From contig JASGHG010000001.1 of the NCBI GenBank assembly GCA_047602425.1, positions 192,001 through 256,000 of the forward strand: a stretch of DNA of 64,000 bases. Direction: 5' to 3'. How positions within the stretch are numbered: the stretch's first letter is position 1; each line of letters begins with the position of its first letter. Below are positions 1 through 64,000 of the stretch, in pieces. The notes under the pieces were generated by a model that worked only from the letters and a program-made list of their open reading frames with translations, did no database searches and was not told where the DNA came from. Source of the stretch: Nibricoccus sp. (GTDB lineage Bacteria; Verrucomicrobiota; Verrucomicrobiia; Opitutales; Opitutaceae). The position numbers and the translations under genes are program-made.

Positions 1-2
1 TC

Positions 3-1610
3 GGTGCGCGCCTCGGCAGCCTGCCGCTCGCGAATCCCGACGAGGGTCGCTACGCGGAAATCGCCCGCGAAATGCTCGCGACGGGCGATTGGGTTCTGCC
101 CCGGCTCAACGAAGTTTTTTATTTTGAAAAACCTCCCCTCGTCTACTGGCTGACCGCCGCGAGTCTGGCCGTTTTTGGCGAGAATGCCTGGGCCGCACGC
201 CTTCCGAATGCGCTGATTGCGCTCGGCGGCATTTTGATCACCTACGCCGCCACACGCCGGCTTTACGGACGCGATGCCGGTTTTGCCGCCGCGGTGGTTT
301 TGGGAACTTCGGTGCTCTTTTTTGTCCTCGGTCGGATTCTCATCCTCGACATGACTGTGTCGGTCTTCATGGCCGCGGCGCTGTTTTGTTTTATCCTCGG
401 CGTGCGTGAACAGCCGGGGCGCACGCGGCGTCTGTTTTTTTATGGATTCTACGCGAGCGCCGCGCTGGCCACCTTAAGCAAGGGCCTCATCGGTTTTCTG
501 GTGACGGGCGCAGTGATGTTTTTCTGGCTGTTAATCTTCAACCAATGGCGACGACTGCGTCCGTTCTACCTGCCGAGCGGCGCGTTGCTCTTCCTGGCAA
601 TCACCGCGCCTTGGCATTTGCTCGCCGCGCAACGCAATCCCGACTGGGCACATTTCTACTTTGTGCGTGAGCATTGGTTGCGCTTCACCACCACGACCCA
701 TGGTCGCTATGAACCATGGTGGTACTTCATTCCGGTTTTGCTGGCCGGGCTATTCCCGTGGACCGGCTATCTCTGTCCAGCGCTGCGCAAGGGCCTGGCC
801 GGCGGTTGGGCGAAACGTAACGAAAATGCGGATACGTGGTTTCTCGTCACGTGGGCGGCCTTCATTTTTCTATTTTTCAGCCGTTCGCAGTCGAAGCTGC
901 CGCCTTATATTCTTCCGATCTTTCCCGCGCTCGCCGCGCTGGTTGGCAACTGGATCGCTACTCAATGGCGCGAGAATTCCCTTCGCCCTTTCCGCATCGG
1001 GTTGATCCTTTTCAGCGTCGGCTCGGTGGTCGTTGGTCTCGCAGCCGCCGCCGTGGCAATTCATCCGGGTTTGATCCGCGAACGCGAACTCGCCGAAGCC
1101 GCACGCTGGCATGCCGTCGCTCTCGCCGGTGCAACACTTGCGGGCACGTGGCTCACGTGGCAATTCGGCCGGAGCCGCGGGCTTCGCTGGATGTTCGGCG
1201 CACAAGCCGGGACGTTGATCGCGTTTTTCCTCGTCGCCAACGCCGTCGTGCCCCTCGTCGTGCATCGCAATACCCTCGCCCTCGCCGAAATCGTTTCCGC
1301 CAGGATTCAGCCAGGCGATCGCGTGTACCATTATCATGGTTTTTTCCATGACTTCGTTTTTTATACGAAGAGCCCGGCCGGCACGGTGAATTGGCCCGAC
1401 GAACTCGAACTCGACATCGATCCCGCCGCTCGCGCAAGTGGCCGCTACATCGACGACGCGGAATTCCATCGCCAATGGAATGGTTCGCAACGCCTGTGGG
1501 TCGTCGCCCGCAAACGCATCGCCGATGCCCTGCTCTTCTCCAACCCCGATTTCCGTTATCATTTGATTGGCGAGACGAGGGGCCATTATCTTTTCAGCAA
1601 CAAACCCTGA
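3..1610 (+). CDS. arnT: ArnT-family (GT39/83) lipid A 4-amino-4-deoxy-L-arabinose transferase, 5' truncated by window edge
   Basis: Frame open from base 3; N-terminal PDEGRYAEIAREM and YFEKPPL motifs, many TM segments, first gene of the arn cluster. Confidence 0.85.
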   Translation, partial: GARLGSLPLANPDEGRYAEIAREMLATGDWVLPRLNEVFYFEKPPLVYWLTAASLAVFGENAWAARLPNALIALGGILITYAATRRLYGRDAGFAAAVVLGTSVLFFVLGRILILDMTVSVFMAAALFCFILGVREQPGRTRRLFFYGFYASAALATLSKGLIGFLVTGAVMFFWLLIFNQWRRLRPFYLPSGALLFLAITAPWHLLAAQRNPDWAHFYFVREHWLRFTTTTHGRYEPWWYFIPVLLAGLFPWTGYLCPALRKGLAGGWAKRNENADTWFLVTWAAFIFLFFSRSQSKLPPYILPIFPALAALVGNWIATQWRENSLRPFRIGLILFSVGSVVVGLAAAAVAIHPGLIRERELAEAARWHAVALAGATLAGTWLTWQFGRSRGLRWMFGAQAGTLIAFFLVANAVVPLVVHRNTLALAEIVSARIQPGDRVYHYHGFFHDFVFYTKSPAGTVNWPDELELDIDPAARASGRYIDDAEFHRQWNGSQRLWVVARKRIADALLFSNPDFRYHLIGETRGHYLFSNKP

Positions 1611-1611
1611 C

Positions 1612-2784
1612 ATGGCCGTTCCCTCCCAAACATCCACCACCACTCCGCCGTTCCTGCCGATGACGCGGCCCACGATCGACGATGAAACCATCGCCGGCGT
1701 CTGCGAGGTTCTCCGCTCCGGCTGGATCACCACTGGTCCAAAGTCGAAAGAACTCGAGGCCAAGCTCTCCGCCTATTTCGGCGGCCGTCCGGTGCGCGTG
1801 TTCAACTCCGGCACCTGCACGATGGAAATCGCGCTGCGCATCGCCGGCATCGGCCCCGGCCATGAGGTCATCACCACACCCATGTCGTGGGTCGCCACCA
1901 GCAATGTCATCCTCGAAGTCGGCGCCAAACCCGTCTTCGTCGACATCGATCCTGTTACGCGCAACATCGATCTTTCCCGTATCGAAGCCGCCATTACACC
2001 GGCCACGCGCGCCATCATGCCGGTCGATCTCGCCGGCCTGCCCGTCGACCGGGATAAACTCTACGCCATCGCCAAAAAACACAACCTCCGCGTGATCGAG
2101 GACGCCGCGCAGTCCATCGGCACGACTTGGAAAGGCAAATTGATCGGCAGCTTTGGCGATTGCGTTTCGTTCAGCTTTCATCCGAACAAAAACGTTACCA
2201 CAATTGAAGGCGGCTGCCTCGTCCTCAACAACGAGCAAGAGGCAAAACTCGCCGAACAGTATCGCCTGCAGGGCGTCGTTCGCTCCGGTATGGATGGCAT
2301 GGAAGTCGAGGTCCTCGGCGGAAAGTTCAATCTCACCGACGTCGCCGCCCGGGTCGGACTCGGACAGCTCGCGCAGGTCGACGCCTTCACCGCGCGGCGT
2401 CGCGAACTCGCACGTTTGTACTTTGAAAAATTCTCCACGCTCAACGCACGTTCGACCGGTCTGCAACTGCCCGTCGCCGATTTCGATCAGAGCAACTGGC
2501 ACATGTTCCAGGTCGTTTTGCCCGAGGAAAAACTTTCGGTGAAACGCGCCGAGATCATGACCCGCCTGAACGCCGCCGGAATTGGCACAGGTGTTCACTA
2601 CCCGGCCATTCATCTTTTCGCGCTCTATCGCCGCCTCGGTTGGAAGGCAGGAGATTTTCCTCACGCCGAATATTTTGGCCGCAACACCCTCACGCTTCCG
2701 CTCTTTCCTACCATGCACGACTCCGACGTCGCACGCGTGGTCGACACCCTCGTTTCCATCGTGCAAGCCTGCCTTCAACCATGA
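1612..2784 (+). CDS. arnB: DegT/DnrJ/EryC1/StrS PLP aminotransferase (ArnB-like)
   Basis: SGWITTGP, IEDAAQS and FSFHPNKN (PLP lysine) motifs; arn context; ATG 1 nt after the arnT stop. Confidence 0.85.
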   Translation: MAVPSQTSTTTPPFLPMTRPTIDDETIAGVCEVLRSGWITTGPKSKELEAKLSAYFGGRPVRVFNSGTCTMEIALRIAGIGPGHEVITTPMSWVATSNVILEVGAKPVFVDIDPVTRNIDLSRIEAAITPATRAIMPVDLAGLPVDRDKLYAIAKKHNLRVIEDAAQSIGTTWKGKLIGSFGDCVSFSFHPNKNVTTIEGGCLVLNNEQEAKLAEQYRLQGVVRSGMDGMEVEVLGGKFNLTDVAARVGLGQLAQVDAFTARRRELARLYFEKFSTLNARSTGLQLPVADFDQSNWHMFQVVLPEEKLSVKRAEIMTRLNAAGIGTGVHYPAIHLFALYRRLGWKAGDFPHAEYFGRNTLTLPLFPTMHDSDVARVVDTLVSIVQACLQP

Positions 2785-3734
2785 GCACGCCCAAATCCGT
2801 CCAGCTCTCCATTGTCATTCCCGTTTATAACGAGGAGCTGAATCTCCCGACGCTTTTCCAGCGCCTTTATCCGGTGCTCGACGGTCTCGGCCGCAGCTAC
2901 GAAATCATTTTCACCAACGACGGTTCGCACGACAAATCGATCGAACTGCTCAAAACCCAGCATGCCGCACGGCCCGACGTCACGCGCGTCATCGATTTCA
3001 ACGCCAACTATGGCCAGCATATGGCCATCATCGCCGCCTTCGAACGGGTGCGCGGCAACACGATCGTGACCCTCGATGCCGATCTGCAAAATCCACCCGA
3101 GGAAATTCCGAAGCTGCTCGCCCTCGTCGACATTGGCCACGATTGCGTCGGAGGCGCCCGTCTGAATCGCCAGGACTCGTTCTTTCGCACCTACGCTTCG
3201 AAATTCATCAACTTCGTGCGCAAGCAGACGACGAATATCGAGATGACCGACCAGGGCTGCATGCTCCGCGCCTATTCGCGTCCCATTGTCGACGCCATCG
3301 TGCGTAGTGGAGCCATCAATACGTTCATCCCCGCCCTCGCCTACAGCTACGCCGGAAATCCAACCGAGGTTGGCGTCAAACACGAGGAACGTCACGCCGG
3401 CGTCTCCAACTATTCGCTCTACAAACTCATCCGGCTCAACTTCGACCTCATCACCGGCTTTTCCCTCGCGCCCCTCCAGTATTTCACGATGTTCGCCGGC
3501 CTGAGTTCGCTCGGCAGCCTGGCGCTCGTCGCCGTGCTGCTTTTCCGCCGTTTCATTCTACACCTCGACGCCGAAACTTTTGGCGTGTTCACGTTGTTCG
3601 CCATTCTGTTCTTCCTGCTTAGCGTGACCATGATCGGTATCGGCCTGATCGGCGAATACGTCGGCCGCACCTATCAGGTGGTTCGTCATCGCCAGCGCTA
3701 TTTCGTGAAGGAGGTTCTGGAAACCAAGGAATGA
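2781..3734 (+). CDS. arnC: GT2 undecaprenyl-phosphate Ara4FN transferase (ArnC-like)
   Basis: SIVIPVYNEE, NDGS, TLDADLQNPP motifs, two C-terminal TM helices; ATGA overlap with arnB. Confidence 0.85.
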   Translation: MSTPKSVQLSIVIPVYNEELNLPTLFQRLYPVLDGLGRSYEIIFTNDGSHDKSIELLKTQHAARPDVTRVIDFNANYGQHMAIIAAFERVRGNTIVTLDADLQNPPEEIPKLLALVDIGHDCVGGARLNRQDSFFRTYASKFINFVRKQTTNIEMTDQGCMLRAYSRPIVDAIVRSGAINTFIPALAYSYAGNPTEVGVKHEERHAGVSNYSLYKLIRLNFDLITGFSLAPLQYFTMFAGLSSLGSLALVAVLLFRRFILHLDAETFGVFTLFAILFFLLSVTMIGIGLIGEYVGRTYQVVRHRQRYFVKEVLETKE

Positions 3735-4234
3735 GCGCCAAGCCTACGCTGCATCTTATCCACGGGATTCCCGGCTCAGGCAAAACGACCTTCGCGCGCA
3801 AACTGGAGCAGGACCTCCACGCCGTTCGCTTTTCACCCGACGAATGGATGGTGACGCTGCACGGCACGAACCCGCCCGAACCATTGTTTCGCGAACAGCA
3901 TGAGCGCATCATGGAACTAATCTGGGAGCACGTTGAGCGAGTACTGAAAGCGGGATGCGATGTCGTTTTGGATGGCGGTTTTTGGAGTCGCGCCTCTCGC
4001 GACGATGCTCGGCGCCGCTCCGAAAAATTGGGCGTAGCCTGCAAGTTCTACGCCCTCCGTTGCAGCGTCGAGGAAGCTCGGCGGCGAGTCTCAGCCCGTA
4101 CAAAAGCCATGCCACCCGGCACCTTGGAGATAACGGAGCCAACGTTTGATTTTCTACTCGGCAAACTCGAATCACTCGGCGCGGATGAGGAGTGTATTGA
4201 AGTGCCGAGCGACGCCGTCTACACCAATTCATAA
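3731..4234 (+). CDS. AAA_33-type P-loop ATPase / predicted nucleotide-kinase-like protein
   Basis: Walker A GIPGSGKTT, FSPDEW, VVLDGGFWSR; ATGA overlap with arnC. Confidence 0.75.
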   Translation: MSAKPTLHLIHGIPGSGKTTFARKLEQDLHAVRFSPDEWMVTLHGTNPPEPLFREQHERIMELIWEHVERVLKAGCDVVLDGGFWSRASRDDARRRSEKLGVACKFYALRCSVEEARRRVSARTKAMPPGTLEITEPTFDFLLGKLESLGADEECIEVPSDAVYTNS

Positions 4235-4236
4235 GT

Positions 4237-5139
4237 ATGGAAAAGCCACGCATCGTTTTCTTCGGCTACAGCGAAGTCGGCTACGAATGCCTCTCACTGC
4301 TTCTCAATCGCGGTGACAACGTCGTCGCCCTCATCACGCACGAGGATAATCCCAACGAGAAAATCTGGTTTAAGACCCCGGCCGTCGCCGCTCGCGAAAA
4401 AAATATTCCGGTTTTCACGCCCGAAAACGTCAACACTCCGGAATGGCGCGAGAAAATCGCCGCATTCAAACCCGATCTGATCCTATCCGTTTACTACCGC
4501 CACATGATCGGCACCAAGATCCTCGGCCTAGCGCCGCTGGGCGCCTTCAACATGCACGGTTCGCTCCTGCCTAAATACCGCGGCCGCGCCCCCATCAACT
4601 GGGCCGTGCTCCACGGCGAATCACGCATCGGCATGACCTTGCACCGGATGGTTAAAGCCCCCGATGCCGGCGCCATCATCGATCAGGAAGGTGTAGCCAT
4701 TGGTCCACGCGACAGCGCCGAAGTCGCTTTTCGCAAGGTCCTCCCGTGCGCGAAAAAAATTCTTCATCGCCGGATCGACGATTTGCTCGCCGGCACCATT
4801 CTCGAAGTCCCGCAGGACGAGTCGCAGGCCACCTACTTCGGCGGACGCAAACCCGAGGACGGCCGCATCAACTGGACGCAAACCTCAAAGCAAATCTTCA
4901 ACCTCATCCGCGCCGTCACCGATCCCTACCCCGGCGCCTTCGTCGACGTCGGCGGCTCACGGCTCATGGTGTGGTGGGCCGAACCGCTTTCCATCGCCAC
5001 GGTCAATCGCAAGGGCAAGCCCGGCGAAGTGCTCTCGATCGATCCCCTTGTCGTCGGCACCGCCGATGGCTCGCTCGAACTCACCCGCACCGAGTGGCGC
5101 GGCCCCAAGCCTGCGCTGCAGATCGGCCAACTGATTTGA
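4237..5139 (+). CDS. arnA: Formyltransferase (stand-alone ArnA N-terminal domain)
   Basis: FNMHGSLLPKYRGRAPINW, YFGGRKPEDGRINW, RAVTDPYPGAF. Confidence 0.85.
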   Translation: MEKPRIVFFGYSEVGYECLSLLLNRGDNVVALITHEDNPNEKIWFKTPAVAAREKNIPVFTPENVNTPEWREKIAAFKPDLILSVYYRHMIGTKILGLAPLGAFNMHGSLLPKYRGRAPINWAVLHGESRIGMTLHRMVKAPDAGAIIDQEGVAIGPRDSAEVAFRKVLPCAKKILHRRIDDLLAGTILEVPQDESQATYFGGRKPEDGRINWTQTSKQIFNLIRAVTDPYPGAFVDVGGSRLMVWWAEPLSIATVNRKGKPGEVLSIDPLVVGTADGSLELTRTEWRGPKPALQIGQLI

Positions 5140-5236
5140 CGTAATCTCTCAAGAGACGGCACTCCAGCCATAGAACTCGGCAAAATTTCAGCCTTTCAGC
5201 CCTGCGTTCTTTCAGTCTTTCTCTCCTCTTCTCTCC

Positions 5237-6274
5237 ATGCCCATCAAAGTCCTCATCCTCGGCGCCAACGGTTTCATCGGCAGTTCGCTCACGCGTGCTA
5301 TCCTTTCCAAAAAAGATTGGGAAGTCTACGGCATGGACATCGGCAACCACAAACTCACCCACAGCCTCGGCAACCCCCGCTTCAAATTCGTCGAGGGCGA
5401 CATCACCATCAATCGCGAGTGGATCGAGTACCACGTCAAAAAATGCGACGCCGTCATCCCGCTCGTCGCCATTGCGAATCCGGTCCAGTACGTCAAAGAC
5501 CCGCTGCGCGTCTTCGAACTCGATTTCGAAGCCAACCTCGCGATCGTCCGGCAGGCCGTTAAATACAAAAAGCGCGTCATCTTCCCTTCCACTTCCGAGG
5601 TCTACGGCATGTGCCCCGACAAGGAGCTCAACGAAGAAACCAGCACGCTCGTCTATGGCCCGATCGAGCGCCAGCGCTGGATCTACGCCAATTCCAAGCA
5701 ACTTCTCGATCGTGTCATTTACGCCTATGGCGTCCGCGACAATCTGGACTACACGCTTTTTAGGCCTTTCAACTGGATTGGGCCGCAGCTCGATGACGTA
5801 TTCGAACCCAAGGAAGGCAGTTCGCGCCTCTTCACCCAGTTCATCTCCAACGTCATTTTCAAAAAGCCGCTTCAACTTGTCGACGGCGGCAAACAAAGCC
5901 GCTCCTTCACCTTCATCGACGACGGCATCGACGCCCTTCTCCGCATCATCGAAAACAAGGACGGCTGCGCCTCACGCCAGATTTTCAACCTCGGCAATCC
6001 GAAGAATGACGTCAGCGTCGCCGATCTCGCGGATTTGATCATCGATGCTTTCAAGGGCTACCCTGACTACGCCGAACACGTCAAAGCCGCCAAAGTCGTG
6101 AAGGTCTCCTCCGGCCAGTACTTCGGAAAATACTACCAGGACATCCAGAAACGCGTCCCCTCCATCGCCAACGCCAAAAAACGCCTCGGCTGGACCCCCA
6201 AGGTCAACCTCAAGACCGCGATCAAGCTCACGCTCGACTATCACCTCGCGCACAGAGATTACCAGCTCGAGTGA
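5237..6274 (+). CDS. arnA: UDP-glucuronate oxidase/decarboxylase (stand-alone ArnA C-terminal domain)
   Basis: GANGFIG Rossmann motif, FPSTSEVYGM, RWIYANSK (YxxxK), RPFNWIGP, YQDIQKRVPSI. Confidence 0.9.
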   Translation: MPIKVLILGANGFIGSSLTRAILSKKDWEVYGMDIGNHKLTHSLGNPRFKFVEGDITINREWIEYHVKKCDAVIPLVAIANPVQYVKDPLRVFELDFEANLAIVRQAVKYKKRVIFPSTSEVYGMCPDKELNEETSTLVYGPIERQRWIYANSKQLLDRVIYAYGVRDNLDYTLFRPFNWIGPQLDDVFEPKEGSSRLFTQFISNVIFKKPLQLVDGGKQSRSFTFIDDGIDALLRIIENKDGCASRQIFNLGNPKNDVSVADLADLIIDAFKGYPDYAEHVKAAKVVKVSSGQYFGKYYQDIQKRVPSIANAKKRLGWTPKVNLKTAIKLTLDYHLAHRDYQLE

Positions 6275-6332
6275 TTCCCGAGCCCGTTGGTGCCAAGCAG
6301 CCCTGAAAACGCTTCCCAGGAGGCAGCCGCCT

Positions 6333-6396
6333 CTGGGAACGCCCGCGTCCCCGCCGGCATCGCTTTAAAAGCCGACGAGGACGTCGGCGCTCCCAG
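6333..6396. repeat. Inverted pair of REP-like GC-rich palindromic units
   Basis: ctgggaacgcccgcgtccccgccggc (6333-6358) matches the reverse complement of gccgacgaggacgtcggcgctcccag (6371-6396) at 21/26; intergenic. Confidence 0.6.
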
Positions 6397-6533
6397 CGCA
6401 TAACGCCCGGCCCGCCTTGGCGGAGGCGGACGGATCGTCCCTACCTTTATACGTTTGAATGCAACGAGGCATTACCAGTTTCCACACCTAATTTTTTCCT
6501 TTTCCGCTGACGCCGTCTCGTTGTACTCGTGGC

Positions 6534-8327
6534 ATGGCAACTATGCACGAGGGTGGCTCAGAGCTGTTTTTGGACCGCAACAAGATCGATTCCTTCCGGG
6601 AAACGACCAGGGTCTTGTCGGAATTTTACGAACTCAAAAAGAGTCGCTTCAACTCAGTTATCGAATCCCAGGTGGCGCTGCGCGACATACATCGCCGTCA
6701 GAATGACGAAATCGGCACGCGCTACTATGCATCCTGCAAAGATTACCTCAAGGAACTATTTCGTTCCTGTCTGGCGGAATTGCTCCAGGCCGGGAAACCC
6801 CTGGACGCCCTCTACTCGTCATACCTCACCTGGTTCGGCCACTGGATTAACGCCTTGAAGGCCCAGTTGGAGGAAAAATACGGCAATCAACACGGCTCAG
6901 ACGACACCAACAAATCGCGCCCCAGTTCTCATCGCCTCAAAATAACCGCGGCCGAGAACGCACTGACTCCGCCTCTCGCCTCTGCCAAGGCCCCTCCCGG
7001 GGCGCAAGCATGCATCGATTGTTTCTGCAAATCCGTCAAAGACCACCTCGGCACAGACGCTCTTCATATTGCCGGCGAGGTGATGGTTAGCACCCCGATA
7101 AAATCCATCGGCAAATTTAGAGATTGGCTGGAGCAATCCCCGGTGGAGTTGACCCCACTCAGGGAAACCAGCCTCGTTTTCCACGCGAAATTCATCGAAC
7201 GCAGCGCTGCGGGTTCACGAATCGAGTACAAAATTTATACGGCGATGAATCGCATTTCCCAACCCCTGGCTCCCCACTTGAAGCGCATCATCGCGGAACG
7301 GGATCTCACCATCCACAACTGGATGCTCGCCCAAATGCTCTCCCGCTGGCGTGCCGATTATTTCCCTCAACTCGTCCCTCCCGAGACCATACACTCGCCA
7401 CCTGACTACGACTACCAGAGCGCGTTCAGCATTCTGCAGTCGTATTTTCAAACCGAGCCTCATCACTGGCCAACCTTTGCCCAAGGCGTCGTCGAGTTGG
7501 TGGAACGCCCGCGAACCTTCCTGCGCTGGAACTGCGGGCCGGAACATCATCCGATCAAACGCCAGCTTAGAAATTTCATCGAGCTGGTGACCGGCCCCAT
7601 CGCAAACCCCGTCGAGCGCAACGATCTGTTGACCCGCCTAAAGTCGCCCGGAGCAACCCGCGAGGAAATATTGATCCTCACAAGCGAGTACCTGGCTCTG
7701 CTCAGCGACCAAAAGCCCACGCCTGCCCAGATCCGACGTGAGCTCGACCCGATTGTGTCTGGCTGGACAGACAACCTTCCCCTGTGGCTCCCCAGCCTCC
7801 GGGTCGCGGAGCAAAAATTCCGGCTGCGCCGGGCCGATGATGTCGAGTTGGAAAAGTTGATGGCCGAGGAAACCGCTGCTGAAGAGGAAGCAGAGCAATT
7901 GAGGGCGACCTGGAGTAATTTCCACATGGAACACTCCGATGGAGTGGAACCAGCCTTCCTCGATGAAACCGAAACGATCGCCATCACCTACGTCGAAAAC
8001 CTGGGAGCCGAATCGTGGCGAACCCACGCGATCCGATGCCCACGGCACGACTTTGCCATCGCCTTCGATCTCCACCTGTTCGACCACGACGTGGAAACCG
8101 TGGTCCCCGTTTCCTCGATTGCTCGCGCAATCGAACATTACCTTTTCGAGATGACGACGGAACAGCAGAACATGGTTCCGATGGAACGAATCGCCGGTGA
8201 ACCATGGCGGAAACTTAAGCGTGGCGGCCAGCGCATTTACATCCTTGAGAAAAACGGCGAGATCTTCGTTCACCTTATGAAACGAAAAGACTGGGCGTTC
8301 GCCTCAGTCCAAGAAGCGAGATACTAA
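6534..8327 (+). CDS. Hypothetical protein (597 aa), helical, with a possible C-terminal RelE/ParE-like domain
   Basis: Long ORF; C-terminus WRKLKRGGQRIYILEKNGEIFVHLMKRKD resembles the RelE beta-strand pattern. Confidence 0.7.
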   Translation: MATMHEGGSELFLDRNKIDSFRETTRVLSEFYELKKSRFNSVIESQVALRDIHRRQNDEIGTRYYASCKDYLKELFRSCLAELLQAGKPLDALYSSYLTWFGHWINALKAQLEEKYGNQHGSDDTNKSRPSSHRLKITAAENALTPPLASAKAPPGAQACIDCFCKSVKDHLGTDALHIAGEVMVSTPIKSIGKFRDWLEQSPVELTPLRETSLVFHAKFIERSAAGSRIEYKIYTAMNRISQPLAPHLKRIIAERDLTIHNWMLAQMLSRWRADYFPQLVPPETIHSPPDYDYQSAFSILQSYFQTEPHHWPTFAQGVVELVERPRTFLRWNCGPEHHPIKRQLRNFIELVTGPIANPVERNDLLTRLKSPGATREEILILTSEYLALLSDQKPTPAQIRRELDPIVSGWTDNLPLWLPSLRVAEQKFRLRRADDVELEKLMAEETAAEEEAEQLRATWSNFHMEHSDGVEPAFLDETETIAITYVENLGAESWRTHAIRCPRHDFAIAFDLHLFDHDVETVVPVSSIARAIEHYLFEMTTEQQNMVPMERIAGEPWRKLKRGGQRIYILEKNGEIFVHLMKRKDWAFASVQEARY

Positions 8328-8335
8328 CCTCGTTG

Positions 8336-8968
8336 CTAGAAGCTGTACTGCGCCGTCAGCAGAATCGTGCGCGGACGGATCTTGTCGGTGAAAAACGACG
8401 AGCCTGCCCTGAATTTTGCCTCTGGCAGATCGATCTGCAGGTATTTGATTCCGATGACAAAGGGTCCGGGCGGGTGGATCGAAATTCCCAGCCCGTAGCG
8501 AAACCGGGAACTATAGCCGGACTGGATGTTGGGATCGCCGTCGCTTTGGAAGTTCGTGCGCAGATGAATGTCCGAGTACAGCACACCCACTTCCGGATCG
8601 ATGCTGAGGAGGGGAATAACGTGGATCATCGGCGCAAAGGACGCGTAGAAGCCTTTCGCTCCCACAGTCAGTGGATAAATTTCGCCCGTCGGCGACGTCG
8701 ATGGACCAGTGACTTTGCCCCAATCTTCATAGCCCGCCGTCACGCGCAGAAAATCCGTGAACGAATATCCGCCGCCCACCGCCCAATAATTGCCGTGCTC
8801 GTTCACTTCCGAATTGGGCACGGAACTGCGCGTCGCATCGACGTAACGCGTCGTGTATTTCGTGCGGAACTGACTTTGACCGCCCGCCGCCGTGACAAAA
8901 AAGCCTGTGCTTGCCTGAGCCGCCAAGCCTGTAAACGCCACCAGAAAGAAGCAGAGTGATTTTTTCAT
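8336..8968 (-). CDS. Outer-membrane beta-barrel protein (OmpA-like transmembrane domain)
   Basis: Signal peptide MKKSLCFFLVAFTGLAAQA, alternating beta-strand pattern, C-terminal YSF. Confidence 0.7.
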   Translation of the reverse strand: MKKSLCFFLVAFTGLAAQASTGFFVTAAGGQSQFRTKYTTRYVDATRSSVPNSEVNEHGNYWAVGGGYSFTDFLRVTAGYEDWGKVTGPSTSPTGEIYPLTVGAKGFYASFAPMIHVIPLLSIDPEVGVLYSDIHLRTNFQSDGDPNIQSGYSSRFRYGLGISIHPPGPFVIGIKYLQIDLPEAKFRAGSSFFTDKIRPRTILLTAQYSF

Positions 8969-9114
8969 GATACCAGGAGTTTTTCCCGACTTTTGATTCC
9001 CAAACTGCGCAGACCGACCCGCGCCCAGCAAGTTCCCTCGCAACAAGATTTGCGGGTGTTTGAGGATTGCCGTGCCGGCCACCGTCTTGAAAGAGTGGCG
9101 CCCTTTCCTCTTTC

Positions 9115-10020
9115 ATGCCCATCCGCCTCGCACTCAAGATCGACGTCGACACCGACCGCGGCACACGCATCGGTGTGCCCAACCTTTTGCAAGATCTACA
9201 GGAATTCGAACTTCCCGCGTGCTTCCTCTTTTCCCTGGGGCCCGATCAGACCGGCCGCGCCATCACGCGCATTTTTCGGCCGGGCTTTTTCAAAAAAGTC
9301 AGCCGCACCAGCGTCGTGAAGCTTTACGGCATTCGCACGCTCCTCAACGGCACGCTCCTTCCCGCCCCGCACATCGGCCGCCGCAACACCCGCGCGCTGC
9401 GCAATGTCCGCGATGCCGGTCACGAGGTCGGCATTCATTGTTTCAACCACTACCGCTGGCAGGACTACGTGCATAAAATGTCCACGATCCAGATCCGCGA
9501 GGAATTCGTTGCCGCGCGGGCTGAGTTTCTCCGCATATTCGGCACGTCCGCCCAGACCGCGGGCGCCCCCGGTTGGCAAAGCAACGCCCGCAGTCGCCAA
9601 ATCTACGACGAAGCCGAACTGCTCTACTCGAGCGACGTGCGCGGGCACTCGCCGTTTTTTCCGCGGATCGACGGACAGGTTTCCAAAACCCTCGAAATCC
9701 CCAGCACGCTTCCAACCTTCGACGAACTTCTCGGCCGTCCCGAGTATCCCGAGAACAAAATCGTCGCCCATTACCTTTCCCTTCTGCGCGAAGATCGTCC
9801 CAATGTTTTCACGCTCCATGCCGAGATCGAAGGCATGGGCAAACGGCAGCTGTTCCGCGCATTGCTTGCCGCCTGTTACGAGGCGCGGGTGCAATTCATC
9901 CGGCTCGACGATCTCGCGCGTGAATTGCTGGCCGATCGCGAAAAAATTCCAGTCTGCGATCAGGTCGACGCCGAAATCGACGGCCGCAGCGGCAAAGTCG
10001 CCACGCAGGCCGCGTGTTAA
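9115..10020 (+). CDS. arnD: Ara4FN-undecaprenyl deformylase (ArnD, polysaccharide deacetylase fold)
   Basis: LKIDVDT, SLGPDQTGRA, GHEVGIH, PSTLPTFDELLG, FTLHAEIEG. Confidence 0.85.
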   Translation: MPIRLALKIDVDTDRGTRIGVPNLLQDLQEFELPACFLFSLGPDQTGRAITRIFRPGFFKKVSRTSVVKLYGIRTLLNGTLLPAPHIGRRNTRALRNVRDAGHEVGIHCFNHYRWQDYVHKMSTIQIREEFVAARAEFLRIFGTSAQTAGAPGWQSNARSRQIYDEAELLYSSDVRGHSPFFPRIDGQVSKTLEIPSTLPTFDELLGRPEYPENKIVAHYLSLLREDRPNVFTLHAEIEGMGKRQLFRALLAACYEARVQFIRLDDLARELLADREKIPVCDQVDAEIDGRSGKVATQAAC

Positions 10021-10052
10021 TTTTCTGGTAGGAGCGCCATCTAAGCTGGAAA

Positions 10053-10520
10053 TCACACCCGGCCGGTCGGTTTCAGGAACAACTTAAAATCTCCACTCGT
10101 CGTGCCGAGCGATGCGTACCAGGGATTGAGCTCGGTGTTGGTCGCCATCGACAACCAGCGTACAAGCCCAACACCGCGCTCCCGCGCCTCTTTTGCGACC
10201 CGTTCGATCAACGCCGTCGCGATGCCCCCGCGCCTGTATTCGGGCAGAACATACAAATCGCCCAGATGCACGAGGGGGTCCGCCAACACTCCCGACACGG
10301 TTAAATATCCCGTCGCAAAACCGACAACCACTCCTCCCGATTCCGCAACCAACGCGAAACCAGTTTCCGGTTTTGTCAAAAATTCCGCCAGGAAGCGCCG
10401 CGTCTTCGCTTCGCCCGCCGTGGTGAGCATGTTGTAGTGCTCCTGATACGAGCGAAACAACGGCAGAATTTTTTCAAGGCTGTCAGGTCCTGCGAGGCGG
10501 TAAACGACCGGGTGCTTCAT
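10053..10520 (-). CDS. GNAT family N-acetyltransferase
   Basis: DLYVLPEYRRGGIATALI acetyl-CoA binding motif. Confidence 0.8.
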   Translation of the reverse strand: MKHPVVYRLAGPDSLEKILPLFRSYQEHYNMLTTAGEAKTRRFLAEFLTKPETGFALVAESGGVVVGFATGYLTVSGVLADPLVHLGDLYVLPEYRRGGIATALIERVAKEARERGVGLVRWLSMATNTELNPWYASLGTTSGDFKLFLKPTGRV

Positions 10521-10655
10521 GGGAGAAAGCTACGCATGCACCTGGGATGTTCGCAACCGGCAAACCTTAATGCGTGCACGCGTCGCCCCCAAAGGCTTCC
10601 GCAAGTGCACGGCATAACATTGCCTCCCCACTTACCAACCCAATAGAAATCCGCC

Positions 10656-11036
10656 GTGCGAATCGAACACATCGCCCTCTGGACGTCGGACATCGAGGTA
10701 CTGCGCTCATTCTATTGTCGTCATTTCGGCTGCGTCGCAGGCGATCTATATGAGAACCCCAACAAAGGGTTTCGCTCCTATTTCTTGCGTTTTACCGATG
10801 GTGCACGGTTTGAGATCATGCAAAAAAACGGACTTACAAAGCGAACGGAACAGCCAGCCCTCGGACTGGCTCATTTCGCCATTTCGGTGGGAAGCGAACT
10901 CAAAGTCGTTGAACTGACGAACCAGTTTCGGAACGACGGCATCCGCGTTGCCAGCGAACCACGCCGGACCGGCGATGGTTATTTTGAGAGCGTCGTGCTC
11001 GACCCCGATGGCAACCCCATTGAAATTACGTCCTGA
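10656..11036 (+). CDS. VOC/glyoxalase family protein
   Basis: IEHIAL...HFAISVG...DPDGNPIEI; GTG start. Confidence 0.85.
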   Translation: MRIEHIALWTSDIEVLRSFYCRHFGCVAGDLYENPNKGFRSYFLRFTDGARFEIMQKNGLTKRTEQPALGLAHFAISVGSELKVVELTNQFRNDGIRVASEPRRTGDGYFESVVLDPDGNPIEITS

Positions 11037-11148
11037 AATTGGTTGTTTATTGCAAGCAGCACGCAACAAGTCCGAAATCTATCGGCAAAATAGACGAACA
11101 GATTGTTTTGGTGCAAAAAGAACCTAGATTCGCGCGTCCATTCATCCT

Positions 11149-12120
11149 ATGCTTTTTATCACCAATCGCGCGTTTAAGGAAGGCATCGTCACCAAGGTCA
11201 ACCGCAAGGTCACCTTCGATCTCAAAAACAACCAAGCAGCACAATCTGTCTTCTTCTGCGAGCGTCGCGGGAAGGACAGCTATATTGAACTCGGCAGCGA
11301 GGCCTTTTTGGAGCGTTTGAAAAAGGCGTCGCAAAAGCAGATTCTCATTTATCTGCACGGCTACTCTAACCTGCCCGAACCCGACATTTTTCCGCGTACA
11401 GAAAAACTACAGGCGATGTGCGACCAGCAAAGCGCCGGCGAAGTGCTCGTTCTCCCTCTCATTTGGCCCTGCGACGGCGATCTCGGGATTTTGAAGGATT
11501 ATTACGACGACCAAGTCGCGGCCGACGCCAGCGCCATCGCGTTCTCACGTGTGTTTGGAAAGTTTCTCGACTGGCGCGAACAGAATCTGGAAGACGATAC
11601 CCCTTGCCTGAAACGCATCAGTGTCCTGGCCCACTCGATGGGCAATCGCGTGCTGCGCGGGGCGCTGCAAGCTGCGGCAAAATACCAATGCCCGGGCGGC
11701 CTGCCTCTGATTTTCCGAAATATTTTCCTGGTCGCCGCCGACATCGTAAACGAATCGTTGGAGCCGGGCTGCGAGGGCGAGGAAATTCCTGTCGTCGCGC
11801 GCAACGTCGTGGTTTATTTCGCCAGCGACGATCTCGCCTTGCGCTCCAGCAAAATTGCTAATCTGGCGAATCAAATCGCCTCCCGTCGCCTTGGCCACAC
11901 CGGCCCCGAGGATATGGACGTCGTTCCCAAAAACGTCTTCGCGGTCGATTGCGACGACGTGAACACTGCTTACGACCGGCCCAAGGGACATTCTTACTTC
12001 CTCTACGACCAAACCGGCAAGGTCCCGGGAAAAGTTTTTATGCACATCTGGGCCACGCTCCTCAATGGACGCGTACAAGACCTCTCTTCCGAATCGGCGC
12101 GTACGCTGCAACTCGCCTAG
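11149..12120 (+). CDS. Alpha/beta hydrolase (DUF900-like)
   Basis: YLHGY, AHSMGN nucleophile elbow, LVAADI, D-x-AL, GHSYF. Confidence 0.8.
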   Translation: MLFITNRAFKEGIVTKVNRKVTFDLKNNQAAQSVFFCERRGKDSYIELGSEAFLERLKKASQKQILIYLHGYSNLPEPDIFPRTEKLQAMCDQQSAGEVLVLPLIWPCDGDLGILKDYYDDQVAADASAIAFSRVFGKFLDWREQNLEDDTPCLKRISVLAHSMGNRVLRGALQAAAKYQCPGGLPLIFRNIFLVAADIVNESLEPGCEGEEIPVVARNVVVYFASDDLALRSSKIANLANQIASRRLGHTGPEDMDVVPKNVFAVDCDDVNTAYDRPKGHSYFLYDQTGKVPGKVFMHIWATLLNGRVQDLSSESARTLQLA

Positions 12121-12200
12121 CCAAACCACCTCTTCGGCGCCAAGCCCGCAATCGCCACTACGGGCTTGGCCTCGAAAAAAGCTCTGCCAGACCGTGGCGG

Positions 12201-12665
12201 CTAAACCGTTGCGAAATCCAATACGATTGGTTCGGCATAGTGCAGGTAGTCCATCATCGGCATTTTTATCACTTCTCGATGGGTTCCCGCATTGAACGCG
12301 ATCTCCGGATATCGCGTGAGGGTGTGCTCCAAATATACCCGCATGCCGTAGAGATTGCCGAACGGTGGCATAGCACCAAGTTCGCAGTCGGGAAAGCGAT
12401 CGATAAATTCGTCCTCGCTGGCCAGTTCAACGCTGTCGCTTCCAAGTAAATCGCGGAGTTCCGACAGTACGATTTTGCGATGAGCGGGTAGAACCACCAT
12501 CGCCATTTCATCTTCGATTTTCACAATGACGGTCTTGCCAAAATCGTTGCCGGAGATGTGCGCGGATTTGGCGACGACGGAAGCCGTGTAGGCAGGTGAA
12601 TGCTGGATGCTGATATACTTCACCCCGCAATCATCGAGGAACTGTTTCAATTTTTTCGCAGGCAT
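12201..12665 (-). CDS. YbaK/EbsC aminoacyl-tRNA deacylase family protein
   Basis: FGKTVIVK, LASEDE, FPDCELGAMPPFG, FNAGTH. Confidence 0.85.
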   Translation of the reverse strand: MPAKKLKQFLDDCGVKYISIQHSPAYTASVVAKSAHISGNDFGKTVIVKIEDEMAMVVLPAHRKIVLSELRDLLGSDSVELASEDEFIDRFPDCELGAMPPFGNLYGMRVYLEHTLTRYPEIAFNAGTHREVIKMPMMDYLHYAEPIVLDFATV

Positions 12666-12831
12666 AATGCCCCCTATTGTTAAGGTTACGAGTGCAGCAA
12701 CTGTCGAAAATGTCTCCACTTTCTCCCGCTTGGCAAATGGCCGGAAGGATTGATCGGACCGTGTAAAATCTCTCCTTCATGCCACACGGAAACAGTTGCG
12801 GTCAAAGACCTGCTGCGCTTGATCTTCGCCC

Positions 12832-13260
12832 ATGAGTCCCTCCCTCAAAACCCCTCGCACTCCCTACGAAAAAGTCGGCGGCCTCAATTACCTGGGCCGT
12901 TGCATCGACAAGATCCGCCTGAAAAATGCCGGTCAACTGCGTCCTGATTTCTTCGAACTCATGGGCAAGGGCTTCGATGCCCGAATCATGGGCTATCTGG
13001 AATTGGACTATGCCAAGTTTACCGAGTTTGTCCTCACCGGCGCGACCGACGAACAATGTTGGGACTACTGCGTGCAACACGGTCGCAAAATGAACGACTT
13101 GACCACGCTCATCTGGAACGATTTTTCCAGCAAACGCGGCTGGCGCGATTCCGGATCGGAACTGCTCGCCAAGTTTAAAGCCGAAAGCGGCCTCTCCACG
13201 CGCGATGATATCCAGACGTTCTTCGAATATTGGGAAGTCGACGAAGGCCGTAAACCTTGA
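12832..13260 (+). CDS. DUF5069-like conserved protein
   Basis: PRTPYEKVGG..YLGRCIDKIRL..G.L...DEGR pattern. Confidence 0.7.
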   Translation: MSPSLKTPRTPYEKVGGLNYLGRCIDKIRLKNAGQLRPDFFELMGKGFDARIMGYLELDYAKFTEFVLTGATDEQCWDYCVQHGRKMNDLTTLIWNDFSSKRGWRDSGSELLAKFKAESGLSTRDDIQTFFEYWEVDEGRKP

Positions 13261-13493
13261 GTGATTCCCCTTTACCGAACCAATCGCCAGCAAACTTCGT
13301 GAAGCGATTTTAGCTCAGGCGACAAGTTCATCCTAAAACGCTATTACCCCCGTCTGTCCAAAGGCGACGTTGCCGGGAACGGTGAAAGTCAAGAAACGCA
13401 GCCGCTGCTGCATTGCGACGACATGCGTCCCGGCCGAAAGAAATCGCCGTCAGACAGAACAAAAAACGCGCAGTTATCGCCATCGGTGAGCCC

Positions 13494-13522
13494 TTGACAG
13501 GGACTGAGACTGAATTGAGATT
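13494..13522 (+). promoter_or_regulatory. Putative sigma70-type promoter of fur (possibly leaderless)
   Basis: TTGACA-N17-GAGATT ending 6 nt before the GTG start. Confidence 0.4.
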
Positions 13523-13528
13523 GCCGAC

Positions 13529-13996
13529 GTGAGCAACGACGCCGCCCGCGAAAAATACAAAGCCTACCTCGCCACTAAAGGTCTGCGCGTAACCGACCAG
13601 CGCATGGCGATTTTTGAGGCCGCTTTCGCGCAAAAAGAGCATTTCACGGCTGAGGAATTGCTCGAACATGCTCGTGCTATCGACGATTCCGTTTCCCGCG
13701 CAACAGTTTACCGCAGCATCCCAATCATGACGGAAAGCGCCCTCCTCCGGGAGGTCGATATTGGCAAAAACCTCAAGTACTACCGCCCGAATACCGATAA
13801 CAACACGCAGGTAGCCCAGGTGATTTGTATGGATTGCGACAAAATTTTCGAAATCAGCGCCCCCTTCATGGGATGGTACGGCAACACCGTCTCGGCGAAG
13901 CTGAACCTCACGCCCGTCTCGCAACGTCTGCAAGTCTCCGCGCATTGTAACACGCTGCGCGAAACCGGCACCTGCAAGAATCGCGCACAAGGTTAA
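13529..13996 (+). CDS. fur: Fur family transcriptional regulator
   Basis: [23 protein letters not shown], CxxC zinc site; GTG start. Confidence 0.8.
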
Positions 13997-14005
13997 GTTT
14001 CTTCC

Positions 14006-14374
14006 ATGGGCAGAAAAGAAGATCCAACTTTCGAAATCAGCTTCTACGAATCGGTCCTCAAACGCGACCCGGGTTACACCGACGTGATCGAACTTCTCGG
14101 CGGTCTCTACACGAAAGTGGGCCGCATCTCCGACGGACTGAAAATGGATCGCAAGCTCGTGCGCCTGCTCCCGAAAAATGCCACTGCCCATTACAATCTC
14201 GCTTGCAGCCTCGCGCTCTCCAAACGCCGTACCGATGCGTTGCGATCGTTAAAACAAGCGGTCGACCTTGGTTACGATGACGTCGATTGGATGACCCAAG
14301 ACCCCGACCTCGAAGACTTGAAGGACCACCCGGAATTCCTGCGCCTGCTCGAAAAACTCAAGCCACAGAGCTGA
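14006..14374 (+). CDS. Tetratricopeptide repeat protein
   Basis: AHYNLACSLAL...AVDLGY...DPDL TPR-end motif. Confidence 0.75.
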   Translation: MGRKEDPTFEISFYESVLKRDPGYTDVIELLGGLYTKVGRISDGLKMDRKLVRLLPKNATAHYNLACSLALSKRRTDALRSLKQAVDLGYDDVDWMTQDPDLEDLKDHPEFLRLLEKLKPQS

Positions 14375-14523
14375 TAGCCGTGGTAAAGTTACATGGCGGC
14401 CTGCAGACCCTGAAGGGCAAAAGTCGCCACCTCCGAAAAAACCCTAGCGACTGCTCCGGCTTCGGAAATTCCTGAGCGCTTCTGTAACCGCGGCTCGGTT
14501 CGCCGTGTAGAGAGTGTGTTAAC

Positions 14524-15291
14524 ATGAAAACGCTCCCTCTCCTCCTCGCCGGTCTTTCGATCGCATCCATCGCGCGTGCTGACTCCTTCCCCGCGTCCGA
14601 AAAATTCTCCCAAACATATCCGGTCACGGCCCAGGCCGAACTTTCTTTACGCAATATCAATGGTTCGGTCGAAATCGTCGCCTGGGACAAAAACGAGATC
14701 GCACTGGAAGCGGAAAAGCGCACCAAAAACGCCGAGGATCTTTCAAAAATCCAGGTTCAGGTCGACGCTTCGTCCGACCGCGTTGCCATCACCACCCACT
14801 ATGAACGTGTCGGTTGGGGCTGGTTTGGCTGGTTTAGCCGCAACGTCAGCGGCGCCGTCCACTACAAGCTCCGCGTACCGGCCGGCATTAATTTGCGCAA
14901 AGTCGACGTGGTGAATTCCAATGTCACCATTCGCGACGTAAGCGGCGATGTAGAGGCCACCTCGGTCAATGGATCGATTCATGCCAGCGGACTTTCCAAC
15001 TCGGCCCATCTCAAGACCGTAAACGGCAACATCGAGGCCGGCCTCGTTTCCATGCAAGCCTGCAAGACGCTTTACACCAAGACCGTGAACGGAAGCTGCA
15101 AAGTTTTTCTTCCCGACGCCGTCTCGGCCAGCGTCGAGGCTTCGACGGTCAATGGAAACGTGAAATGCGATTTTCCCGTTGCGGCATCGAAATCCAGCCG
15201 ATCCAGACTTCAGGGCCAAATCGGCCAAGGGAACGACACTTCGATCGAGGCGCATTCGGTGAACGGCAACATCGCTTTCCATCGCCAGTAA
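14524..15291 (+). CDS. Secreted DUF4097-like beta-strand repeat protein
   Basis: Signal peptide; repeated S/TVNG-x-I/V units. Confidence 0.75.
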   Translation: MKTLPLLLAGLSIASIARADSFPASEKFSQTYPVTAQAELSLRNINGSVEIVAWDKNEIALEAEKRTKNAEDLSKIQVQVDASSDRVAITTHYERVGWGWFGWFSRNVSGAVHYKLRVPAGINLRKVDVVNSNVTIRDVSGDVEATSVNGSIHASGLSNSAHLKTVNGNIEAGLVSMQACKTLYTKTVNGSCKVFLPDAVSASVEASTVNGNVKCDFPVAASKSSRSRLQGQIGQGNDTSIEAHSVNGNIAFHRQ

Positions 15292-15367
15292 AGCAGTGAT
15301 GGGTTCGTGGCCGGGCGTCGTCGTTGTTGGCGGCGCGCCCGGCAATTTTCTTCGGCGGTTTTGGCTC

Positions 15368-16525
15368 CTAGGCCTTTTCCACGCGGAAATTCAACCAAAG
15401 CCCCACGCCGATAAACAAAAGGTTCGGCACCCAGACGAGGAGGTCGGGATGGTATTGGGGGTACTTGTCGAACCAACTCACGACTACTTTTGTCAGAAAA
15501 TAGTAGAGCAAAGCGAGGCCGAGGGCCACGGCGAAGTTGGCGGAGGTCTCGCGGCGCGAAACTTTTATACCCAATGGAACAGCCAGGAGCACGAGAATGA
15601 GCACCGACAGCGACATCGATCCTTTTTCCTGAATGATCATGTTAATGCGGGTCAGCTTCTGCTCCAGCGGTGCACCAGCGGGCATTTCCTTGGTCAGCCT
15701 GGCCTTCTCTTGATCGAGTTCGTCCAAAGTCAGCCATTCCAATTTGCGACTAAACGTCTTCGCGCCACTTAGGCGCGATAGAGGAAAGCTAAAACTGGCC
15801 GTATCGGCTTCTGCGCGTATGGGCGGCTTGGAAAAGTTTTCCGGATCTTCCTCGTTGAAACGCTCGGAAGAGAATTGGAAGGGTTTGAAAACGAGCCGAT
15901 TGTTTTCCTCGTCCAATTCGATGCGGCCCGTGTCGGCGTGGGAGAAACCGGTCATCCGATTGTGCTTATCCATCCGCCAGACCCAAATGTCCCGCATATA
16001 GTCCCCGTGTCGTTCGCTCGCATAGACGATGACGCCGGGAATGTCGCGGACGAAGGTCTTTGGCACAATCAAGCGGACGGCATTGGTGCGCAGCATGCTT
16101 CCCAACTCTTGATGATAGAGCGTGCGGGCCTTCGGCATCAGGTAGTAATTCACGGCCACACCACCCACAACACCCAAAAGAGCCAAAATAAAAATCGGCG
16201 CGCAGATGCGTTTGACGCTTTGGCCGCACGTCCGCAGGGCGACAATTTCGCTGTCGGCCGACATTCGGCCGAGCACCAGCAACACCCCGAGCAACATGCC
16301 CATCGGCAGCGCATACATGACCACGTAAGGGATGAGCAGCAGCATGAGTTTGACCGCCGATTCCAAGGCGAGCTGGCCCGATAACAAATAGCCGAGCAAA
16401 TCCTTGAGCGCGTTGACCGCGGCGATCAGGAACACGAAAAAGCCCACACATGCAGCGCAGGTGATCAGGACTTGTTTGAAGATATAGCGGTCGATGAGGC
16501 GCAAAATCTTGCCGCGATCATGCAA
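15368..16525 (-). CDS. LptF/LptG LPS export permease
   Basis: LIDRYIFK, LGRMSADSEIVALRTCG, LAVPLGI, VWVPN; start codon uncertain. Confidence 0.85.
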   Translation of the reverse strand: MHDRGKILRLIDRYIFKQVLITCAACVGFFVFLIAAVNALKDLLGYLLSGQLALESAVKLMLLLIPYVVMYALPMGMLLGVLLVLGRMSADSEIVALRTCGQSVKRICAPIFILALLGVVGGVAVNYYLMPKARTLYHQELGSMLRTNAVRLIVPKTFVRDIPGVIVYASERHGDYMRDIWVWRMDKHNRMTGFSHADTGRIELDEENNRLVFKPFQFSSERFNEEDPENFSKPPIRAEADTASFSFPLSRLSGAKTFSRKLEWLTLDELDQEKARLTKEMPAGAPLEQKLTRINMIIQEKGSMSLSVLILVLLAVPLGIKVSRRETSANFAVALGLALLYYFLTKVVVSWFDKYPQYHPDLLVWVPNLLFIGVGLWLNFRVEKA

Positions 16526-16644
16526 GGCGGCACGTCACTGACAATAGGAACCTTACGTTGGTGCCATGACTCGGGGACCTTTGATGGGGATTTTGGCCAA
16601 AGAAAACCCTTGCCAGCCATAAGACGGACAAGGGTTTCCAAAAC

Positions 16645-16721
16645 TGGCGCAGCCGTAGGGAGTCGAACCCCAAACCTTCTGATCCGTAGTCAGATGCTCT
16701 ATCCAATTGAGCTACGGCTGC
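16645..16721 (-). tRNA. tRNA-Arg (anticodon ACG)
   Basis: Reverse complement GCAGCCGTAGCTCAATTGGATAGAGCATCTGACTACGGATCAGAAGGTTTGGGGTTCGACTCCCTACGGCTGCGCCA: cloverleaf, TTCGA loop, encoded CCA. Confidence 0.97.
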
Positions 16722-16797
16722 GTAAAGGAGCGTGAGAAAAAGCAGGGATTCGGCGCGGAGTGCAAGCGATATTTTTCAAACATTTTCGGGGCCTTTT

Positions 16798-17706
16798 CTA
16801 CTCCCCGTAATCCTCGGTCACCGTACGACTCAGCCCAATGAAGGTTTCCTCGGCCAGCGGCAGCCGGCGCCCGCGCAAATAAACCACCCCCCAGCGCCGC
16901 TTGAGCTTGCGACGGCCAAGAGGGAAAGAGATCAGCGCACCGCTGCGCAATTCTTCGCGCGCAATCCACGACGCAAGCACACCCGCACCCAGCCCGATTT
17001 TAACCAGCTCCTTGATGGCTTCCATGGAGCCGAGCTCGATGTAGTTGGTGAGCACGATTTTTTCTTCCCGAAAATATTCACTCACCAACCGAAAGGTATA
17101 ACTGTTTTTATTGTACAAAATGAGGGTCTCCTCCGCGATCGCACCGCGCGGCACGCCACCCGACTGTCCCCAAGGATGCAGCGGCGCCACCACGAACCGG
17201 AGCTCATCTTCAAAAAGCGGCACAAAATCGAATTCGTTGTCGCCCGCAGGCATGGGCATGATCGCGAGATCGATCTGGCCCGAACGCAACAATTCCAACT
17301 GCCGGCCATGGTCGCCGGGTTCGATTTTAATCACGCACTTCGGAAAGCTCTGCTTAAATTCGCGCAGCACCGTTGGTAATATATACTGGCACGCCGTCGT
17401 GCTCGCTCCGACACGCAACCGGCCGTGCCCCCAGTTCGTCAGCGTGTCGAGTCCCGCGCGCGCCGCTTCCATTTCGCGCAAAATTTTTTCCGTGTGCCGC
17501 AAAAACTGTTCGCCCGCCTGCGTGAGCAGCGCGCGTTTGCCCACGCGATCGAGCAGACGGCAGCCAACTTCCGTCTCCAAAGCCTTCATCGCGTGACTCA
17601 CCGCCGACTGCGTGAGAAACAAATCTTTGGCGGCCAAGGTAAAACTGCCGCGGCGTGCCACGGCTTCAAAGGCAAGCAACTGACGGCTGTCGAGGGTGTT
17701 TTTCAT
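16798..17706 (-). CDS. LysR family transcriptional regulator (CbbR/CmpR/CysL-like)
   Basis: GSFTLAAKDLFLTQSAVSHAMKALE HTH, LTQAGE, EAIKELVKIGLG; divergent from the nitrate operon. Confidence 0.9.
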   Translation of the reverse strand: MKNTLDSRQLLAFEAVARRGSFTLAAKDLFLTQSAVSHAMKALETEVGCRLLDRVGKRALLTQAGEQFLRHTEKILREMEAARAGLDTLTNWGHGRLRVGASTTACQYILPTVLREFKQSFPKCVIKIEPGDHGRQLELLRSGQIDLAIMPMPAGDNEFDFVPLFEDELRFVVAPLHPWGQSGGVPRGAIAEETLILYNKNSYTFRLVSEYFREEKIVLTNYIELGSMEAIKELVKIGLGAGVLASWIAREELRSGALISFPLGRRKLKRRWGVVYLRGRRLPLAEETFIGLSRTVTEDYGE

Positions 17707-17708
17707 GA

Positions 17709-17788
17709 ATGAGCGTCGTTCATTATCTATATGAAATGTTTGAAGAGCAGTAATCGCGCCAAAACGCATTTCTGGCATGCCGACGGCT
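17709..17788 (+). promoter_or_regulatory. ATGA-N7-TCAT LysR-type box (17709-17723) plus sigma54-like -24/-12 element (17773-17788)
   Basis: ATGAGCGTCGTTCAT; TGGCATGCCGACGGCT (GG-N10-GC); same arrangement at 24934 and 27944. Confidence 0.65.
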
Positions 17789-17808
17789 AAACGTGTTCGG
17801 CAAAACCA

Positions 17809-18882
17809 ATGGAAACCGCCACGTACAACAGCACCGCCAGCCAGAGCGCACGCACCTTGCGCGTCGGCTTCCTCGCTCTCAGCGACGCCGCGCCTTTCAT
17901 CGTCGCCGAGGAGCGCGGCCTCTTCGCCCGGCACGGGCTTCGCGTTCAGCTGAGCCGCGAAGTGGGTTGGGCAACGCTGCGCGATAAAATCATCTACGGT
18001 GAACTCGATGCTGCGCAGGCTCCCGCACCGATGCTTTGGTCCACGCGCCTCGGAATCGATTGCTCGCCCTGCCCCGTCATGACCAGCATGGTGCTCAGCC
18101 TGAACGGCAACGCCATTACTCTCTCTGAAAAACTCTGGCAGGCCGGTGTGCGCGACGCATCAACCTTGCGCGACGAAGCGCGCCGGCGCAGCGGTGAACG
18201 CAAGCTGACCTTCGGCGTTGTATTCAATTTCTCATCACACCACCTGCTCCTCCGCACCTGGCTTCGCACCGGCGGCATCAATCCCGATCGCGATGTCCGT
18301 TTCGTCGTCGTTCCCCCGGCCCAGATGTTCCGCAACCTCGCGGCTGGTACAATCGACGGTTACTGTGCCGGCGAGCCCTGGAATACATTGGCGGTGAGAG
18401 AGCAGGTCGGCTGGTGCCCGACCTGGTCAGCCTCGTTGCAGCCTGGACACATTGAAAAGGTTCTCATGGTGACGGAACGGTTTGCCACCAATCGCGCAAG
18501 CGAACACGCGGCCCTGGTCGCCGCTCTCGTTGAAGCCGCCGGTTGGTGCGACGAGCCCGCCAATCGGGATCCGCTCGCCCAGTTGCTTTCCCGCGCCGGT
18601 TACATCAACCAGTCCATGCGCATCATCACGCCCGCTCTCAGCGGCGTTTTCGATTGCGGCCACCATCGCAGCGAGACGGTGCCTGATTTCCTCGTATTTC
18701 ACAAAGGCAATGCCAACCAGCCCACCGTAGCCAAAGCCCAGCTGCTGCAGCAGGAATTGACCGAAGCGGGACTTCTTCCCGGCGGACCGGCAGCCAGCAC
18801 GCTTCCTGCGCTTCTTTTTCGCGAAGATCTCTACAACCACGCAACCCGCACCAATACATCCAATGAACTCGTCTCCCTCTGA
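17809..18882 (+). CDS. NrtA/CmpA-fold protein without signal peptide (NasS-like cytoplasmic nitrate sensor)
   Basis: GFLALSDAAP, GWATLRDK, VPPAQM, GYCAGEPWN, EKVL; no Sec/Tat signal. Confidence 0.75.
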   Translation: METATYNSTASQSARTLRVGFLALSDAAPFIVAEERGLFARHGLRVQLSREVGWATLRDKIIYGELDAAQAPAPMLWSTRLGIDCSPCPVMTSMVLSLNGNAITLSEKLWQAGVRDASTLRDEARRRSGERKLTFGVVFNFSSHHLLLRTWLRTGGINPDRDVRFVVVPPAQMFRNLAAGTIDGYCAGEPWNTLAVREQVGWCPTWSASLQPGHIEKVLMVTERFATNRASEHAALVAALVEAAGWCDEPANRDPLAQLLSRAGYINQSMRIITPALSGVFDCGHHRSETVPDFLVFHKGNANQPTVAKAQLLQQELTEAGLLPGGPAASTLPALLFREDLYNHATRTNTSNELVSL

Positions 18883-20152
18883 TCGCTCCGTTTCCCACCT
18901 GAACCGCCGGTCTTTTTTGACCAAAGGAGTTGCCGGTCTCGGCGCCGCCGCGCTTTGGTCGGCCCTCGGCAACAAGTCTTGGGCCTCCACGGCCGGCTCG
19001 GTTTCCGAGGCGCCCGAAACCACTGATATCAACTTCGGCATCATCGCGCTCACGGATTGTTCACCCATCGTCATCGCCCATGAAAAAGGCCTTTTCAAAA
19101 AGTACGGAATCAATTCCAAAATCACCAAGGGAGCCAATTGGGCGGCCATCCGCGACAACCTGTCAACTGGTTCGATTCAGGCCACCCACATGCTGATCGG
19201 CATGCCGCTCGCCTCGACCATGGGCTTGGCCGGTTCGCCTAAAAAACCGATGATCATTCCCTGGCTGCTCAATCGCAACGGCCAGGCCATCACGCTCAAG
19301 ACCGAGTGGAAGGGCAAGGTTGGTGCTGACCCGAAGGCCATCAAACCCTTCGTAGATCAGGCGAAATCGCTCGGCGAACCGCTCACTTTCGCCATGACCT
19401 TCCCTCCGGGCACACATGCCATGTGGATTCGCTACTACCTCGGCGCCGGCGGCATCAATCCCGACAAAGATGTCAGCCTCATCACCGTTCCGCCCGCCCA
19501 GATGGTGGCCAATATGAAAATCGGCAAAATGGATGGCTTTTGCGTCGGCGAACCGTGGAACGCCCGGGCAATTGCCGATGGTATCGGGTTCACCTCCGTC
19601 ACCACGCAGGATATGTGGAAGGATCATCCGGAAAAAGTCTGCGCTTTCACTGAGGAGTTCGCCGAGAAAAACCCGAAGACTGTCAAAGCCGTGCTGAAAG
19701 CCCTGCACGAAGCCAGCGTCTGGCTCGACGAAATGGATAATCGACCCGAACAGTGCGCCATCGTCTCAAAGGCCACGTATATCAATTGCGATCCCAAAAC
19801 GATCCTCGGCCGCCTCCAGGGTAACCTCGACTACGGCGACGGCCGCAAGGTGCAGGACGAATTCTACATGCACTTCAACAAGCGCAACTGCAACTATCCG
19901 CAGCCCAAGTACGCCAAATGGTTCCTCTCGCAGTATCGCCGCTGGGGCCTCGTCTCCGGCACGCCCGACTATGAGGGCGTCGCGAAACGGGTGATGCGCT
20001 CCGACATCTACGAAGAGGCTATGAAGGAAATCGGCGTCACCCATGGTGGACTCGATAACTCGCCGGAAACGTTGTTCGACGGTGCCACTTTCAATCCAGC
20101 CGAACCAGAGACTTTCGCCAAGAGCTTCGCCGTCCACAATCTGAAAGGTTGA
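18863..20152 (+). CDS. nrtA: Nitrate/nitrite ABC transporter substrate-binding protein (Tat-exported)
   Basis: RRSFL twin-arginine signal; IALTDCSPI, FAMTFPPGTH, GFCVGEPWN, DHPEKV. Confidence 0.85.
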   Translation: MNSSPSDRSVSHLNRRSFLTKGVAGLGAAALWSALGNKSWASTAGSVSEAPETTDINFGIIALTDCSPIVIAHEKGLFKKYGINSKITKGANWAAIRDNLSTGSIQATHMLIGMPLASTMGLAGSPKKPMIIPWLLNRNGQAITLKTEWKGKVGADPKAIKPFVDQAKSLGEPLTFAMTFPPGTHAMWIRYYLGAGGINPDKDVSLITVPPAQMVANMKIGKMDGFCVGEPWNARAIADGIGFTSVTTQDMWKDHPEKVCAFTEEFAEKNPKTVKAVLKALHEASVWLDEMDNRPEQCAIVSKATYINCDPKTILGRLQGNLDYGDGRKVQDEFYMHFNKRNCNYPQPKYAKWFLSQYRRWGLVSGTPDYEGVAKRVMRSDIYEEAMKEIGVTHGGLDNSPETLFDGATFNPAEPETFAKSFAVHNLKG

Positions 20153-20165
20153 CACGACGCCTGCC

Positions 20166-20426
20166 ATGAACCCTGGCCCGAAAAAGCTGCCAGCTTACCT
20201 GCGCCGACTGCTCCTCCCGGCAGTCTGGCGCAAGGCGGCGCCCATCGGGCTTTTCGTCGGCGTCATCCAGATTTGCGTCAACCAGGGCGATCACTGGCTT
20301 AAACACGAAATCACCGCCGCAGTTCTGCTAAAAACAATCCTGTGTCCTCTCATCAGCGTGGGAGTCGCCGTGGTTTCGGCCGCCGCCGCCCACCCTGCTG
20401 AAGAAAAATCACCTTCAAAATTATGA
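20166..20426 (+). CDS. nrtS: Small NrtS-like nitrate/nitrite transporter
   Basis: 86 aa, two TM helices, VG-xxx-VNQGD motif; inside the nrt operon. Confidence 0.6.
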   Translation: MNPGPKKLPAYLRRLLLPAVWRKAAPIGLFVGVIQICVNQGDHWLKHEITAAVLLKTILCPLISVGVAVVSAAAAHPAEEKSPSKL

Positions 20427-21403
20427 ATTCACTTAAACTCGACTGGCTCTTTCTGCCCCTGCTCGGGACGTTGCTCATTCTAGTTGCATGGCACGGTCTC
20501 GCCGGAAAAAAAGTCTACAAACTCGCCGGTACAATCGACGACATTCATGCAGCGATTTCCGGTCTGCCCGAGGGCGAAAAAACCTGGCCCGCGGTTCAGG
20601 CTGCGATTCAGAAAGGCGATATCGCTTCGATAAAAAAGCTCCCGAATGGTGCTCCGATTTGGGAGGCCATCTCCGGAAACTTTGAAGAGCGGCGCGTCGG
20701 TCTCATTCCCGATTTGCCGAACGTCATCGAAACCTGGCAGTCGAGCAAACCCTACATTGTCGATCCCTTCGCCAAACGCGGCGAAATGGATCAGGGCATT
20801 CTCCGCTTCACGTGGTATTCGCTCGTGTTGGTGGCAAAAGGTTATGCCATCGCCCTGATCGTCGGCGTGCCTCTCGGATTTTTTCTCGGGCTTTCCAAAA
20901 CCTTCACGAAAATGTTCGACCCGATCATCCAGGTTTTCCGTCCTGTCTCGCCGCTCGCCTGGCTGCCGCTCGGCTATGTGCTTTTCATGAGCACTGGCAA
21001 GGAAACGGGCACCTACGCCGCGCTCTTCACCATCGCGCTCTGCTCGATGTGGCCGACCGTGCTCAATACCGCCGTCGGCGTGCGCGCCGTGCCGCAGGAT
21101 TTTCTCAACGTCGGTCGCGTGCTGAAACTTTCGCGCACCAAGATGCTCTTCAAGATCCTCATTCCCGCCACGCTGCCCTACATGTTCACCGGTTTCCGCC
21201 TAAGTCTTGGCATTGCCTGGCTTGCCATTGTCGCCGCGGAAATGCTCACCGGCCGTCCCGGCGCGGGCGGATTTCTCTGGCAGGAATACAACGCCAACAT
21301 CTACGAGCACATTATCTTTTCGATCATCACCATTGGCGTCGTCGGCTTCATCCTCGATCGTCTGATGAGCGTGGTGGAAAAGAAATTCAAGTCAGCCCTG
21401 TGA
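20423..21403 (+). CDS. nrtB: Nitrate ABC transporter permease
   Basis: DPIIQVFRPVSPLAWLP, WPTVLNTAVGV, GIAWLAIVAAEM. Confidence 0.9.
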   Translation: MNSLKLDWLFLPLLGTLLILVAWHGLAGKKVYKLAGTIDDIHAAISGLPEGEKTWPAVQAAIQKGDIASIKKLPNGAPIWEAISGNFEERRVGLIPDLPNVIETWQSSKPYIVDPFAKRGEMDQGILRFTWYSLVLVAKGYAIALIVGVPLGFFLGLSKTFTKMFDPIIQVFRPVSPLAWLPLGYVLFMSTGKETGTYAALFTIALCSMWPTVLNTAVGVRAVPQDFLNVGRVLKLSRTKMLFKILIPATLPYMFTGFRLSLGIAWLAIVAAEMLTGRPGAGGFLWQEYNANIYEHIIFSIITIGVVGFILDRLMSVVEKKFKSAL

Positions 21404-21407
21404 CCAC

Positions 21408-22298
21408 ATGTCTTTTCTCGAACTAAAAAACATCTCCAAGTCGTTCGGCGGCGCGCGCGTCCTCGATAACGTCAATCTTTCCATCGAGGAAGGCGAGTTC
21501 GTCGCGATTGTCGGTTATTCCGGTTCGGGCAAAACCACGCTCGTCTCCCTCGTCGCCGGCCTTCTGCGGCCCGACACCGGCACCATCACGCTCGCTGGCA
21601 AACCCATCGATGGCCCGAGCCCGGAACGCGGCCTCGTTTTCCAGAACTATTCACTTCTACCCTGGCTCACGGTTCGGGAAAACATCGCCATCGCTGTCGA
21701 GTCCGTCTTTCCCGAAAAAACTGCCGACGAACGCCAGGCTCATGTCACCCGCTTCATCGAGATGGTCAAACTTGGCCATGCCGGGGATCGCCTGCCAAAG
21801 CAGCTTTCCGGCGGCATGCGTCAGCGTGTCGCCGTAGCACGCACGCTCGCCATCCAGCCGCGCATCTTGCTCCTCGACGAACCGCTCTCGGCCCTCGATG
21901 CACTCACTCGCGCCACCTTGCAGGACGAGATCACACAGATCCGTCGCACCGACAACACGACGATTTTGCTCATCACCAACTCTGTCGACGAAGCGCTCTT
22001 GCTCGCCGACCGGGTCATCGCCCTCACGCCCGGCCCCGGGGCAACCTTGGCCGAACCGTTTGTTGTCGACCTGCCGCGCCCACGTGATCGCAAAACTCTA
22101 AATCACGAGCCTGCCTACAAGGACCTCCGCGGCGCCATTACCGAGCAACTCCTTAGTTTCAACGCCGCCCGCAAAACCACGCTTACGAAAAAGCTCATTT
22201 TGCCCGACATCCTTCCCGAAGACCTCGACGCTCCCCGCGTCCACCGCCAGCCTCGCCGCCCGGGAGAAATCAAGGAAACGACCATCGCCTCCGTCTGA
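21408..22298 (+). CDS. nrtC: Nitrate ABC transporter ATP-binding subunit (H-loop His replaced by Asn)
   Basis: GYSGSGKTT, FQNYSLLPW, LSGGMRQR, LLDEP, ITNSVDEA. Confidence 0.85.
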   Translation: MSFLELKNISKSFGGARVLDNVNLSIEEGEFVAIVGYSGSGKTTLVSLVAGLLRPDTGTITLAGKPIDGPSPERGLVFQNYSLLPWLTVRENIAIAVESVFPEKTADERQAHVTRFIEMVKLGHAGDRLPKQLSGGMRQRVAVARTLAIQPRILLLDEPLSALDALTRATLQDEITQIRRTDNTTILLITNSVDEALLLADRVIALTPGPGATLAEPFVVDLPRPRDRKTLNHEPAYKDLRGAITEQLLSFNAARKTTLTKKLILPDILPEDLDAPRVHRQPRRPGEIKETTIASV

Positions 22299-22328
22299 CG
22301 CAACTACCAACAACCGCCAACTTCCACT

Positions 22329-23234
22329 ATGCGCCCGTTTCTCGAAATCTCCGCTCTCAACAAAGCCTTTCCCACGCCCAAGGGACCGCTCACAGTAGTG
22401 GAAAATTTCAACCTCCACGTGAACAAGGGCGAGTTCATCGCCTTGATCGGACATTCCGGTTGCGGCAAATCCACCGTGCTTTCGATGGTTGCCGGCCTCG
22501 CTGACGCGACCGAGGGAGGCATCATTCTTTCAAGCAAGGAAGTGACTGGCGCCGGACCCGATCGCGGCGTGGTTTTTCAGGCTCCGTGCCTGCTGCCATG
22601 GTATACAGCTTTTGAAAACGTCATGCTGGGCGTCGATCAGGTTTACTACACCGCCAGCCGCCTCGAACGCAGGCAGATCGCGGAATATTACCTCACAGTC
22701 GTCGGCCTCGGCGACGCGATGCACAAACGCCCCGCCGAGCTTTCGCAGGGTATGCGCCAGCGCTGCGGCATCGCCCGCGCCTTTGCGCTCCACCCAAAGA
22801 TGCTGCTCCTTGACGAACCATTCGGTATGCTCGATGCCTTAACCAAGATGGAATTACAGGACGTCCTTCTCGACCTTTGGCAGCGAGATCAGAAAACCGC
22901 GCTGATGGTCACACATGACGTTGACGAAGCCCTCTACCTGGCCGACCGCGTCGTCTGCATGACCGATGGCCCCAATGCCACCGTCGGCGAAATTCTTGAG
23001 GTGAAATTTCCCCGTCCGCGCTCCCGCAAGCAGCTCCTTGAGGATCCCGAGTACTATCGGCTTCGCGAACAGCTCATCGGTTTTCTCAACGAACGCTCTC
23101 ACCACCGGCCGGCTCAGCCTGCAACTCCGCCAGCCACACCACCGCCTACCAACAAAACCGGCTTCGTCAGCCGTCGCACGCGGGTCCTCGAAACCGCGTT
23201 CACCCGCTTTATTCTTCAACCGTTCAAAACCTGA
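22329..23234 (+). CDS. nrtD: Nitrate ABC transporter ATP-binding subunit
   Basis: [35 protein letters not shown]. Confidence 0.85.
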
Positions 23235-23294
23235 TCCTAGCGGCAAAATTAGCCGCACCTTGATTTGAATCATGTTTTTCGTTTCGGGCGCTTC

Positions 23295-23309
23295 ATGAAA
23301 GCGCCTCAT
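23295..23309. promoter_or_regulatory. Fourth ATGA-N7-TCAT box, upstream of the porin gene
   Basis: ATGAAAGCGCCTCAT; intergenic, same pattern as the other three boxes. Confidence 0.5.
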
Positions 23310-23356
23310 GGGTTCACCATGTCCGCACGCCTGCACTTCATACCAAACCAAACGCC

Positions 23357-24877
23357 ATGACATCACCGCACCGCCTCCTCGCATTCACCGTCGCGCTCTT
23401 AACCGCGCTTCCCGCCCTCAAGGCTCAGTATGCCCCTCCCCCGCCGCCGCGCCCATTTCCCGGCTTCGTCAACGAGGCCCTCCGCGCCAAGGATCCCTAC
23501 ATGGCCGCATGGGATTTCGGCGTGAATGTGCGTGCTCGTGAAGAGGTGAAGGAAAACGCCGGTTTTACCGACGTCGGCTCTAACTGGGATTTCTCCACCC
23601 GCCCACAGGATGACAACAATAACTCCTATCTGCTCACGCGCGTGATGCCCCGCATTGGCTATACCGGCAAATGGATCGCCGCCACCATCGAGGACCGCTC
23701 CAGTTATTCGTTCGACGACGAGCGTTACGTTCCCACCGCCGCCGGCCAGGGTCTCGCCGAGCGCGACGGCTCGATGGATTTGCATCAGGCGTTCGTTTTC
23801 ATCGGAAATCACAAGGTCTTTCCGGTCTCGCTCAAAGTCGGTCGTCAGGAACTCGTCTACGGCGACCAGCGCCTCGTCGGCCATTTCCGCTGGAACAACA
23901 ACGCCCGCACCTTCGACGCCATCAAACTCCGTTGGCAGAATAAATTCTTCGGCGTCGATATTTTCAGCGGCGGTCTGGTCTACAACAACCACCACAACCT
24001 CAACAAATCCAACTCGCAGGACCGTTTCTCCGGCGCCTACTTCAACTTTCCCACGCTTTCGACCAAGGATATCGTCGAAGCCTACTTCTACGCCCGCAAC
24101 GTGAGCCGCGGTATCGTCACCGACGATTGGTCCGGCGTCCCCGCACCTTTCCGTTTCCCCGCGCCGCAGGATCTCTACACCACAGGCCTTCGCTGGAAAT
24201 CCAAGCCGGGCTCTTATGGCGCATGGGACTACGGCGCGGAGTTAATGTACCAGTTCGGCAACCGCGCCGCGGTCTTCCCGGCGACCACGGTCGCCGCCGC
24301 CCGCACGGCTCCGCGCCTCGACCACACTGCCTACGCCGCCGTTCTGCAGGGTGGCTACACCTGGTCGGACAATAAAATGCAGCCGCGTTTGGGCGTATTG
24401 TACAGTTATGGATCAGGCGACAAGGACTCCACCGACACCAAGAGCGGCACGTTCCAGAATCTTTTCCCGACCAATCATCTCTTCTACGGCTACATGGATC
24501 TTTCCAGCCTGCAGAATATGCACGACCTCCGTTTTGCCTACACGTTCAAACCCATGCTCACTCTCAGCGTCGCCCTTGAAGGTCACCTCCAGTACCTCGC
24601 GGCCAATACCGATTATTGGTACAATGTCGCCGGCGTTCCGCGCAACGTGGCGGCTGGTGCCAACGGCAGCGGCAACGGCTACACGATCAATCCGAGTTAC
24701 AGCAAAAAACTCGGTCAGGAGATCGACCTCGTGGTCGGCTGGTCATTTTTGCCCTGCGCACAGGTCGAAATTGGCCTCAGCCGGTATTTCCGCGGCGAAT
24801 ACATCAAGCAGTCGCTGCGTTCAACTGGTTCAAAAGATGCCAGCTACGCGTACGTGCAGCTGACCGTAAATCTTTAA
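23357..24877 (+). CDS. Alginate-export-family outer-membrane porin
   Basis: Signal peptide; KVGRQELVYGDQRLVG, FDAIK, YSYGSGD, LFPTNHLFYGYMD motifs. Confidence 0.8.
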   Translation: MTSPHRLLAFTVALLTALPALKAQYAPPPPPRPFPGFVNEALRAKDPYMAAWDFGVNVRAREEVKENAGFTDVGSNWDFSTRPQDDNNNSYLLTRVMPRIGYTGKWIAATIEDRSSYSFDDERYVPTAAGQGLAERDGSMDLHQAFVFIGNHKVFPVSLKVGRQELVYGDQRLVGHFRWNNNARTFDAIKLRWQNKFFGVDIFSGGLVYNNHHNLNKSNSQDRFSGAYFNFPTLSTKDIVEAYFYARNVSRGIVTDDWSGVPAPFRFPAPQDLYTTGLRWKSKPGSYGAWDYGAELMYQFGNRAAVFPATTVAAARTAPRLDHTAYAAVLQGGYTWSDNKMQPRLGVLYSYGSGDKDSTDTKSGTFQNLFPTNHLFYGYMDLSSLQNMHDLRFAYTFKPMLTLSVALEGHLQYLAANTDYWYNVAGVPRNVAAGANGSGNGYTINPSYSKKLGQEIDLVVGWSFLPCAQVEIGLSRYFRGEYIKQSLRSTGSKDASYAYVQLTVNL

Positions 24878-24898
24878 GAGCGTTCGTTCATGGTCATG

Positions 24899-24932
24899 GC
24901 CGGTCGTCCTTTCGCGGGGCGACCGGCTTTTT
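24899..24932 (+). terminator. Intrinsic terminator after the porin gene
   Basis: GCCGGTCGTCC...GGGCGACCGGC stem followed by TTTTT. Confidence 0.75.
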
Positions 24933-24933
24933 C

Positions 24934-25012
24934 ATGAGCTGTTCTCATCGTTCGACTTAAAACTATTCAGTCTATTTTTCATCGAAGTCGGCCAGTTGGT
25001 ATGTCCGTTGCT
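24934..25012 (+). promoter_or_regulatory. ATGA-N7-TCAT box (24934-24948) plus sigma54-like element (24997-25012)
   Basis: ATGAGCTGTTCTCAT; TGGTATGTCCGTTGCT. Confidence 0.7.
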
Positions 25013-25031
25013 AATTATCCTGATCAATACG

Positions 25032-26237
25032 ATGAATATTGCTCAGCTAAAAAAATCCGGCCACTGGCCAACCCTCGCGACTTCTTTCCTCTATTTCGAT
25101 GTTAGCTTTATGGTGTGGACGCTGCTGGGCGCGCTTGGCGCACTCATCGCGCCCGCCCTCAAGCTCAACGCCGATCAGAAATTTCTCATGGTCGCCACGC
25201 CAATTCTGGCCGGCGCGTTTTTGCGCATCGCACTGAGCATGCTGGTCGATCGTATTGGGACAAAAACCACCGGCATCATCGCGCAGTTGATCGTCATGGC
25301 CGGTCTCGCTGTCGCCTGGCAGCTCGGCGTACACACGCTCAACCAGGCTTTACTGCTCGGCGTCGTTCTCGGTGTGGCCGGAGCCAGCTTCGCCGTCGCG
25401 CTTCCCCAGTCCGGCCGCTGGTATCCGCCGCACATGCAGGGCGTCGTGCTCGGGCTGGCCGGCGCGGGCAACATCGGCGTTGTGATCGACCATCTTGCCG
25501 CTCCGCGTATCGCGGCGGTTTGGGGATGGCAGGCGGTTTTTGGCGCGGCACTTATTCCGCTCGCCCTGGCGTTCGTGCTCTACGTGATTTTCTCCAAGGA
25601 ACCTCCCGGCGAATACAAAAAGAAAAAGCTCTCCGACTATGGGAAACTCCTGCGCGAAAAAGATGCCCATTGGTTCTGCTTTTTCTACACCATCAGCTTC
25701 GGCGGCTTCGTCGGTCTCGCCACCGCGTTCGCGATCTATTTCAGCGATCAGTTTCACCTCAAGCCGGTCCACGCCGGTGAGATGGCGGCGTTTTGCACGC
25801 TCATCGGGGCCATCGGCCGACCCATGGGCGGCGCACTCGCCGACAAGCTCGGTGGCATCCGCTCGCTCGGCGTCTTCTACAGCGTTGCGGCCGTGGCGAT
25901 GGCTCTCGCGGCCCTCGCCGACAATCTGTGGATCTGCGGAGCAGGTTTCTTCATCGCTTCCGGCGCGTTTGGCATGTGCAACGGTTCGGTTTTTCAGCTC
26001 CTTCCGCAGCGTTTTGCAAAAGACATCTCCGTCATGACCGGCCTCGTCGGTTGCGGCGGCGGAATTGGCGGTTTTCTCCTTGGTCGGCTGTTCGGCGTTT
26101 CCAAGGAATATTTTGGCGGCTACACCCCCGGCATTCTCTTCTTCGCCGGGCTCTGCCTGTTGGCGCTCACCGGCCTCGGCGCCGTCAAACGTCGCTGGCG
26201 CACGACCTGGGGTGCCACGGCCGCTGCTAAAATTTGA
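25032..26237 (+). CDS. narK: NarK/NasA-family MFS nitrate/nitrite transporter
   Basis: GHWPTL..FLYFD, GVAGASFAVALP nitrate signature, FGMCNGSVFQL, about 12 TM. Confidence 0.9.
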   Translation: MNIAQLKKSGHWPTLATSFLYFDVSFMVWTLLGALGALIAPALKLNADQKFLMVATPILAGAFLRIALSMLVDRIGTKTTGIIAQLIVMAGLAVAWQLGVHTLNQALLLGVVLGVAGASFAVALPQSGRWYPPHMQGVVLGLAGAGNIGVVIDHLAAPRIAAVWGWQAVFGAALIPLALAFVLYVIFSKEPPGEYKKKKLSDYGKLLREKDAHWFCFFYTISFGGFVGLATAFAIYFSDQFHLKPVHAGEMAAFCTLIGAIGRPMGGALADKLGGIRSLGVFYSVAAVAMALAALADNLWICGAGFFIASGAFGMCNGSVFQLLPQRFAKDISVMTGLVGCGGGIGGFLLGRLFGVSKEYFGGYTPGILFFAGLCLLALTGLGAVKRRWRTTWGATAAAKI

Positions 26238-26293
26238 CCATTCGCATCGCCGAGCTCGCTTCCTCGGCTCGGTTCGGCCAGCGTGCGACTTCC

Positions 26294-27943
26294 ATGAAGC
26301 TCCAGGTCACTTCCCACGGCCTGCCGCGCAACCCCAAGGCTGTCTCCGACGACGCCACCTGCGTGCGGCAGCGCAGCAACCTCGCTGTCGCGGCTCTGGC
26401 CGATGGCATCGGTTCCAGCGAACAGGGTGGCGAGGCCGCCCGTCGTGCGGTGGCGATGCTAACCGATTACTATCTGGCAAAACCTCAGACTTGGGGACCG
26501 CATCGCGCCCTTTCTGAATTTGTCTCACAGATCAACCGCGTGTTTCATCAGGAATCGCAAGCCCGCCATGGCTCTCCCGAGTTGGTCTGCACACTCAGCG
26601 CGGTCGCACTCGCAGGAAACTGGTTGCACGGTTTCAACGTCGGCGATTCGCCGGTTTACCTCTGGCGAAAAGATCGTCTCATCACCCTGTCGCAGAGCCA
26701 CGCGCTTGCTCACACCGGCATGGAGCATGTTCTCGCCCGCGCCGTCGGACTCGAAGCCGCGGTCCAGCCGCATTTTTTCGAAACCACGATCGATGCCGGC
26801 GACGTCATTTTGCTTTGCTCCGACGGCGTCAGCAACGTGCTTCCACCCGAAACACTCGCCACGCTCCTGTCCCGCCGCACCAGCGCCCGCAGCATCGTTC
26901 TGGCCGCGCGTGACGCGACCGAAAAAAAAGAGGAAGCCCCCGATGACGCTTCGGCCATCGTGATCGATGTGGTTTCTCACAGTTGGAGCGCCACGACCGA
27001 CAATCGCGCTCTGGAAATCATTCCTCCGCCCAAGGCCGGTGATGCCATCGACGAATACCGCCTTCTTCGCCCGCTCCAGGAAGGCGCTCCGGTTTGGCTC
27101 GCCGAAAAATCCGATGGCACCCGCTTTGTATTGAAATTTCCACCACAGGAAGCCCGCGATGACGAACTTCGCCGCGAGGGCTTTGTGCGCGAAATGTGGC
27201 AGGCCACGCGCATCGATTCGCCTGATTTTGTCCGCGCTTTCGTTCCCGAGGCTGGAACATTGCGCTATTATGTCATGGAGTTCGTCGACGCTCCGACGCT
27301 TCGCGAATCGCTCCGCATCGCGCCTTTCACCGTGGAAGACACGGTCGCGCTCGGTCATTTTCTCCTCCGCGCCGCGCAATTTCTCCTCAGCAGTGACCAC
27401 GCACACGGCGACATCAAACCCGACAATATTCTCGTGCTTCGGTCAGGCAAAGGCACCCGATTTCAATTGCTCGATCTCGGAAGCGCCGCTGAAGTTTTTT
27501 CCGTTACGTCGCGCGCCGGCACGCCGAGTTATCTTGCCCCCGAACGCTTCGGCGGCGCCGCGCTTTCCGAACTCACCGAAATCTACGCCATCGGCGTCAC
27601 GCTCTACGAAACGCTAACCCGCGCCTATCCATTTGGCGAAATCGAACGTTTCCAAACGCCACGCTTCGACTCCACACCGAAGCGTCCCACGAAACTAAAT
27701 CCGGCCATTCCCACGTGGTTGGAATCGATCATTCTTCGCGCGATTTCGCCTGAAATCGAAAGCCGCTACCAAAGTTTTTCCGAAATGGCCTATGAGCTTT
27801 CGCATCCGGAAAAAGTCACGCCTTTCTATCGCAAAAATGCGCCGCTGATTGAGCGCAACCCTCTGTTATTCTATAAGCTCTTAAGCCTTGGCTTCTTTCT
27901 GAGCACACTGGCACTACTCTATCTCCTTTTGATGCGAAAGTAG
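26294..27943 (+). CDS. Bifunctional PP2C phosphatase / Ser-Thr protein kinase with C-terminal TM anchor
   Basis: ALADGIG, NVGDS, LCSDGV, DD (PP2C); VLK, HGDIKPDN, DLG, YLAPE (kinase). Confidence 0.85.
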   Translation: MKLQVTSHGLPRNPKAVSDDATCVRQRSNLAVAALADGIGSSEQGGEAARRAVAMLTDYYLAKPQTWGPHRALSEFVSQINRVFHQESQARHGSPELVCTLSAVALAGNWLHGFNVGDSPVYLWRKDRLITLSQSHALAHTGMEHVLARAVGLEAAVQPHFFETTIDAGDVILLCSDGVSNVLPPETLATLLSRRTSARSIVLAARDATEKKEEAPDDASAIVIDVVSHSWSATTDNRALEIIPPPKAGDAIDEYRLLRPLQEGAPVWLAEKSDGTRFVLKFPPQEARDDELRREGFVREMWQATRIDSPDFVRAFVPEAGTLRYYVMEFVDAPTLRESLRIAPFTVEDTVALGHFLLRAAQFLLSSDHAHGDIKPDNILVLRSGKGTRFQLLDLGSAAEVFSVTSRAGTPSYLAPERFGGAALSELTEIYAIGVTLYETLTRAYPFGEIERFQTPRFDSTPKRPTKLNPAIPTWLESIILRAISPEIESRYQSFSEMAYELSHPEKVTPFYRKNAPLIERNPLLFYKLLSLGFFLSTLALLYLLLMRK

Positions 27944-28022
27944 ATGAGCGTTATTCATCGTTCATCTTAAATTAATTCAGGTTTTTTCTCGTCCACCTTC
28001 CGCCGGTGGCATCGCGATTGCT
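27944..28022 (+). promoter_or_regulatory. ATGA-N7-TCAT box (27944-27958) plus sigma54 element (28007-28022)
   Basis: ATGAGCGTTATTCAT; TGGCATCGCGATTGCT, close to the TGGCAC-N5-TTGC consensus. Confidence 0.75.
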
Positions 28023-28033
28023 AAAACAGTGGC

Positions 28034-29860
28034 GTGCCAAACGTCACTGAACTCATTTCCGCCGCAACGCCTTCCGCGCCTTTCACGCCCGCGCAGAAAG
28101 AATACCTGCAGGGCTTTATGGCCGGCGCCATGGCTTCCGGTGCCTTTCCTTTTGTCGGTAACAACGCTTCCGGTCAGCTGACCGCAAGCCCCGAGACATC
28201 CGCCACCGGCAACCTCGCCGCGCCCGCTGAAACCAGCGTCTACGGCACGCCGCTCGAAGACCTCTGCAAGGAGGAGCGTTGGAAGTACGAGGAAAATCCT
28301 CTCGATTCCTGGGAGCGTCTGCTCACACACGCGCAGGAAGACAAGACCCCCGATCCCGAGCACAACTACCGCTTCCGCACCTTCGGTCTTTTCTGGGTCG
28401 CACCCGCGCAGGATGGCTTCATGGTCCGCCTCCGCATTCCCGCCGGCGAACTCTCTGCCCACCAGTTGCGCGGCCTCGCTTCTATCGCCGACGACCTCGG
28501 CGGCGGCTACTCGCATATCACCACGCGCGCCAACCTCCAGATGCGCGAATTCAAGCCCCGGGCAATCGTCGAAATGCTCACGCGCGTACAGGACCTCGGC
28601 CTCACCGCCCGCGGTTCCGGCGCCGACAACATCCGCAACATCACTGCCTCGCCCGATTCCGGTTTTGCCCCTAACGAGTTGATCGACGTCCGCCCGCACG
28701 CCCGCGCCCTCCACCATTACATCATCAACAACCGCGACCTCTACGGCCTGCCGCGCAAATTCAACGTCGCTTTCGACAATGGCTCCCTCCTCTCCGCCGC
28801 AGCCGACACCAACGACATTGGCTTCTTCGCTGTCCGCGTGACAGCAAAGTCCCTCTCCGCCGCTTCAACTTCCAACTTAAAGTTTCCACTAGCTGAACCC
28901 GGAATTTATTTCCGGGTTCACCTCGGCGGCATCACCGGCCACTGCGATTTCGCCCGCGACACCGGCCTGCTCGTCAAACCTTCCGAGGCCGTCGCCGTCG
29001 CCGCCGCCATGATCCGCGTCTTCCGCGACCACGGCAACCGAACCGATCGCAAGAAGGCACGTCTCAAATACCTCCTCGAAGAATGGGGTTTCGAAAAGTT
29101 TATCGAGGAAACCGGCAAACGCCTCGCTTTCCCGCTGGTTCGCCTTCCGCTTGAGGCCTGCGAAGCTCGGCCCCCGGTCGAAAAACACGGCTGGCTCGGC
29201 GCGCGCCGCCAGGCCCAGCCGGGCATGTACTCCGTCGGCATCGGCGTTCCGGTCGGCAAACTCTCGACGAAACAGATGCGCGCCATCGCCGAACTCGCCG
29301 AGCGTTACGGTACCGGCGAAATCCGTCTCACTGTGTGGCAGAGTCTCATCATTCCGCATATTGCCCAGTCCGCCGTCGATGCCGTTTGCCGCGCTGCAAA
29401 AAAAATGGGCTGTTACACCGAGGCCTCGCTTGCCTCCGGCGGCATCATTGCCTGCACGGGCAGTGCCGGTTGCAAATATGGCCAGGCCGACACCAAAGCT
29501 AGCGCCGTCGCCTTAATCAAACATCTCACCGACAAATTTCCCGAACTCGACAACGCGCTCAACATTCACTTCACCGGCTGCCCCAACTCCTGCGCCCAGC
29601 ACTACTGCGGCGACATCGGTTTCATCGGCAATAAACTCGCCGACGGCTCGCCCGGCTATTGCGTCATCCTCGGCGGCGGCATGGATCAGGAACAGGGCAT
29701 CGGCCGCGAAATTTTCCGCGGGTTGACTGTTAGCGAAATCACTCCGCTGGTCGACCGCATCATATCCGGCTACCTCGCCCGCCGCGAGCGTGCCGAAACC
29801 TTTGTCCAGTGGACTCGTCGCCACTCCGTCAAAGAACTCCAGGAATTCTTCTCCTCCTGA
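28034..29860 (+). CDS. nirA: NirA-type sirohaem nitrite reductase
   Basis: HITTRANLQ, LPRKFN, CTGSAGC and GCPNSC sirohaem/4Fe-4S ligands; GTG start. Confidence 0.85.
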   Translation: MPNVTELISAATPSAPFTPAQKEYLQGFMAGAMASGAFPFVGNNASGQLTASPETSATGNLAAPAETSVYGTPLEDLCKEERWKYEENPLDSWERLLTHAQEDKTPDPEHNYRFRTFGLFWVAPAQDGFMVRLRIPAGELSAHQLRGLASIADDLGGGYSHITTRANLQMREFKPRAIVEMLTRVQDLGLTARGSGADNIRNITASPDSGFAPNELIDVRPHARALHHYIINNRDLYGLPRKFNVAFDNGSLLSAAADTNDIGFFAVRVTAKSLSAASTSNLKFPLAEPGIYFRVHLGGITGHCDFARDTGLLVKPSEAVAVAAAMIRVFRDHGNRTDRKKARLKYLLEEWGFEKFIEETGKRLAFPLVRLPLEACEARPPVEKHGWLGARRQAQPGMYSVGIGVPVGKLSTKQMRAIAELAERYGTGEIRLTVWQSLIIPHIAQSAVDAVCRAAKKMGCYTEASLASGGIIACTGSAGCKYGQADTKASAVALIKHLTDKFPELDNALNIHFTGCPNSCAQHYCGDIGFIGNKLADGSPGYCVILGGGMDQEQGIGREIFRGLTVSEITPLVDRIISGYLARRERAETFVQWTRRHSVKELQEFFSS

Positions 29861-29901
29861 CGCACCCATCACCTATCACCAATCACTCATCACCCGTTTT
29901 C

Positions 29902-31563
29902 ATGTCCGTTCCCGTCATTCCCGAATCCGCACCTTTCTCCGCCGAGCAGCGCGCCTGGCTCAACGGCTTCTTCGCCGGCATGTTCTCCCGCGCTCCGGGT
30001 GGCGCCGTCGCGCCCGCCGCCCCCGCACTGACGCCGCTCACCGTCGTCTTCGCCTCGCAGACCGGCACCGCCGAACGCCTCGCCAAAAAGGCCGCCAAGC
30101 TCGCCGGCAAGCGCGGCTTTGCGCCCACCGTGCTCGACGCTTCGCAAGCCTCCCTCGAAAAACTCTCCCAGGAAAATGCCGTGCTCGTTGTTTCCTCCAC
30201 TTATGGTGAAGGGGAACCGCCCGACAGTGCCAAGGCGCTCTACACCGCCTTGCAGGGCGCCAGCGGCACGCCGTTCGCCAACCTTCGCTACAGCCTCTGC
30301 GCGCTCGGCGATTCCAAATACGCCAAATTCTGCCAGGCTGGGAAGGACTTCGATCTCTTCTTCGAAAAACTCGGCGCCAAACGCGTATCCGACCGCGTCG
30401 AGTGCGACGTCGGACAGGACGAAAAATACACCAAGTGGCTCGATGCCGCGCTCGCCAACCTTTCTGCCTCCACTCCCTCCCCGTCTACCGAAACCACGCC
30501 CGAGGAGGAAGACGATGATCATCCCAAAACTTTCCTCGCCCCGGTGATCGACGTCCACCACGTCACCGGCGAAGGCTCCGCCAAGGAGGTCAACCACATT
30601 GCCTTTTCGCTGAAAGATTCTGGCCTCACCTACGCCGCCGGCGACGCCCTGTCGGTCATGCCCACTAACGATCCCGCGCTCGTCGCCGACCTTCTTGCCG
30701 CCCTCGGGTGCGACGGCGAGGAGGCCGTGGGCGAAACGTCCCTCCGCCACGCTCTCACGACCGCCTACGATCTCGCCAAGCCCACCGCCGAACTTCTCGC
30801 GCTGCTCAATCTCACTACCACGAATCCCGCGCCATTCCATGTAATTGACGCCGTGCTCGCCGCCGCAACTAAGCCCAAGGCCCAGGAGTTCGTCGGCACG
30901 CTCAAGAAACTTCAGCCGCGCCTCTACTCGATTTCCTCCTCGCCCGCCGCGCACCCCGACGAGGTTCATCTCACCGTGGGTGCCGTTCGCTACGAAAAAG
31001 ATGGCCGTCGCCGCACCGGTGTCGCCTCGACCTTCCTAGCCGAGCGCGCCCTCGCCGCCGGCAAGGTTGCCGTCAGCGTCCATCCGAACACCAGTTTCCG
31101 CCCGCCCGAAAACGGCGACCTGCCCGTCATCATGATTGGGCCCGGCACCGGCATCGCCCCGTTCCGCGCCTTCCTCGAAGCCCGCGCCGCAACCAACGCC
31201 AAGGGCAAAAACTGGCTCTTCTTCGGCGACCAGCATGAGAAATCCGATTTCCTCTACCGCGAACAAATCCTTGCTTGGAAGGCGTCCGGCCACCTCACGA
31301 ACCTCGACCTCGCCTGGTCGCGCGACCAGAAGGACAAGGTCTACGTGCAGCACAAGATCCTCGCCGCCGCCACGGAACTCTGGAGCTGGCTCGAAGCCGG
31401 CGCACATATCTACATCTGCGGCGATGCCTCGCGCATGGCGAAGGATGTCCATGCCGCCCTCCTCGAAGTCATCCAGACTGCCGGCAAAAAGTCGCCCGCA
31501 GAGGCTGCCAAGTATCTTGAAACACTCCAGACCGCCAAACGTTACGCGCGCGATGTCTACTGA
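29902..31563 (+). CDS. CysJ-like diflavin (FMN/FAD/NADPH) flavoprotein
   Basis: SQTGTAE flavodoxin motif, PRLYSISS, MIGPGTGIAPFR, YICGDA, RYARDVY. Confidence 0.9.
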   Translation: MSVPVIPESAPFSAEQRAWLNGFFAGMFSRAPGGAVAPAAPALTPLTVVFASQTGTAERLAKKAAKLAGKRGFAPTVLDASQASLEKLSQENAVLVVSSTYGEGEPPDSAKALYTALQGASGTPFANLRYSLCALGDSKYAKFCQAGKDFDLFFEKLGAKRVSDRVECDVGQDEKYTKWLDAALANLSASTPSPSTETTPEEEDDDHPKTFLAPVIDVHHVTGEGSAKEVNHIAFSLKDSGLTYAAGDALSVMPTNDPALVADLLAALGCDGEEAVGETSLRHALTTAYDLAKPTAELLALLNLTTTNPAPFHVIDAVLAAATKPKAQEFVGTLKKLQPRLYSISSSPAAHPDEVHLTVGAVRYEKDGRRRTGVASTFLAERALAAGKVAVSVHPNTSFRPPENGDLPVIMIGPGTGIAPFRAFLEARAATNAKGKNWLFFGDQHEKSDFLYREQILAWKASGHLTNLDLAWSRDQKDKVYVQHKILAAATELWSWLEAGAHIYICGDASRMAKDVHAALLEVIQTAGKKSPAEAAKYLETLQTAKRYARDVY

Positions 31564-33205
31564 GGTTCCCACCTCTTCTTCCAAGCCCAGCGAGCCGTCC
31601 GCCAGTTCGCTCTCCAGCTTCCTCAGCGATCTGCTGATCGAACAGCAGCGCCTCCAGACGCCCGTCGCGCGTTTTTCCGATGCGCACGATCGCGGCGCTT
31701 CTCCCGCGCTCGAACCGATCTACCGCGACCTCATCCCGCTTTCGAAACCCGGTCCTGGCGAACAGTACGCTTTCGAGGTCGATCTCGATGCTTGCAGCGG
31801 TTGCAAGGCCTGCGTCGCCGGCTGCCATTCGCTCAACGGCCTCGACGAAGAAGAAACCTGGCGCGACGTCGGTCTGCTCGTTGGCGGCACGCGCTCGCAT
31901 CCTTTTCAGCAGACCGTAACCAGCGCCTGTCACCACTGCGCCGATCCCGGTTGCCTCAATGGCTGCCCCGTTCTCGCCTACGAAAAAGACCCGCTCACCG
32001 GCATCGTCCGCCATCTCGACGACCAGTGCATCGGTTGCCAGTACTGCGTGCTCAAGTGCCCGTACGACGTTCCCAAATACAACGACCGTCTCGGCATCGT
32101 CCGCAAATGCGACATGTGCCACAACCGCCTCGCCGTCGGTGAAGCTCCGGCCTGCGTGCAGGCCTGCCCCACGCACGCGATCAAGATCGTCACGGTCACG
32201 ACGCACGTCAGGACCAACATAAAATTCGATACTTCGAAATTTCTGCCCGGCGCGCCGTCCCCCGACTACACACAGCCCACCACGCGCTACATTTCGAAAA
32301 GACCGCTGCCCGCCGAAGTGATTGCCGCCGACGCCGCCACGCTCCGCCCCCAGCATCCGCACTGGCCACTCGTGTTCATGCTCACGTTCATGCCGATGGC
32401 GGTCGGTTGCTTTAGTCTCTCTACTTTCTTCCCCGCATGTTCCACTGTGCTCGCGTTAACCGGCTGGCTCGCCGGCGCGGCCGGTCTGTTCACGAGCGTT
32501 TTCCATTTGGGCAAGCCGCTCCGCGCCTGGCGCGTTTTCCTCGGCCTGCGCACCTCCTGGCTCTCCCGCGAAGCCGTTATCTTTGGCGCCTGGTTTGGCC
32601 TCGCCACCGTCGCCGCCGCACTCTCACTCGCAGCGCTTCTCCCCACTGACACCATCCCAACTTTCGCCGCTCCGATCTACTCGCTCCTCGCTCCCCATTC
32701 CGCGCTCCTGACGCTCGTCACAGCCGCCGTCGGCCTCGTCGGCATCTTCTGCTCGTCGATGATCTACATCGATACCCGTCGCGAACTCTGGCGCGCCTCG
32801 CAGACGCTTCCGCGTTTCTTCGGCACGGGTCTCGTACTCGGTTTCGCGACACTCGTCGCCGCTTCGCCGACTATCCCGCACATTTTCGTGCTGCTTGCGA
32901 CAATCCTTCTCAAGCTCTCCGTCGAGGCCCGCGTCCTGCGGCCGCTCGATGAGGACGACGAGACTCCCACCGCCGCTCGCAAAACCGCGCAGATGCTCGC
33001 CGGTCCACTTCGCGTCGTCCACGGCTTGCGCATCGTCAGCGCCCTTGCCGCTACGCCCCTCGCTTTGCTCGTGAGCTATGGCCAGTTGCCCGCAGTTTTT
33101 TCGTGGGCCATTCTGCCTCTCCTTATCGCCAGCGAATTGGCCGAGCGCTACCTTTACTTCCGTGCCGTCGTCGCCCCCAAAATGCCCGGCGTCATCGCCA
33201 AATAA
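31553..33205 (+). CDS. Fusion of a DmsB-like 4x[4Fe-4S] domain and a DmsC/YnfH membrane anchor
   Basis: [36 protein letters not shown]...CVQACP; then HLGKP.RAW, SWLSRE, ERYLYF TM domain. Confidence 0.85.
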
Positions 33206-33221
33206 TTTTCCCTCTCGCACT

Positions 33222-35483
33222 ATGTTCCCCCAGATTGACGACCTTCTTCATGCCCGCCAGGGTCCGATGACGAGCGAGCTCGTGCTTCGTCCCGGCGATT
33301 TCGGCCTCGGTCGCATTCCCGCCCGGCTCAAGCCCGCCGCGACGACCGACATGGTCTGCGGTTTTTGCAGCACCGGTTGTTCGCTCAAGATTCACCTCAA
33401 CGAACGCGGCGAGGCTATCAATCTCACCACCAATCCCAATTATCCCGTCAATCGCGGCATGGCTTGCCCAAAAGGTTGGGAAGCCCTCACGCCGCTCGCC
33501 GCGCCCGACCGCGCCACCACGCCGCTTCTACGAAATCCCGCCACCGGCAAACTCGAACCGGTCGATTGGCCCACCGCCCTCGCCGCGATGGTGAAAAACT
33601 TCAAAGGCATTCAGGAACGTCACGGTAAAACATCCCTCTCCTTCCTCAGCACCGGCCAGATTGTGATGGAGGAAATGGCCCTCCTTGGCGCTCTCGCGAA
33701 GTTCGGCATGGGCATGCTCCACGTCGATTCCAACACGCGTCAGTGCATGGCCACCTCGCACGTTGCCTACAAGCAGTCGTTCGGCTTCGACGCGCCTCCC
33801 TTCACCTACAAAGACTTTGAGGAGAGCGATGCTCTTATCTTTATCGGGGCCAACCCGTGCATCGCCCACCCGATCATGTGGCAGCGCGTGATGATGAACA
33901 AACGCAATCCCGAGATCGTCGTCATCGACCCGCGCCGCACCGAGACGGCCATGGTCGCCAAGATGCACCTGCCAATCAAACCGAAGAGCGACCTCGTTCT
34001 CCTTTACGGTCTCGCGAATCTGCTCATCGAACGCGGCGCGGTGAAACAGGACTTCATTGACGCCCACACAACGAACTTCGCGGAGTTCGCCACCTTCGCG
34101 AGACAGTTCACTTTGGAGCGCACCTCCGCCGAGTCTGGTATCGACGTCGCCACGCTCAAACGTCTCGCCGAGATCATCGCCACGCGCGAACGCGTTTCCT
34201 TTTGGTGGACAATGGGCGTTAACCAGGGCCACGAATCCACCCGCACTGCGCAGGCCATCATTAATCTCGCGCTGATGACCGGCAACATCGGCCGCCCCGG
34301 CACCGGCGCCAACTCCATCACCGGCCAATGCAACGCCATGGGTTCGCGCCTCTTTGGCAACGCCACGTCGTTGCTCGGTGGATACGATTTTACCAAGGCC
34401 GAGCACCGGGCTCATGTCGCCAAAACTCTCGGTATCGACAACGCCCTCATCCCCGACCGTGGCAGCCTCGCCTATGACCAGATCATCGACGGCATCGACA
34501 AGGGCGATATCCGCGGCCTCTGGGTCATCGCCACCAACACCGCCCACTCGTGGGTGAACCAGAAAAAATTTCCCGAGCTGCGCAAAAAACTCGATTTTCT
34601 CGTCGTGCAGGACATGTACACCACGACCGAAACCGCGCGCCTCGCCGACCTCGTCCTACCCGCCGCCGGCTGGGGCGAAAAGGAGGGCGTCCTCATCAAC
34701 TCCGAACGCCGCCTCGGCATCGTGAAAAAAGTTTGCCGTGCACCCGGCCAGGCCCTCAGCGATTTCGCCATCTTCAAACTCGTCGCCGAAGCCTGGGGTT
34801 GCGGCCACCTCTTCAAGAAATGGTCTTCGCCCGAGGCCACGTTTCAGATTCTCAAGGAACTCTCCCGCGGCCAGCCATGCGACTTTACCGGCATCAGCAG
34901 CTACGAACACCTCGACCGCGCCGGCGGCATCCAGTGGCCGTTTACCGACAAAGACGCCATTGCTCCGACGCCCGCCTCCCCGTCTTCAACTTCCACTTCC
35001 ACACCTAAATCAACCTCCGCTCATACCTCGCGGGAGCGGAGGCTCTTCGCCGACGGAAAATTTTTCACGCCCGACCACCGCGCGAAGTTTCTCTTCGATT
35101 CGCCGCGCCCCATGCCCGAGTTGCCCGATGCCGAGTACCCGATGCTCCTCCTCACCGGCCGAGGTTCGTCCGCGCAGTGGCACACCGGCTCGCGCACCGA
35201 CAAAAGCGACGTCCTCCGCAAACTCGCCCCGCGCGAACTCTACGTGGAGATCAATCCCATCGATGCCGACCGCCTTCGAATTTCCCCCAACGAACTGGTT
35301 CGAATCCGGTCCCGTCGCGGCGAAACCGATGCCCTCGCGCTCATCACCAGCACCGTGCAGCCCGGCCAAGTGTACCTGCCGATGCATTTCGACACCGTCA
35401 ACTGCCTGACCTTCCCCGCCTTCGATCCCCACTCCCGGCAGCCCAGTTACAAAGCCTGCGCCGTCAAAGTCACACGCCGATAG
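33222..35483 (+). CDS. nasA: Assimilatory molybdopterin nitrate reductase catalytic subunit (NasA/NarB-like)
   Basis: CGFCSTGC...CPKG FeS motif, NTRQCMAT Mo-Cys, [24 protein letters not shown]; no Tat signal. Confidence 0.9.
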
Positions 35484-35523
35484 CAGCGATTTCACGCTGG
35501 ATTTCGGCATCAATCTTAAACCC

Positions 35524-35543
35524 GCCAAGATCGCCATCTTGGC
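35524..35543. terminator. Hairpin between convergent nasA and mobA
   Basis: GCCAAGAT-cgcc-ATCTTGGC perfect 8-bp stem; no clear U-tract. Confidence 0.4.
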
Positions 35544-35574
35544 ATCTTGGTTTTGGGATCCGTGATATTTCCGC

Positions 35575-36156
35575 TCAGCGGCAATCCTCGGGCGAATTCC
35601 AATTGGCGAAGAAACGACGTTCGGCGGCACTCACGGTGCGCAGCCGCACGAGTTTTTTCTGCTCCAGCTTTCGAACCAATCGTTGCAGCGAAAACTCGCG
35701 GGCCTGGATCGCCGCTATCACTTCCGCCGCCGCTTCTTTTGGGTAAACCGCCGCCAACGGTTCAGCCGAACCATCGATCACCGGGACAATTCCGCAACCA
35801 GATTCTGCGTCTGCCGTAAGGGCACTAAGATAGGCTGGCGTCATCGTCGGCATGTCAACGGCCAGCACAAGGCACAGCGGTAGTTGCAATTCCACGAAAC
35901 AAGCCGCCAGTCCGCCCATCGGCCCACAATCTTTCTGCAGATCCGAAATCTCCCGCGCACCGGGCAAACCGTATTTTTTCCCCGCGCCGACAGACAAAAA
36001 TACGTCGGTCGCGCCAGCTACCCACAATGTCTCGAACGCCCGTTCCAACAACGTGCGTCCGTCCTCCAGCGTCAGCAACGCCTTGTCGCGGCCCATGCGC
36101 GTCGAGCGGCCGCCGGCCATCATGACGCCAGTAAAGGCGATTTTGGCGTCACTCAC
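35575..36156 (-). CDS. mobA: Molybdenum cofactor guanylyltransferase
   Basis: MAGGRSTRMGRDKA, GPMGGL, AVDMP, EPLAAVY, NWNSPED; GTG start. Confidence 0.9.
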   Translation of the reverse strand: MSDAKIAFTGVMMAGGRSTRMGRDKALLTLEDGRTLLERAFETLWVAGATDVFLSVGAGKKYGLPGAREISDLQKDCGPMGGLAACFVELQLPLCLVLAVDMPTMTPAYLSALTADAESGCGIVPVIDGSAEPLAAVYPKEAAAEVIAAIQAREFSLQRLVRKLEQKKLVRLRTVSAAERRFFANWNSPEDCR

Positions 36157-36607
36157 GGCGCAGCACTCCGTCCGTGACGATTTTGCAGCGCAGGCCACCG
36201 CGGCCTTTCAACCACTCCTCGGCGCCAGAACCAACCGCTTGATCCATCCAATGACACGGTTTGCATTCGCCCGTGCCTTCAAGAGTCACGCCTTGCAGTG
36301 AAAATTGTTTCCCGATCAGCGCATCAAGATCAAGTCCCTCGACAACGATGTTCCGGCGCAGTACCGAGGGAGAAAGCTCCGGTTTGCCCTGCGACTGACG
36401 CAGCGCGTCGAACGTTTCCCAGGAAAACAGCGTGAGTTGCCCTTTGTAGTCTTCCTTGAAATCGAAAAATCGGTCCCCGCGGAGCCCGCGTCCCGCAACA
36501 CACTCGACCGAATCGACCTCGACAATGGCGTGCTCGCCCGCCGGCTGGCCGTGATGGCCAAAGTAATTATGACCGGGCGATATGAAGATGTGCCGAATGC
36601 ACGACAT
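36149..36607 (-). CDS. MOSC domain protein
   Basis: GLRGDRF, RRNIVVEG, CKPCHWM, GRGGLRCKI. Confidence 0.8.
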   Translation of the reverse strand: MSCIRHIFISPGHNYFGHHGQPAGEHAIVEVDSVECVAGRGLRGDRFFDFKEDYKGQLTLFSWETFDALRQSQGKPELSPSVLRRNIVVEGLDLDALIGKQFSLQGVTLEGTGECKPCHWMDQAVGSGAEEWLKGRGGLRCKIVTDGVLRRE

Positions 36608-36633
36608 GGACCGATAACGTTGTGGGATTTTTC

Positions 36634-36960
36634 TCAACCCGCAACCCCGGAGCCCATCGCTTCATCAAGTGAAATGCGAACCAACCGCACGCCTCCCGAC
36701 GTCGCGAGCAAGGTGTCGCACCATTCCTGGTTTTCGTAACGGTAGCGCACCTGTACGCCGCGAAACGCACCCGATGCAAGCCCTGTCCGAGCCGCCTCAA
36801 GATCGATTCCGCGATCGGACGCATACGCTTGCGGCCCGCCTTTCGGGAGCACTGCGAGAAGCTGCGTGCACTGGGCGAGATCGCGAAAGAGCGCCTCCAG
36901 CGTCGGAGCGTCGAGCACGGTTTGTTGTAGCGCTGGCAACTTCGGCGCGGGCTCAGACAT
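36634..36960 (-). CDS. Hypothetical protein in the nap operon
   Basis: ATG preceded by GGAGGAGG; overlaps the upstream ferredoxin stop; VQVRYRY..WCDTL. Confidence 0.6.
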   Translation of the reverse strand: MSEPAPKLPALQQTVLDAPTLEALFRDLAQCTQLLAVLPKGGPQAYASDRGIDLEAARTGLASGAFRGVQVRYRYENQEWCDTLLATSGGVRLVRISLDEAMGSGVAG

Positions 36961-37423
36961 AGGAACCTCCTCCTCCCGCCAAATGTGGAAATGGCGACGA
37001 CGCACTCGAATTCGAACTATCTACTACCGCCAGTTTCATGCCAGGCGGACGCGGCACGAGTCGAATCGCGTTGTCCGGAGCCGGGCAAACCTCATGGCAA
37101 ACACGACAACCCGTACAAGCATCAGCCACGACACGAGGCAAGCCGTGTTCCATTTTGATCGCTCCATTGACGGGACAGCGCTCGAAGCAAATAGAACAAC
37201 CCGGGCCTTGATATGCCAGGCAGTGCCGACCGGCAATCACCGCAATCTGGGCTCGCGGTTCTGTAACCGTATTTTCACTACTCGATGACTCCGGAACCTT
37301 CGCGTTCGGAATCGCCGCCTGTTGAAAAGGTCGGAAAAACCGACTGAACATTTCGCGACGAGTAAGTGGTTTGCCGTGTTGCTGCGCAGCCATGGGCGAA
37401 ACGTGGTCAATTCGGGAGGCCAT
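36953..37423 (-). CDS. 2x[4Fe-4S] ferredoxin resembling the C-terminal half of NapG / NapF
   Basis: RREMF N-terminal motif; CLAYQGPGCSICFERCP and CTGCRVCHEVCP; start may be 37393. Confidence 0.75.
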   Translation of the reverse strand: MASRIDHVSPMAAQQHGKPLTRREMFSRFFRPFQQAAIPNAKVPESSSSENTVTEPRAQIAVIAGRHCLAYQGPGCSICFERCPVNGAIKMEHGLPRVVADACTGCRVCHEVCPAPDNAIRLVPRPPGMKLAVVDSSNSSASSPFPHLAGGGGSYV

Positions 37424-37456
37424 GCAAATGATACCGGCTGTCCGAGGGCGTTGAGT

Positions 37457-38329
37457 TCAATTGGTGATAGTCGTTTTCCAATCCGCCGCAGGCAATGGAG
37501 GCGGAAGGCCGCTCGCAAGCCGGCTGTCGAGCTCGGCGTTGACCGCATGACATTGTGTGCAGCTCTGCCGGTTCGGATGAGAGGTGCGCAACGCAGCCGT
37601 TCCGCCCGGACCGTGACAGCTCATGCAGTTGTCGCGCATCCAAGTCGTATGCGGCATCGTTGGCGGAGCACCCAAGTAGGCGCGCTTGCCTGGACCGGAC
37701 TGTTCTTTGCCGACAAACTTGTTGCCCTCGGAAAGTGCCTCATGCCGCGCCACCCAAGTACTCGTCGGTCCGACGGAGGAAACATGGCACTGAATGCAAT
37801 TTGTGTACGCCGGATGACTGACCAGCGGCACCTGCTGATTACCGATTTTTGTTGGTTTACCATGGCACTCCATACACGCGGCCGGGGTGAGTTGGTCGAG
37901 TGGGTGCGGCGCAATGGGCGGCGCACCGTCGTACTGGCGGCGGGCGGTGCGCGTGTTTCTGAGTCGGACCAGATCGGTCGTCGAGAGCACGGCCGGGATG
38001 TATTGCGCCTCTGTTTTGGGGCGCGTGAGTGTCGCCAAGTGCACGACCCAGTCCTTGTTCGGGCGGAGCGTGCCGTCCTTAAGATCCGCGTAACGTGGCG
38101 CCACCGGCACGTCCACTTCGGGCAGGGTTGCTTCAGTCGCAACCGGAGTCGCTTTCGCCGTGGATTGCAGCATGTCGGCGGTCGCAAGTTCGGTCTGACG
38201 CAAGCCCATGAAGAATCCGCTCAAGCCGAGCGTCAGCGAGATCAGACTGGCCACAACGGCCAGTTTGCGTCCCGTGCCGGGTTTTGAAGTTTCGGGTTTT
38301 TCGGACATGGCGGTTTCAGACTCAGCCAT
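37457..38329 (-). CDS. napB: NapB-like cytochrome c, tandem-duplicated (4 CxxCH)
   Basis: N-terminal TM; YDGAPPIAPH-CMECH-CIQCH then YLGAPPTMPH-CMSCH-CTQCH; directly after napA. Confidence 0.75.
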   Translation of the reverse strand: MAESETAMSEKPETSKPGTGRKLAVVASLISLTLGLSGFFMGLRQTELATADMLQSTAKATPVATEATLPEVDVPVAPRYADLKDGTLRPNKDWVVHLATLTRPKTEAQYIPAVLSTTDLVRLRNTRTARRQYDGAPPIAPHPLDQLTPAACMECHGKPTKIGNQQVPLVSHPAYTNCIQCHVSSVGPTSTWVARHEALSEGNKFVGKEQSGPGKRAYLGAPPTMPHTTWMRDNCMSCHGPGGTAALRTSHPNRQSCTQCHAVNAELDSRLASGLPPPLPAADWKTTITN

Positions 38330-40757
38330 GAGGAACTGTCTTCTCTGGAACCAGCATGGCGGCCGACTTGCGGTAAACTTTCACGGCGCACTTTTTGTAG
38401 TCTGGTTCTTTGGAGATCGGACATGGTTCACCCAGAGTGACGTCGTTGATCAGCAGGCGCTCATCGAAGAACGGCACAAACACCGTGCCGCGCGGCGGCT
38501 TGGCGCGGCCATTGATCCAGACGGGCAATTCGATCTTGCCGCGACGCGATTCGATCACGGCCATGTCGCCGTTTCCGAGTCCGGCGGCAGCAGCGTCCTG
38601 TGGGTTCATTTCCACATAGGCGTTGGGCATGGCGTTGCGCAACTGGGGCACGCGCATCGTCAACGTGCCGGTGTGCCAATGTTCAAGTACGCGCCCGGTG
38701 CAAAGCCACGTTGGGAAATTCGGATCGGGTTCTTCCGCAGCCGGCTCATAGGGACAAAACCAAATGAGCGCTTTGTCGTCCTTGGTCACCGAATGATAGA
38801 ATTGGATTCCCTTGCCCTTGGCCACAAAGGGGTCGGTCCCTTCGGTGAAACGGAACTTGGTTTCATTCCACGAACCATCCGCCCCCTGCACCACCGGCCA
38901 GCGCAAACCGCGGGCCTTCGCGAGCACGTCGTACGGCGCAAGATGCTTGTGCTTGTAGAAGGAGAAAAGACGGTATTCCTCGTAGAGCGCCTTGTCGACG
39001 TTCACGTCGTAGTAGTGCGAAAAATCCCAAGCCGGCACTTCCGCGCCTTTATCATCTTTGACGGTGAAGATAAAATTGCCGTCGCGATCCTTCATGCCGG
39101 GATGGCCCAGTTCGAAGAGTCGGCGCGCCACCGCGATCGTGATCCACGCATCGGGACGGGCCTGGCCGGGAGGTTCAACCTGTTTGAACCATTGCTGCGT
39201 GCGGCGTTCCGAATTTCCGTAGATGCCGTTTTTTTCCACCCACAGCGCGGCCGGCAAAACGAGATCGGCCAGTTCGGTCGTCGCCGTCGGATAGACTTCC
39301 GAAACGATGAGAAATTTGTCCTCCAAGCCCTGCTTCGCTTTAAAAAGTTTGTGGAGATTCGGGAGCGATTGCCCGGGATTTGTCACCTGAACGATGACCG
39401 TATGGATGTCGCCGCCTTTGTCGGTCGGCGTGCAGAATTTTTCGAACAATTGCACCGTATGATAACCGGGCTTCGGATTGATGCGGCCTTCCGGAAGTTT
39501 CCAGATTTCCTCCGATTCCTTGCGGTGCTCCGCGTTGGCAACAAGACGTCCGCCGGGAAGAAAATGGCACATCGTGCCCACTTCGCGCGCCGTACCGCAG
39601 GCAGACGGTTGCCCCGTGAGCGATGTCGGGGCGTCGCCCGGCCGGCCAAAATGGCCGCTGAGCAAATGAATCGAGTGTACCAGGCGGTTGATCGCCGTGC
39701 CCCGCGTATGCTGGTTCATGCCCATGCACCAAAGGCTGGTGATGCGAATGTCGCGCCTGGCGAAAAGTTCGCCCAACATGCGAATCTTCGCGGCGGAAAC
39801 GCCGGAAATTTTTTCCACAAACTCCGGCGTGTATTCCTCGACCGCCTTCCGATATTCGTCGAACGAAATTGGCTTGCCGAGCAGATCGAGCGGTTTGTTG
39901 TCGCCGCGGAAATTGCAGTATTTTTCGACAAAGGCTTTGTCCCACGCGTCGTTTTTCAGGAGCAGGTGCGCAATGCCATTCGCGATCGCCATGTCACTCT
40001 GCGGACGAAATTCCAGGTACTCGTCTGCAAACTCCGTCGAGCGCGTGCGTCGCGTGCCGATATCGATGATTTGTACCTTCTGCCCTCTGGTTAGGCGATC
40101 GATGATGCGTGAAAACAACACCGGATGCATCTCGGCTGGATTGTTGCCCCACAGAATGATCACGTCCGCCGCATCGAGGTCGTCGTAACAACCGGCCGGT
40201 TCATCCACGCCGTAAACCGAAAGATAACCCGTGACCGCCGAAGCCATGCAAAGGCGCGCATTTGGTTCAATATGATTGTTAGCCAAGCCACCCTTCATGA
40301 ATTTCTGCGCCGCATAACCCTCCGGAATCGTCCACTGGCCGCTGCCGTAAAAGGCGAAGCCTTTCGGATCCTTCAGCACGCGTTTCGCGATGGTGTCGAT
40401 GGCCTCCTCCCACGAAATTGGCTCTAGCTGACCGTTGCGGCGCAACATCGGCGTGGTCAGGCGATCTTTGCCGTAAAGGATGCCACCGACGTGGTAGCCC
40501 TTCACGCAGAGAAGGCCCTTGTTCACCTCCGCGAGCTGCTCGCCCTGAATTGCGACAACACGACCGTCCTTCACGCCTACGCGCACGTGGCAGCCCGTGC
40601 CGCAGAAACGGCAAGGGGCCTTGTCCCACTTGATCCCATCGGGCGTAGTGGTAGCGGGAGCGGAAATACTTTCAACAGCGCCGAGACGCTGGGCGATCAC
40701 CGCGGTGGCGGCGGCCATGGCGGTGTTACGAAGAAATTCGCGTCGATCCATATTCAT
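38322..40757 (-). CDS. napA: Periplasmic nitrate reductase catalytic subunit
   Basis: RREFL Tat signal, WDKAPCRFCGTGC, GSGQWT, NARLCMASAV, SLTGQPSACGTAREVG, ISKEPDYKKCAV. Confidence 0.95.
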   Translation of the reverse strand: MNMDRREFLRNTAMAAATAVIAQRLGAVESISAPATTTPDGIKWDKAPCRFCGTGCHVRVGVKDGRVVAIQGEQLAEVNKGLLCVKGYHVGGILYGKDRLTTPMLRRNGQLEPISWEEAIDTIAKRVLKDPKGFAFYGSGQWTIPEGYAAQKFMKGGLANNHIEPNARLCMASAVTGYLSVYGVDEPAGCYDDLDAADVIILWGNNPAEMHPVLFSRIIDRLTRGQKVQIIDIGTRRTRSTEFADEYLEFRPQSDMAIANGIAHLLLKNDAWDKAFVEKYCNFRGDNKPLDLLGKPISFDEYRKAVEEYTPEFVEKISGVSAAKIRMLGELFARRDIRITSLWCMGMNQHTRGTAINRLVHSIHLLSGHFGRPGDAPTSLTGQPSACGTAREVGTMCHFLPGGRLVANAEHRKESEEIWKLPEGRINPKPGYHTVQLFEKFCTPTDKGGDIHTVIVQVTNPGQSLPNLHKLFKAKQGLEDKFLIVSEVYPTATTELADLVLPAALWVEKNGIYGNSERRTQQWFKQVEPPGQARPDAWITIAVARRLFELGHPGMKDRDGNFIFTVKDDKGAEVPAWDFSHYYDVNVDKALYEEYRLFSFYKHKHLAPYDVLAKARGLRWPVVQGADGSWNETKFRFTEGTDPFVAKGKGIQFYHSVTKDDKALIWFCPYEPAAEEPDPNFPTWLCTGRVLEHWHTGTLTMRVPQLRNAMPNAYVEMNPQDAAAAGLGNGDMAVIESRRGKIELPVWINGRAKPPRGTVFVPFFDERLLINDVTLGEPCPISKEPDYKKCAVKVYRKSAAMLVPEKTVPHG

Positions 40758-41059
40758 TTTAAAGGGGTCTCTTGAGAAAAATCTCCAGAACATGTTTCCG
40801 CCGCTGCCTCCGGGACAACCTCAACAAAGGTCACATCGACAAAGGCCACACCCGGCAGCGTTTCCAGCCAGGCATGCACTTCGCGAGGGGAACCAGTTTC
40901 AACCACCACGGGCAGCCAGGGACCAAACGCTTCGCCGACCTCAATCTCCGGGCGTGATCGCAAAGCCTCATATACCTCCTCCTGCAATTGAAGCTCATCG
41001 CGCATACGGATCACCAAACTGACAACGACAGGGGTCTGGGGTGTTTCCAACGGGGTCAT
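40754..41059 (-). CDS. napD: NapD-like chaperone
   Basis: 101 aa ferredoxin-like pattern (SLVI...IEV...VVVET...LETLPGV); ATGA overlap with napA. Confidence 0.6.
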   Translation of the reverse strand: MTPLETPQTPVVVSLVIRMRDELQLQEEVYEALRSRPEIEVGEAFGPWLPVVVETGSPREVHAWLETLPGVAFVDVTFVEVVPEAAAETCSGDFSQETPLK

Positions 41060-41090
41060 GACACGACGGTGAATTGAAAAATCGCCCTAC

Positions 41091-41118
41091 TCAAGATTAA
41101 ACTACCGTTTTATCTTGA
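41091..41118. promoter_or_regulatory. 28-bp palindromic operator between the divergent nap and cytochrome-nrfCD operons
   Basis: TCAAGATTAAAC-TACC-GTTTTATCTTGA, 11/12 arm match. Confidence 0.65.
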
Positions 41119-41152
41119 TTTATTCGCCAAAGCTTTCGATGCTTTCCGCGCT

Positions 41153-41803
41153 TTGAAGGCCCCACGGATCATTCCTCCCCTACTGGTGCTTGCCGCTGCA
41201 TCCACCGCTCTAGCCTTGTGGCTCCGCGGAACGCCGCCGGCTCCCGCTCCTACTGCTGCCGCCCCTTCCTCCGGCGCGAGCGCCATCGTTCGTCATGCGG
41301 TGACGATCAAGCCCGGCCCCGCTACACCAGTCGTACTCACCAATGCGCTCAACCGCGCCGGCGACCCCGTTCCTGTTTCGTGCTCCACCTGCCATTCCAC
41401 GCGCACGCCAAATGTCGAACGTCGTTCCGCTGCCGAACTCACCGAGTTCCACCAAGGACTCGCTTACAAGCATGGCGATCTTTCCTGCCTTTCCTGTCAC
41501 AATTCCGCCAACTACGATACGCTGCGCAAAGCGGATGCCACGTCCATTCCCTACCCCAATGTCATGGAGCTTTGCGGCCAATGCCACGGCCCGCAGCTTC
41601 GCGATTACCGGGCCGGTGCACATGGCGGCATGAACGGCCATTGGGACCTGACCAAGGGTCCACGGGTACGAAACAACTGTGTCGATTGCCACGATCCCCA
41701 TGCTCCCGCCTATGCCCGCGTAAAACCGGTCTTCGCTCCGGTTGATCGTGGCGCACGCCAGCAAGAACAGCGCGCGGCCAAACATGAGCAAGCCCATGAG
41801 TGA
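41153..41803 (+). CDS. Membrane-anchored/periplasmic tetrahaem cytochrome c
   Basis: N-terminal hydrophobic segment; CSTCH, CLSCH, CGQCH, CVDCH; TTG start. Confidence 0.8.
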   Translation: MKAPRIIPPLLVLAAASTALALWLRGTPPAPAPTAAAPSSGASAIVRHAVTIKPGPATPVVLTNALNRAGDPVPVSCSTCHSTRTPNVERRSAAELTEFHQGLAYKHGDLSCLSCHNSANYDTLRKADATSIPYPNVMELCGQCHGPQLRDYRAGAHGGMNGHWDLTKGPRVRNNCVDCHDPHAPAYARVKPVFAPVDRGARQQEQRAAKHEQAHE

Positions 41804-42740
41804 GCAAAACCAATTCTCTTCGCCAAACAACGACGCTCCGGGAGGGATGTCCCGCCGCACCGCGTTGAAAATCGCCGGCGCGACACTCGGCGCCGCCGCC
41901 TTCGCCAAGGCCGTTGCTCCCATTACACAGTGGGCCGCCGACCAGTCGGTCGATGAGTTTCTCCAAAAACACTACCGCGAACTTTCGCCCGACGACATGG
42001 CCAGAGTCATCGAGCGTTTGGAGAAAGAAACCAAGGAAGATTACGGTGCGGACGTACACATTTCCGATCCCAAGCCCCAGCCCGGCGTCAAATTTGGCTA
42101 TGCGCTCAATTTGTCGATTTGCGTCGGTTGTCGTCGCTGTGCCGAGGCCTGCCACAAGGAAAACAATCACGACCGGCCTTCCGGCAACTCGTACATTCGC
42201 GTGCTCGAAATGCAAAAGGGCACCATCGACCTCGAACAGGGCAATGCCACTTACAAGCACGCCGTTCCCGACCCACAAAAATATTACATGCCCGTGCAGT
42301 GCCAGCAATGCGACAATCCTCCGTGTGTGCATGTCTGTCCGGTCGAAGCCACTTGGAAGGAAAAAGACGGCATCGTGGTCGTCGATTACAACTGGTGCAT
42401 CGGCTGCCGCTATTGCGAGGCCGCATGTCCTTATCACGCCCGGCGCTTCAATTGGACCAAGCCGCAGGTTCCGACCGAGGAGATCACGCCCGTGCAGGCC
42501 TATCTATCGAATCGCATGCGTCCTCAGGGGGTGATGGAGAAATGCACATTCTGTCTGCATCGCACGCGTGAAGGCCGGCTGCCCGCCTGTCTTGAGGCCT
42601 GCCCGACCGGCGCCCGCGTTTTTGGCAATCTTCTCGATCCGAATTCCGAAATTCGCTGGGTCCTCGCCAATAAGCGCGTCTTCGTTCTCAAGGAGGAACT
42701 CGGGACCAAGCCGAGCTTCTTCTACTTCTTCGACAAATAA
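41796..42740 (+). CDS. NrfC/DsrO-like 4x[4Fe-4S] protein (Tat-exported)
   Basis: SRRTALK; CVGCRRCAEAC, CQQCDNPPCVHVCP, CIGCRYCEAACP, EKCTFC...CLEACP; start 41784 or 41796. Confidence 0.85.
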   Translation: MSEQNQFSSPNNDAPGGMSRRTALKIAGATLGAAAFAKAVAPITQWAADQSVDEFLQKHYRELSPDDMARVIERLEKETKEDYGADVHISDPKPQPGVKFGYALNLSICVGCRRCAEACHKENNHDRPSGNSYIRVLEMQKGTIDLEQGNATYKHAVPDPQKYYMPVQCQQCDNPPCVHVCPVEATWKEKDGIVVVDYNWCIGCRYCEAACPYHARRFNWTKPQVPTEEITPVQAYLSNRMRPQGVMEKCTFCLHRTREGRLPACLEACPTGARVFGNLLDPNSEIRWVLANKRVFVLKEELGTKPSFFYFFDK

Positions 42741-42769
42741 ACCGCGCCGCTCCCCTTCCACCTCCGTTG

Positions 42770-44038
42770 ATGCCCGCCCAATCATCCATTTCCCGACCGC
42801 GTTTCGAACCCGATCCAACTCGCGGGCATTTCTCCAACTATGTCCGTTTCCTCTGGCGCGCAGTTGTGGACGCCACGGATGGAAACGGCTGGTTTTATGC
42901 GTGGATGACCTTGCTCTCCGCGGTTGCGCTCGTCGGCCTCAGTGCATGGGCCACACAAATCCGCCATGGCATGGCGGTCACCGCGATGACCGACCACGTT
43001 TCTTGGGGTCTCTACATCGCCAATTTTACCTTCATGGTCGGGCTTGCGGCTGGCGGTGTGATGATGGTTATACCCGCGTATCTCTATCACGACGACGAGA
43101 TGCACGACGTCGTCATCGTCGGTGAAATGCTCGCGATTGCCGCCATCGCCATGTGCATCGCCTTCGTCGTTGTCGACCTCGGCCGACCCGATCGTGCCTG
43201 GCATTTGATCCCTGGCATCGGTGTTTTCCACTGGCCGATGTCGATGCTCACTTGGGACGTACTCGTGCTTAACGGTTACCTCGTCATCAACCTGCATATC
43301 TGCGGCTACCTGCTTTATATGCGCTTTATCGGGCAGCGTCCCAACCCGCGCTGGTACGTGCCGTTTGTTTTCATCTCCATCGTCTGGGCGATCTCCATTC
43401 ACACCGTCACCGCGTTTCTCTACTGTGGTCTTGGCGGCCGGCCATTTTGGAACACCGCGCTTCTCGCGCCGCGCTTTCTCGCCTCCGCTTTCGTCTCCGG
43501 CCCGGCCTTTATCATCGTCGGTCTGCAAATTCTCCGCCGTGTCGCCAACGTCCGGATCGGCGACCGCCCGCTGTCTATTTTGACCAACATCATGCGGGTC
43601 ACGATCCTCATCAACCTGCTCATGGTCGCTTCCGAAGTGTTCACCGAATTTTACAGCGGCACGAGCCACACCTCTGCGGCACGGTATCTTTATTTCGGGC
43701 TGCACGGCGCCCACGGGCTGGTGCCTTGGATCTGGACGTCGGTTGTGTTCGGTGTCGTTTCCGCGATTTTGCTGCTGCGGCCCGGCGTGGTTGCCCACAA
43801 AACCCAACTCACGATTGCCTGCGTGTTGTCGTTTGTCGCTGTTTGGATCGAAAAAGGCATGGGCCTGATCATCCCCGGCTTCATTCCATCGACGTTGCAC
43901 GAGATCGTCGAATATTCGCCCAGTCTCGTCGAATGGCAGATCATGGCCGGCATCTGGGCCATGGGCCTGCTCATCTACACAGTGGCGTTGAAGATCGGTC
44001 TGCCGGTCTTGACGACACCCCATACTACCAAACACTGA
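42770..44038 (+). CDS. NrfD/PsrC-family quinol-interacting membrane subunit
   Basis: WGLYIANFTF, DLGRPDR, HTVTAFL, RPFWN, about 10 TM. Confidence 0.85.
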   Translation: MPAQSSISRPRFEPDPTRGHFSNYVRFLWRAVVDATDGNGWFYAWMTLLSAVALVGLSAWATQIRHGMAVTAMTDHVSWGLYIANFTFMVGLAAGGVMMVIPAYLYHDDEMHDVVIVGEMLAIAAIAMCIAFVVVDLGRPDRAWHLIPGIGVFHWPMSMLTWDVLVLNGYLVINLHICGYLLYMRFIGQRPNPRWYVPFVFISIVWAISIHTVTAFLYCGLGGRPFWNTALLAPRFLASAFVSGPAFIIVGLQILRRVANVRIGDRPLSILTNIMRVTILINLLMVASEVFTEFYSGTSHTSAARYLYFGLHGAHGLVPWIWTSVVFGVVSAILLLRPGVVAHKTQLTIACVLSFVAVWIEKGMGLIIPGFIPSTLHEIVEYSPSLVEWQIMAGIWAMGLLIYTVALKIGLPVLTTPHTTKH

Positions 44039-44045
44039 GCCCATC

Positions 44046-44459
44046 ATGCTTCGCTGTGGAAAAACCGCCCAGACCGCCATCGCCGCCATGAGCGCGCTTG
44101 CCGAACGCTATGACGCCGGCAAAACCGTCCTCAGCTCGCTCGACATCGCCAAAGACCGCAACCTTCCCCAACCGCTTATCGCGAAACTGCTCACCACGCT
44201 CTCCACCGGCGGACTCGTCGATGGTACCCGCGGCCCTGGCGGTGGCTACTGGCTTGCCAAAGCGCCTTCCCGCATTTCCCTCGCCGACATCGCCGAGCTT
44301 TTTGAAAAAGAGTCCGAGGGGATCATGTGCCCGTTCGGCCCCGATTGGTGCGGCAAGGGCGAGCCCTGTCCGCTTCACAACGAACTCGTCGCCATGAACG
44401 AGCAGTGGGAAACCTTCATGCGTAAAACCACGCTGGCCGTCTTTTCGGCAAAAAAATAG
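44046..44459 (+). CDS. Rrf2 family transcriptional regulator with three Cys
   Basis: GLVDGTRGPGGGYWLA, ISLADI, CPFGPDWCGKGEPCPLH. Confidence 0.9.
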   Translation: MLRCGKTAQTAIAAMSALAERYDAGKTVLSSLDIAKDRNLPQPLIAKLLTTLSTGGLVDGTRGPGGGYWLAKAPSRISLADIAELFEKESEGIMCPFGPDWCGKGEPCPLHNELVAMNEQWETFMRKTTLAVFSAKK

Positions 44460-44514
44460 CGCGGGCGGCGCAGGCAGTGTTGCCACATAAAGATAACCGC
44501 ATTCCGTCTCGCTC

Positions 44515-44751
44515 ATGCGCATCCTCTTTTTCGGACAACTTAAAACCATCACCGGTCAGCCGGAGATCCAGTTGTCCTTCGCCGCGGGAAACGCAGAAGA
44601 CCTGTGGCAGCGGCTACTCGCTTTACATCCCGGCCTCGCCACGGTCCGCAAACAGGTCCGACTCGCACAAAACGGCGAATTTGCCACAGCCTCCGCCCGT
44701 TTCTCCGACGCCGACGAGATTGCCCTGATTCCGCCTGTATCCGGAGGTTGA
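44515..44751 (+). CDS. moaD: Molybdopterin synthase sulfur carrier
   Basis: LFFGQLK; C-terminal IPPVSGG. Confidence 0.9.
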   Translation: MRILFFGQLKTITGQPEIQLSFAAGNAEDLWQRLLALHPGLATVRKQVRLAQNGEFATASARFSDADEIALIPPVSGG

Positions 44752-44753
44752 AT

Positions 44754-46376
44754 ATGGAGATCGATATCGCCATTTCCTCCGCCTGCCTCGATCAACACCC
44801 GCTGCTTTCCGACCGCGTAACCGACCAAACGGGCGCCGTCGCCGAGTTCAAGGGCTTGGTCCGTCGCGAGGAAGCAGGCCAACCGATCGCCGCACTTGAA
44901 TACGAGGCCTACCAACCGATGGCTGAAAATACAATGCGACGCATCGTCGAAGATCTCGGCAAAACTCATTCCTGCGACCGCGTCGTAATCGTCCATCGCG
45001 TCGGCATGGTGCCCGTGGGCGAAGCCGCGATTATCGTTCGCGTCTGCTCGAAACACCGCGCCGAGGCTTTCGCGCTACTGAGCAGTTTTATGGATCGGCT
45101 CAAACAGGACGTACCGATCTGGAAACTCCGCGGCGTGCCGGCAGAACAGAAAAACGACCCAGTCACCAGCAGCAAAAATCCGCCCGGCTTCAATGAAATC
45201 CTTGCCACCGTCGAAGCCGCCTGCAAACCGCTCGCGACGGAACGTGTTTCGCTCCAGCACGCGGTTGGTCGAATCCTCCGTGAGACCATAACCGCACCGG
45301 AGGACCAACCCGCCTTTGCTCGCTCTGCGGTCGATGGCATCGCTATACGGCTGGACGACTCGTCCGACACTTTCACCGTCGTCGGCGAAATTCGCGCCGG
45401 AGACTGGCATCCGCGCCAACTTCAACCCGGTGAAGCCGTGCGCATCTCCACCGGCGGCGCCCTGCCTTCCGAGGGACTTCAGGTCGTGATGATCGAAGAC
45501 GTTGAGTTTAATGGCAATCGTTGCCGGCTTCTGCGCCGAAACACCGATACCTACGTTCGCGCGCGCGGCGAGGATGTGAAATGCGGCGAAATGCTCCTCG
45601 CCCCCGGCAAGTCTCTCACTCCCGGGGCAATTTCGCTCCTCGCCGGAATCGGCGCCACCGAACCACTCGTCACCCGCACGATCCAAATCGTCCATTTCAC
45701 CACGGGCGACGAGATCGTTTCTCCCGAGCGCCAGCCAGGCCCCGGCCAGATTCGCGATTCCAATTCCCCGCTCGTTCATGCTTTCTTTGCGCAACCAGGT
45801 CTGTGCGCCAAACATCACCATTTGCCCGAAAAATTCAACGAGGCCAAAGCTACGCTCGCCCGGCACGCCACTGAAATTGCCGCCGCCGACATTCTGATTT
45901 TTTCCGGCGGAGCCAGCGTTGGGGCGCACGATCATACACCACAACTGCTCGCTGAACTCGGCTTCGAGCTGAAAATCCACGGTACCCGCCTGCGCCCGGG
46001 CAAACCCATGCTTTTTGCGACCTTCGGGCAGCGTCTCGCTTTTGGTCTGCCGGGCAATCCCCTCGCCCACTTCGTCGGCCTTTTTAGTTTCGTCCGCGCC
46101 GCTGTTGCCCGTCTCAGTGGCGTGGCGGCTCCCACCCTTCAGCACGCAACGCTCTCTTCCGCCCTGGCGGCCGGCGGCAATCCCCGTGAAACCCTCTGGC
46201 CCGCCTTGCTCACTCTCAGTCAAGGCAGCCTGACAGCCGAACCTCTCCGTTGGAGTAATTCCGGTGACCTGGCCGCCCTCTCGCGGGCCAATGGTTTAAT
46301 CCTCGTGCCACCTGGCACCGGCTTGCTCGAACGCCATTCCACAATTAACGTCCTGCCGTGTTCCTCGATCCTTTGA
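44754..46376 (+). CDS. moaE-moeA: MoaE-MoeA fusion (molybdopterin synthase catalytic subunit plus molybdotransferase)
   Basis: LEYEAYQPMA, HRVG, HRAEAF, LKQDVPIWK (MoaE); SAVDG, RISTGG, TGDEI, SGGASVG, PGKP, GLPGNP (MoeA). Confidence 0.85.
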   Translation: MEIDIAISSACLDQHPLLSDRVTDQTGAVAEFKGLVRREEAGQPIAALEYEAYQPMAENTMRRIVEDLGKTHSCDRVVIVHRVGMVPVGEAAIIVRVCSKHRAEAFALLSSFMDRLKQDVPIWKLRGVPAEQKNDPVTSSKNPPGFNEILATVEAACKPLATERVSLQHAVGRILRETITAPEDQPAFARSAVDGIAIRLDDSSDTFTVVGEIRAGDWHPRQLQPGEAVRISTGGALPSEGLQVVMIEDVEFNGNRCRLLRRNTDTYVRARGEDVKCGEMLLAPGKSLTPGAISLLAGIGATEPLVTRTIQIVHFTTGDEIVSPERQPGPGQIRDSNSPLVHAFFAQPGLCAKHHHLPEKFNEAKATLARHATEIAAADILIFSGGASVGAHDHTPQLLAELGFELKIHGTRLRPGKPMLFATFGQRLAFGLPGNPLAHFVGLFSFVRAAVARLSGVAAPTLQHATLSSALAAGGNPRETLWPALLTLSQGSLTAEPLRWSNSGDLAALSRANGLILVPPGTGLLERHSTINVLPCSSIL

Positions 46377-46846
46377 AAAGCAAGCGTCCCTCGTCCGCCC
46401 GCGCCAAACTTTCGCACCTCGACGCTGAGGGAAATGCGCGTATGGTCGCCGTCGGTGCGAAGCCTGTTCAACATCGCCTCGCCGTGGCGCAGGGACGCCT
46501 CGTTTGTTCCCCCGACACTTTGCGCCTCCTCAAACGCAAGGCCTTGCCCAAAGGCGACGTTCTCACCGTCGCGCAAATCGCCGGCGTCCAGGCCGCCAAG
46601 GCCACCGCGACCCTCATTCCGCTTTGCCATCCGCTGCCACTCAGTCACGTCGAAATTAATTTCACCGTTCGCCGCGCCAGCATCGAAATTATCTGCAAAG
46701 TCGAAACCCACGCGCAAACCGGCGTCGAAATGGAGGCACTCACCGGCGTCTCAGTCGCGGCCCTCACGCTCTACGATATGTGCAAGGCAGTAGACAAATC
46801 GATGTCGATCGACGACGTTCGCGTGGTTCAAAAGATCAAAAAATGA
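46358..46846 (+). CDS. moaC: Cyclic pyranopterin monophosphate synthase
   Basis: LSHLD, KGDVL, LIPLCHP, TGVEMEALT, LYDMCKAVDK. Confidence 0.95.
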   Translation: MFLDPLKSKRPSSARAKLSHLDAEGNARMVAVGAKPVQHRLAVAQGRLVCSPDTLRLLKRKALPKGDVLTVAQIAGVQAAKATATLIPLCHPLPLSHVEINFTVRRASIEIICKVETHAQTGVEMEALTGVSVAALTLYDMCKAVDKSMSIDDVRVVQKIKK

Positions 46847-47352
46847 AAATCGGACGCATCACTGTCAGCGATCGCGCTTCCGCCGGGATTTACACCGACC
46901 TTGGCGGTCCCGAGATCGAGCGCGTGCTCCGCGAGCACCTCGGCGAAGGTCACGAATTTGTGAACGTCGTCATTCCCGACGAAAAGGATCTCATCACCGA
47001 AAGATTGCGTCTTCTCTGCCGGCAGGATGGCTGTTCTCTCGTCGTCACGACCGGCGGCACCGGTGTCACACCGCGCGATGTTACGCCCGAGGCGACCCGC
47101 GCTGTATTGGACAAAGAACTACCGGGCTTCGGCGAAGCCATGCGCCTGGGAAATTTCGAGCAGGTCCCCACATCCATCCTCTCCCGCGCCACCGCCGGCA
47201 TCCGCGGCCAGTGCCTCATTATCAATCTCCCGGGCAAGCCCAAGGCCATTGGCGAATGCCTCACTTTGCTCATGCCCGCGATCCGCGAGGCACTTGCCCA
47301 TCTGCAAGGTCGCGATCCTCACGCAGCCGAACCTGCCGCCAAAACCAAGTAA
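46843..47352 (+). CDS. mogA: Molybdopterin adenylyltransferase
   Basis: TVSDRAS.G.Y.D.GGP, TTGGTG, RDVTPEAT, NLPGKPK. Confidence 0.9.
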   Translation: MKIGRITVSDRASAGIYTDLGGPEIERVLREHLGEGHEFVNVVIPDEKDLITERLRLLCRQDGCSLVVTTGGTGVTPRDVTPEATRAVLDKELPGFGEAMRLGNFEQVPTSILSRATAGIRGQCLIINLPGKPKAIGECLTLLMPAIREALAHLQGRDPHAAEPAAKTK

Positions 47353-47355
47353 ACC

Positions 47356-48330
47356 ATGGACGCCCACGGCCGCATCGTCGATTATCTGCGCATCTCGGTC
47401 ACCGACCGGTGCAACGAGCGCTGCACCTATTGCATGCCCGAGGGCTACAAAGGCTGGGAACAAAAACCCGATCACCTCACCGCCGACGAAATCGTGCGCG
47501 TGGTGCGGGTGGCCGCTGGTTTGGGTTTTCGCAAATTTCGTCTGACCGGCGGCGAACCGCTCGTCCGTCGCGATCTCGTCGACATTGTTCGCACCATTTC
47601 GGCCATCGAAGGTGTCGAGGCCATTGGACTTTCCACCAATGGCACGAAGCTCGCCGCCCACGCCGAGCCCTTGCGAGCCGCCGGTTTGCGCACGGTCAAC
47701 GTCAGCCTCGATGCACTCGATCCGGCCCTTTATCGCCGCGTCACGGGTGGAGATGTTAACGCCGTGATCTCCGGCATCCGCGCCGCGGTGGCCGCGGGTT
47801 TCGAGCGCGTGAAGCTCAATTGCGTGCTCATGCGCGGCGTGAACGAAAACGAACTCTGGCCGCTCACACAATTCGCCGCCGAGCACAATTTGCCTCTGCG
47901 CCTCATCGAACTCATGCCGCTTACCCGCACCGACGTGCTGAGCGATGCCAACTTCATGCCCGTCGGCGAGGCCATGAAATTGCTCTCGCAACACGACGAA
48001 CTGGTTCCACAGCAAGACGCCCGCATCGGGTGGGGCCCGGCAAAATACTATCAGCTCAAAAACAGCGGCGCGCTCGTCGGCTTCATCGGAGCGCTGACGA
48101 ATCTGCATTTCTGCGAGACCTGCAATAAAATGCGCCTCACCGCCGACGGCAAAATCCGGCCCTGCCTTGGCGATCAAGGCGAGTTCGACCTCCGCACCGC
48201 TCTGCGCAATTCCACCTCCGACGACGCCCTGCGCGCGGCCTTCCTCACCGCATTGGAACGCAAACCGCTCGAACACCAATTCCGCAGCAACTACACCCCC
48301 TGCCGCCCAATGACGGCCATTGGTGGTTAA
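47356..48330 (+). CDS. moaA: GTP 3',8-cyclase (radical SAM)
   Basis: CNERCTYC, LTGGEP, FCETCNKMRLT..CL, C-terminal IGG. Confidence 0.95.
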   Translation: MDAHGRIVDYLRISVTDRCNERCTYCMPEGYKGWEQKPDHLTADEIVRVVRVAAGLGFRKFRLTGGEPLVRRDLVDIVRTISAIEGVEAIGLSTNGTKLAAHAEPLRAAGLRTVNVSLDALDPALYRRVTGGDVNAVISGIRAAVAAGFERVKLNCVLMRGVNENELWPLTQFAAEHNLPLRLIELMPLTRTDVLSDANFMPVGEAMKLLSQHDELVPQQDARIGWGPAKYYQLKNSGALVGFIGALTNLHFCETCNKMRLTADGKIRPCLGDQGEFDLRTALRNSTSDDALRAAFLTALERKPLEHQFRSNYTPCRPMTAIGG

Positions 48331-48340
48331 GCTTAGTTTG

Positions 48341-49612
48341 TCATCTCGGATCGACCACGCGGCCGAGAAACAAACATGCGCCGCTCGCGCGATGCTGAAT
48401 GGCAAATAGAAATGGCCGGTCGACTTTCATTTCAACGGGCTTGGGGCGTTTGGTAATTCCAAATCCCGCAACCACCGTCACCACGGTAGCCGCGGCCGCC
48501 TCGGTTCCTTTTTCATCCACTTCGATAAAGGCCTTGTGGAATACATTGGAAAGCAGCAGGTAATCGTTCGGTTTGCGCGGAACCATCCGATCAAAATTGG
48601 CGCTACCTTTCGGTTTGTCAAAGGCGGTCATCATCCCCAAAACCTGAAACTCCTCCGCCAAAGCGACGCCTTGCGGCTCAATTTTGAATTTCGGCAGATG
48701 CAGGATCACTTCCGTTTCAGCCGCCTTTGCACAATCAGCCAGGATCTGTGGCGTCAGGATTTTTTCGACTGACGTCACGCTGGTATTCTTGTTGGGCAAA
48801 AGAACCAACAGTTGGAGTTCCTCGCCGACATAGCGAATCGTCACCGCGGAAAATCCCTCGCCGCGCATAAAACCGAAATGCCGCTGCGCCTGCATTGTCG
48901 GCACCTTCGCCTCCAATTTACCATCGACAAAAAACGTTTCTGTCTTTGTCCCGTATTCTGAAAACTCGTGCGCCCACGGGGCCTTCAGCCAAACTGCGTT
49001 CACCAGGGTCAGCCGAGTCTGGGAATCCAATCCACGCGGCGGAATGACATTGCGGATTCGTTCGTGCGTCTGCTGTGCCACCCATTGGTTGATTTCCTCG
49101 CGCACTTTCTCGGCGTTGTTCCGGAAATCCACCGCTTGAAAAGACGCGCCGTGGTCCGTCTGGACTTTGGTTAAAAATGCAGAGCGAAAAGCATAACCAG
49201 ACTGGCCGTACAAACGATTCGCCACATTCAAGGAGATGGGTTCGCTTGGCCCACCATACGCATTCGATTTCTCCACCATTTTCGCCGAACGAAGACAAAC
49301 ACCGTTCAATTCATGCACGAAAGCATCGAATGAACGGTGCAGCGCCGCGTCGTCGACGGGATAATGCAGCACCTTCGCCATTTCCGCCTTGGTCTCGCCA
49401 TCGGCCCCAGCGTAGGTCATCGCGAGAGCCGATTGGATTGAGTACGGCGAAATCAGCGCGTTCTCGTTTGTCTTGGCCACGCGAGGGAGCAGGTCGAGGT
49501 CGAGCGCGTTCATCGAATTGGCTGCGATATCGAGTTCACCTGCCACGGATATTTGAGCCGCTGTCAGGCTCATTGACGCCATGCAGCAGAGGAAAACTTT
49601 TTTAAGAAACAT
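48341..49612 (-). CDS. Secreted serpin (serine protease inhibitor)
   Basis: Signal peptide; ISPYSI, LVNAVWLKAPW, LPKFKI, hinge DEKGTEAAAAT, VDRPFLFAI, LFLGRVVDP. Confidence 0.93.
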   Translation of the reverse strand: MFLKKVFLCCMASMSLTAAQISVAGELDIAANSMNALDLDLLPRVAKTNENALISPYSIQSALAMTYAGADGETKAEMAKVLHYPVDDAALHRSFDAFVHELNGVCLRSAKMVEKSNAYGGPSEPISLNVANRLYGQSGYAFRSAFLTKVQTDHGASFQAVDFRNNAEKVREEINQWVAQQTHERIRNVIPPRGLDSQTRLTLVNAVWLKAPWAHEFSEYGTKTETFFVDGKLEAKVPTMQAQRHFGFMRGEGFSAVTIRYVGEELQLLVLLPNKNTSVTSVEKILTPQILADCAKAAETEVILHLPKFKIEPQGVALAEEFQVLGMMTAFDKPKGSANFDRMVPRKPNDYLLLSNVFHKAFIEVDEKGTEAAAATVVTVVAGFGITKRPKPVEMKVDRPFLFAIQHRASGACLFLGRVVDPR

Positions 49613-49684
49613 GAAAGGAAATGAAATTCTTCGCGGTTCGCCAAGCGACTACGTGCAACTGGAGGTTTTATTACAGGCGTTCTC

Positions 49685-50431
49685 TCAGAGACGCGCCAGC
49701 CACCAAGCTACCACGCTCGTCACAAAGGCCCAACTGAAGCTGATCAACGTGCCGATGGTGATGTATTCGGCTTCCATCCGATTTTCCCTGTCCTTTAGTT
49801 CGCCAAAGCGAAAAATCGATTTCGCCGCCACTAGAAAACCGACACCCGCGAGATGTCCCATGCCAATGAGCATGAAGATGAGCAGGCGTTCCATTTGGCC
49901 GATCACGCGTCCGCCATTCGTTAGACCGCGCGCCTTGGCCCCCTCACCCGCGCCGATGTTTGCGCGCTCGATTTCGTCCAGATACGGCTTCACCCAAAAG
50001 CCGACGAGGATGCCGCCCACCCGGACGCAGAGAACAAAGCCCGTCGCGAGAATCCAGCAACGCCAGGCCAGCAGCCCGAAACGGTTGCCCCAAAGCGTCA
50101 GTTCCCCCTGCCGTGTAAACATCCATGCGAGAAGCGCCACCACGGCCAGATGCGCCGCCTGATCGAGCAGAAAAACGCGCAACGATCCACGAGCCTGAGC
50201 CTTAAGATGATCGATCGCCGCATGACTGAGAAAAACAAACGCCGGCAAAAGCCAAAGATCCCAACGCCCTGCCGCAACATAGGCCAGCGCCGCAGCGATC
50301 AAGCTGTGCAGCAGCAAGACCGGCGTGCGCTTCTTCTCCTTCACCATCCAGTCCGGTTGAAAAACAAAATCCGCCAGCGCATGCGCAGCCAGCAGCGAGA
50401 GTCCGAGATCGATCTGGGCGTGGGTCAACAT
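49685..50431 (-). CDS. DUF3307-like membrane protein
   Basis: HALADFVFQ, LHS, HAAID, DQAAH, IGQMER, AAKSIFRF; multiple TM. Confidence 0.8.
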   Translation of the reverse strand: MLTHAQIDLGLSLLAAHALADFVFQPDWMVKEKKRTPVLLLHSLIAAALAYVAAGRWDLWLLPAFVFLSHAAIDHLKAQARGSLRVFLLDQAAHLAVVALLAWMFTRQGELTLWGNRFGLLAWRCWILATGFVLCVRVGGILVGFWVKPYLDEIERANIGAGEGAKARGLTNGGRVIGQMERLLIFMLIGMGHLAGVGFLVAAKSIFRFGELKDRENRMEAEYITIGTLISFSWAFVTSVVAWWLARL

Positions 50432-50456
50432 GGGGGTATTACGGGATTTTTCTATT

Positions 50457-50505
50457 ACAACCTACCAAGGTTGTTTTTACTATTTACAACTTCCTGAGGT
50501 TGTAA
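50457..50505. repeat. Two ACAAC-N8-GTTGT palindromes, 29-bp period
   Basis: ACAACCTaccaAGGTTGT (50457-50474) and TTACAACttcctgagGTTGTAA (50484-50505) in an AT-rich gap. Confidence 0.7.
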
Positions 50506-50513
50506 GCCGAAAA

Positions 50514-51176
50514 TCAAAGTTTTCCAAGGCGGGCTTCCACCAAAATAAGCGCCTCCTCCAGCGCCGGCCAATTCGCTGCGTCAAGGTGCTTGGTCACGGC
50601 CTGCTGACTCACCTTGCCTGGCCAGGCACCGGCGATTTTCTCCTGCGTCCAACCACGCAAGGCACCACAGATGGCTCGCGCCTGCCGGCCGGTCCAGCCC
50701 TGGACGATGACATCCATCAACCGCACAATCACAGCCATGGCGTCGTCGCCGGCTTCGCCGGGGAGCGCGAGTTGCAGCCGCTGCTTGCCGGGAATCTGTT
50801 CCAACAGGCGACCGGAAAGCCGATAAGCCTCGCCGTCGCCCTCGGAAACGCGATCGCGCACAAAATCCACCATACCAACCGCAATCGCCAGGCGCGTGTC
50901 GAGTCCACGACCGCGTTCCGCCGCCGTGCGCAGGCAGGCGCGAAAAAACAAACCCACGCGCAGGCTGGCCGTCGGATCGCTCACGAGCAGTTGCCAGCCA
51001 TCGCCGCGAAAAACGTCGACATCCATCGGCACGATATCGCCAAACAAACCGCGGGTATCGCGCGAAGCTTTCGCGATGAGTTCCGGCAGCTGCCTGCGTT
51101 GCGCCTTGGGCAACTTGGAGGAATCGACAATGTCGCCGGTGATGACGGCGTATTTTTTTGTGGGGGCGATTTTCAT
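50514..51176 (-). CDS. SatD-like protein (nucleotide-cyclase-like palm domain plus C-terminal HTH)
   Basis: VITGDIVDSS, FRGDGWQ, R.AIAVG, GEAY..SGR.L; C-terminal TQEKIA...VSQQAVTKHL. Confidence 0.75.
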   Translation of the reverse strand: MKIAPTKKYAVITGDIVDSSKLPKAQRRQLPELIAKASRDTRGLFGDIVPMDVDVFRGDGWQLLVSDPTASLRVGLFFRACLRTAAERGRGLDTRLAIAVGMVDFVRDRVSEGDGEAYRLSGRLLEQIPGKQRLQLALPGEAGDDAMAVIVRLMDVIVQGWTGRQARAICGALRGWTQEKIAGAWPGKVSQQAVTKHLDAANWPALEEALILVEARLGKL

Positions 51177-51225
51177 CCCGTGCAGCGTGGGCTGCCGCCG
51201 ATGAAGTCTTTCCCCCGCCCGCATG

Positions 51226-52944
51226 TCAACCCGTCGTCTTCCGCCAATCGATGAGTTCGAGCTGCAGGAGTTTGCGATCGTTGAAATAGTTCCACGTGAG
51301 TTCGACCGCGAGATCGACGGGCACGCCCACCGGCGGAAGGCGATCGGCCATTTTCCATGCAACGCCAAACAGGCGCCGGCCGCGGCCATCGTCGAAGCTG
51401 AAGCGGAAATGTTGCTCTTTAAAAATTTCCGGGCGCTGGTTGAAAACCACACCGCTCAGTCCAAAAACAGGTTCAGGATTGCCCTGGCCGAAGGGATGCA
51501 ACTCGGCGAGTTCGTCCATGAGCTGGTCGCGAATTTGCTCGGGCTTGATCCAGGCCGCGAGATCGAGGCGGGCTTCGATCAGGTCGTTGCCGGCATGATG
51601 GCGCACGGCATCGGCGAAGCGCGTGCGGAAAACATCGAGGCGCGGTTTCTCAATCGAAACGCCGACCGCCATGGGATGGCCGCCCCAACTGGTGAGATGC
51701 TCGGTGCAAAGCCCAAGCACATCGACGAGGCTCACGCCGTCGACGCTGCGACCCGAACCTTTCGCCAAGTTTCCTTCGTTGCCCAGAACGACGCATGGAC
51801 GGTTGTATTTGCGCGTCACTCGTCCGGCCACGATGCCGACGACACCGGGATGCCAGTTGTCGCCATAAAGCACGATGCCGGGCCAGTCGGAAAACTGCTG
51901 CTCGATCATCTGCTCGGCTTCCTCGGTGATCTGGCGTTCGATGTCCTGACGCTCGCGGTTAAACGCGTCGAGCTGGCGCGCGGTTTCGCGGCAAAATTTT
52001 TCATCCTCGCTCAACATGAGCTCTACAGAAAGCGCGGCATCGGCGAGACGTCCGCTGGCGTTGATGCGCGGCCCAAGGCGGAACGAGATATCGACGGGCA
52101 TGATCTCGTTTTCGGTTTTCACGCCGGCGACCTGCATGAGCGCGCAAAGGCCGGGGCGCTGGGTCGTCTGCAAAATCTTCAGCCCCTGCCGTGCGATGAT
52201 GCGGTTTTCGCCGCGCAAGGGCACGAGATCCGCCACCGTGCCGAGCGCCGCAAGATCGAGGTAATCGCGGAGTTTGATGCGAAACGCGACCGGGTGATTT
52301 TCGGCACGCAATAATTTCAACAAGCCATGCGCGAGTTTGAAAACGAGGCCGACTGTGCAGAGGTGGCGCCACGGTTCGTCGCCGCCGTCGTTGTCGACGT
52401 GCGGATTGATCAGGATGCCTTGATCGAGCGGCCGTTCTTTCGAGCGATGATGATCGACCACAAGAACGTCGACACCCTGCGCGACAAGATAGGCGACTTC
52501 ATCGATGGAATTGGTGCCGCAGTCGAGGGCGACGAAAAGCGCCGGCTTGCCGCCCTCCAGCGCGCGGTCGATTGCGCTGCGCGACAAACCATAACCATCT
52601 TCCATGCGTCGTGGCACGACGAAGCGCGGATTGAGGCCGAAACGCCGCAGAATGCTCACTAACAGCGCGGTGCTGCTCACTCCGTCGACATCGTAGTCGC
52701 CAAGCACCACGACCTCCTCGCGTTGCGCGATGGCTTGGCGCAGGCGGGCGGCGCCAGCCTCGACGTTGCGCACGTGGAACGGATCGCTCAACTCGCTCAG
52801 CGCGGGATTGAGATATTTGGTTGCGACGGCTGGTTCGGACAAGCCATTGCGCAACAAGAGCTCCGCCAACACGGGACTGATGCCCGCGTTGCGGCTGAGC
52901 TCATCGACCGTACCGGCCGCGAGCGGATTGTAGATCCAACGCAT
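51226..52944 (-). CDS. recJ: Single-stranded-DNA-specific exonuclease
   Basis: GDYDVDG, DCG, DHH, GTVADLVPL, PRINASGR, GGHPMA, PFGQGNPEP. Confidence 0.95.
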   Translation of the reverse strand: MRWIYNPLAAGTVDELSRNAGISPVLAELLLRNGLSEPAVATKYLNPALSELSDPFHVRNVEAGAARLRQAIAQREEVVVLGDYDVDGVSSTALLVSILRRFGLNPRFVVPRRMEDGYGLSRSAIDRALEGGKPALFVALDCGTNSIDEVAYLVAQGVDVLVVDHHRSKERPLDQGILINPHVDNDGGDEPWRHLCTVGLVFKLAHGLLKLLRAENHPVAFRIKLRDYLDLAALGTVADLVPLRGENRIIARQGLKILQTTQRPGLCALMQVAGVKTENEIMPVDISFRLGPRINASGRLADAALSVELMLSEDEKFCRETARQLDAFNRERQDIERQITEEAEQMIEQQFSDWPGIVLYGDNWHPGVVGIVAGRVTRKYNRPCVVLGNEGNLAKGSGRSVDGVSLVDVLGLCTEHLTSWGGHPMAVGVSIEKPRLDVFRTRFADAVRHHAGNDLIEARLDLAAWIKPEQIRDQLMDELAELHPFGQGNPEPVFGLSGVVFNQRPEIFKEQHFRFSFDDGRGRRLFGVAWKMADRLPPVGVPVDLAVELTWNYFNDRKLLQLELIDWRKTTG

Positions 52945-52964
52945 GTTTGCGCGGCGACGCCGCT

Positions 52965-53068
52965 AATGAAGAATGTAGAATGTTGAATGCAGAATGTGGA
53001 ACGGGGGTTACCGGGGGTTAAGTCCGATATCGAACCATTCTACATTCTGCCTTCTCCATTCTACATCC
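52965..53068. repeat. Inverted arrays of heptamer repeats (AATGNNG x5 / CATTCTN x4-5)
   Basis: AATGAAG AATGTAG AATGTTG AATGCAG AATGTGG ... CCATTCT ACATTCT GCCTTCT CCATTCT ACATCC. Confidence 0.75.
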
Positions 53069-53071
53069 GCA

Positions 53072-55621
53072 TTACTGCGAAGCCTTGCTGGAGCCGGTCC
53101 ACTCGTAGGTCGGCTTAACGTCCTGGTGCTTCTCGACGTGTTTGCGGTCGCCCTTGTGCCACCAGTAGAACACCGGCGAGGCAATGAAGAGCGAGGAGAA
53201 CGTGCCGGTGATGACACCGATGAGGAGCGTGAAGGCGATGTCGTTGACGTCACCCGTCGTGACAATGATCAACGTGATCGCGGTCATGAGGGTCGTGCCG
53301 CCGGTAATGACGGTACGGGACAACGTAAGGTTCAGCGAACGGTTGATGATGTCGCCGAGCTTCGTGTTCGGGTTGAGCTTCAATTCTTCGCGGATGCGGT
53401 CGAACACGACGATGGTGTCGTTAATCGAATAACCAACGATCAGCAGAATCGCAGCCACCATGGGTCCGTTGAATTGACGGTCGAACAACACGAAAATGCC
53501 GATGGTCATCAGCACGTCGTGCACGGTGGAAACGACGGCGCCGATGCCGTAGCCGATTTCGAAACGGAAGGCCACGTAGATCATGATCGCGACGATGGAA
53601 GCGACGACAGACCAAAGAGCGTTCTTTTGGATTTCCGCGCCGACCGAGGGACCGATGCGGGCTTCGCCAACGATTTCCAGTCCAGCCTGCGGGAGGGCGG
53701 ATTGCAATTGGGCGACGAGCGGTTTGCCCTGATCGAAAGGCGTGGTGACTTTCAGCACCTTTTGGTCGGTACCGATTTGTTTTTGATAGGCGAAGCTGGC
53801 GTCCTTGATGCCTGCGGCTTCAGCGGCTTTGCGCAGCGTACCGACTTCAAGCTCCTGCTTGTACGACATCGTGACGGTGTCACCACCGGCGAAGTCGATG
53901 CCGTAGACTTTCTTGCCCTTGATGCCGGTCACAACCACGCCGACTACAATAACAAGCCAGGAAGTAATAAACGCGACCTTGGCGACCTTGAGGAAGTCAA
54001 ACTTGGTGTTCTGCAGCATGGAAACCATCGGCATGCGCTTGATGACGCCGGGGAGAATCAGTGCTTCCATGACGAGTTTGCTCACGACCACAGCGGCAAA
54101 CATCGTGGTGAAGATACCGATGGCGAGCGTGACGCCGAAGCCTTTCACCGGGCCGGTGCCGAGCCAGATCATGATTGCGGCAACGGCGAGCGTGGTGACG
54201 TTGGAGTCCAAAATGGCGGACCAAGCTTTGTCGAAACCGGCTTCGAGCGCGGCGGGCAAAGATTTGCCGAGCGCCAACTCTTCGCGCATGCGCTCGAAGA
54301 TCAGGATGTTCGAGTCAACGGACATCGCGAGCGTGAGCACGATACCGGCGATGCCGGGCATCGAGAGCGTAGCGCCGATCATCGACATAACCGCGAGCGT
54401 AACGAGCACGTTGACCAACATGCCGAGGGCAGCGATGACGCCACCGATGAAGTAGATGGCGAAAACAAACAAGACGGTCAGCGCCGTGCTGATGATGAAG
54501 GCCATCTTTCCGCTGGAGATGGCGTCCTTCGCAAGCGAGGGTCCGACTTCGTACTGCTCTTTGACGATCAGCGGAACTTCGAGCGGATTGTTCAGGACGT
54601 TGGAGAGCTCCTGAGCTTCGCGGTCGGTGAAGCTGCCGGTGATTTGGGCGGTATCGCTGTTGATTTGTTCCTTAACGGTGGGTGCGGAATAGAGCTTGCC
54701 GTCGAGAACGATGGCGAGGCGGCCGAGCGAGCGGTTGGCTTGGTTGCTGCGGGCGATTTCGCCGGTGACCTCGGCAAAGCGGGCTTTGCCCTCTTTGGTA
54801 AACTTCAGGATGATCTCGGGCTTGCCGAATTCGTCCGCGCGCGGGAAGGCTTCGTCAAGAGCGTCGCCCGCCATCTCGGGGCGTTGCTTGACGAAAAGTT
54901 CCTCAACGCCGTTTTCGCCGTTACGCGTCTCGTGTTCGAGCGTAAGGATCTCGTAACCGGCAGGGGTATCGACGCCGGGCTGCGGTGTAAGCGAAGGATG
55001 CACGAGGCGGAAATCGAGGCGGGCGGGTTTCTTGATGCTGTCGACGGCCTCAGGATTGTCCTTGGTGTTGATGGCGGGCATCTGAATTTCGATGCGGTTT
55101 TCGCCGACCGGGCGAATCAGGGGTTCGGCCACGCCGAGACCGTTGACGCGGTCGCTGATGATTTGGATGGCCTTGGAAAGCTTTTCCTTGCGCTGCCATT
55201 CCGGGAGTTTGGCGAGGGCTGCCTCGTCGGCTTCGAGCGTTACTGCCACGCCACCCACGAGATCGAGACCTTGCTGCAGTTTGCCACGCGATTCCTTCAA
55301 TAGGTAATCGAGAAGGACGCCGTTTTTGCGCTCGATGTTCTTAATGTCACCGAGGTTGAATCCGGGATAGTATTGCGCGCCGAGATCGATGCGGCGGTCC
55401 TTCGCGATCTGTTTAAGAGCGACGAACTCGCTGGTGGCGGGGTTCGCGGCTTTTTGCGCGGCGGCTTCCTTGAGCAGTGCGGAGAATTCCGCAGACTTGG
55501 CCTGGACTTTCGACCGGGCGTAGTCGGCAAACGGCCGGTCATTGATCGGCACGAGTGTCCATACGGCCCAGAGGACGATGGCAAAGCTGATGGTCAGCTT
55601 CCAGAGGTTGCGTTGTAGCAT
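53072..55621 (-). CDS. secDF: Protein translocase SecDF fusion
   Basis: GLDLVGG, RVNGLGVAEP, AIVLDG, VDSNILIFER, GIDFAGG, GYSINDTIVVFDRIRE. Confidence 0.95.
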   Translation of the reverse strand: MLQRNLWKLTISFAIVLWAVWTLVPINDRPFADYARSKVQAKSAEFSALLKEAAAQKAANPATSEFVALKQIAKDRRIDLGAQYYPGFNLGDIKNIERKNGVLLDYLLKESRGKLQQGLDLVGGVAVTLEADEAALAKLPEWQRKEKLSKAIQIISDRVNGLGVAEPLIRPVGENRIEIQMPAINTKDNPEAVDSIKKPARLDFRLVHPSLTPQPGVDTPAGYEILTLEHETRNGENGVEELFVKQRPEMAGDALDEAFPRADEFGKPEIILKFTKEGKARFAEVTGEIARSNQANRSLGRLAIVLDGKLYSAPTVKEQINSDTAQITGSFTDREAQELSNVLNNPLEVPLIVKEQYEVGPSLAKDAISSGKMAFIISTALTVLFVFAIYFIGGVIAALGMLVNVLVTLAVMSMIGATLSMPGIAGIVLTLAMSVDSNILIFERMREELALGKSLPAALEAGFDKAWSAILDSNVTTLAVAAIMIWLGTGPVKGFGVTLAIGIFTTMFAAVVVSKLVMEALILPGVIKRMPMVSMLQNTKFDFLKVAKVAFITSWLVIVVGVVVTGIKGKKVYGIDFAGGDTVTMSYKQELEVGTLRKAAEAAGIKDASFAYQKQIGTDQKVLKVTTPFDQGKPLVAQLQSALPQAGLEIVGEARIGPSVGAEIQKNALWSVVASIVAIMIYVAFRFEIGYGIGAVVSTVHDVLMTIGIFVLFDRQFNGPMVAAILLIVGYSINDTIVVFDRIREELKLNPNTKLGDIINRSLNLTLSRTVITGGTTLMTAITLIIVTTGDVNDIAFTLLIGVITGTFSSLFIASPVFYWWHKGDRKHVEKHQDVKPTYEWTGSSKASQ

Positions 55622-55750
55622 GGGTTATTTGGGTTTAAAATGGAGGGGTGCGCCGCGGGGTGTGGGGTTGGCGCGATTTGCACTGGGCACCGCTTGTGGT
55701 TAGCGCAGCCGAGGTCGGCCGGCGAAAAACGGTGCCGTCGCACGAAGGGG

Positions 55751-56113
55751 TTACTTGGCGGCGCCGGCTTTTTTGACCACAGACTGAATGAAGCCTTTGC
55801 CGATTTCGATCTTAGTGTCGTCGGCGATGCGAACGATGAAGCGATCTTCCTTCTTGTTGGTGATTTCGCCATAGATGCCGCCCACCGTGAGGATTTCGTC
55901 ACCGGTATCGAGGGAAGCCATCATCTTCTGATGCTCCTTTTGCTTTTTGCGCTGCGGGGCGATCATCAGGAAATACATCGCCGCGAAAATCAAAATCATC
56001 GGCAGGAAGCCCATGATTCCCTGCATGCCATTCGGCGAGGCAGGCTGGCCGGCGGGTGCCGCAGGAGCGGCAGTTTGGGCCAAAATTGTCAAAGAAGCCA
56101 AAAGGGAGGTCAT
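55751..56113 (-). CDS. yajC: Preprotein translocase subunit YajC
   Basis: MYFLMIAPQRKKQKEH, GDEILTVGGIYG; upstream of secDF (3' end of the 523-aa listed ORF). Confidence 0.92.
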   Translation of the reverse strand: MTSLLASLTILAQTAAPAAPAGQPASPNGMQGIMGFLPMILIFAAMYFLMIAPQRKKQKEHQKMMASLDTGDEILTVGGIYGEITNKKEDRFIVRIADDTKIEIGKGFIQSVVKKAGAAK

Positions 56114-56215
56114 TTTAGGAATTGCGTGTTGTGTGATTTGAAAAAAGAAAACACGCACTAAACGTGAGTCACGTCTGAAAAAGCAAGCCATAACCCCCGC
56201 CTGCGCCTTACTGCG

Positions 56216-58153
<1,938 letters not shown>

Positions 58154-58169
58154 AAATTCATCCGCAAAT

Positions 58170-59012
58170 ATGCTTTCTTTTCTAAAGAGTCAAAAACCGC
58201 GCCCGCATCCGAGCTTTTCCAGACGCTTCAAACAGGTTCCGCGCGATCTCGTCCAAAAAGTAAATGGAAACACCACCGAGCAAGGGTTTCGCTACATTGG
58301 CTCCCAAATCCTCGCCGGCATAGAAAGCGAACTCGCCAACATCGCTAAAACGCGCCGGCTCGAACGCGACATCCTTGCAGACTGCCGGCAGATCATGGAC
58401 TTCGGCTCCGGCCTTGGCCGCGTGATCCTGCAACTCGCCGAGCGCTGGCCCGATAAGGAGATTGTCGGCTTCGACATCGACCCTCTCATGAACAAGTGGG
58501 CCAAACACCTGTTAACCGACAAAAAAGTCCGGCTGGTTTCCAGCACCTTGGATCTTCCCGAAAAAAGCTTCGACCTGATCACCGTCATTTCCGTGTTCAC
58601 GCATCTGGATACAACCACGGACTTCTGGCTTGGCGAAATCCACCGCCTGCTCAAGCCAACCGGCTTTGCTTTCATCACCTATCAGGATGACACGCTGTTC
58701 GAGGAAATGAGGGCCAAAGGCGAACTGCCTGCCATAACCAAGCTCGAAAACAAGTACATCTTCGGTCCCGACAGCGCCGAAGGCGGCGCCGGCATGGGCG
58801 CTTTCTATACCACGGCGTGCTGGCGGCAGACGTTGGAAAAATATTTCAATATCGAGACCATCAAGCCACGCGGCCTTTTCGGCCACCAATCGATTTCGAT
58901 CGTCTCGCCTAAAAATGTGCAGATTGACCGTCGCCCCCTCTTCGAAGCTTACGCCGCCAGCCTGGAGCGAGACCTTTACAAGCTCCGTCGGCGCTTCAAG
59001 GTGTCGTATTAG
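58170..59012 (+). CDS. Class I SAM-dependent methyltransferase
   Basis: MDFGSGLGR, GFDID, FDLITVISVFTHL, LLKPTG. Confidence 0.85.
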   Translation: MLSFLKSQKPRPHPSFSRRFKQVPRDLVQKVNGNTTEQGFRYIGSQILAGIESELANIAKTRRLERDILADCRQIMDFGSGLGRVILQLAERWPDKEIVGFDIDPLMNKWAKHLLTDKKVRLVSSTLDLPEKSFDLITVISVFTHLDTTTDFWLGEIHRLLKPTGFAFITYQDDTLFEEMRAKGELPAITKLENKYIFGPDSAEGGAGMGAFYTTACWRQTLEKYFNIETIKPRGLFGHQSISIVSPKNVQIDRRPLFEAYAASLERDLYKLRRRFKVSY

Positions 59013-59115
59013 TGAGCTTAGTTATCTGCAGGATTGTCAGAAACAGGATACCGTTTCATCCTAAAAATCTGAATTTGCCCGTGCCCTCTGCGGCCGAATT
59101 GTTCAAAAGTTCAAC

Positions 59116-59550
59116 GTGCCTACCGATAGCACATGGTTTTATTGGGCAGTGATGTCCGCGGTTTTCGCGGCTCTCACGGCGATCTTTGCCAAGATTGGCC
59201 TCCAAGGCGTCGACTCCGACCTGGCAACGCTCGTCCGCACCGGGATCATTTTGGTGGTTCTAAGTGGTTTCGTTTGGTATGCAGGCAAATGGAGCAATCC
59301 GTTGCAATTATCTGGTAAGACCTGGCTTTTCCTCGTGCTCTCAGGCCTCGCCACCGGCGCCTCGTGGGTCTGCTATTTTCGAGCCCTCAAAATCGGCGAT
59401 GCCTCCAAAGTTGCACCCGTCGACAAAATGAGTGTCATCCTCGTCGCGATCTTTGCGGTCATTTTCCTCGGCGACCGCCCCAACCTTCGCGAATGGTCCG
59501 GCATCGCACTCGTGGCAGCAGGCATCGTCTTGCTCGCGTTTAAACGCTGA
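59116..59550 (+). CDS. EamA/DMT family small transporter
   Basis: FAALTAIFAKIG, LATLVRT, VAPVDKMSV; about 5 TM; GTG start. Confidence 0.85.
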   Translation: MPTDSTWFYWAVMSAVFAALTAIFAKIGLQGVDSDLATLVRTGIILVVLSGFVWYAGKWSNPLQLSGKTWLFLVLSGLATGASWVCYFRALKIGDASKVAPVDKMSVILVAIFAVIFLGDRPNLREWSGIALVAAGIVLLAFKR

Positions 59551-59634
59551 GTGAAGTTTCCGGCAAGTTCCAACCTTTCGCTTTCCCAACTTGTCAGCAG
59601 GCGGATGGTTCCCTTGACTGGCGTGAAATCTCAC

Positions 59635-61548
59635 ATGACCCCCGATCAATTTTGGACCAGCGAGGATGGTCAGATCCTGACCGTTAAACCCAAGGACGAT
59701 CACTCCGTCGCGCTCACTCTTGCCTTCTGGCCGCGTCACCCGGCGGAATTCGATTTCATGAAGGCGCAACGCACCCATTTGCATTTCACCGAGCGCAGCA
59801 CTCTTGCCCGCATCGGCATCGAAATGACGATCAAGGGCAGCCCCGCGATCGACGGTAACCGCATCGTCCTCGAGGCCGACGCTTCCCTTTACGATCTGAG
59901 TTTTCCCAACGCCGCGTATTGGAAAAAACTGCTGCGCTCCGGCGTACCCGTGGGGCGTCTCTATTTTGCGCCCGAATCCGCCAAGCTCACCACCAACGAA
60001 ATCTGGGACGCGGTTAAAAACAACCGACTCAAGCTCCCCAACACCATCAGCATCGATCGCCTTGGCCGTGTTTTTCTTACACCCCACAGCGTTCGCTACA
60101 CGCTCAATCCCCGCCTCCAGCGTCCCCAGTTCGAACGCATGGTCAGCGGCGACGCCGGTCGCGGCTACCTCGACAAAGTCCAGGTCCGCCACGACACGGA
60201 AATGCTCACCGTGCCGCCCCGTTCCGGCATTCTCACCAGTTGCTCGATGTATTTAAAAGAGCACTACGTGCTGCTCAACCGCGGCGAGGGGAACTTCGGT
60301 CTCCACACCAGCGCCGTGCTGCTCGACCCGATCAAGACCTTTGGCACAAACATCATGTTGGAAATCTACAACACCAGCGACCAGCTCGTGGTGAATCCCG
60401 TGGTGTCGGTCGAAGTTTTTCGCGCGCCCGTCGCCACCGATCCGGAGGCCAAATCGCTCGAAAAACGCCGCGCCCGCTTCCACACCGCGTCGACCGCCAT
60501 CTACAAGTGCCTCGATGAGCATCCGCCAAAGGACACCGGGGCGGCCCGTCCCAAGGCCCGAATCACCGTCAAGGGCCAAAGTTCCACCCAGGAAAATTTC
60601 AGCATTCTCCTCAACACCGGCGACCAGGCCGGCCTCAAGGCCATGGTGGATAAGCTCAAGGGCCCCTGCGGCTACCCAACCATGATCCAGGCGCTCGATG
60701 CCGCACCCGAACACGCCGACACGCTGCTCGTCGATTATTTCCCGAACCTTCTCGAAGAGATCGAGCTGTTCACCCGCCTGCCGAAGTTGAAACTCCGCCG
60801 CATCATCTTCCGCAAACCGTCGCGCACCCACGGATTTTTTCTCTCCAACAACGCCCACGCGCGTCTCGAAACCTTCAACACGCTCGGTATCGACGTCTAC
60901 TGGCACAACGAAGGCATCAAGGACCTTTTCCTCCATACCTACAAAAAGACCCATGGCTTTTTCGTCCGTGACGAGCATGTGAAGAAATTCCAGGAGTCTA
61001 CCATCCTCGCCTTTTACGGTTCCGCCGTCGGGCTCGACGACAAAGACACAAACCAAATCTCAACGCTAATCGAGAAGCTCACCGCTTTCATTGGCCCAGC
61101 CGTCGGCGTGCTCACCGGCGGCGGTGGTGGCGTCATGCGTCTCGCGACCGATCAGGCTCGCAACAAGGGAGCCATGACCGGCGCCTGCTTCCTCGAACTC
61201 GAAGCCCAACCACCCGAACTCGGCGTCGACTTCTTCAATACCTTTCAGGACACCGCGCGCCACAACCGTCAAAAGTGGTTCGAGATCGCCGATTTTTGTA
61301 TCTTTAACGTGGGAGGGGTCGGCACGCTCGAGGAGATCGGTATCGAGATGTGCAACCTCAAACTCGGCATCCGCCCGCGCGTCCCGTACATTTTCTACAA
61401 CGCCCGTTTCTGGACCGATCTTAAAAAACAGGTCCGCGAAATGATCCGCAGCAAACGCGCTCCTGCCTGGATGGCCGACTACATCCTCTTCACCGACGAC
61501 CCCGACGAAGTCGTCGCCTTCTACCGCAAGACGTTGAAGGTGCTCTGA
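59635..61548 (+). CDS. LOG/SLOG-family protein with a long N-terminal extension
   Basis: C-terminal FYGSA, LTGGGGGVM, GGVGTLEE motifs; start uncertain (59551-59635). Confidence 0.75.
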   Translation: MTPDQFWTSEDGQILTVKPKDDHSVALTLAFWPRHPAEFDFMKAQRTHLHFTERSTLARIGIEMTIKGSPAIDGNRIVLEADASLYDLSFPNAAYWKKLLRSGVPVGRLYFAPESAKLTTNEIWDAVKNNRLKLPNTISIDRLGRVFLTPHSVRYTLNPRLQRPQFERMVSGDAGRGYLDKVQVRHDTEMLTVPPRSGILTSCSMYLKEHYVLLNRGEGNFGLHTSAVLLDPIKTFGTNIMLEIYNTSDQLVVNPVVSVEVFRAPVATDPEAKSLEKRRARFHTASTAIYKCLDEHPPKDTGAARPKARITVKGQSSTQENFSILLNTGDQAGLKAMVDKLKGPCGYPTMIQALDAAPEHADTLLVDYFPNLLEEIELFTRLPKLKLRRIIFRKPSRTHGFFLSNNAHARLETFNTLGIDVYWHNEGIKDLFLHTYKKTHGFFVRDEHVKKFQESTILAFYGSAVGLDDKDTNQISTLIEKLTAFIGPAVGVLTGGGGGVMRLATDQARNKGAMTGACFLELEAQPPELGVDFFNTFQDTARHNRQKWFEIADFCIFNVGGVGTLEEIGIEMCNLKLGIRPRVPYIFYNARFWTDLKKQVREMIRSKRAPAWMADYILFTDDPDEVVAFYRKTLKVL

Positions 61549-61561
61549 GTTTGCGCCTCCG

Positions 61562-62260
61562 ATGAAAATTCGCCTCCGGCAGTTACTCCTTTTTGGGACG
61601 TTCCTGCCCATTTGGGCTTGGGCCGACAAATACCAACCGCCCAAACCCATCGTCACGCCCAAAGAACTCGCTGCAGCCGCGGCCGAGGTGCCAGTTAAGC
61701 GTTTGGATCTTACGCTGCCAGAAGTGAAAGACCCGATGGATTCCGATGCTCTGTCCGATTTCTTCTTCAATCGTCCCGAATTGCAGAAATTTCATGGGAT
61801 GATCACTGAAAACTGGCGTGGGAAATGGGATATACTAAGCGGAGCATTGGTAGCTACGGCAAAAAAACAGAAGCTCGAAAGCGCTGGTTTGGCTCGCTGT
61901 TTAGCCAAACTAAATTACGGGCAGAATGCACAGACTCGGTTGCGTGCTTTCTACGTACCGCCAGTTTCTGCGATCGACAAATCTCAGAAAGAAATCGATG
62001 ACGAAAGAATCGCGGGTGAAAAACAGGCGACGATTGAAGAGGAAGAACTAAAAAGAAACCCTCGCTACGATGAAACGCTGGCTTCGGTTCCAATCGCGGC
62101 ATACCTAGCCAAATACCCAAAAGGAGAGTGTTGGATTATTGTTTGTGCTTGGGAGTATGCTCCTACTGCACCCCAAACCCAACAATGTATGGGTCACATC
62201 CGAGTATGGGCCATGGATGCCAAAACCGCCGAAGTGATTGCTTACGAGAGCTGCGGCTAA
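61562..62260 (+). CDS. Hypothetical exported protein
   Basis: Signal-peptide-like N-terminus; AT-richer than neighbours; no family recognised. Confidence 0.6.
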   Translation: MKIRLRQLLLFGTFLPIWAWADKYQPPKPIVTPKELAAAAAEVPVKRLDLTLPEVKDPMDSDALSDFFFNRPELQKFHGMITENWRGKWDILSGALVATAKKQKLESAGLARCLAKLNYGQNAQTRLRAFYVPPVSAIDKSQKEIDDERIAGEKQATIEEEELKRNPRYDETLASVPIAAYLAKYPKGECWIIVCAWEYAPTAPQTQQCMGHIRVWAMDAKTAEVIAYESCG

Positions 62261-62277
62261 GCGGTCTGTACAAGCGC

Positions 62278-62311
62278 TTGACGTTATAACATTCGTAGCT
62301 ACGTTTGTAGC
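62278..62311 (+). promoter_or_regulatory. TA operon promoter/operator
   Basis: TTGACG-N16-TACGTT overlapped by short palindromes GTTATAAC, CGTAGCTACG and GCTAC-N4-GTAGC. Confidence 0.55.
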
Positions 62312-62542
62312 ATGCACCTCGAACTCAAGCTCCGGAAAATCGGCAACTCGGTCGGCGTTGTCCTCCCCAAAGCGGCACTCGCCAAACTTGAATCCGCCGA
62401 AGGTGATACGTTGATTCTGAGCGAGGCGCCGGGAGGAGGTTATCGCGTTACACCCAACAAAAACGCTTTTGCCGAACAGATGGCCGTGGCCGCCGACGTC
62501 GCCCGCCGATACCGCAACACCCTGCGCGAACTGGCCAAATGA
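62312..62542 (+). CDS. AbrB/MazE-type antitoxin
   Basis: LRKIGNSVGVVLPK swapped-hairpin motif; C-terminal RYRNTLRELAK. Confidence 0.88.
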   Translation: MHLELKLRKIGNSVGVVLPKAALAKLESAEGDTLILSEAPGGGYRVTPNKNAFAEQMAVAADVARRYRNTLRELAK

Positions 62543-62934
62543 AAACTCCTGTCTGGGTGCGACGCGATGTCGTGCTCGCCGTCCAAGAAATGCTCCTCGC
62601 CGAGCATGGCGGAGCCGCCGGTATTCGAGACGAGGGCATGTTCGATTCTGCGCTCGGTCGCCCTGAAAATCTTTTCGCGTACGGAAAACCCACCGTGTTT
62701 GAACTGGCCGCCACCTACGCCTTTGGTTTGGCAAAAAACCATCCATTCATCGATGGCAACAAGCGCATCGCTTTCGCCACTGCGATCATGTTTCTTGAAC
62801 TTAACGGCTATCGTTTCACAGCCACGGAAGTTGACGCTGTTTTGAAAACACTCGCGCTCGCCGCCAGCGAACTAAGCGAGTCAGAGTATGCCAATTGGAT
62901 CAAAGCGAATTCCAAACGCGCACGCCGCAAGTAA
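62539..62934 (+). CDS. doc: Doc (death-on-curing) Fic-family toxin
   Basis: HGG..GIRD, SALGRP, NHPFIDGNKR; ATGA overlap with the antitoxin. Confidence 0.9.
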   Translation: MKTPVWVRRDVVLAVQEMLLAEHGGAAGIRDEGMFDSALGRPENLFAYGKPTVFELAATYAFGLAKNHPFIDGNKRIAFATAIMFLELNGYRFTATEVDAVLKTLALAASELSESEYANWIKANSKRARRK

Positions 62935-62997
62935 TCCCGAGAGAGAGCTTCCCTTCCGCCTTTCTGCCCTTCAGCCTTTCAGCCCTTTTCTCCCGCA

Positions 62998-64000
62998 ATG
63001 TCTCTTCCTCGCAATATCCTCATCGTCGGCTCCGGCGGACGCGAACACGCCCTCGTTAAAGCCTGCCTCGCTTCGGCAGCGAAGCCCCGCATCGTCGTCG
63101 CACCGGGCAACGCCGGCATCGCGCAAGATGCCACCTGCGTTCCTGTCGCAGCCGATGACGTCGCAGACCTCGTCGCGCTCGCGCAGCGCGAAAAGGTCGA
63201 CTTCGTCATTGTCGGACCCGAGGTGCCGCTCTCGCTCGGCCTTGTCGACGCGCTGCAGCAGGCCAACATCCCCGCCTACGGTCCGAAAGCCGATGGCGCA
63301 CGGTTAGAGGCTTCGAAAATTTTCACCAAGCAAATCCTCCTCAAATACAAGATCCCGACCGCCGCCGCCGGGTTTTTTAGCGAAGTTCCACCCGCCCTCG
63401 CCTACCTCCGCACGCGTCCGATTCCGATCGTGATCAAAGCCGATGGCCTCGCCGCCGGCAAAGGCGTGATCGTCGCGCAAACCCTCGCCGAGGCCGAAGC
63501 TGGGGTTCGCGCGATGCTCGAAGACAAAAAATTTGGCGCCAGCGGCAATCAAATCCTCATCGAGGACTGCCTCTTTGGCGAAGAAACCTCCATCCTCGTC
63601 GTCACTTCCGGACGCGATTACGTGATCCTGCCCGTTTCGCAGGATCACAAACGTATTGGCGACGGCGATACCGGCCCCAATACCGGCGGCATGGGAACCT
63701 ACTCTCCCGCCGAAATCGTCACTCCGTCGATGCTGGCCCGCATCGACAAGGAGATCGTCCGTCCTTCGGTCAATGCCATCGCCGACGAAGGCATCGATTT
63801 CCGCGGTACGCTTTTCATCGGCATCATGCTCACGCCGACCGGCCCGAGCGTTTTGGAGTATAACACCCGGTTCGGCGATCCAGAAACCCAGGTCGTGCTT
63901 CCGCGCGTCGAAAACGACTTTCTTGAACTCCTCTGGAACGCTGCCCGCGGCAAACTCGCCGGCACCAAGCTCAGGATCAAGCCCGACGCCGCCCTTTGCG
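62998..64000 (+). CDS. purD: Phosphoribosylamine-glycine ligase, 3' truncated by window edge
   Basis: Translated by eye: ILIVGSGGREHAL, APGNAG, VGPEVPL, IKADGLAAGKGV, QDHKR, GPNTGGMG, EYNTRFGDPE; absent from the ORF track because the frame has no stop in the window. Confidence 0.95.
   Translation, partial: MSLPRNILIVGSGGREHALVKACLASAAKPRIVVAPGNAGIAQDATCVPVAADDVADLVALAQREKVDFVIVGPEVPLSLGLVDALQQANIPAYGPKADGARLEASKIFTKQILLKYKIPTAAAGFFSEVPPALAYLRTRPIPIVIKADGLAAGKGVIVAQTLAEAEAGVRAMLEDKKFGASGNQILIEDCLFGEETSILVVTSGRDYVILPVSQDHKRIGDGDTGPNTGGMGTYSPAEIVTPSMLARIDKEIVRPSVNAIADEGIDFRGTLFIGIMLTPTGPSVLEYNTRFGDPETQVVLPRVENDFLELLWNAARGKLAGTKLRIKPDAALC

Follow-up and report, generated by a model that had tools for sequence, protein, structure and literature searches.

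Conserved composite LysR-sigma54 elements at three nitrate-use operons of Nibricoccus sp. and a predicted NasS-like partner of the regulator

Introduction

In the accepted view, LysR-type regulators (LTTRs) activate the sigma70 polymerase, and enhancer-bound AAA+ proteins give sigma54 promoters their specificity. Auxiliary factors at such promoters include ArgR (at E. coli astC) and CRP, and the promoter activated by the LTTR AtzR is regarded as a sigma70 promoter. IHF is a further auxiliary factor at sigma54 promoters (PMC4486848, available text). IHF, ArgR and CRP resemble the arrangement described here in that a non-AAA+ DNA-binding protein at about -40 to -90 modulates a sigma54 promoter; however, they help or hinder an enhancer-bound activator, whereas in the present case specificity appears to come from the LTTR, with no enhancer evident.

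The nearest studied relative, NtcB, binds cyanobacterial PnirA, a promoter of nitrate-assimilation genes, as a tetramer on ATGC-N7-GCAT-N7-ATGC-N7-GCAT, and works through a contact with RNAP alpha that a 5-bp shift abolishes (10.1101/2022.10.10.511513, in its available text). The palindrome-N7-palindrome layout, the strict helical phase and the link to nitrate assimilation are shared with the present case, as would be NtcB's need for a global nitrogen activator. The NtcB box is centred at -82, whereas the boxes considered here have centres at about -71 and -61. As far as the available text goes, NtcB serves a promoter of the sigma70 family, at which NtcA is bound to the DNA at -41.5, whereas here the core is of the sigma54 type, no shared activator site was found, and nothing is conserved at -41.5 in 19 internal promoters. 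The LysR protein itself is distant from NtcB (8h3v, E 4e-22), which is outscored by far by the best PDB match (5y2v, E 9e-41) in a comparison of scores. Finally, the available text on NtcB describes no sensor-protein partner (10.1101/2022.10.10.511513), whereas a NasS-like partner is predicted here.

In the atzR/atzDEF system of Pseudomonas sp. ADP, AtzR acts from a shared site to repress the sigma54 promoter of its own gene, which NtrC activates independently of a UAS (PMC5263251, 10.1101/736355, PMC6834077, each as available in part), which resembles the lysR side of the first site described below. The AtzR-activated promoter is given as sigma70 in one partly available account (10.1101/736355), and both atz operons are given as sigma54-dependent in another (PMC6834077); the latter statement, if right, would mean that activation by an LTTR at sigma54 has a precedent. 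Unlike the AtzR case as presented in those texts, the forward sigma54 motifs here recur in constant phase at internal promoters that lack a divergent gene.

In Paracoccus denitrificans, the soluble NrtA-family sensor NasS holds the positive regulator NasT in a complex until nitrate or nitrite binds (PMC3795266, available text). Restraint of a positive regulator by an NrtA-family sensor is also predicted here. However, NasT is an ANTAR RNA-binding antiterminator, whereas the partner predicted in the present case is an LTTR, which binds DNA. ANTAR proteins numbered none in the organism's own genome (the positive control of the first search being silent) and were found in one of 38 relatives, against three of four proteobacterial controls. 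Among the papers listed by a literature search, none describes an LTTR-sigma54 layout of this kind or an LTTR bound by a NasS-like protein.

The window analysed here is a stretch of 64,000 nucleotides from contig JASGHG010000001.1 of Nibricoccus sp. (genome 5.16 Mb). At three nitrate-use operons in it, and in many relatives among the Verrucomicrobia, LysR likely selects which sigma54 promoters fire, replacing a distant enhancer. The mechanism towards which we lean, with slightly more confidence than doubt, is that the three sites are conserved composites at which LysR co-activates sigma54, an NtrC-like ATPase, needing no enhancer, opens the promoter, and a NasS-like protein restrains LysR. The LysR encoded next to site 1 would probably bind paired boxes as a tetramer and act positively through direct contact with the sigma54 polymerase; a distant NtrC-like ATPase, for which the product of G000:87952-89517 is the candidate, would open the promoters in trans; and the NasS-like protein, to judge by a modelled complex, would inhibit LysR until nitrate or nitrite is present. 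At site 1, bound LysR would also overlie the start of the sigma54 promoter that reads back-to-back into lysR, repressing that promoter. If true, an LTTR-sigma54 layout that is widely conserved and helix-phased would contradict both parts of the accepted view and show how a single global activator can act at many sigma54 promoters under separate inducers; docking of a nitrate sensor on an LTTR would add a second output, besides antitermination, to the NasS-like proteins. The wider proposition, that at enhancer-free sigma54 promoters of Verrucomicrobiota an LTTR tetramer gives specificity, by recruiting polymerase or by tethering a DNA-independent AAA+ protein, and is switched by an SBP-fold nitrate sensor rather than by a small molecule, falls a little short of an even chance.

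Composite elements of the nitrate cluster

The sequence-only reading had reported three composites, each an ATGA-N7-TCAT box followed by TGG-N10-GC(T), and a check of the window sequence bears this out (Table 1). By coordinate difference the offsets from box to TGG are 50, 49 and 49 at sites 1, 2 and 3, corresponding to 49, 48 and 48 intervening bases. A pattern search of the 5.16-Mb genome for ATGA-N7-TCAT-N45..55-TGG-N10-GC gives three matches, exactly these sites. Weight matrices trained on 43 composites, all from relatives, likewise rank them highest in the whole genome (38.8, 36.8 and 32.9 bits; next 23.7), and the scan yields no fourth composite. Four other promoters in the genome (amtB, glnII, cynS and nifA) have sigma54 motifs and lack the phased box. 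A fourth ATGA-N7-TCAT, at 23295, was set aside; it lies inside an inverted repeat, and no sigma54 motif stands at a suitable distance from it.

Table 1. Coordinates of the composite promoters and adjoining features in the window
Feature	Position	Strand	Basis
lysR, LysR-type regulator of 302 aa, CbbR/NdhR-like branch	16798..17706	-	PF00126 and PF03466; PDB matches
Site 1 distal LysR box (RBS-like), ATGA-N7-TCAT	17709..17723	.	pattern and matrix scan
Site 1 proximal LysR site (ABS-like), overlying the predicted lysR promoter start (~17735)	17731..17745	.	sequence
Divergent sigma54 -24/-12 motif directed into lysR, back-to-back with the forward motif at 11 bp	17746..17761	-	gap kept in relatives
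Site 1 forward sigma54 motif, -14 non-consensus; predicted start ~17799	17773..17788	+	motif
NasS-like protein, NrtA family, 357 aa; predicted LysR partner	17809..18882	+	PF13379; PDB matches; predicted complex
Terminator-like hairpin, 13-bp stem and T run; 3' end abuts site 2	24898..24933	+	
Site 2 distal LysR box	24934..24948	.	pattern and matrix scan
Site 2 proximal LysR site, containing CTTAAA and ATTCAG	24956..24970	.	
Site 2 sigma54 motif, -12 consensus; predicted start ~25023	24997..25012	+	
narK-type MFS transporter	25032..26237	+	
PP2C-kinase fusion, after the narK-type gene	26234-27943		
Site 3 distal LysR box, immediately 3' of the kinase stop codon	27944..27958	.	
Site 3 proximal LysR site	27966..27980	.	
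Site 3 sigma54 motif, -12 consensus; predicted start ~28033	28007..28022	+	
nirA, first in the nirA-cysJ-like-dmsBC-like-nasA unit (to 35483)	28034..29860	+	NF007126 over cut-off

Profile matches agree with the units that had been assigned downstream, namely an NMT1_2 protein (NasS-like), a NarK-type MFS transporter and NirA. As the predicted start at site 3 falls one base before nirA, the nirA transcript probably lacks a leader. Previously taken as shared spacer, the words CTTAAA and ATTCAG are indeed present, but each marks one end of a further T-N11-A site, whose centre falls 22 bp downstream of the first box; site 1 has such a site as well. The cluster has these features of an LTTR promoter: a T-N11-A palindrome, a second and weaker site, and a divergent LTTR gene. 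Adjacency and co-occurrence suggest that LysR binds at the boxes. Three things had escaped the earlier reading: the additional LysR site, the sigma54 promoter directed divergently into lysR, and the probable partner, the NasS-like protein.

Conservation and phasing in relatives

Box and spacing are kept in orthologous regions, the check that had been proposed for the composites, and they also stand before non-homologous genes. In 41 regions from relatives, the distances of 59 box/sigma54 pairs are bimodal, with 37 at 48-50 bp and nine at 38-39 bp (46 of 59 together), and the two classes differ by one helical turn. In pattern searches of the whole genomes of 38 relatives, 31 matches had spacings of 48-49, against none for the reversed control, and 11 had spacings of 20-47, eight of them at 38-39. 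Among metagenome lysR loci, which lie outside the training set, 59 of 73 have the box at 48-50. The compared genomes are kin, so these counts are not independent. The gap to the divergent motif is 10-13 bp in 19 of the 41 regions and 9-12 bp in 47 of the 73 metagenome loci. Internal promoters keep the spacing in every case (20/20), with no reverse sigma54 motif (0/20). At glnII promoters, by comparison, the sigma54 motif is present in 24 of 24 and the best box lies at a phased spacing in none of the 24. The pattern search found the box in none of five genomes of family f11 that retain lysR-nasS, and the nasS promoter has no box in several loci (such as L052, L062, L063, L072 and L077). Contact with polymerase accords with the helix phasing better than looping does. 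The motif allows the nitrate, nitrite and cyanate regulon to be read from Verrucomicrobiota genomes.

The promoter core

Each unit is preceded by a conserved GG-N10-GC (-24/-12) motif, the signature of a sigma54 promoter, and at internal promoters the boxes span -89..-53, upstream of this element. That these are ordinary sigma70 LysR promoters, with GG-N10-GC a coincidence or relic, is scarcely credible, even though LTTRs normally operate with sigma70 (PMC4486848, available text). Between 17500 and 28200 there are no sigma70-type sites, against 2.6 expected, and no -35/-10 pair was found beside the second LysR site. Downstream of the boxes, conservation in 19 internal promoters is highest at TGGCAC and GCT. 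Moreover, in-frame start codons set in sharply 11 nt after the motif, with 15 candidates clustered at 11-12 nt against three in the 22 nt before it, a pile-up located where a sigma54 start would be expected.

A T at -14 is found in all 24 glnII promoters but in only 21 of 46 box-bearing ones, which fits a need for recruitment. The TTGCT consensus is nevertheless present at two of the three motifs in the window, and motif weakness cannot explain those two. The idea that LysR co-controls sigma54 promoters, first put forward from the window alone, is strengthened by the conserved spacing, the lack of sigma70 sites, and the presence of rpoN and activator genes, although not in the gating form in which it was worded.

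The activator

A check for rpoN had been called for, and the gene is present with all three Pfam domains, including the activator-interacting domain. The genome has 12 strong PF00158 matches (enhancer-binding-type ATPases), none of them in the window, which agrees with the earlier statement that no such protein is encoded there. Only two activator groups are common to all six genomes compared, the groups resting on a quick version of the tree, and G228 has no others. From one of these groups comes the candidate G000:87952-89517, which scores best to ntrC; the search for an ntrC thus found an NtrC-like gene, but at 485 bits it lies below the TIGR01818 cut-off of 558.6. It is an orphan gene, not beside ntrB or glnA, and has no direct link to nitrogen. 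By eye, its HTH is conserved in 22 of 33 aligned rows and altered or lost in 11; HTH_8 is absent in all three orthologues scanned (G012, G237 and G039), which were chosen as truncated. The candidate may still function in an NtrC-like manner.

No dyad or 6-mer exceeds shuffled sequences upstream or downstream of 20 internal nas promoters, a search that a degenerate site within coding DNA could escape. The word GGCAAG, enriched upstream of glnII promoters, was not taken as an enhancer because its distance varies and it reads as a possible -35 of a divergent gene. Gating of a distant DNA-bound NtrC, as once suggested, is unsupported because no shared upstream motif was found at those internal promoters and the truncated orthologues of the candidate lack the HTH (3/3).

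The same two observations would suit a LysR acting positively as a tether, in which LysR-DNA stands in for the enhancer and docks an NtrC-like hexamer beside sigma54, and the box is suitably placed for a nearby activator. However, glnII has sigma54 motifs with no box at phased spacings, which indicates that a tether is not generally required, and NtcB touches RNAP alpha according to the available text; a tether seems quite improbable. Direct contact of LysR with polymerase, with the ATPase acting from solution, is the reading preferred here.

LysR and the NasS-like protein

The nas cluster is headed by a soluble, sensor-like protein of the NrtA family, with putative nitrate binding, which lacks the leader of about 35 aa found on the adjacent NrtA. 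Of 301 genomes of the phylum, 39 have the LysR gene and 39 the gene for the NasS-like protein; 38 have both. For the LysR effector domain and the NasS-like protein, the predicted complex scores 0.80, against 0.28 for the best of three controls; 116 of 157 solved pairs and two of 215 mismatched ones attained the mark for such scores, counts that are only roughly valid here. Contact agreement between runs is at least 87%, and the partner pLDDT is at least 91. The NasS-like protein is accordingly predicted to bind the LysR effector domain. Interface conservation is 0.67 against 0.60 for the rest of the domain, a slight excess only, and the interface residues of NasS are largely general ligand-cleft motifs of the family, common to NrtA.

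One relative, G270, encodes a 72% identical LysR orthologue at a locus without nasS, and a search of its genome gave no NasS match. In this single case the conserved interface residues are kept at 0.54, against 0.96 elsewhere, and the box still lies 49 bp before the sigma54 motif. The interface has barely decayed (0.90 against 0.92) in 14 metagenome loci where nasS is not adjacent; nasS may sit elsewhere in those genomes.

G270 also bears on whether LysR is instead a phased repressor or gate, which in its apo form bends DNA or blocks the ATPase until nitrate, via the NasS-like protein or directly, relieves it. Phasing fits any contact, inhibitory ones included; the -12 consensus is present at sites 2 and 3; and AtzR is a precedent for an LTTR repressing a UAS-less sigma54 promoter (PMC5263251, available text). 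However, the boxes at internal promoters lie upstream of -24/-12, and box-bearing promoters are on average weaker than glnII, not stronger. G270 lost nasS and the interface yet keeps the box, and there a NasS-relieved repressor would be locked on. We consider repression unlikely, and co-activation restrained by the NasS-like protein remains the preferred reading.

NdhR binds 2-oxoglutarate, and the LysR described here is closest to NdhR-type regulators. It could co-activate while sensing an effector of its own (nitrite or 2-oxoglutarate), the NasS-like protein being a detached NrtC regulatory domain that serves the Nrt transporter. The best PDB matches of the NasS-like protein are the C-terminal regulatory domains of NrtC/CmpC (E 1e-59), the NrtC in the window is short (296 aa), and the G270 regulon persists without nasS. 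Against this, lysR and nasS remain paired at loci where no nrt transporter lies within 20 kb (L050, L052, L053, L054, L060, L064, L070 and L071, among others), the predicted complex beats its controls, and the interface decays upon loss of nasS in G270, making this account rather unlikely. An effector of its own and binding by the NasS-like protein are nevertheless compatible, and both can hold.

Composite promoters and their spacing

The three ATGA-N7-TCAT boxes and three GG-N10-GC motifs that a sequence-only reading had combined into LysR-sigma54 composites are present in the nitrate assimilation cluster, with 49, 48 and 48 bases between box and motif. A pattern search allowing any gap of 45-55 found only these three composites in the whole 5,158,924-base genome, and ATGAGC-N5-TCAT occurs five times genome-wide. 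The NarK encoded in the cluster matches a Lacunisphaera record at 84%, with Opitutaceae closest among titled records. A terminator-like hairpin immediately 5' of site 2 and the kinase stop codon immediately 5' of site 3 leave no intergenic room for an enhancer. Past the downstream end of the assimilatory cluster, the opposite strand soon carries a napA-like gene (periplasmic nitrate reductase).

Coordinates of features in the window, the rest of the genome (G000) and L-numbered loci
Feature	Coordinates	Strand
lysR	16798-17706	minus
Site 1, before the NasS-like gene: box; TGG (starts)	17709; 17773	
Site 1, back-to-back sigma54 motif	17746-17761	minus
Site 1, both sigma54 motifs	17746-17788	
NasS-like NMT1_2 protein, nrtABCD, porin, narK, PP2C-kinase fusion		
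Site 2, before narK/kinase: box; TGG (starts)	24934; 24997	
Site 3, before nirA-nasA: box; TGG (starts)	27944; 28007	
Site 3 sigma54 motif to nirA GTG	28007-28036	
Cluster end: nirA, cysJ-like flavoprotein, dmsBC-like gene, nasA		
napA-like gene	38322-40793	minus
Candidate activator	G000:87952-89517	
Second amtB, sigma54 motif and LysR-box near match	G000:C1:430112-430130	minus (near match)
91-aa LysR paralogue	G000:C1:4190182-4190454	minus
91-aa LysR paralogue	L090:7183-7455	
Composite before NirB-like gene	L209:1501-1580	

Within 41 regions (the window and 40 relative loci), matching each of 129 boxes to each of 146 sigma54-like motifs up to 150 bp away produced 59 pairs: 37 at 48-50 bp, nine at 38-39 bp and the other 13 at scattered distances. 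Searching the full genomes of 38 relatives turned up 31 matches at 48-49, spread over 21 genomes, against none for the reversed pattern, and 11 at 20-47, eight of them at 38-39; the genomes compared are kin, and such counts overstate independence. In line with the sequence-only reading, box and spacing are kept in orthologues; the informative part of this conservation is a constant spacer length with variable spacer sequence before non-homologous genes.

A GTDB scan yielded at least 123 stretches with the composite. Among the 80 listed, 49 bear titles read as Verrucomicrobiota, of which 36 stand before homologues of genes in this cluster, three before a formate/nitrite transporter-like gene (one by Pfam), three are divergent from lysR and seven have no gene assigned; none of the 31 listed from elsewhere precedes a homologue of the cluster genes. 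One composite, in a record titled Piscirickettsiaceae (L209), stands before a NirB-like oxidoreductase and downstream of a probable nitrate transporter, and may be due to chance given the poor score of its second LysR site. Of 80 metagenome loci, 73 have enough upstream DNA, and these include 59 with divergent nasS, 62 with a forward sigma54 motif and 59 with the box at 48-50. Control glnII promoters all have the sigma54 motif (24/24), and in none is the best box at a composite spacing (0/24). The box was found in none of five family-f11 genomes and is missing from the nasS promoter in several further relatives, which counts against generality. Four of the 24 glnII promoters (L108, L112, L115 and L116) have strong box-like palindromes 57, 25, 100 and 103 bp before the sigma54 motif, and at the second amtB an imperfect LysR box on the minus strand overlaps the sigma54 motif.

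Promoter anatomy

When 43 composites, taken from 29 of the 40 relative loci, are anchored on the box, another T-N11-A site emerges, weaker than the first and with its centre 22 bp downstream. The spacer words previously noted between box and motif do exist, but they are the ends of this second site rather than mere spacer. Together the two LysR-type sites span about -89 to -53, counting the T of TGG as -26. At site 1, the minus-strand sigma54 motif is directed into lysR and stands back-to-back with the forward motif at a distance of 11 bp. Among the 41 regions, 19 have such a motif at a gap of 10-13 bp; 47 of the 73 metagenome loci have it at 9-12 bp, and none of 20 internal promoters has it. 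The predicted minus-strand start falls within the second LysR site, and polymerases at the two site 1 motifs may exclude each other.

The single rpoN of the genome encodes the activator-interacting, core-binding and DNA-binding domains, and the earlier observation that the window lacks an enhancer-binding ATPase holds, with 12 strong PF00158 matches in the genome and none in the window. In-frame start codons set in sharply 11-12 nt after the motif (46 composites), where a sigma54 start is expected. In the window and in L049, L051 and L053, only 11 nt separate the motif from the nirA GTG, so that mRNAs from these putative sigma54 promoters may well be leaderless. Sigma70-type sites number zero in 17500-28200, against 2.6 expected, and a sigma70 identity for these promoters is scarcely credible. 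A T at -14 is found in 10/26 nasS promoters, 11/20 internal promoters and 24/24 glnII promoters; within the window, only site 1 is non-consensus. Elsewhere in the genome, strong sigma54 motifs also stand upstream of flagellar genes, of several genes for secreted proteins and of a McsA-like CXXC gene.

The NasS-like protein and LysR

The protein encoded directly after site 1 is similar to NasS and to the regulatory domain of NrtC/CmpC. ANTAR was found in 1/38 relatives, against 3/4 proteobacterial controls, and not in this genome. At thresholds chosen by the analyst, LysR and the NasS-like protein each match 39/301 genomes of the phylum, 38 of them shared. Co-folding of the NasS-like protein with a pair of LysR effector domains predicted a complex with a score of 0.80 (best control 0.28). 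In calibration, 116/157 solved and 2/215 mismatched pairs reached the mark, counts that are only roughly valid for this prediction. Runs share at least 87% of contacts, with partner pLDDT of at least 91. The model supports binding of the NasS-like protein to the LysR effector domain; PDB sequence searches with each protein returned no entry common to both.

The predicted interface sets LysR 112-122 and 282-299 against NasS 52-59 and 166-182, which, as the fold is read here, flank the ligand cleft, so that the contact might respond to ligand. Three LysR residues, R115, E116 and P122, do not vary (36/36); overall interface conservation is only 0.67 versus 0.60 in the rest of the domain. In the orthologue from G270, a relative that has lost nasS, 0.54 of conserved interface residues are kept versus 0.96 elsewhere, and seven nasS-bearing orthologues of similar identity keep 1.00. 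Two distant LysR copies without adjacent nasS follow the same trend (0.38 versus 0.71 and 0.46 versus 0.67), and 14 metagenome loci without adjacent nasS do not (0.90 versus 0.92). A self-sensing LysR with the NasS-like protein directed at the transporter seems distinctly unlikely. The G270 box remains 49 bp before the sigma54 motif, which fits, as a single case, a NasS inhibitor acting on a LysR activator; that LysR is instead a repressor or gate is rather unlikely.

A 91-aa HTH-only LysR paralogue (59% over 86 aa) is encoded at G000:C1:4190182-4190454 (L090:7183-7455). A sigma54-like motif precedes the gene, and an ATGAGC-N5-TCAT box stops 13 bp short of that motif; a 75% identical 91-aa copy in G099 has a sigma54-like motif without the box. 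One possible role of the paralogue is feedback competition for the boxes. A composite precedes a cyanase gene (Pfam) in L150 of G153, and in L079 of G267 a cluster that includes a cyanase-like gene (by eye) is headed by another lysR-nasS pair; cyanate sensing by paralogues is therefore a possibility.

Candidate activator and proposed mechanism

Upstream of the 20 internal promoters, no palindrome or 6-mer rises above shuffles. A quick tree places only two activator groups in common between this genome and five chosen relatives, and the 98% complete G228 has only these two. One of the two, a candidate for the distant NtrC-type activator once envisaged, is here an orphan gene whose highest score is against ntrC, although below the cut-off. 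It has matches in 28/30 genomes, and 11/33 rows show a changed or absent HTH (by eye). Pfam found no HTH_8 in three truncated orthologues scanned, two of them from genomes keeping the composite. Its orthologues in L319, L314 and L282 represent a widely shared receiver-AAA+ activator whose HTH was lost in several lineages. We infer that this protein may activate the nas promoters from solution, the weakest link of the scheme; the 22/33 rows retaining the HTH count against it. Tethering of an AAA+ activator by LysR is considered distinctly unlikely.

The mechanism judged somewhat probable as a whole combines an NtrC-like ATPase, LysR co-activation of sigma54 promoters and NasS-like restraint. 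Under nitrogen limitation, the ATPase would be able to open sigma54 promoters generally, provided that they hold polymerase well. For the nas promoters this would depend on LysR, bound on one helix face, which would bring polymerase in or stabilise it there, the way NtcB acts via RNAP alpha. The NasS-like protein would keep LysR inactive until nitrate or nitrite is bound, as NasS does with NasT, and the lysR product would repress its own back-to-back promoter, like AtzR. A class of enhancer-free sigma54 promoters, with an LTTR as specificity device switched by a bound nitrate sensor, is an idea we hold at slightly under an even chance.

Comparison with known systems

The likeness to NtcB is at the promoter, with contact with RNAP alpha, a box at -100 to -64 and activation abolished by a 5-bp shift described for NtcB (10.1101/2022.10.10.511513), whereas the composites lack the sigma70 core and NtcA box that define NtcB/NtcA promoters. 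Likeness to NasS-NasT is at the sensor level, NasS holding NasT inactive until nitrate or nitrite is bound (PMC3795266), but the defining ANTAR partner is absent here. Likeness to AtzR, which represses its own promoter (PMC5263251), is at the regulator's own gene. The AtzR-activated operon is sigma54-dependent according to PMC6834077, a caveat to novelty, versus sigma70 sites in 10.1101/736355. In the literature searched, no description of a LysR-sigma54-NasS arrangement was found, and 'LysR' is absent from the main text of a sigma54 regulon survey covering Opitutia (PMC12316311). A neighbour, by gene number, of a 'cbbR' lysR in Methylacidiphilum SolV goes up from 28 to 117 RPKM when the cells fix N2, with no rise of the lysR itself, and this lysR was suggested to be connected with nitrate genes (PMC3404531); from gene order, the pair may be orthologous to the window's lysR/NasS-like pair.

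Follow-up and report, generated by a model that had tools for sequence, protein, structure and literature searches.

We analysed a locus of the window (the whole stretch of 64,000 nucleotides from Nibricoccus sp.) in which a nap operon stands back to back with a trio of genes for a tetrahaem cytochrome, an FeS protein and an NrfD-family membrane protein. The trio is likely to be the menaquinol-oxidising arm for NapA, with electrons passing from menaquinol through NrfD, the FeS protein, the tetrahaem cytochrome and a double NapB to NapA. The preliminary description had proposed such a quinol arm, and the proposal is now supported by linkage, single-run loci, a Nap-linked NrfD clade, the lack of NapC and NapH above cut-off, a quinol motif, a palindrome and a model of the complex.

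Gene content of the divergent locus

The following features were identified:
35575..36198, minus strand: mobA, Mo-cofactor guanylyltransferase (PF12804, 99 bits)
36149..36637, minus strand: MOSC-domain protein (PF03473, 45 bits)
36634..37005, minus strand: conserved orphan ORF, function not found
36953..37423, minus strand: two-cluster ferredoxin (8 Cys), resembling the C-terminal half of NapG
37457..38329, minus strand: double NapB (PF03892, 34 bits; four CxxCH)
38322..40793, minus strand: napA, Tat-exported periplasmic nitrate reductase (PRK13532, TIGR01706, motifs)
40754..41059, minus strand: napD chaperone, divergent in sequence (homologues match PF03927)
41091..41118, no strand: palindrome of 28 bp (12-4-12) in the 93-bp spacer
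41153..41803, plus strand: membrane-anchored tetrahaem cytochrome c (four CxxCH, CbcS-like)
41796..42740, plus strand: Tat-exported four-cluster [4Fe-4S] protein of DsrO/PsrB/NrfC type (16 Cys, RR motif)
42767..44038, plus strand: NrfD-family, DsrP-type integral membrane quinol-binding subunit (DsrP model passed)
44046..44459, plus strand: rrf2 regulator (PF02082, 90 bits; TIGR00738, 87 bits, cut-off 73)
44515..48330, plus strand: Mo-cofactor genes moaD, moaE-moeA fusion, moaC, mogA and moaA (family matches)

The gene order given previously, napD-napA-napB-ferredoxin-orf-MOSC-mobA without napC or napH, was recovered with every gene in its place and on its strand, as were the 4-CxxCH cytochrome, Tat FeS protein, NrfD subunit and Rrf2 on the plus strand. 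The spacer between the napD and cytochrome starts of the two divergent operons was recomputed and again came to 93 bp; the Mo-cofactor genes start 55 bp past rrf2. No napC, napH or nrfA was found in either operon and no molybdo-subunit in the trio operon, and dsrM, dsrK and trihaem dsrJ were absent at the locus. The preliminary description was thus right that the divergent operon lacks NrfA and a molybdo-subunit, but the missing CxxCK motif to which it appealed cannot serve to exclude NrfA here, because this genome's NrfA has five CxxCH and no CxxCK. The corresponding gene is the sole nrfA match in the genome and lies 2.75 Mb away, beside nrfH; the locus contains neither an nrfA in the operon nor a pentahaem NrfB, as an NrfABCD system would. 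As assembled, this nrfA carries a frameshift, which may be an assembly error or mark a pseudogene.

NapA scored 901.6 bits against PRK13532 (cut-off 904) and 866 bits against TIGR01706 (cut-off 931), and possessed the twin-Arg, FeS and Mo-ligand motifs; its true start is probably at 40757. The window copy of NapD alone had no Pfam match, PF03927 was found at E ≤ 0.1 in 14 of 40 aligned homologues (best 9e-8), and the NapD profile matched the E. coli NapD structure 2jsx (E 0.012). The ferredoxin reached 40 bits against the NapG model (cut-off 269). As its sequence contains no hydrophobic segment, it is probably cytoplasmic, a NapF-like maturation helper; many related loci had no detectable copy. 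The orphan ORF (about 108-123 aa) usually closes the nap run and has homologues in the majority of related loci, with no Pfam or NCBIfam matches and with unnamed clusters as its Atlas neighbours. A MOSC-domain gene is carried by only part of the related loci.

The gene previously labelled napB turned out to encode a membrane-anchored, four-haem tandem NapB repeat, which sets it apart from the soluble dihaem NapB of canonical NapAB. An N-terminal hydrophobic helix precedes two NapB-like dihaem units that share 38% mutual identity (internal repeat, E 1e-9). Four CxxCH motifs were present in 120 of 122 homologues, eight His were invariant across 65 homologues, and the profile matched NapB structures 3ml1_B, 1ogy_B and 1jni_A. 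A Foldseek search with the structure model (pLDDT 73.7) ranked NapB structures first, fifth and sixth, only at E 3-7, and the VIA-align match was confined to the N-terminal helix; neither result is informative. The double NapB gene comes after napA almost everywhere that flank length permits.

The cytochrome of the trio has a single N-terminal hydrophobic helix. Its four CxxCH and eight His are invariant in 65 homologues, on which basis all haems are predicted to be bis-His; a fold search with its model (pLDDT 86.2) gave an uninformative best Z of 2.8. The earlier NrfC/NrfD naming held as regards the NrfD family, whereas model scores make the pair DsrO/DsrP-like and not NrfC/NrfD proper. The best family of the FeS protein was DsrO (193 bits, cut-off 200), with just 131 bits for NrfC (cut-off 378), and it matched the PsrB structure 2vpw_B at E 3e-38; the RR motif and 15 of 16 Cys were conserved in 122 homologues, and C112 in 71%. 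The NrfD protein scored 428 bits against DsrP (cut-off 350) and 119 bits against PF03916. Its residues Y83, D137, S159, D164, E362 and K363 were invariant (101 of 101 sequences). Its quinol-site residues align with ActC His139/Ser164/Asp169/Glu394/Arg395, so that the acidic/His, Ser and Asp residues of the periplasm-side site and the Arg/Lys gate are represented (D137, S159, D164, E362, K363); the position of ActC Asp253 is not kept. Menadiol binding to DsrP adjoining DsrO has been seen by cryo-EM, according to the accessible part of a preprint (10.64898/2026.08.25.746951), and the presence of menF and menB supports menaquinol as the quinol. An anchored tetrahaem with apparent bis-His ligation, a four-cluster FeS protein and an NrfD/DsrP protein with no catalytic subunit form a module of the Cbc4 or DsrOhPh-tetrahaem kind.

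Linkage, regulation and predicted contact

The profiling of this napA clade against the trio that had been suggested earlier bore out their association: napA adjoined NrfD in 70 of 80 NrfD loci and NrfD adjoined napA in 71 of 80 napA loci, the loci being best hits that are non-independent and biased to close kin, mostly from MAGs of unreported completeness. Among the 19 misses, 18 have an upstream flank of <3.7 kb; one locus (L027), with flanks of 9.1 kb (upstream) and 10 kb (downstream), lacks napA and counts against linkage. Of 301 sampled genomes of the phylum, five have this napA, each with NrfD within ~5 kb. Cytochrome-FeS-nrfD-(napD)-napA form one run on one strand in 13 loci, and in a second clade a single run comprises napA-napB4-cytochrome-FeS-nrfD. 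Judged by sequence, the arrangement is present in Verrucomicrobiota, Planctomycetota, Myxococcota and Bacteroidota, and the trio stays beside napA despite inversions and re-orderings. The loci include records from the cultured species Roseiconus nitratireducens (L110), Pelagicoccus mobilis (L039), Persicirhabdus sediminis (L160) and Flammeovirga kamogawensis (L167). On a FastTree phylogeny computed without L169, L172 and ActC, the NrfD clade of the window (71 rows, support 100) contained 70 Nap-linked members and one on a short contig; L169 and L172 were also missing from an earlier quick IQ-TREE tree, from which they had been dropped owing to faulty ORF extraction. The trio is modular, and its sister clades adjoin octahaem or porin-cytochrome genes. 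A true dsrMKJOP-like locus (L174) was distant from the window in the trees, and a Geobacteraceae NrfD (L267, 48%) fell outside the Nap clade.

The palindrome matrix gave its top score in the genome, 40.3, at this site; the next score was 9.7 and shuffled maxima were 13.6-16. Among held-out loci, the palindrome was found in 14 of 19 with an rrf2 orthologue versus 4 of 67 without. The rrf2 product has three Cys in a motif kept in orthologues, falls under the NCBIfam IscR and SUF-regulator cut-offs and is a probable FeS sensor; the palindrome is its probable operator, governing both operons. A sigma-70 scan was at chance level (four seen, 3.7 expected).

The structure model of the cytochrome with NapB that had been suggested earlier yielded a predicted complex scoring 0.67, against 0.00 for the best control; of 157 solved complexes 116 attained this score, as did 2 of 215 mismatched pairs. 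Modelling used custom alignments and no haems, contacts agreed between runs by at least 84%, and partner pLDDT was at least 66. The N-terminal extension of the double NapB (residues 74-102) is predicted to bind the cytochrome, at an interface that would take in the fourth haem motif of the cytochrome; in the available account of Geobacter CbcS, electrons leave through haem IV (10.1101/2025.04.14.648717). Covariation between both cytochromes gave no confirmation of this contact, as 12% of the top 100 pairs fell inside the interface against a base rate of 7.9% and up to 16% in permutations; conservation showed no excess there over the rest (0.55 vs 0.56; 0.42 vs 0.47), and the second Nap-linked clade does not keep the interface segments.

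Candidate electron donors to NapA

NapC and NapH were sought with TIGR02161 and TIGR02163, which were positive in the E. coli control. NapC was above cut-off in none of 53 carrier genomes, this genome included, and NapH in none of 55 (best 75.7 vs 213 bits); nor is there a NapGH-type system, as the operon ferredoxin has just eight Cys and a four-cluster Tat NapG is absent. As findings against its inference, the preliminary description had named napC or napGH elsewhere serving NapA, and a trio that accompanies nrfA or another enzyme rather than napA; neither was seen for this clade, though sister clades adjoin other multihaem proteins.

The best-surviving alternative, which we consider improbable, is that the trio acts as a common hub from quinol to the periplasm, serving NapA plus NrfA, octahaem or porin-cytochrome acceptors, in the manner of E. 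coli NrfBCD or Geobacter Cbc4. It would account for the nrfHA genes inside three related loci (L021, L037, L121) and for the other multihaem partners of the sister clades, and CbcS is described in the accessible text as handing electrons to soluble PpcA (10.1101/2025.04.14.648717). Against a hub, an NrfH-like gene adjoins nrfA itself in all 36 nrfA-bearing genomes, 17 of 53 carriers have no NrfA, the NrfD clade is exclusively Nap-linked, and the palindrome occurs once in this genome and not before nrfHA.

Feeding of NapA by another system, with a co-regulated trio that serves another purpose, is very unlikely. This genome does encode NrfH elsewhere (TIGR03153, 167 bits, cut-off 134), which belongs to the NapC family, as well as ACIII, a CbcL-like protein with 13 haems and a cytochrome b, and a hexahaem member of the NapC family; any one of them could be a reductant of the double NapB. 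All five carriers checked had a further NrfD-family gene, probably ActC, and for Caldithrix a transfer from ACIII to NapM has been put forward (PMC5317091, accessible part). Such a donor would leave unexplained the persistent pairing of trio and napA through inversions, re-orderings and across phyla; 11 of 53 carriers, including one 100% complete genome (G138), have no NapC/NrfH-family match whatever, and the complex model indicates direct contact between cytochrome and double NapB. Direct docking of NapA to the FeS protein, after the fashion of PsrABC-type (CISM) enzymes, with the two tetrahaems as a side branch, is the least credible reading: CISM molybdoenzymes usually have an FeS and an NrfD protein as subunits B and C (PMC8076601, in part) and nrfD lies directly before napD-napA in single-run loci, yet the double NapB follows napA nearly throughout with its NapB motifs kept, and the two cytochromes are predicted to bind one another.

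Proposed electron path and relation to known systems

With the trio as the menaquinol-oxidising arm, the two divergent operons would encode one menaquinol:nitrate electron-transfer chain. By analogy with homologues, NrfD would oxidise menaquinol and electrons would run, in that order and direction, through four FeS clusters to the anchored tetrahaem cytochrome, and from there to the double NapB and NapA, which would reduce nitrate to nitrite. The trio would stand in for NapC or NapGH, and the FeS-type Rrf2 may control both operons via one palindrome, a pairing modelled on its homologues.

The menaquinol step would most likely be electroneutral, with protons released outside and energy coming from upstream dehydrogenases, because quinol oxidation on the periplasm side is combined with a periplasmic acceptor; only pumping by NrfD would change this. 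The earlier suggestion of a possibly energy-conserving architecture found no support, and the DsrMKJOP cryo-EM preprint reports, in its accessible part, no clear structural basis for proton pumping in DsrP (10.64898/2026.08.25.746951). Polar residues of NrfD are conserved, though such residues recur across the family (PMC8076601, in part). NrfD, the FeS protein, both tetrahaems and NapA may form a single stable membrane-bound quinol:nitrate oxidoreductase, which we regard as possible but not quite probable. It is unlikely that such a complex, with an eight-haem wire and four FeS clusters leading to NapA, exists and also pumps protons through NrfD; given the complex, pumping would be a one-in-three prospect. 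Were both true, energy-conserving Nap would extend across Verrucomicrobiota, Planctomycetota, Myxococcota and Bacteroidota.

The module is a known kind of wire and a further architecture of Nap quinol input, the pairing being known before from two MAGs. The 2021 NrfD-family review by Duarte and colleagues may list an NrfD-type Nap donor. The two MAGs, OFTM8 and OFTM33 (PMC10732223), have loci (L221, L207) with napA, double NapB and trio that fall inside the window clade; the accessible text devotes two sentences to an ACIII-like cluster variant that may take part in respiratory electron transfer, with no Nap-donor claim and no mention of spread, double NapB or operator. Beyond that paper, an NrfD-type donor for Nap was described nowhere in the literature covered, which lies mostly outside subscription journals. 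The four canonical nap operon types listed in a 2026 review (napEDABC, napDAGHB, napCMADGH and napAGHBFLD; PMC13223375) all have NapC and/or NapGH, and the word NrfD is absent from it. The window shares NapA, NapD, a NapB-type carrier, a NapF/G-like ferredoxin and Mo-cofactor genes with canonical Nap; unlike it, NapC and NapH are missing, NapB is doubled and anchored, and quinol input is NrfD-type.

Geobacter sulfurreducens Cbc4 (CbcS/CbcT/CbcU, GSU0068-0070; 10.1101/2025.04.14.648717), as far as the accessible text describes it, likewise has an anchored bis-His tetrahaem, a four-cluster FeS protein and a membrane subunit without catalytic subunit, and is proposed to transfer electrons from menaquinol to the periplasm with exit via haem IV; it is discussed there for extracellular electron transfer via PpcA, not for Nap, and the likeness is one of make-up. 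A cable-bacterial locus (PMC13047784, accessible part) similarly combines DsrO-like and DsrP-like proteins (DsrOhPh) with an all-His-His tetrahaem apart from dsrMK, with no napA link in that text, whereas the window module is tied to napA, double NapB and a probable Rrf2 operator. The NrfD protein resembles the DsrJOP arm of DsrMKJOP in passing the DsrP model and in carrying Lys at the position of Arg395, like DsrP1, but the locus is without dsrM, dsrK and trihaem dsrJ. E. coli NrfABCD also links quinol to a periplasmic nitrogen-oxide reductase through NrfD, an FeS protein and a multihaem cytochrome; there the acceptor is NrfA and not NapA, a pentahaem NrfB takes the place of the anchored tetrahaem, and the sequences are not of DsrO/DsrP type. 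Thermogutta terrifontis was ruled out as a carrier of this Nap system, as PMC5673643 describes Nar. The Lacipirellula 'NapA + FeS-NrfD fusion' (PMC6995999, in part) seems to resemble not this module but the assimilatory cluster that occupies 31136-35483 of the window.

The architecture is frequent among PVC bacteria and Myxococcota and also occurs in Bacteroidota; sediments, wastewater and soils harbour these groups in abundance. Pipelines requiring napC or napGH see these Nap systems as incomplete, and annotation of the NrfD gene as sulfate-reduction DsrP can mislead metabolic calls. The Cbc4/DsrOhPh-type module would gain a defined acceptor, and quinol-dependent nitrate reduction would offer a simple assay for it.

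Layout and phylogenetic linkage of the two operons

The window's genome is a single contig of 5.16 Mb (99.97% complete), and re-annotation reproduced the gene positions of the preliminary description. Two divergent runs flank a 93-bp spacer:

minus strand, in order: napD, napA, napB-like, ferredoxin, orphan ORF, MOSC, mobA
plus strand, in order: cytochrome, FeS protein, NrfD, rrf2, then five Mo-cofactor genes

As had been described, neither run contains napC, napH, nrfA or a second molybdo-subunit. The tetrahaem cytochrome, Tat four-cluster FeS protein and NrfD membrane protein are called the trio here. The earlier NrfC-NrfD naming needs correction: the closest models are DsrO for the FeS protein (193 of 200 bits) and DsrP for NrfD (428 bits, cut-off 350), rather than NrfC and NrfD proper. 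Together with the trio's predicted bis-His tetrahaem cytochrome, they resemble in composition Geobacter Cbc4 (10.1101/2025.04.14.648717) and a cable-bacterial DsrOhPh-tetrahaem locus (PMC13047784).

We profiled the linkage of trio and napA in the best 80 of 440 NrfD relatives, the closest being from Opitutaceae and other Verrucomicrobiota, and, on the NapA side, in the best 80 of at least 600 relatives (11 contigs common to both sets). napA adjoined 70 of the 80 NrfD loci (66 on the opposite strand, four on the same strand) and NrfD adjoined 71 of the 80 napA loci; these loci are kin, not independent, and label shuffles show clustering only. The upstream flank was <3.7 kb in 18 of the 19 loci missing the partner, L027 being the exception. 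The order cytochrome-FeS-nrfD-(napD)-napA in one run occurred in 13 loci (12 of the 13 same-strand loci, L121 excluded, plus L062). Among 301 genomes drawn from the phylum, five carried the window's type of napA, all with NrfD within ~5 kb; a further six lacked napA but carried remoter NrfD relatives (43-64%), located beside multihaem or porin-cytochrome genes, inside a dsrMKJOP-like run or in other contexts. Chance falls far short of explaining the nap-trio feature, which is real.

A wider NrfD set added 78 loci, of which 38 were Nap-linked and 27 were not, the other 13 being too short. On a FastTree phylogeny of 131 rows, the window's NrfD fell in a main clade of 71 rows (support 100), in which 70 rows were Nap-linked and the remaining one came from a short contig, and its sister clades lay mostly 5' of an octahaem cytochrome gene. 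The trio is therefore a reusable quinol-side unit whose main clade is tied to Nap. A separate, second Nap-linked clade had napA and a double NapB (described below) at seven of 14 loci, six in one run, in Bacteroidota, Myxococcota, Bdellovibrionota, Gemmatimonadota and Verrucomicrobiota; a single run in a Flammeovirga record reads napD-napA-cytochrome-cytochrome-FeS-DsrP.

Several loci showed further variation. The octahaem gene is directly 3' of the sister-clade trio in L192, L197, L198, L201, L203-L206, L208, L211, L214 and others. In L159 the napA is of the main clade and the trio of the octahaem-linked clade, which may reflect a module swap. The whole nap-trio locus is present twice in one MAG, on different contigs (L008 and L009), through either duplication or strain mixture. 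Opitutaceae NrfD paralogues of 565-583 aa (L169:6234-7982, L170:2781-4475, L171:7490-9235) have a mid-protein insertion of ~150 aa, and decahaem-type cytochrome genes adjoin those of L169 and L171. A dsrMKJOP-like run lies at L174:3478-8602 in an Opitutaceae-family genome (G117).

The window's orphan protein (36634-37005, minus strand) recurs in conserved form at the end of most main-clade nap runs; a search for family matches found none. An assimilatory-type cluster at 28034-35483 (plus strand), 3' of nitrate transporter genes, encodes a nitrite/sulfite reductase-like ORF, a CysJ-like flavoprotein, an FeS-DmsC membrane-anchor fusion (31136-33205) and a NasA-like molybdoprotein. A Nas-type enzyme with such an anchor is unusual; a resembling cluster was named 'NapA' in PMC6995999.

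Predicted quinol oxidation and other candidate donors

The search for other donors covered 55 carrier genomes (53 distinct; completeness reported for five only), with E. coli as a control that passed both models. NapH exceeded its cut-off in none of the 55 and NapC in none of the 53. The NapC/NirT Pfam gave weak matches in 44 of 55 (best 65 bits). NrfA was present in 36 of 53, and since by coordinates the match adjoined nrfA in all 36, we regard these matches as NrfH. Eleven carriers, including G138 (100% complete), had no match to this Pfam, and the sole match in G314 was the trio's own cytochrome.

The trio had been proposed as the quinol-oxidising arm for NapAB. Its linkage to Nap and the lack of NapC and NapH matches above cut-off in the carriers support this role, although it may not be the exclusive donor. 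Besides NrfH (167 of 134 bits), the window's genome (G000, contig C1) encodes:

G000:C1:2812848-2815109, 13-haem/cytochrome b protein, which we take to be CbcL-like
G000:C1:2333140-2338560, hexahaem NapC-family protein beside a DmsE-type cytochrome in a decahaem-type cluster, presumably ImcH-like
G000:C1:3260431-3271782, alternative complex III (ACIII)

These proteins, and the second NrfD-family gene found in all five carrier genomes checked, count against exclusivity. The genome also encodes menF and menB, and is rich in genes of the quinol side and of extracellular electron transfer. Its nrfA (G000:C1:2989756-2991257, L001:5757-7258) encodes five CxxCH motifs and lacks CxxCK, and a frameshift at a short G run interrupts it after ~65 codons; the frame is open in the close relative G301, and the split is either an assembly error or a recent pseudogene.

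NrfD residues D137, S159 and D164 align with quinol-site His139, Ser164 and Asp169 of Rhodothermus ActC, and E362/K363 with Glu394/Arg395 (numbering from PMC8076601). All five are invariant in 101/101 homologues; ActC Asp253 is not conserved. In DsrMKJOP, DsrP binds menadiol near the periplasmic side, <8 A from a DsrO cluster, with a proton path to the periplasm, and a clear basis for pumping was not seen by the authors (10.64898/2026.08.25.746951). The suggestion of possible energy conservation thus went unsupported at the quinol-input step.

Double NapB and its predicted contact with the cytochrome

The 'napB' product (290 aa) belongs to the NapB family, its family profile matching solved NapB chains, but is not an ordinary NapB, since it is a tandem four-haem repeat with one hydrophobic helix. 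Its halves, with four CxxCH in total, share 38% identity. The haem motifs are kept in 120/122 complete homologues, and eight His are invariant in 65 aligned sequences, enough for four putative bis-His haems.

A complex model of cytochrome residues 45-205 with double NapB residues 60-275 scored 0.67 against 0.00 for the best control; 116 of 157 solved complexes and two of 215 mismatched pairs attain this score, a rough guide since the alignments here were self-made. Runs agreed in at least 84% of contacts, with partner pLDDT of at least 66. Recall of a solved complex is an unlikely source of the score, because PDB matches to the cytochrome profile were weak and short and the best contacts involved double NapB residues 90-102, which precede the NapB-like part. 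The predicted interface also holds the first and fourth haem motifs of the cytochrome and the first of double NapB; in CbcS, the exit haem is haem IV (10.1101/2025.04.14.648717). The main clade retains two N-terminal interface segments; other sequence takes their place in the second Nap-linked clade and in non-Nap trios, and both are altered in L159. Inconclusive covariation and interface conservation not above average were counted against the contact. The model supports binding of the cytochrome to double NapB as a prediction.

Putative operator and a proposed route to Nap

The spacer contains the following element:

41091-41118, 12-4-12 palindrome

The palindrome was scored in 33/33 spacers with an rrf2 orthologue versus 2/15 without, the search pattern having been derived from the window and one of the two loci ending before the expected rrf2. 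A matrix built from 24 distinct sites in related loci, among them one almost identical to that of the window, gave a single match in the genome, scoring 40.3 against 9.7 for the runner-up and maxima of 13.6-16 after shuffling. Among held-out loci (12 duplicates removed by hand), it occurred in 14/19 with an rrf2 orthologue versus the spacer of 4/67 without; a fifth match among the latter, in L180, lay 10 kb away. Both operons thus probably belong to a single regulon.

A 2026 Nap review distinguishes four operon types (PMC13223375); NrfD does not occur in the available text of that review or of a 2025 NapA phylogeny (PMC12769810). Our literature search found a cytochrome-FeS-NrfD cluster beside Nap only in PMC10732223, for MAGs OFTM8 and OFTM33, whose loci carry the window's module; the available parts of 10.1101/2020.04.01.018762, PMC11896075, PMC6995999, PMC5673643 and PMC5317091 held no match. 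We consider it most likely that the trio is a third quinol-input route to Nap. This route would combine a known module type with a doubled NapB, a predicted physical link between the operons and a shared putative operator; the trio would pass quinol electrons to Nap through the double NapB.
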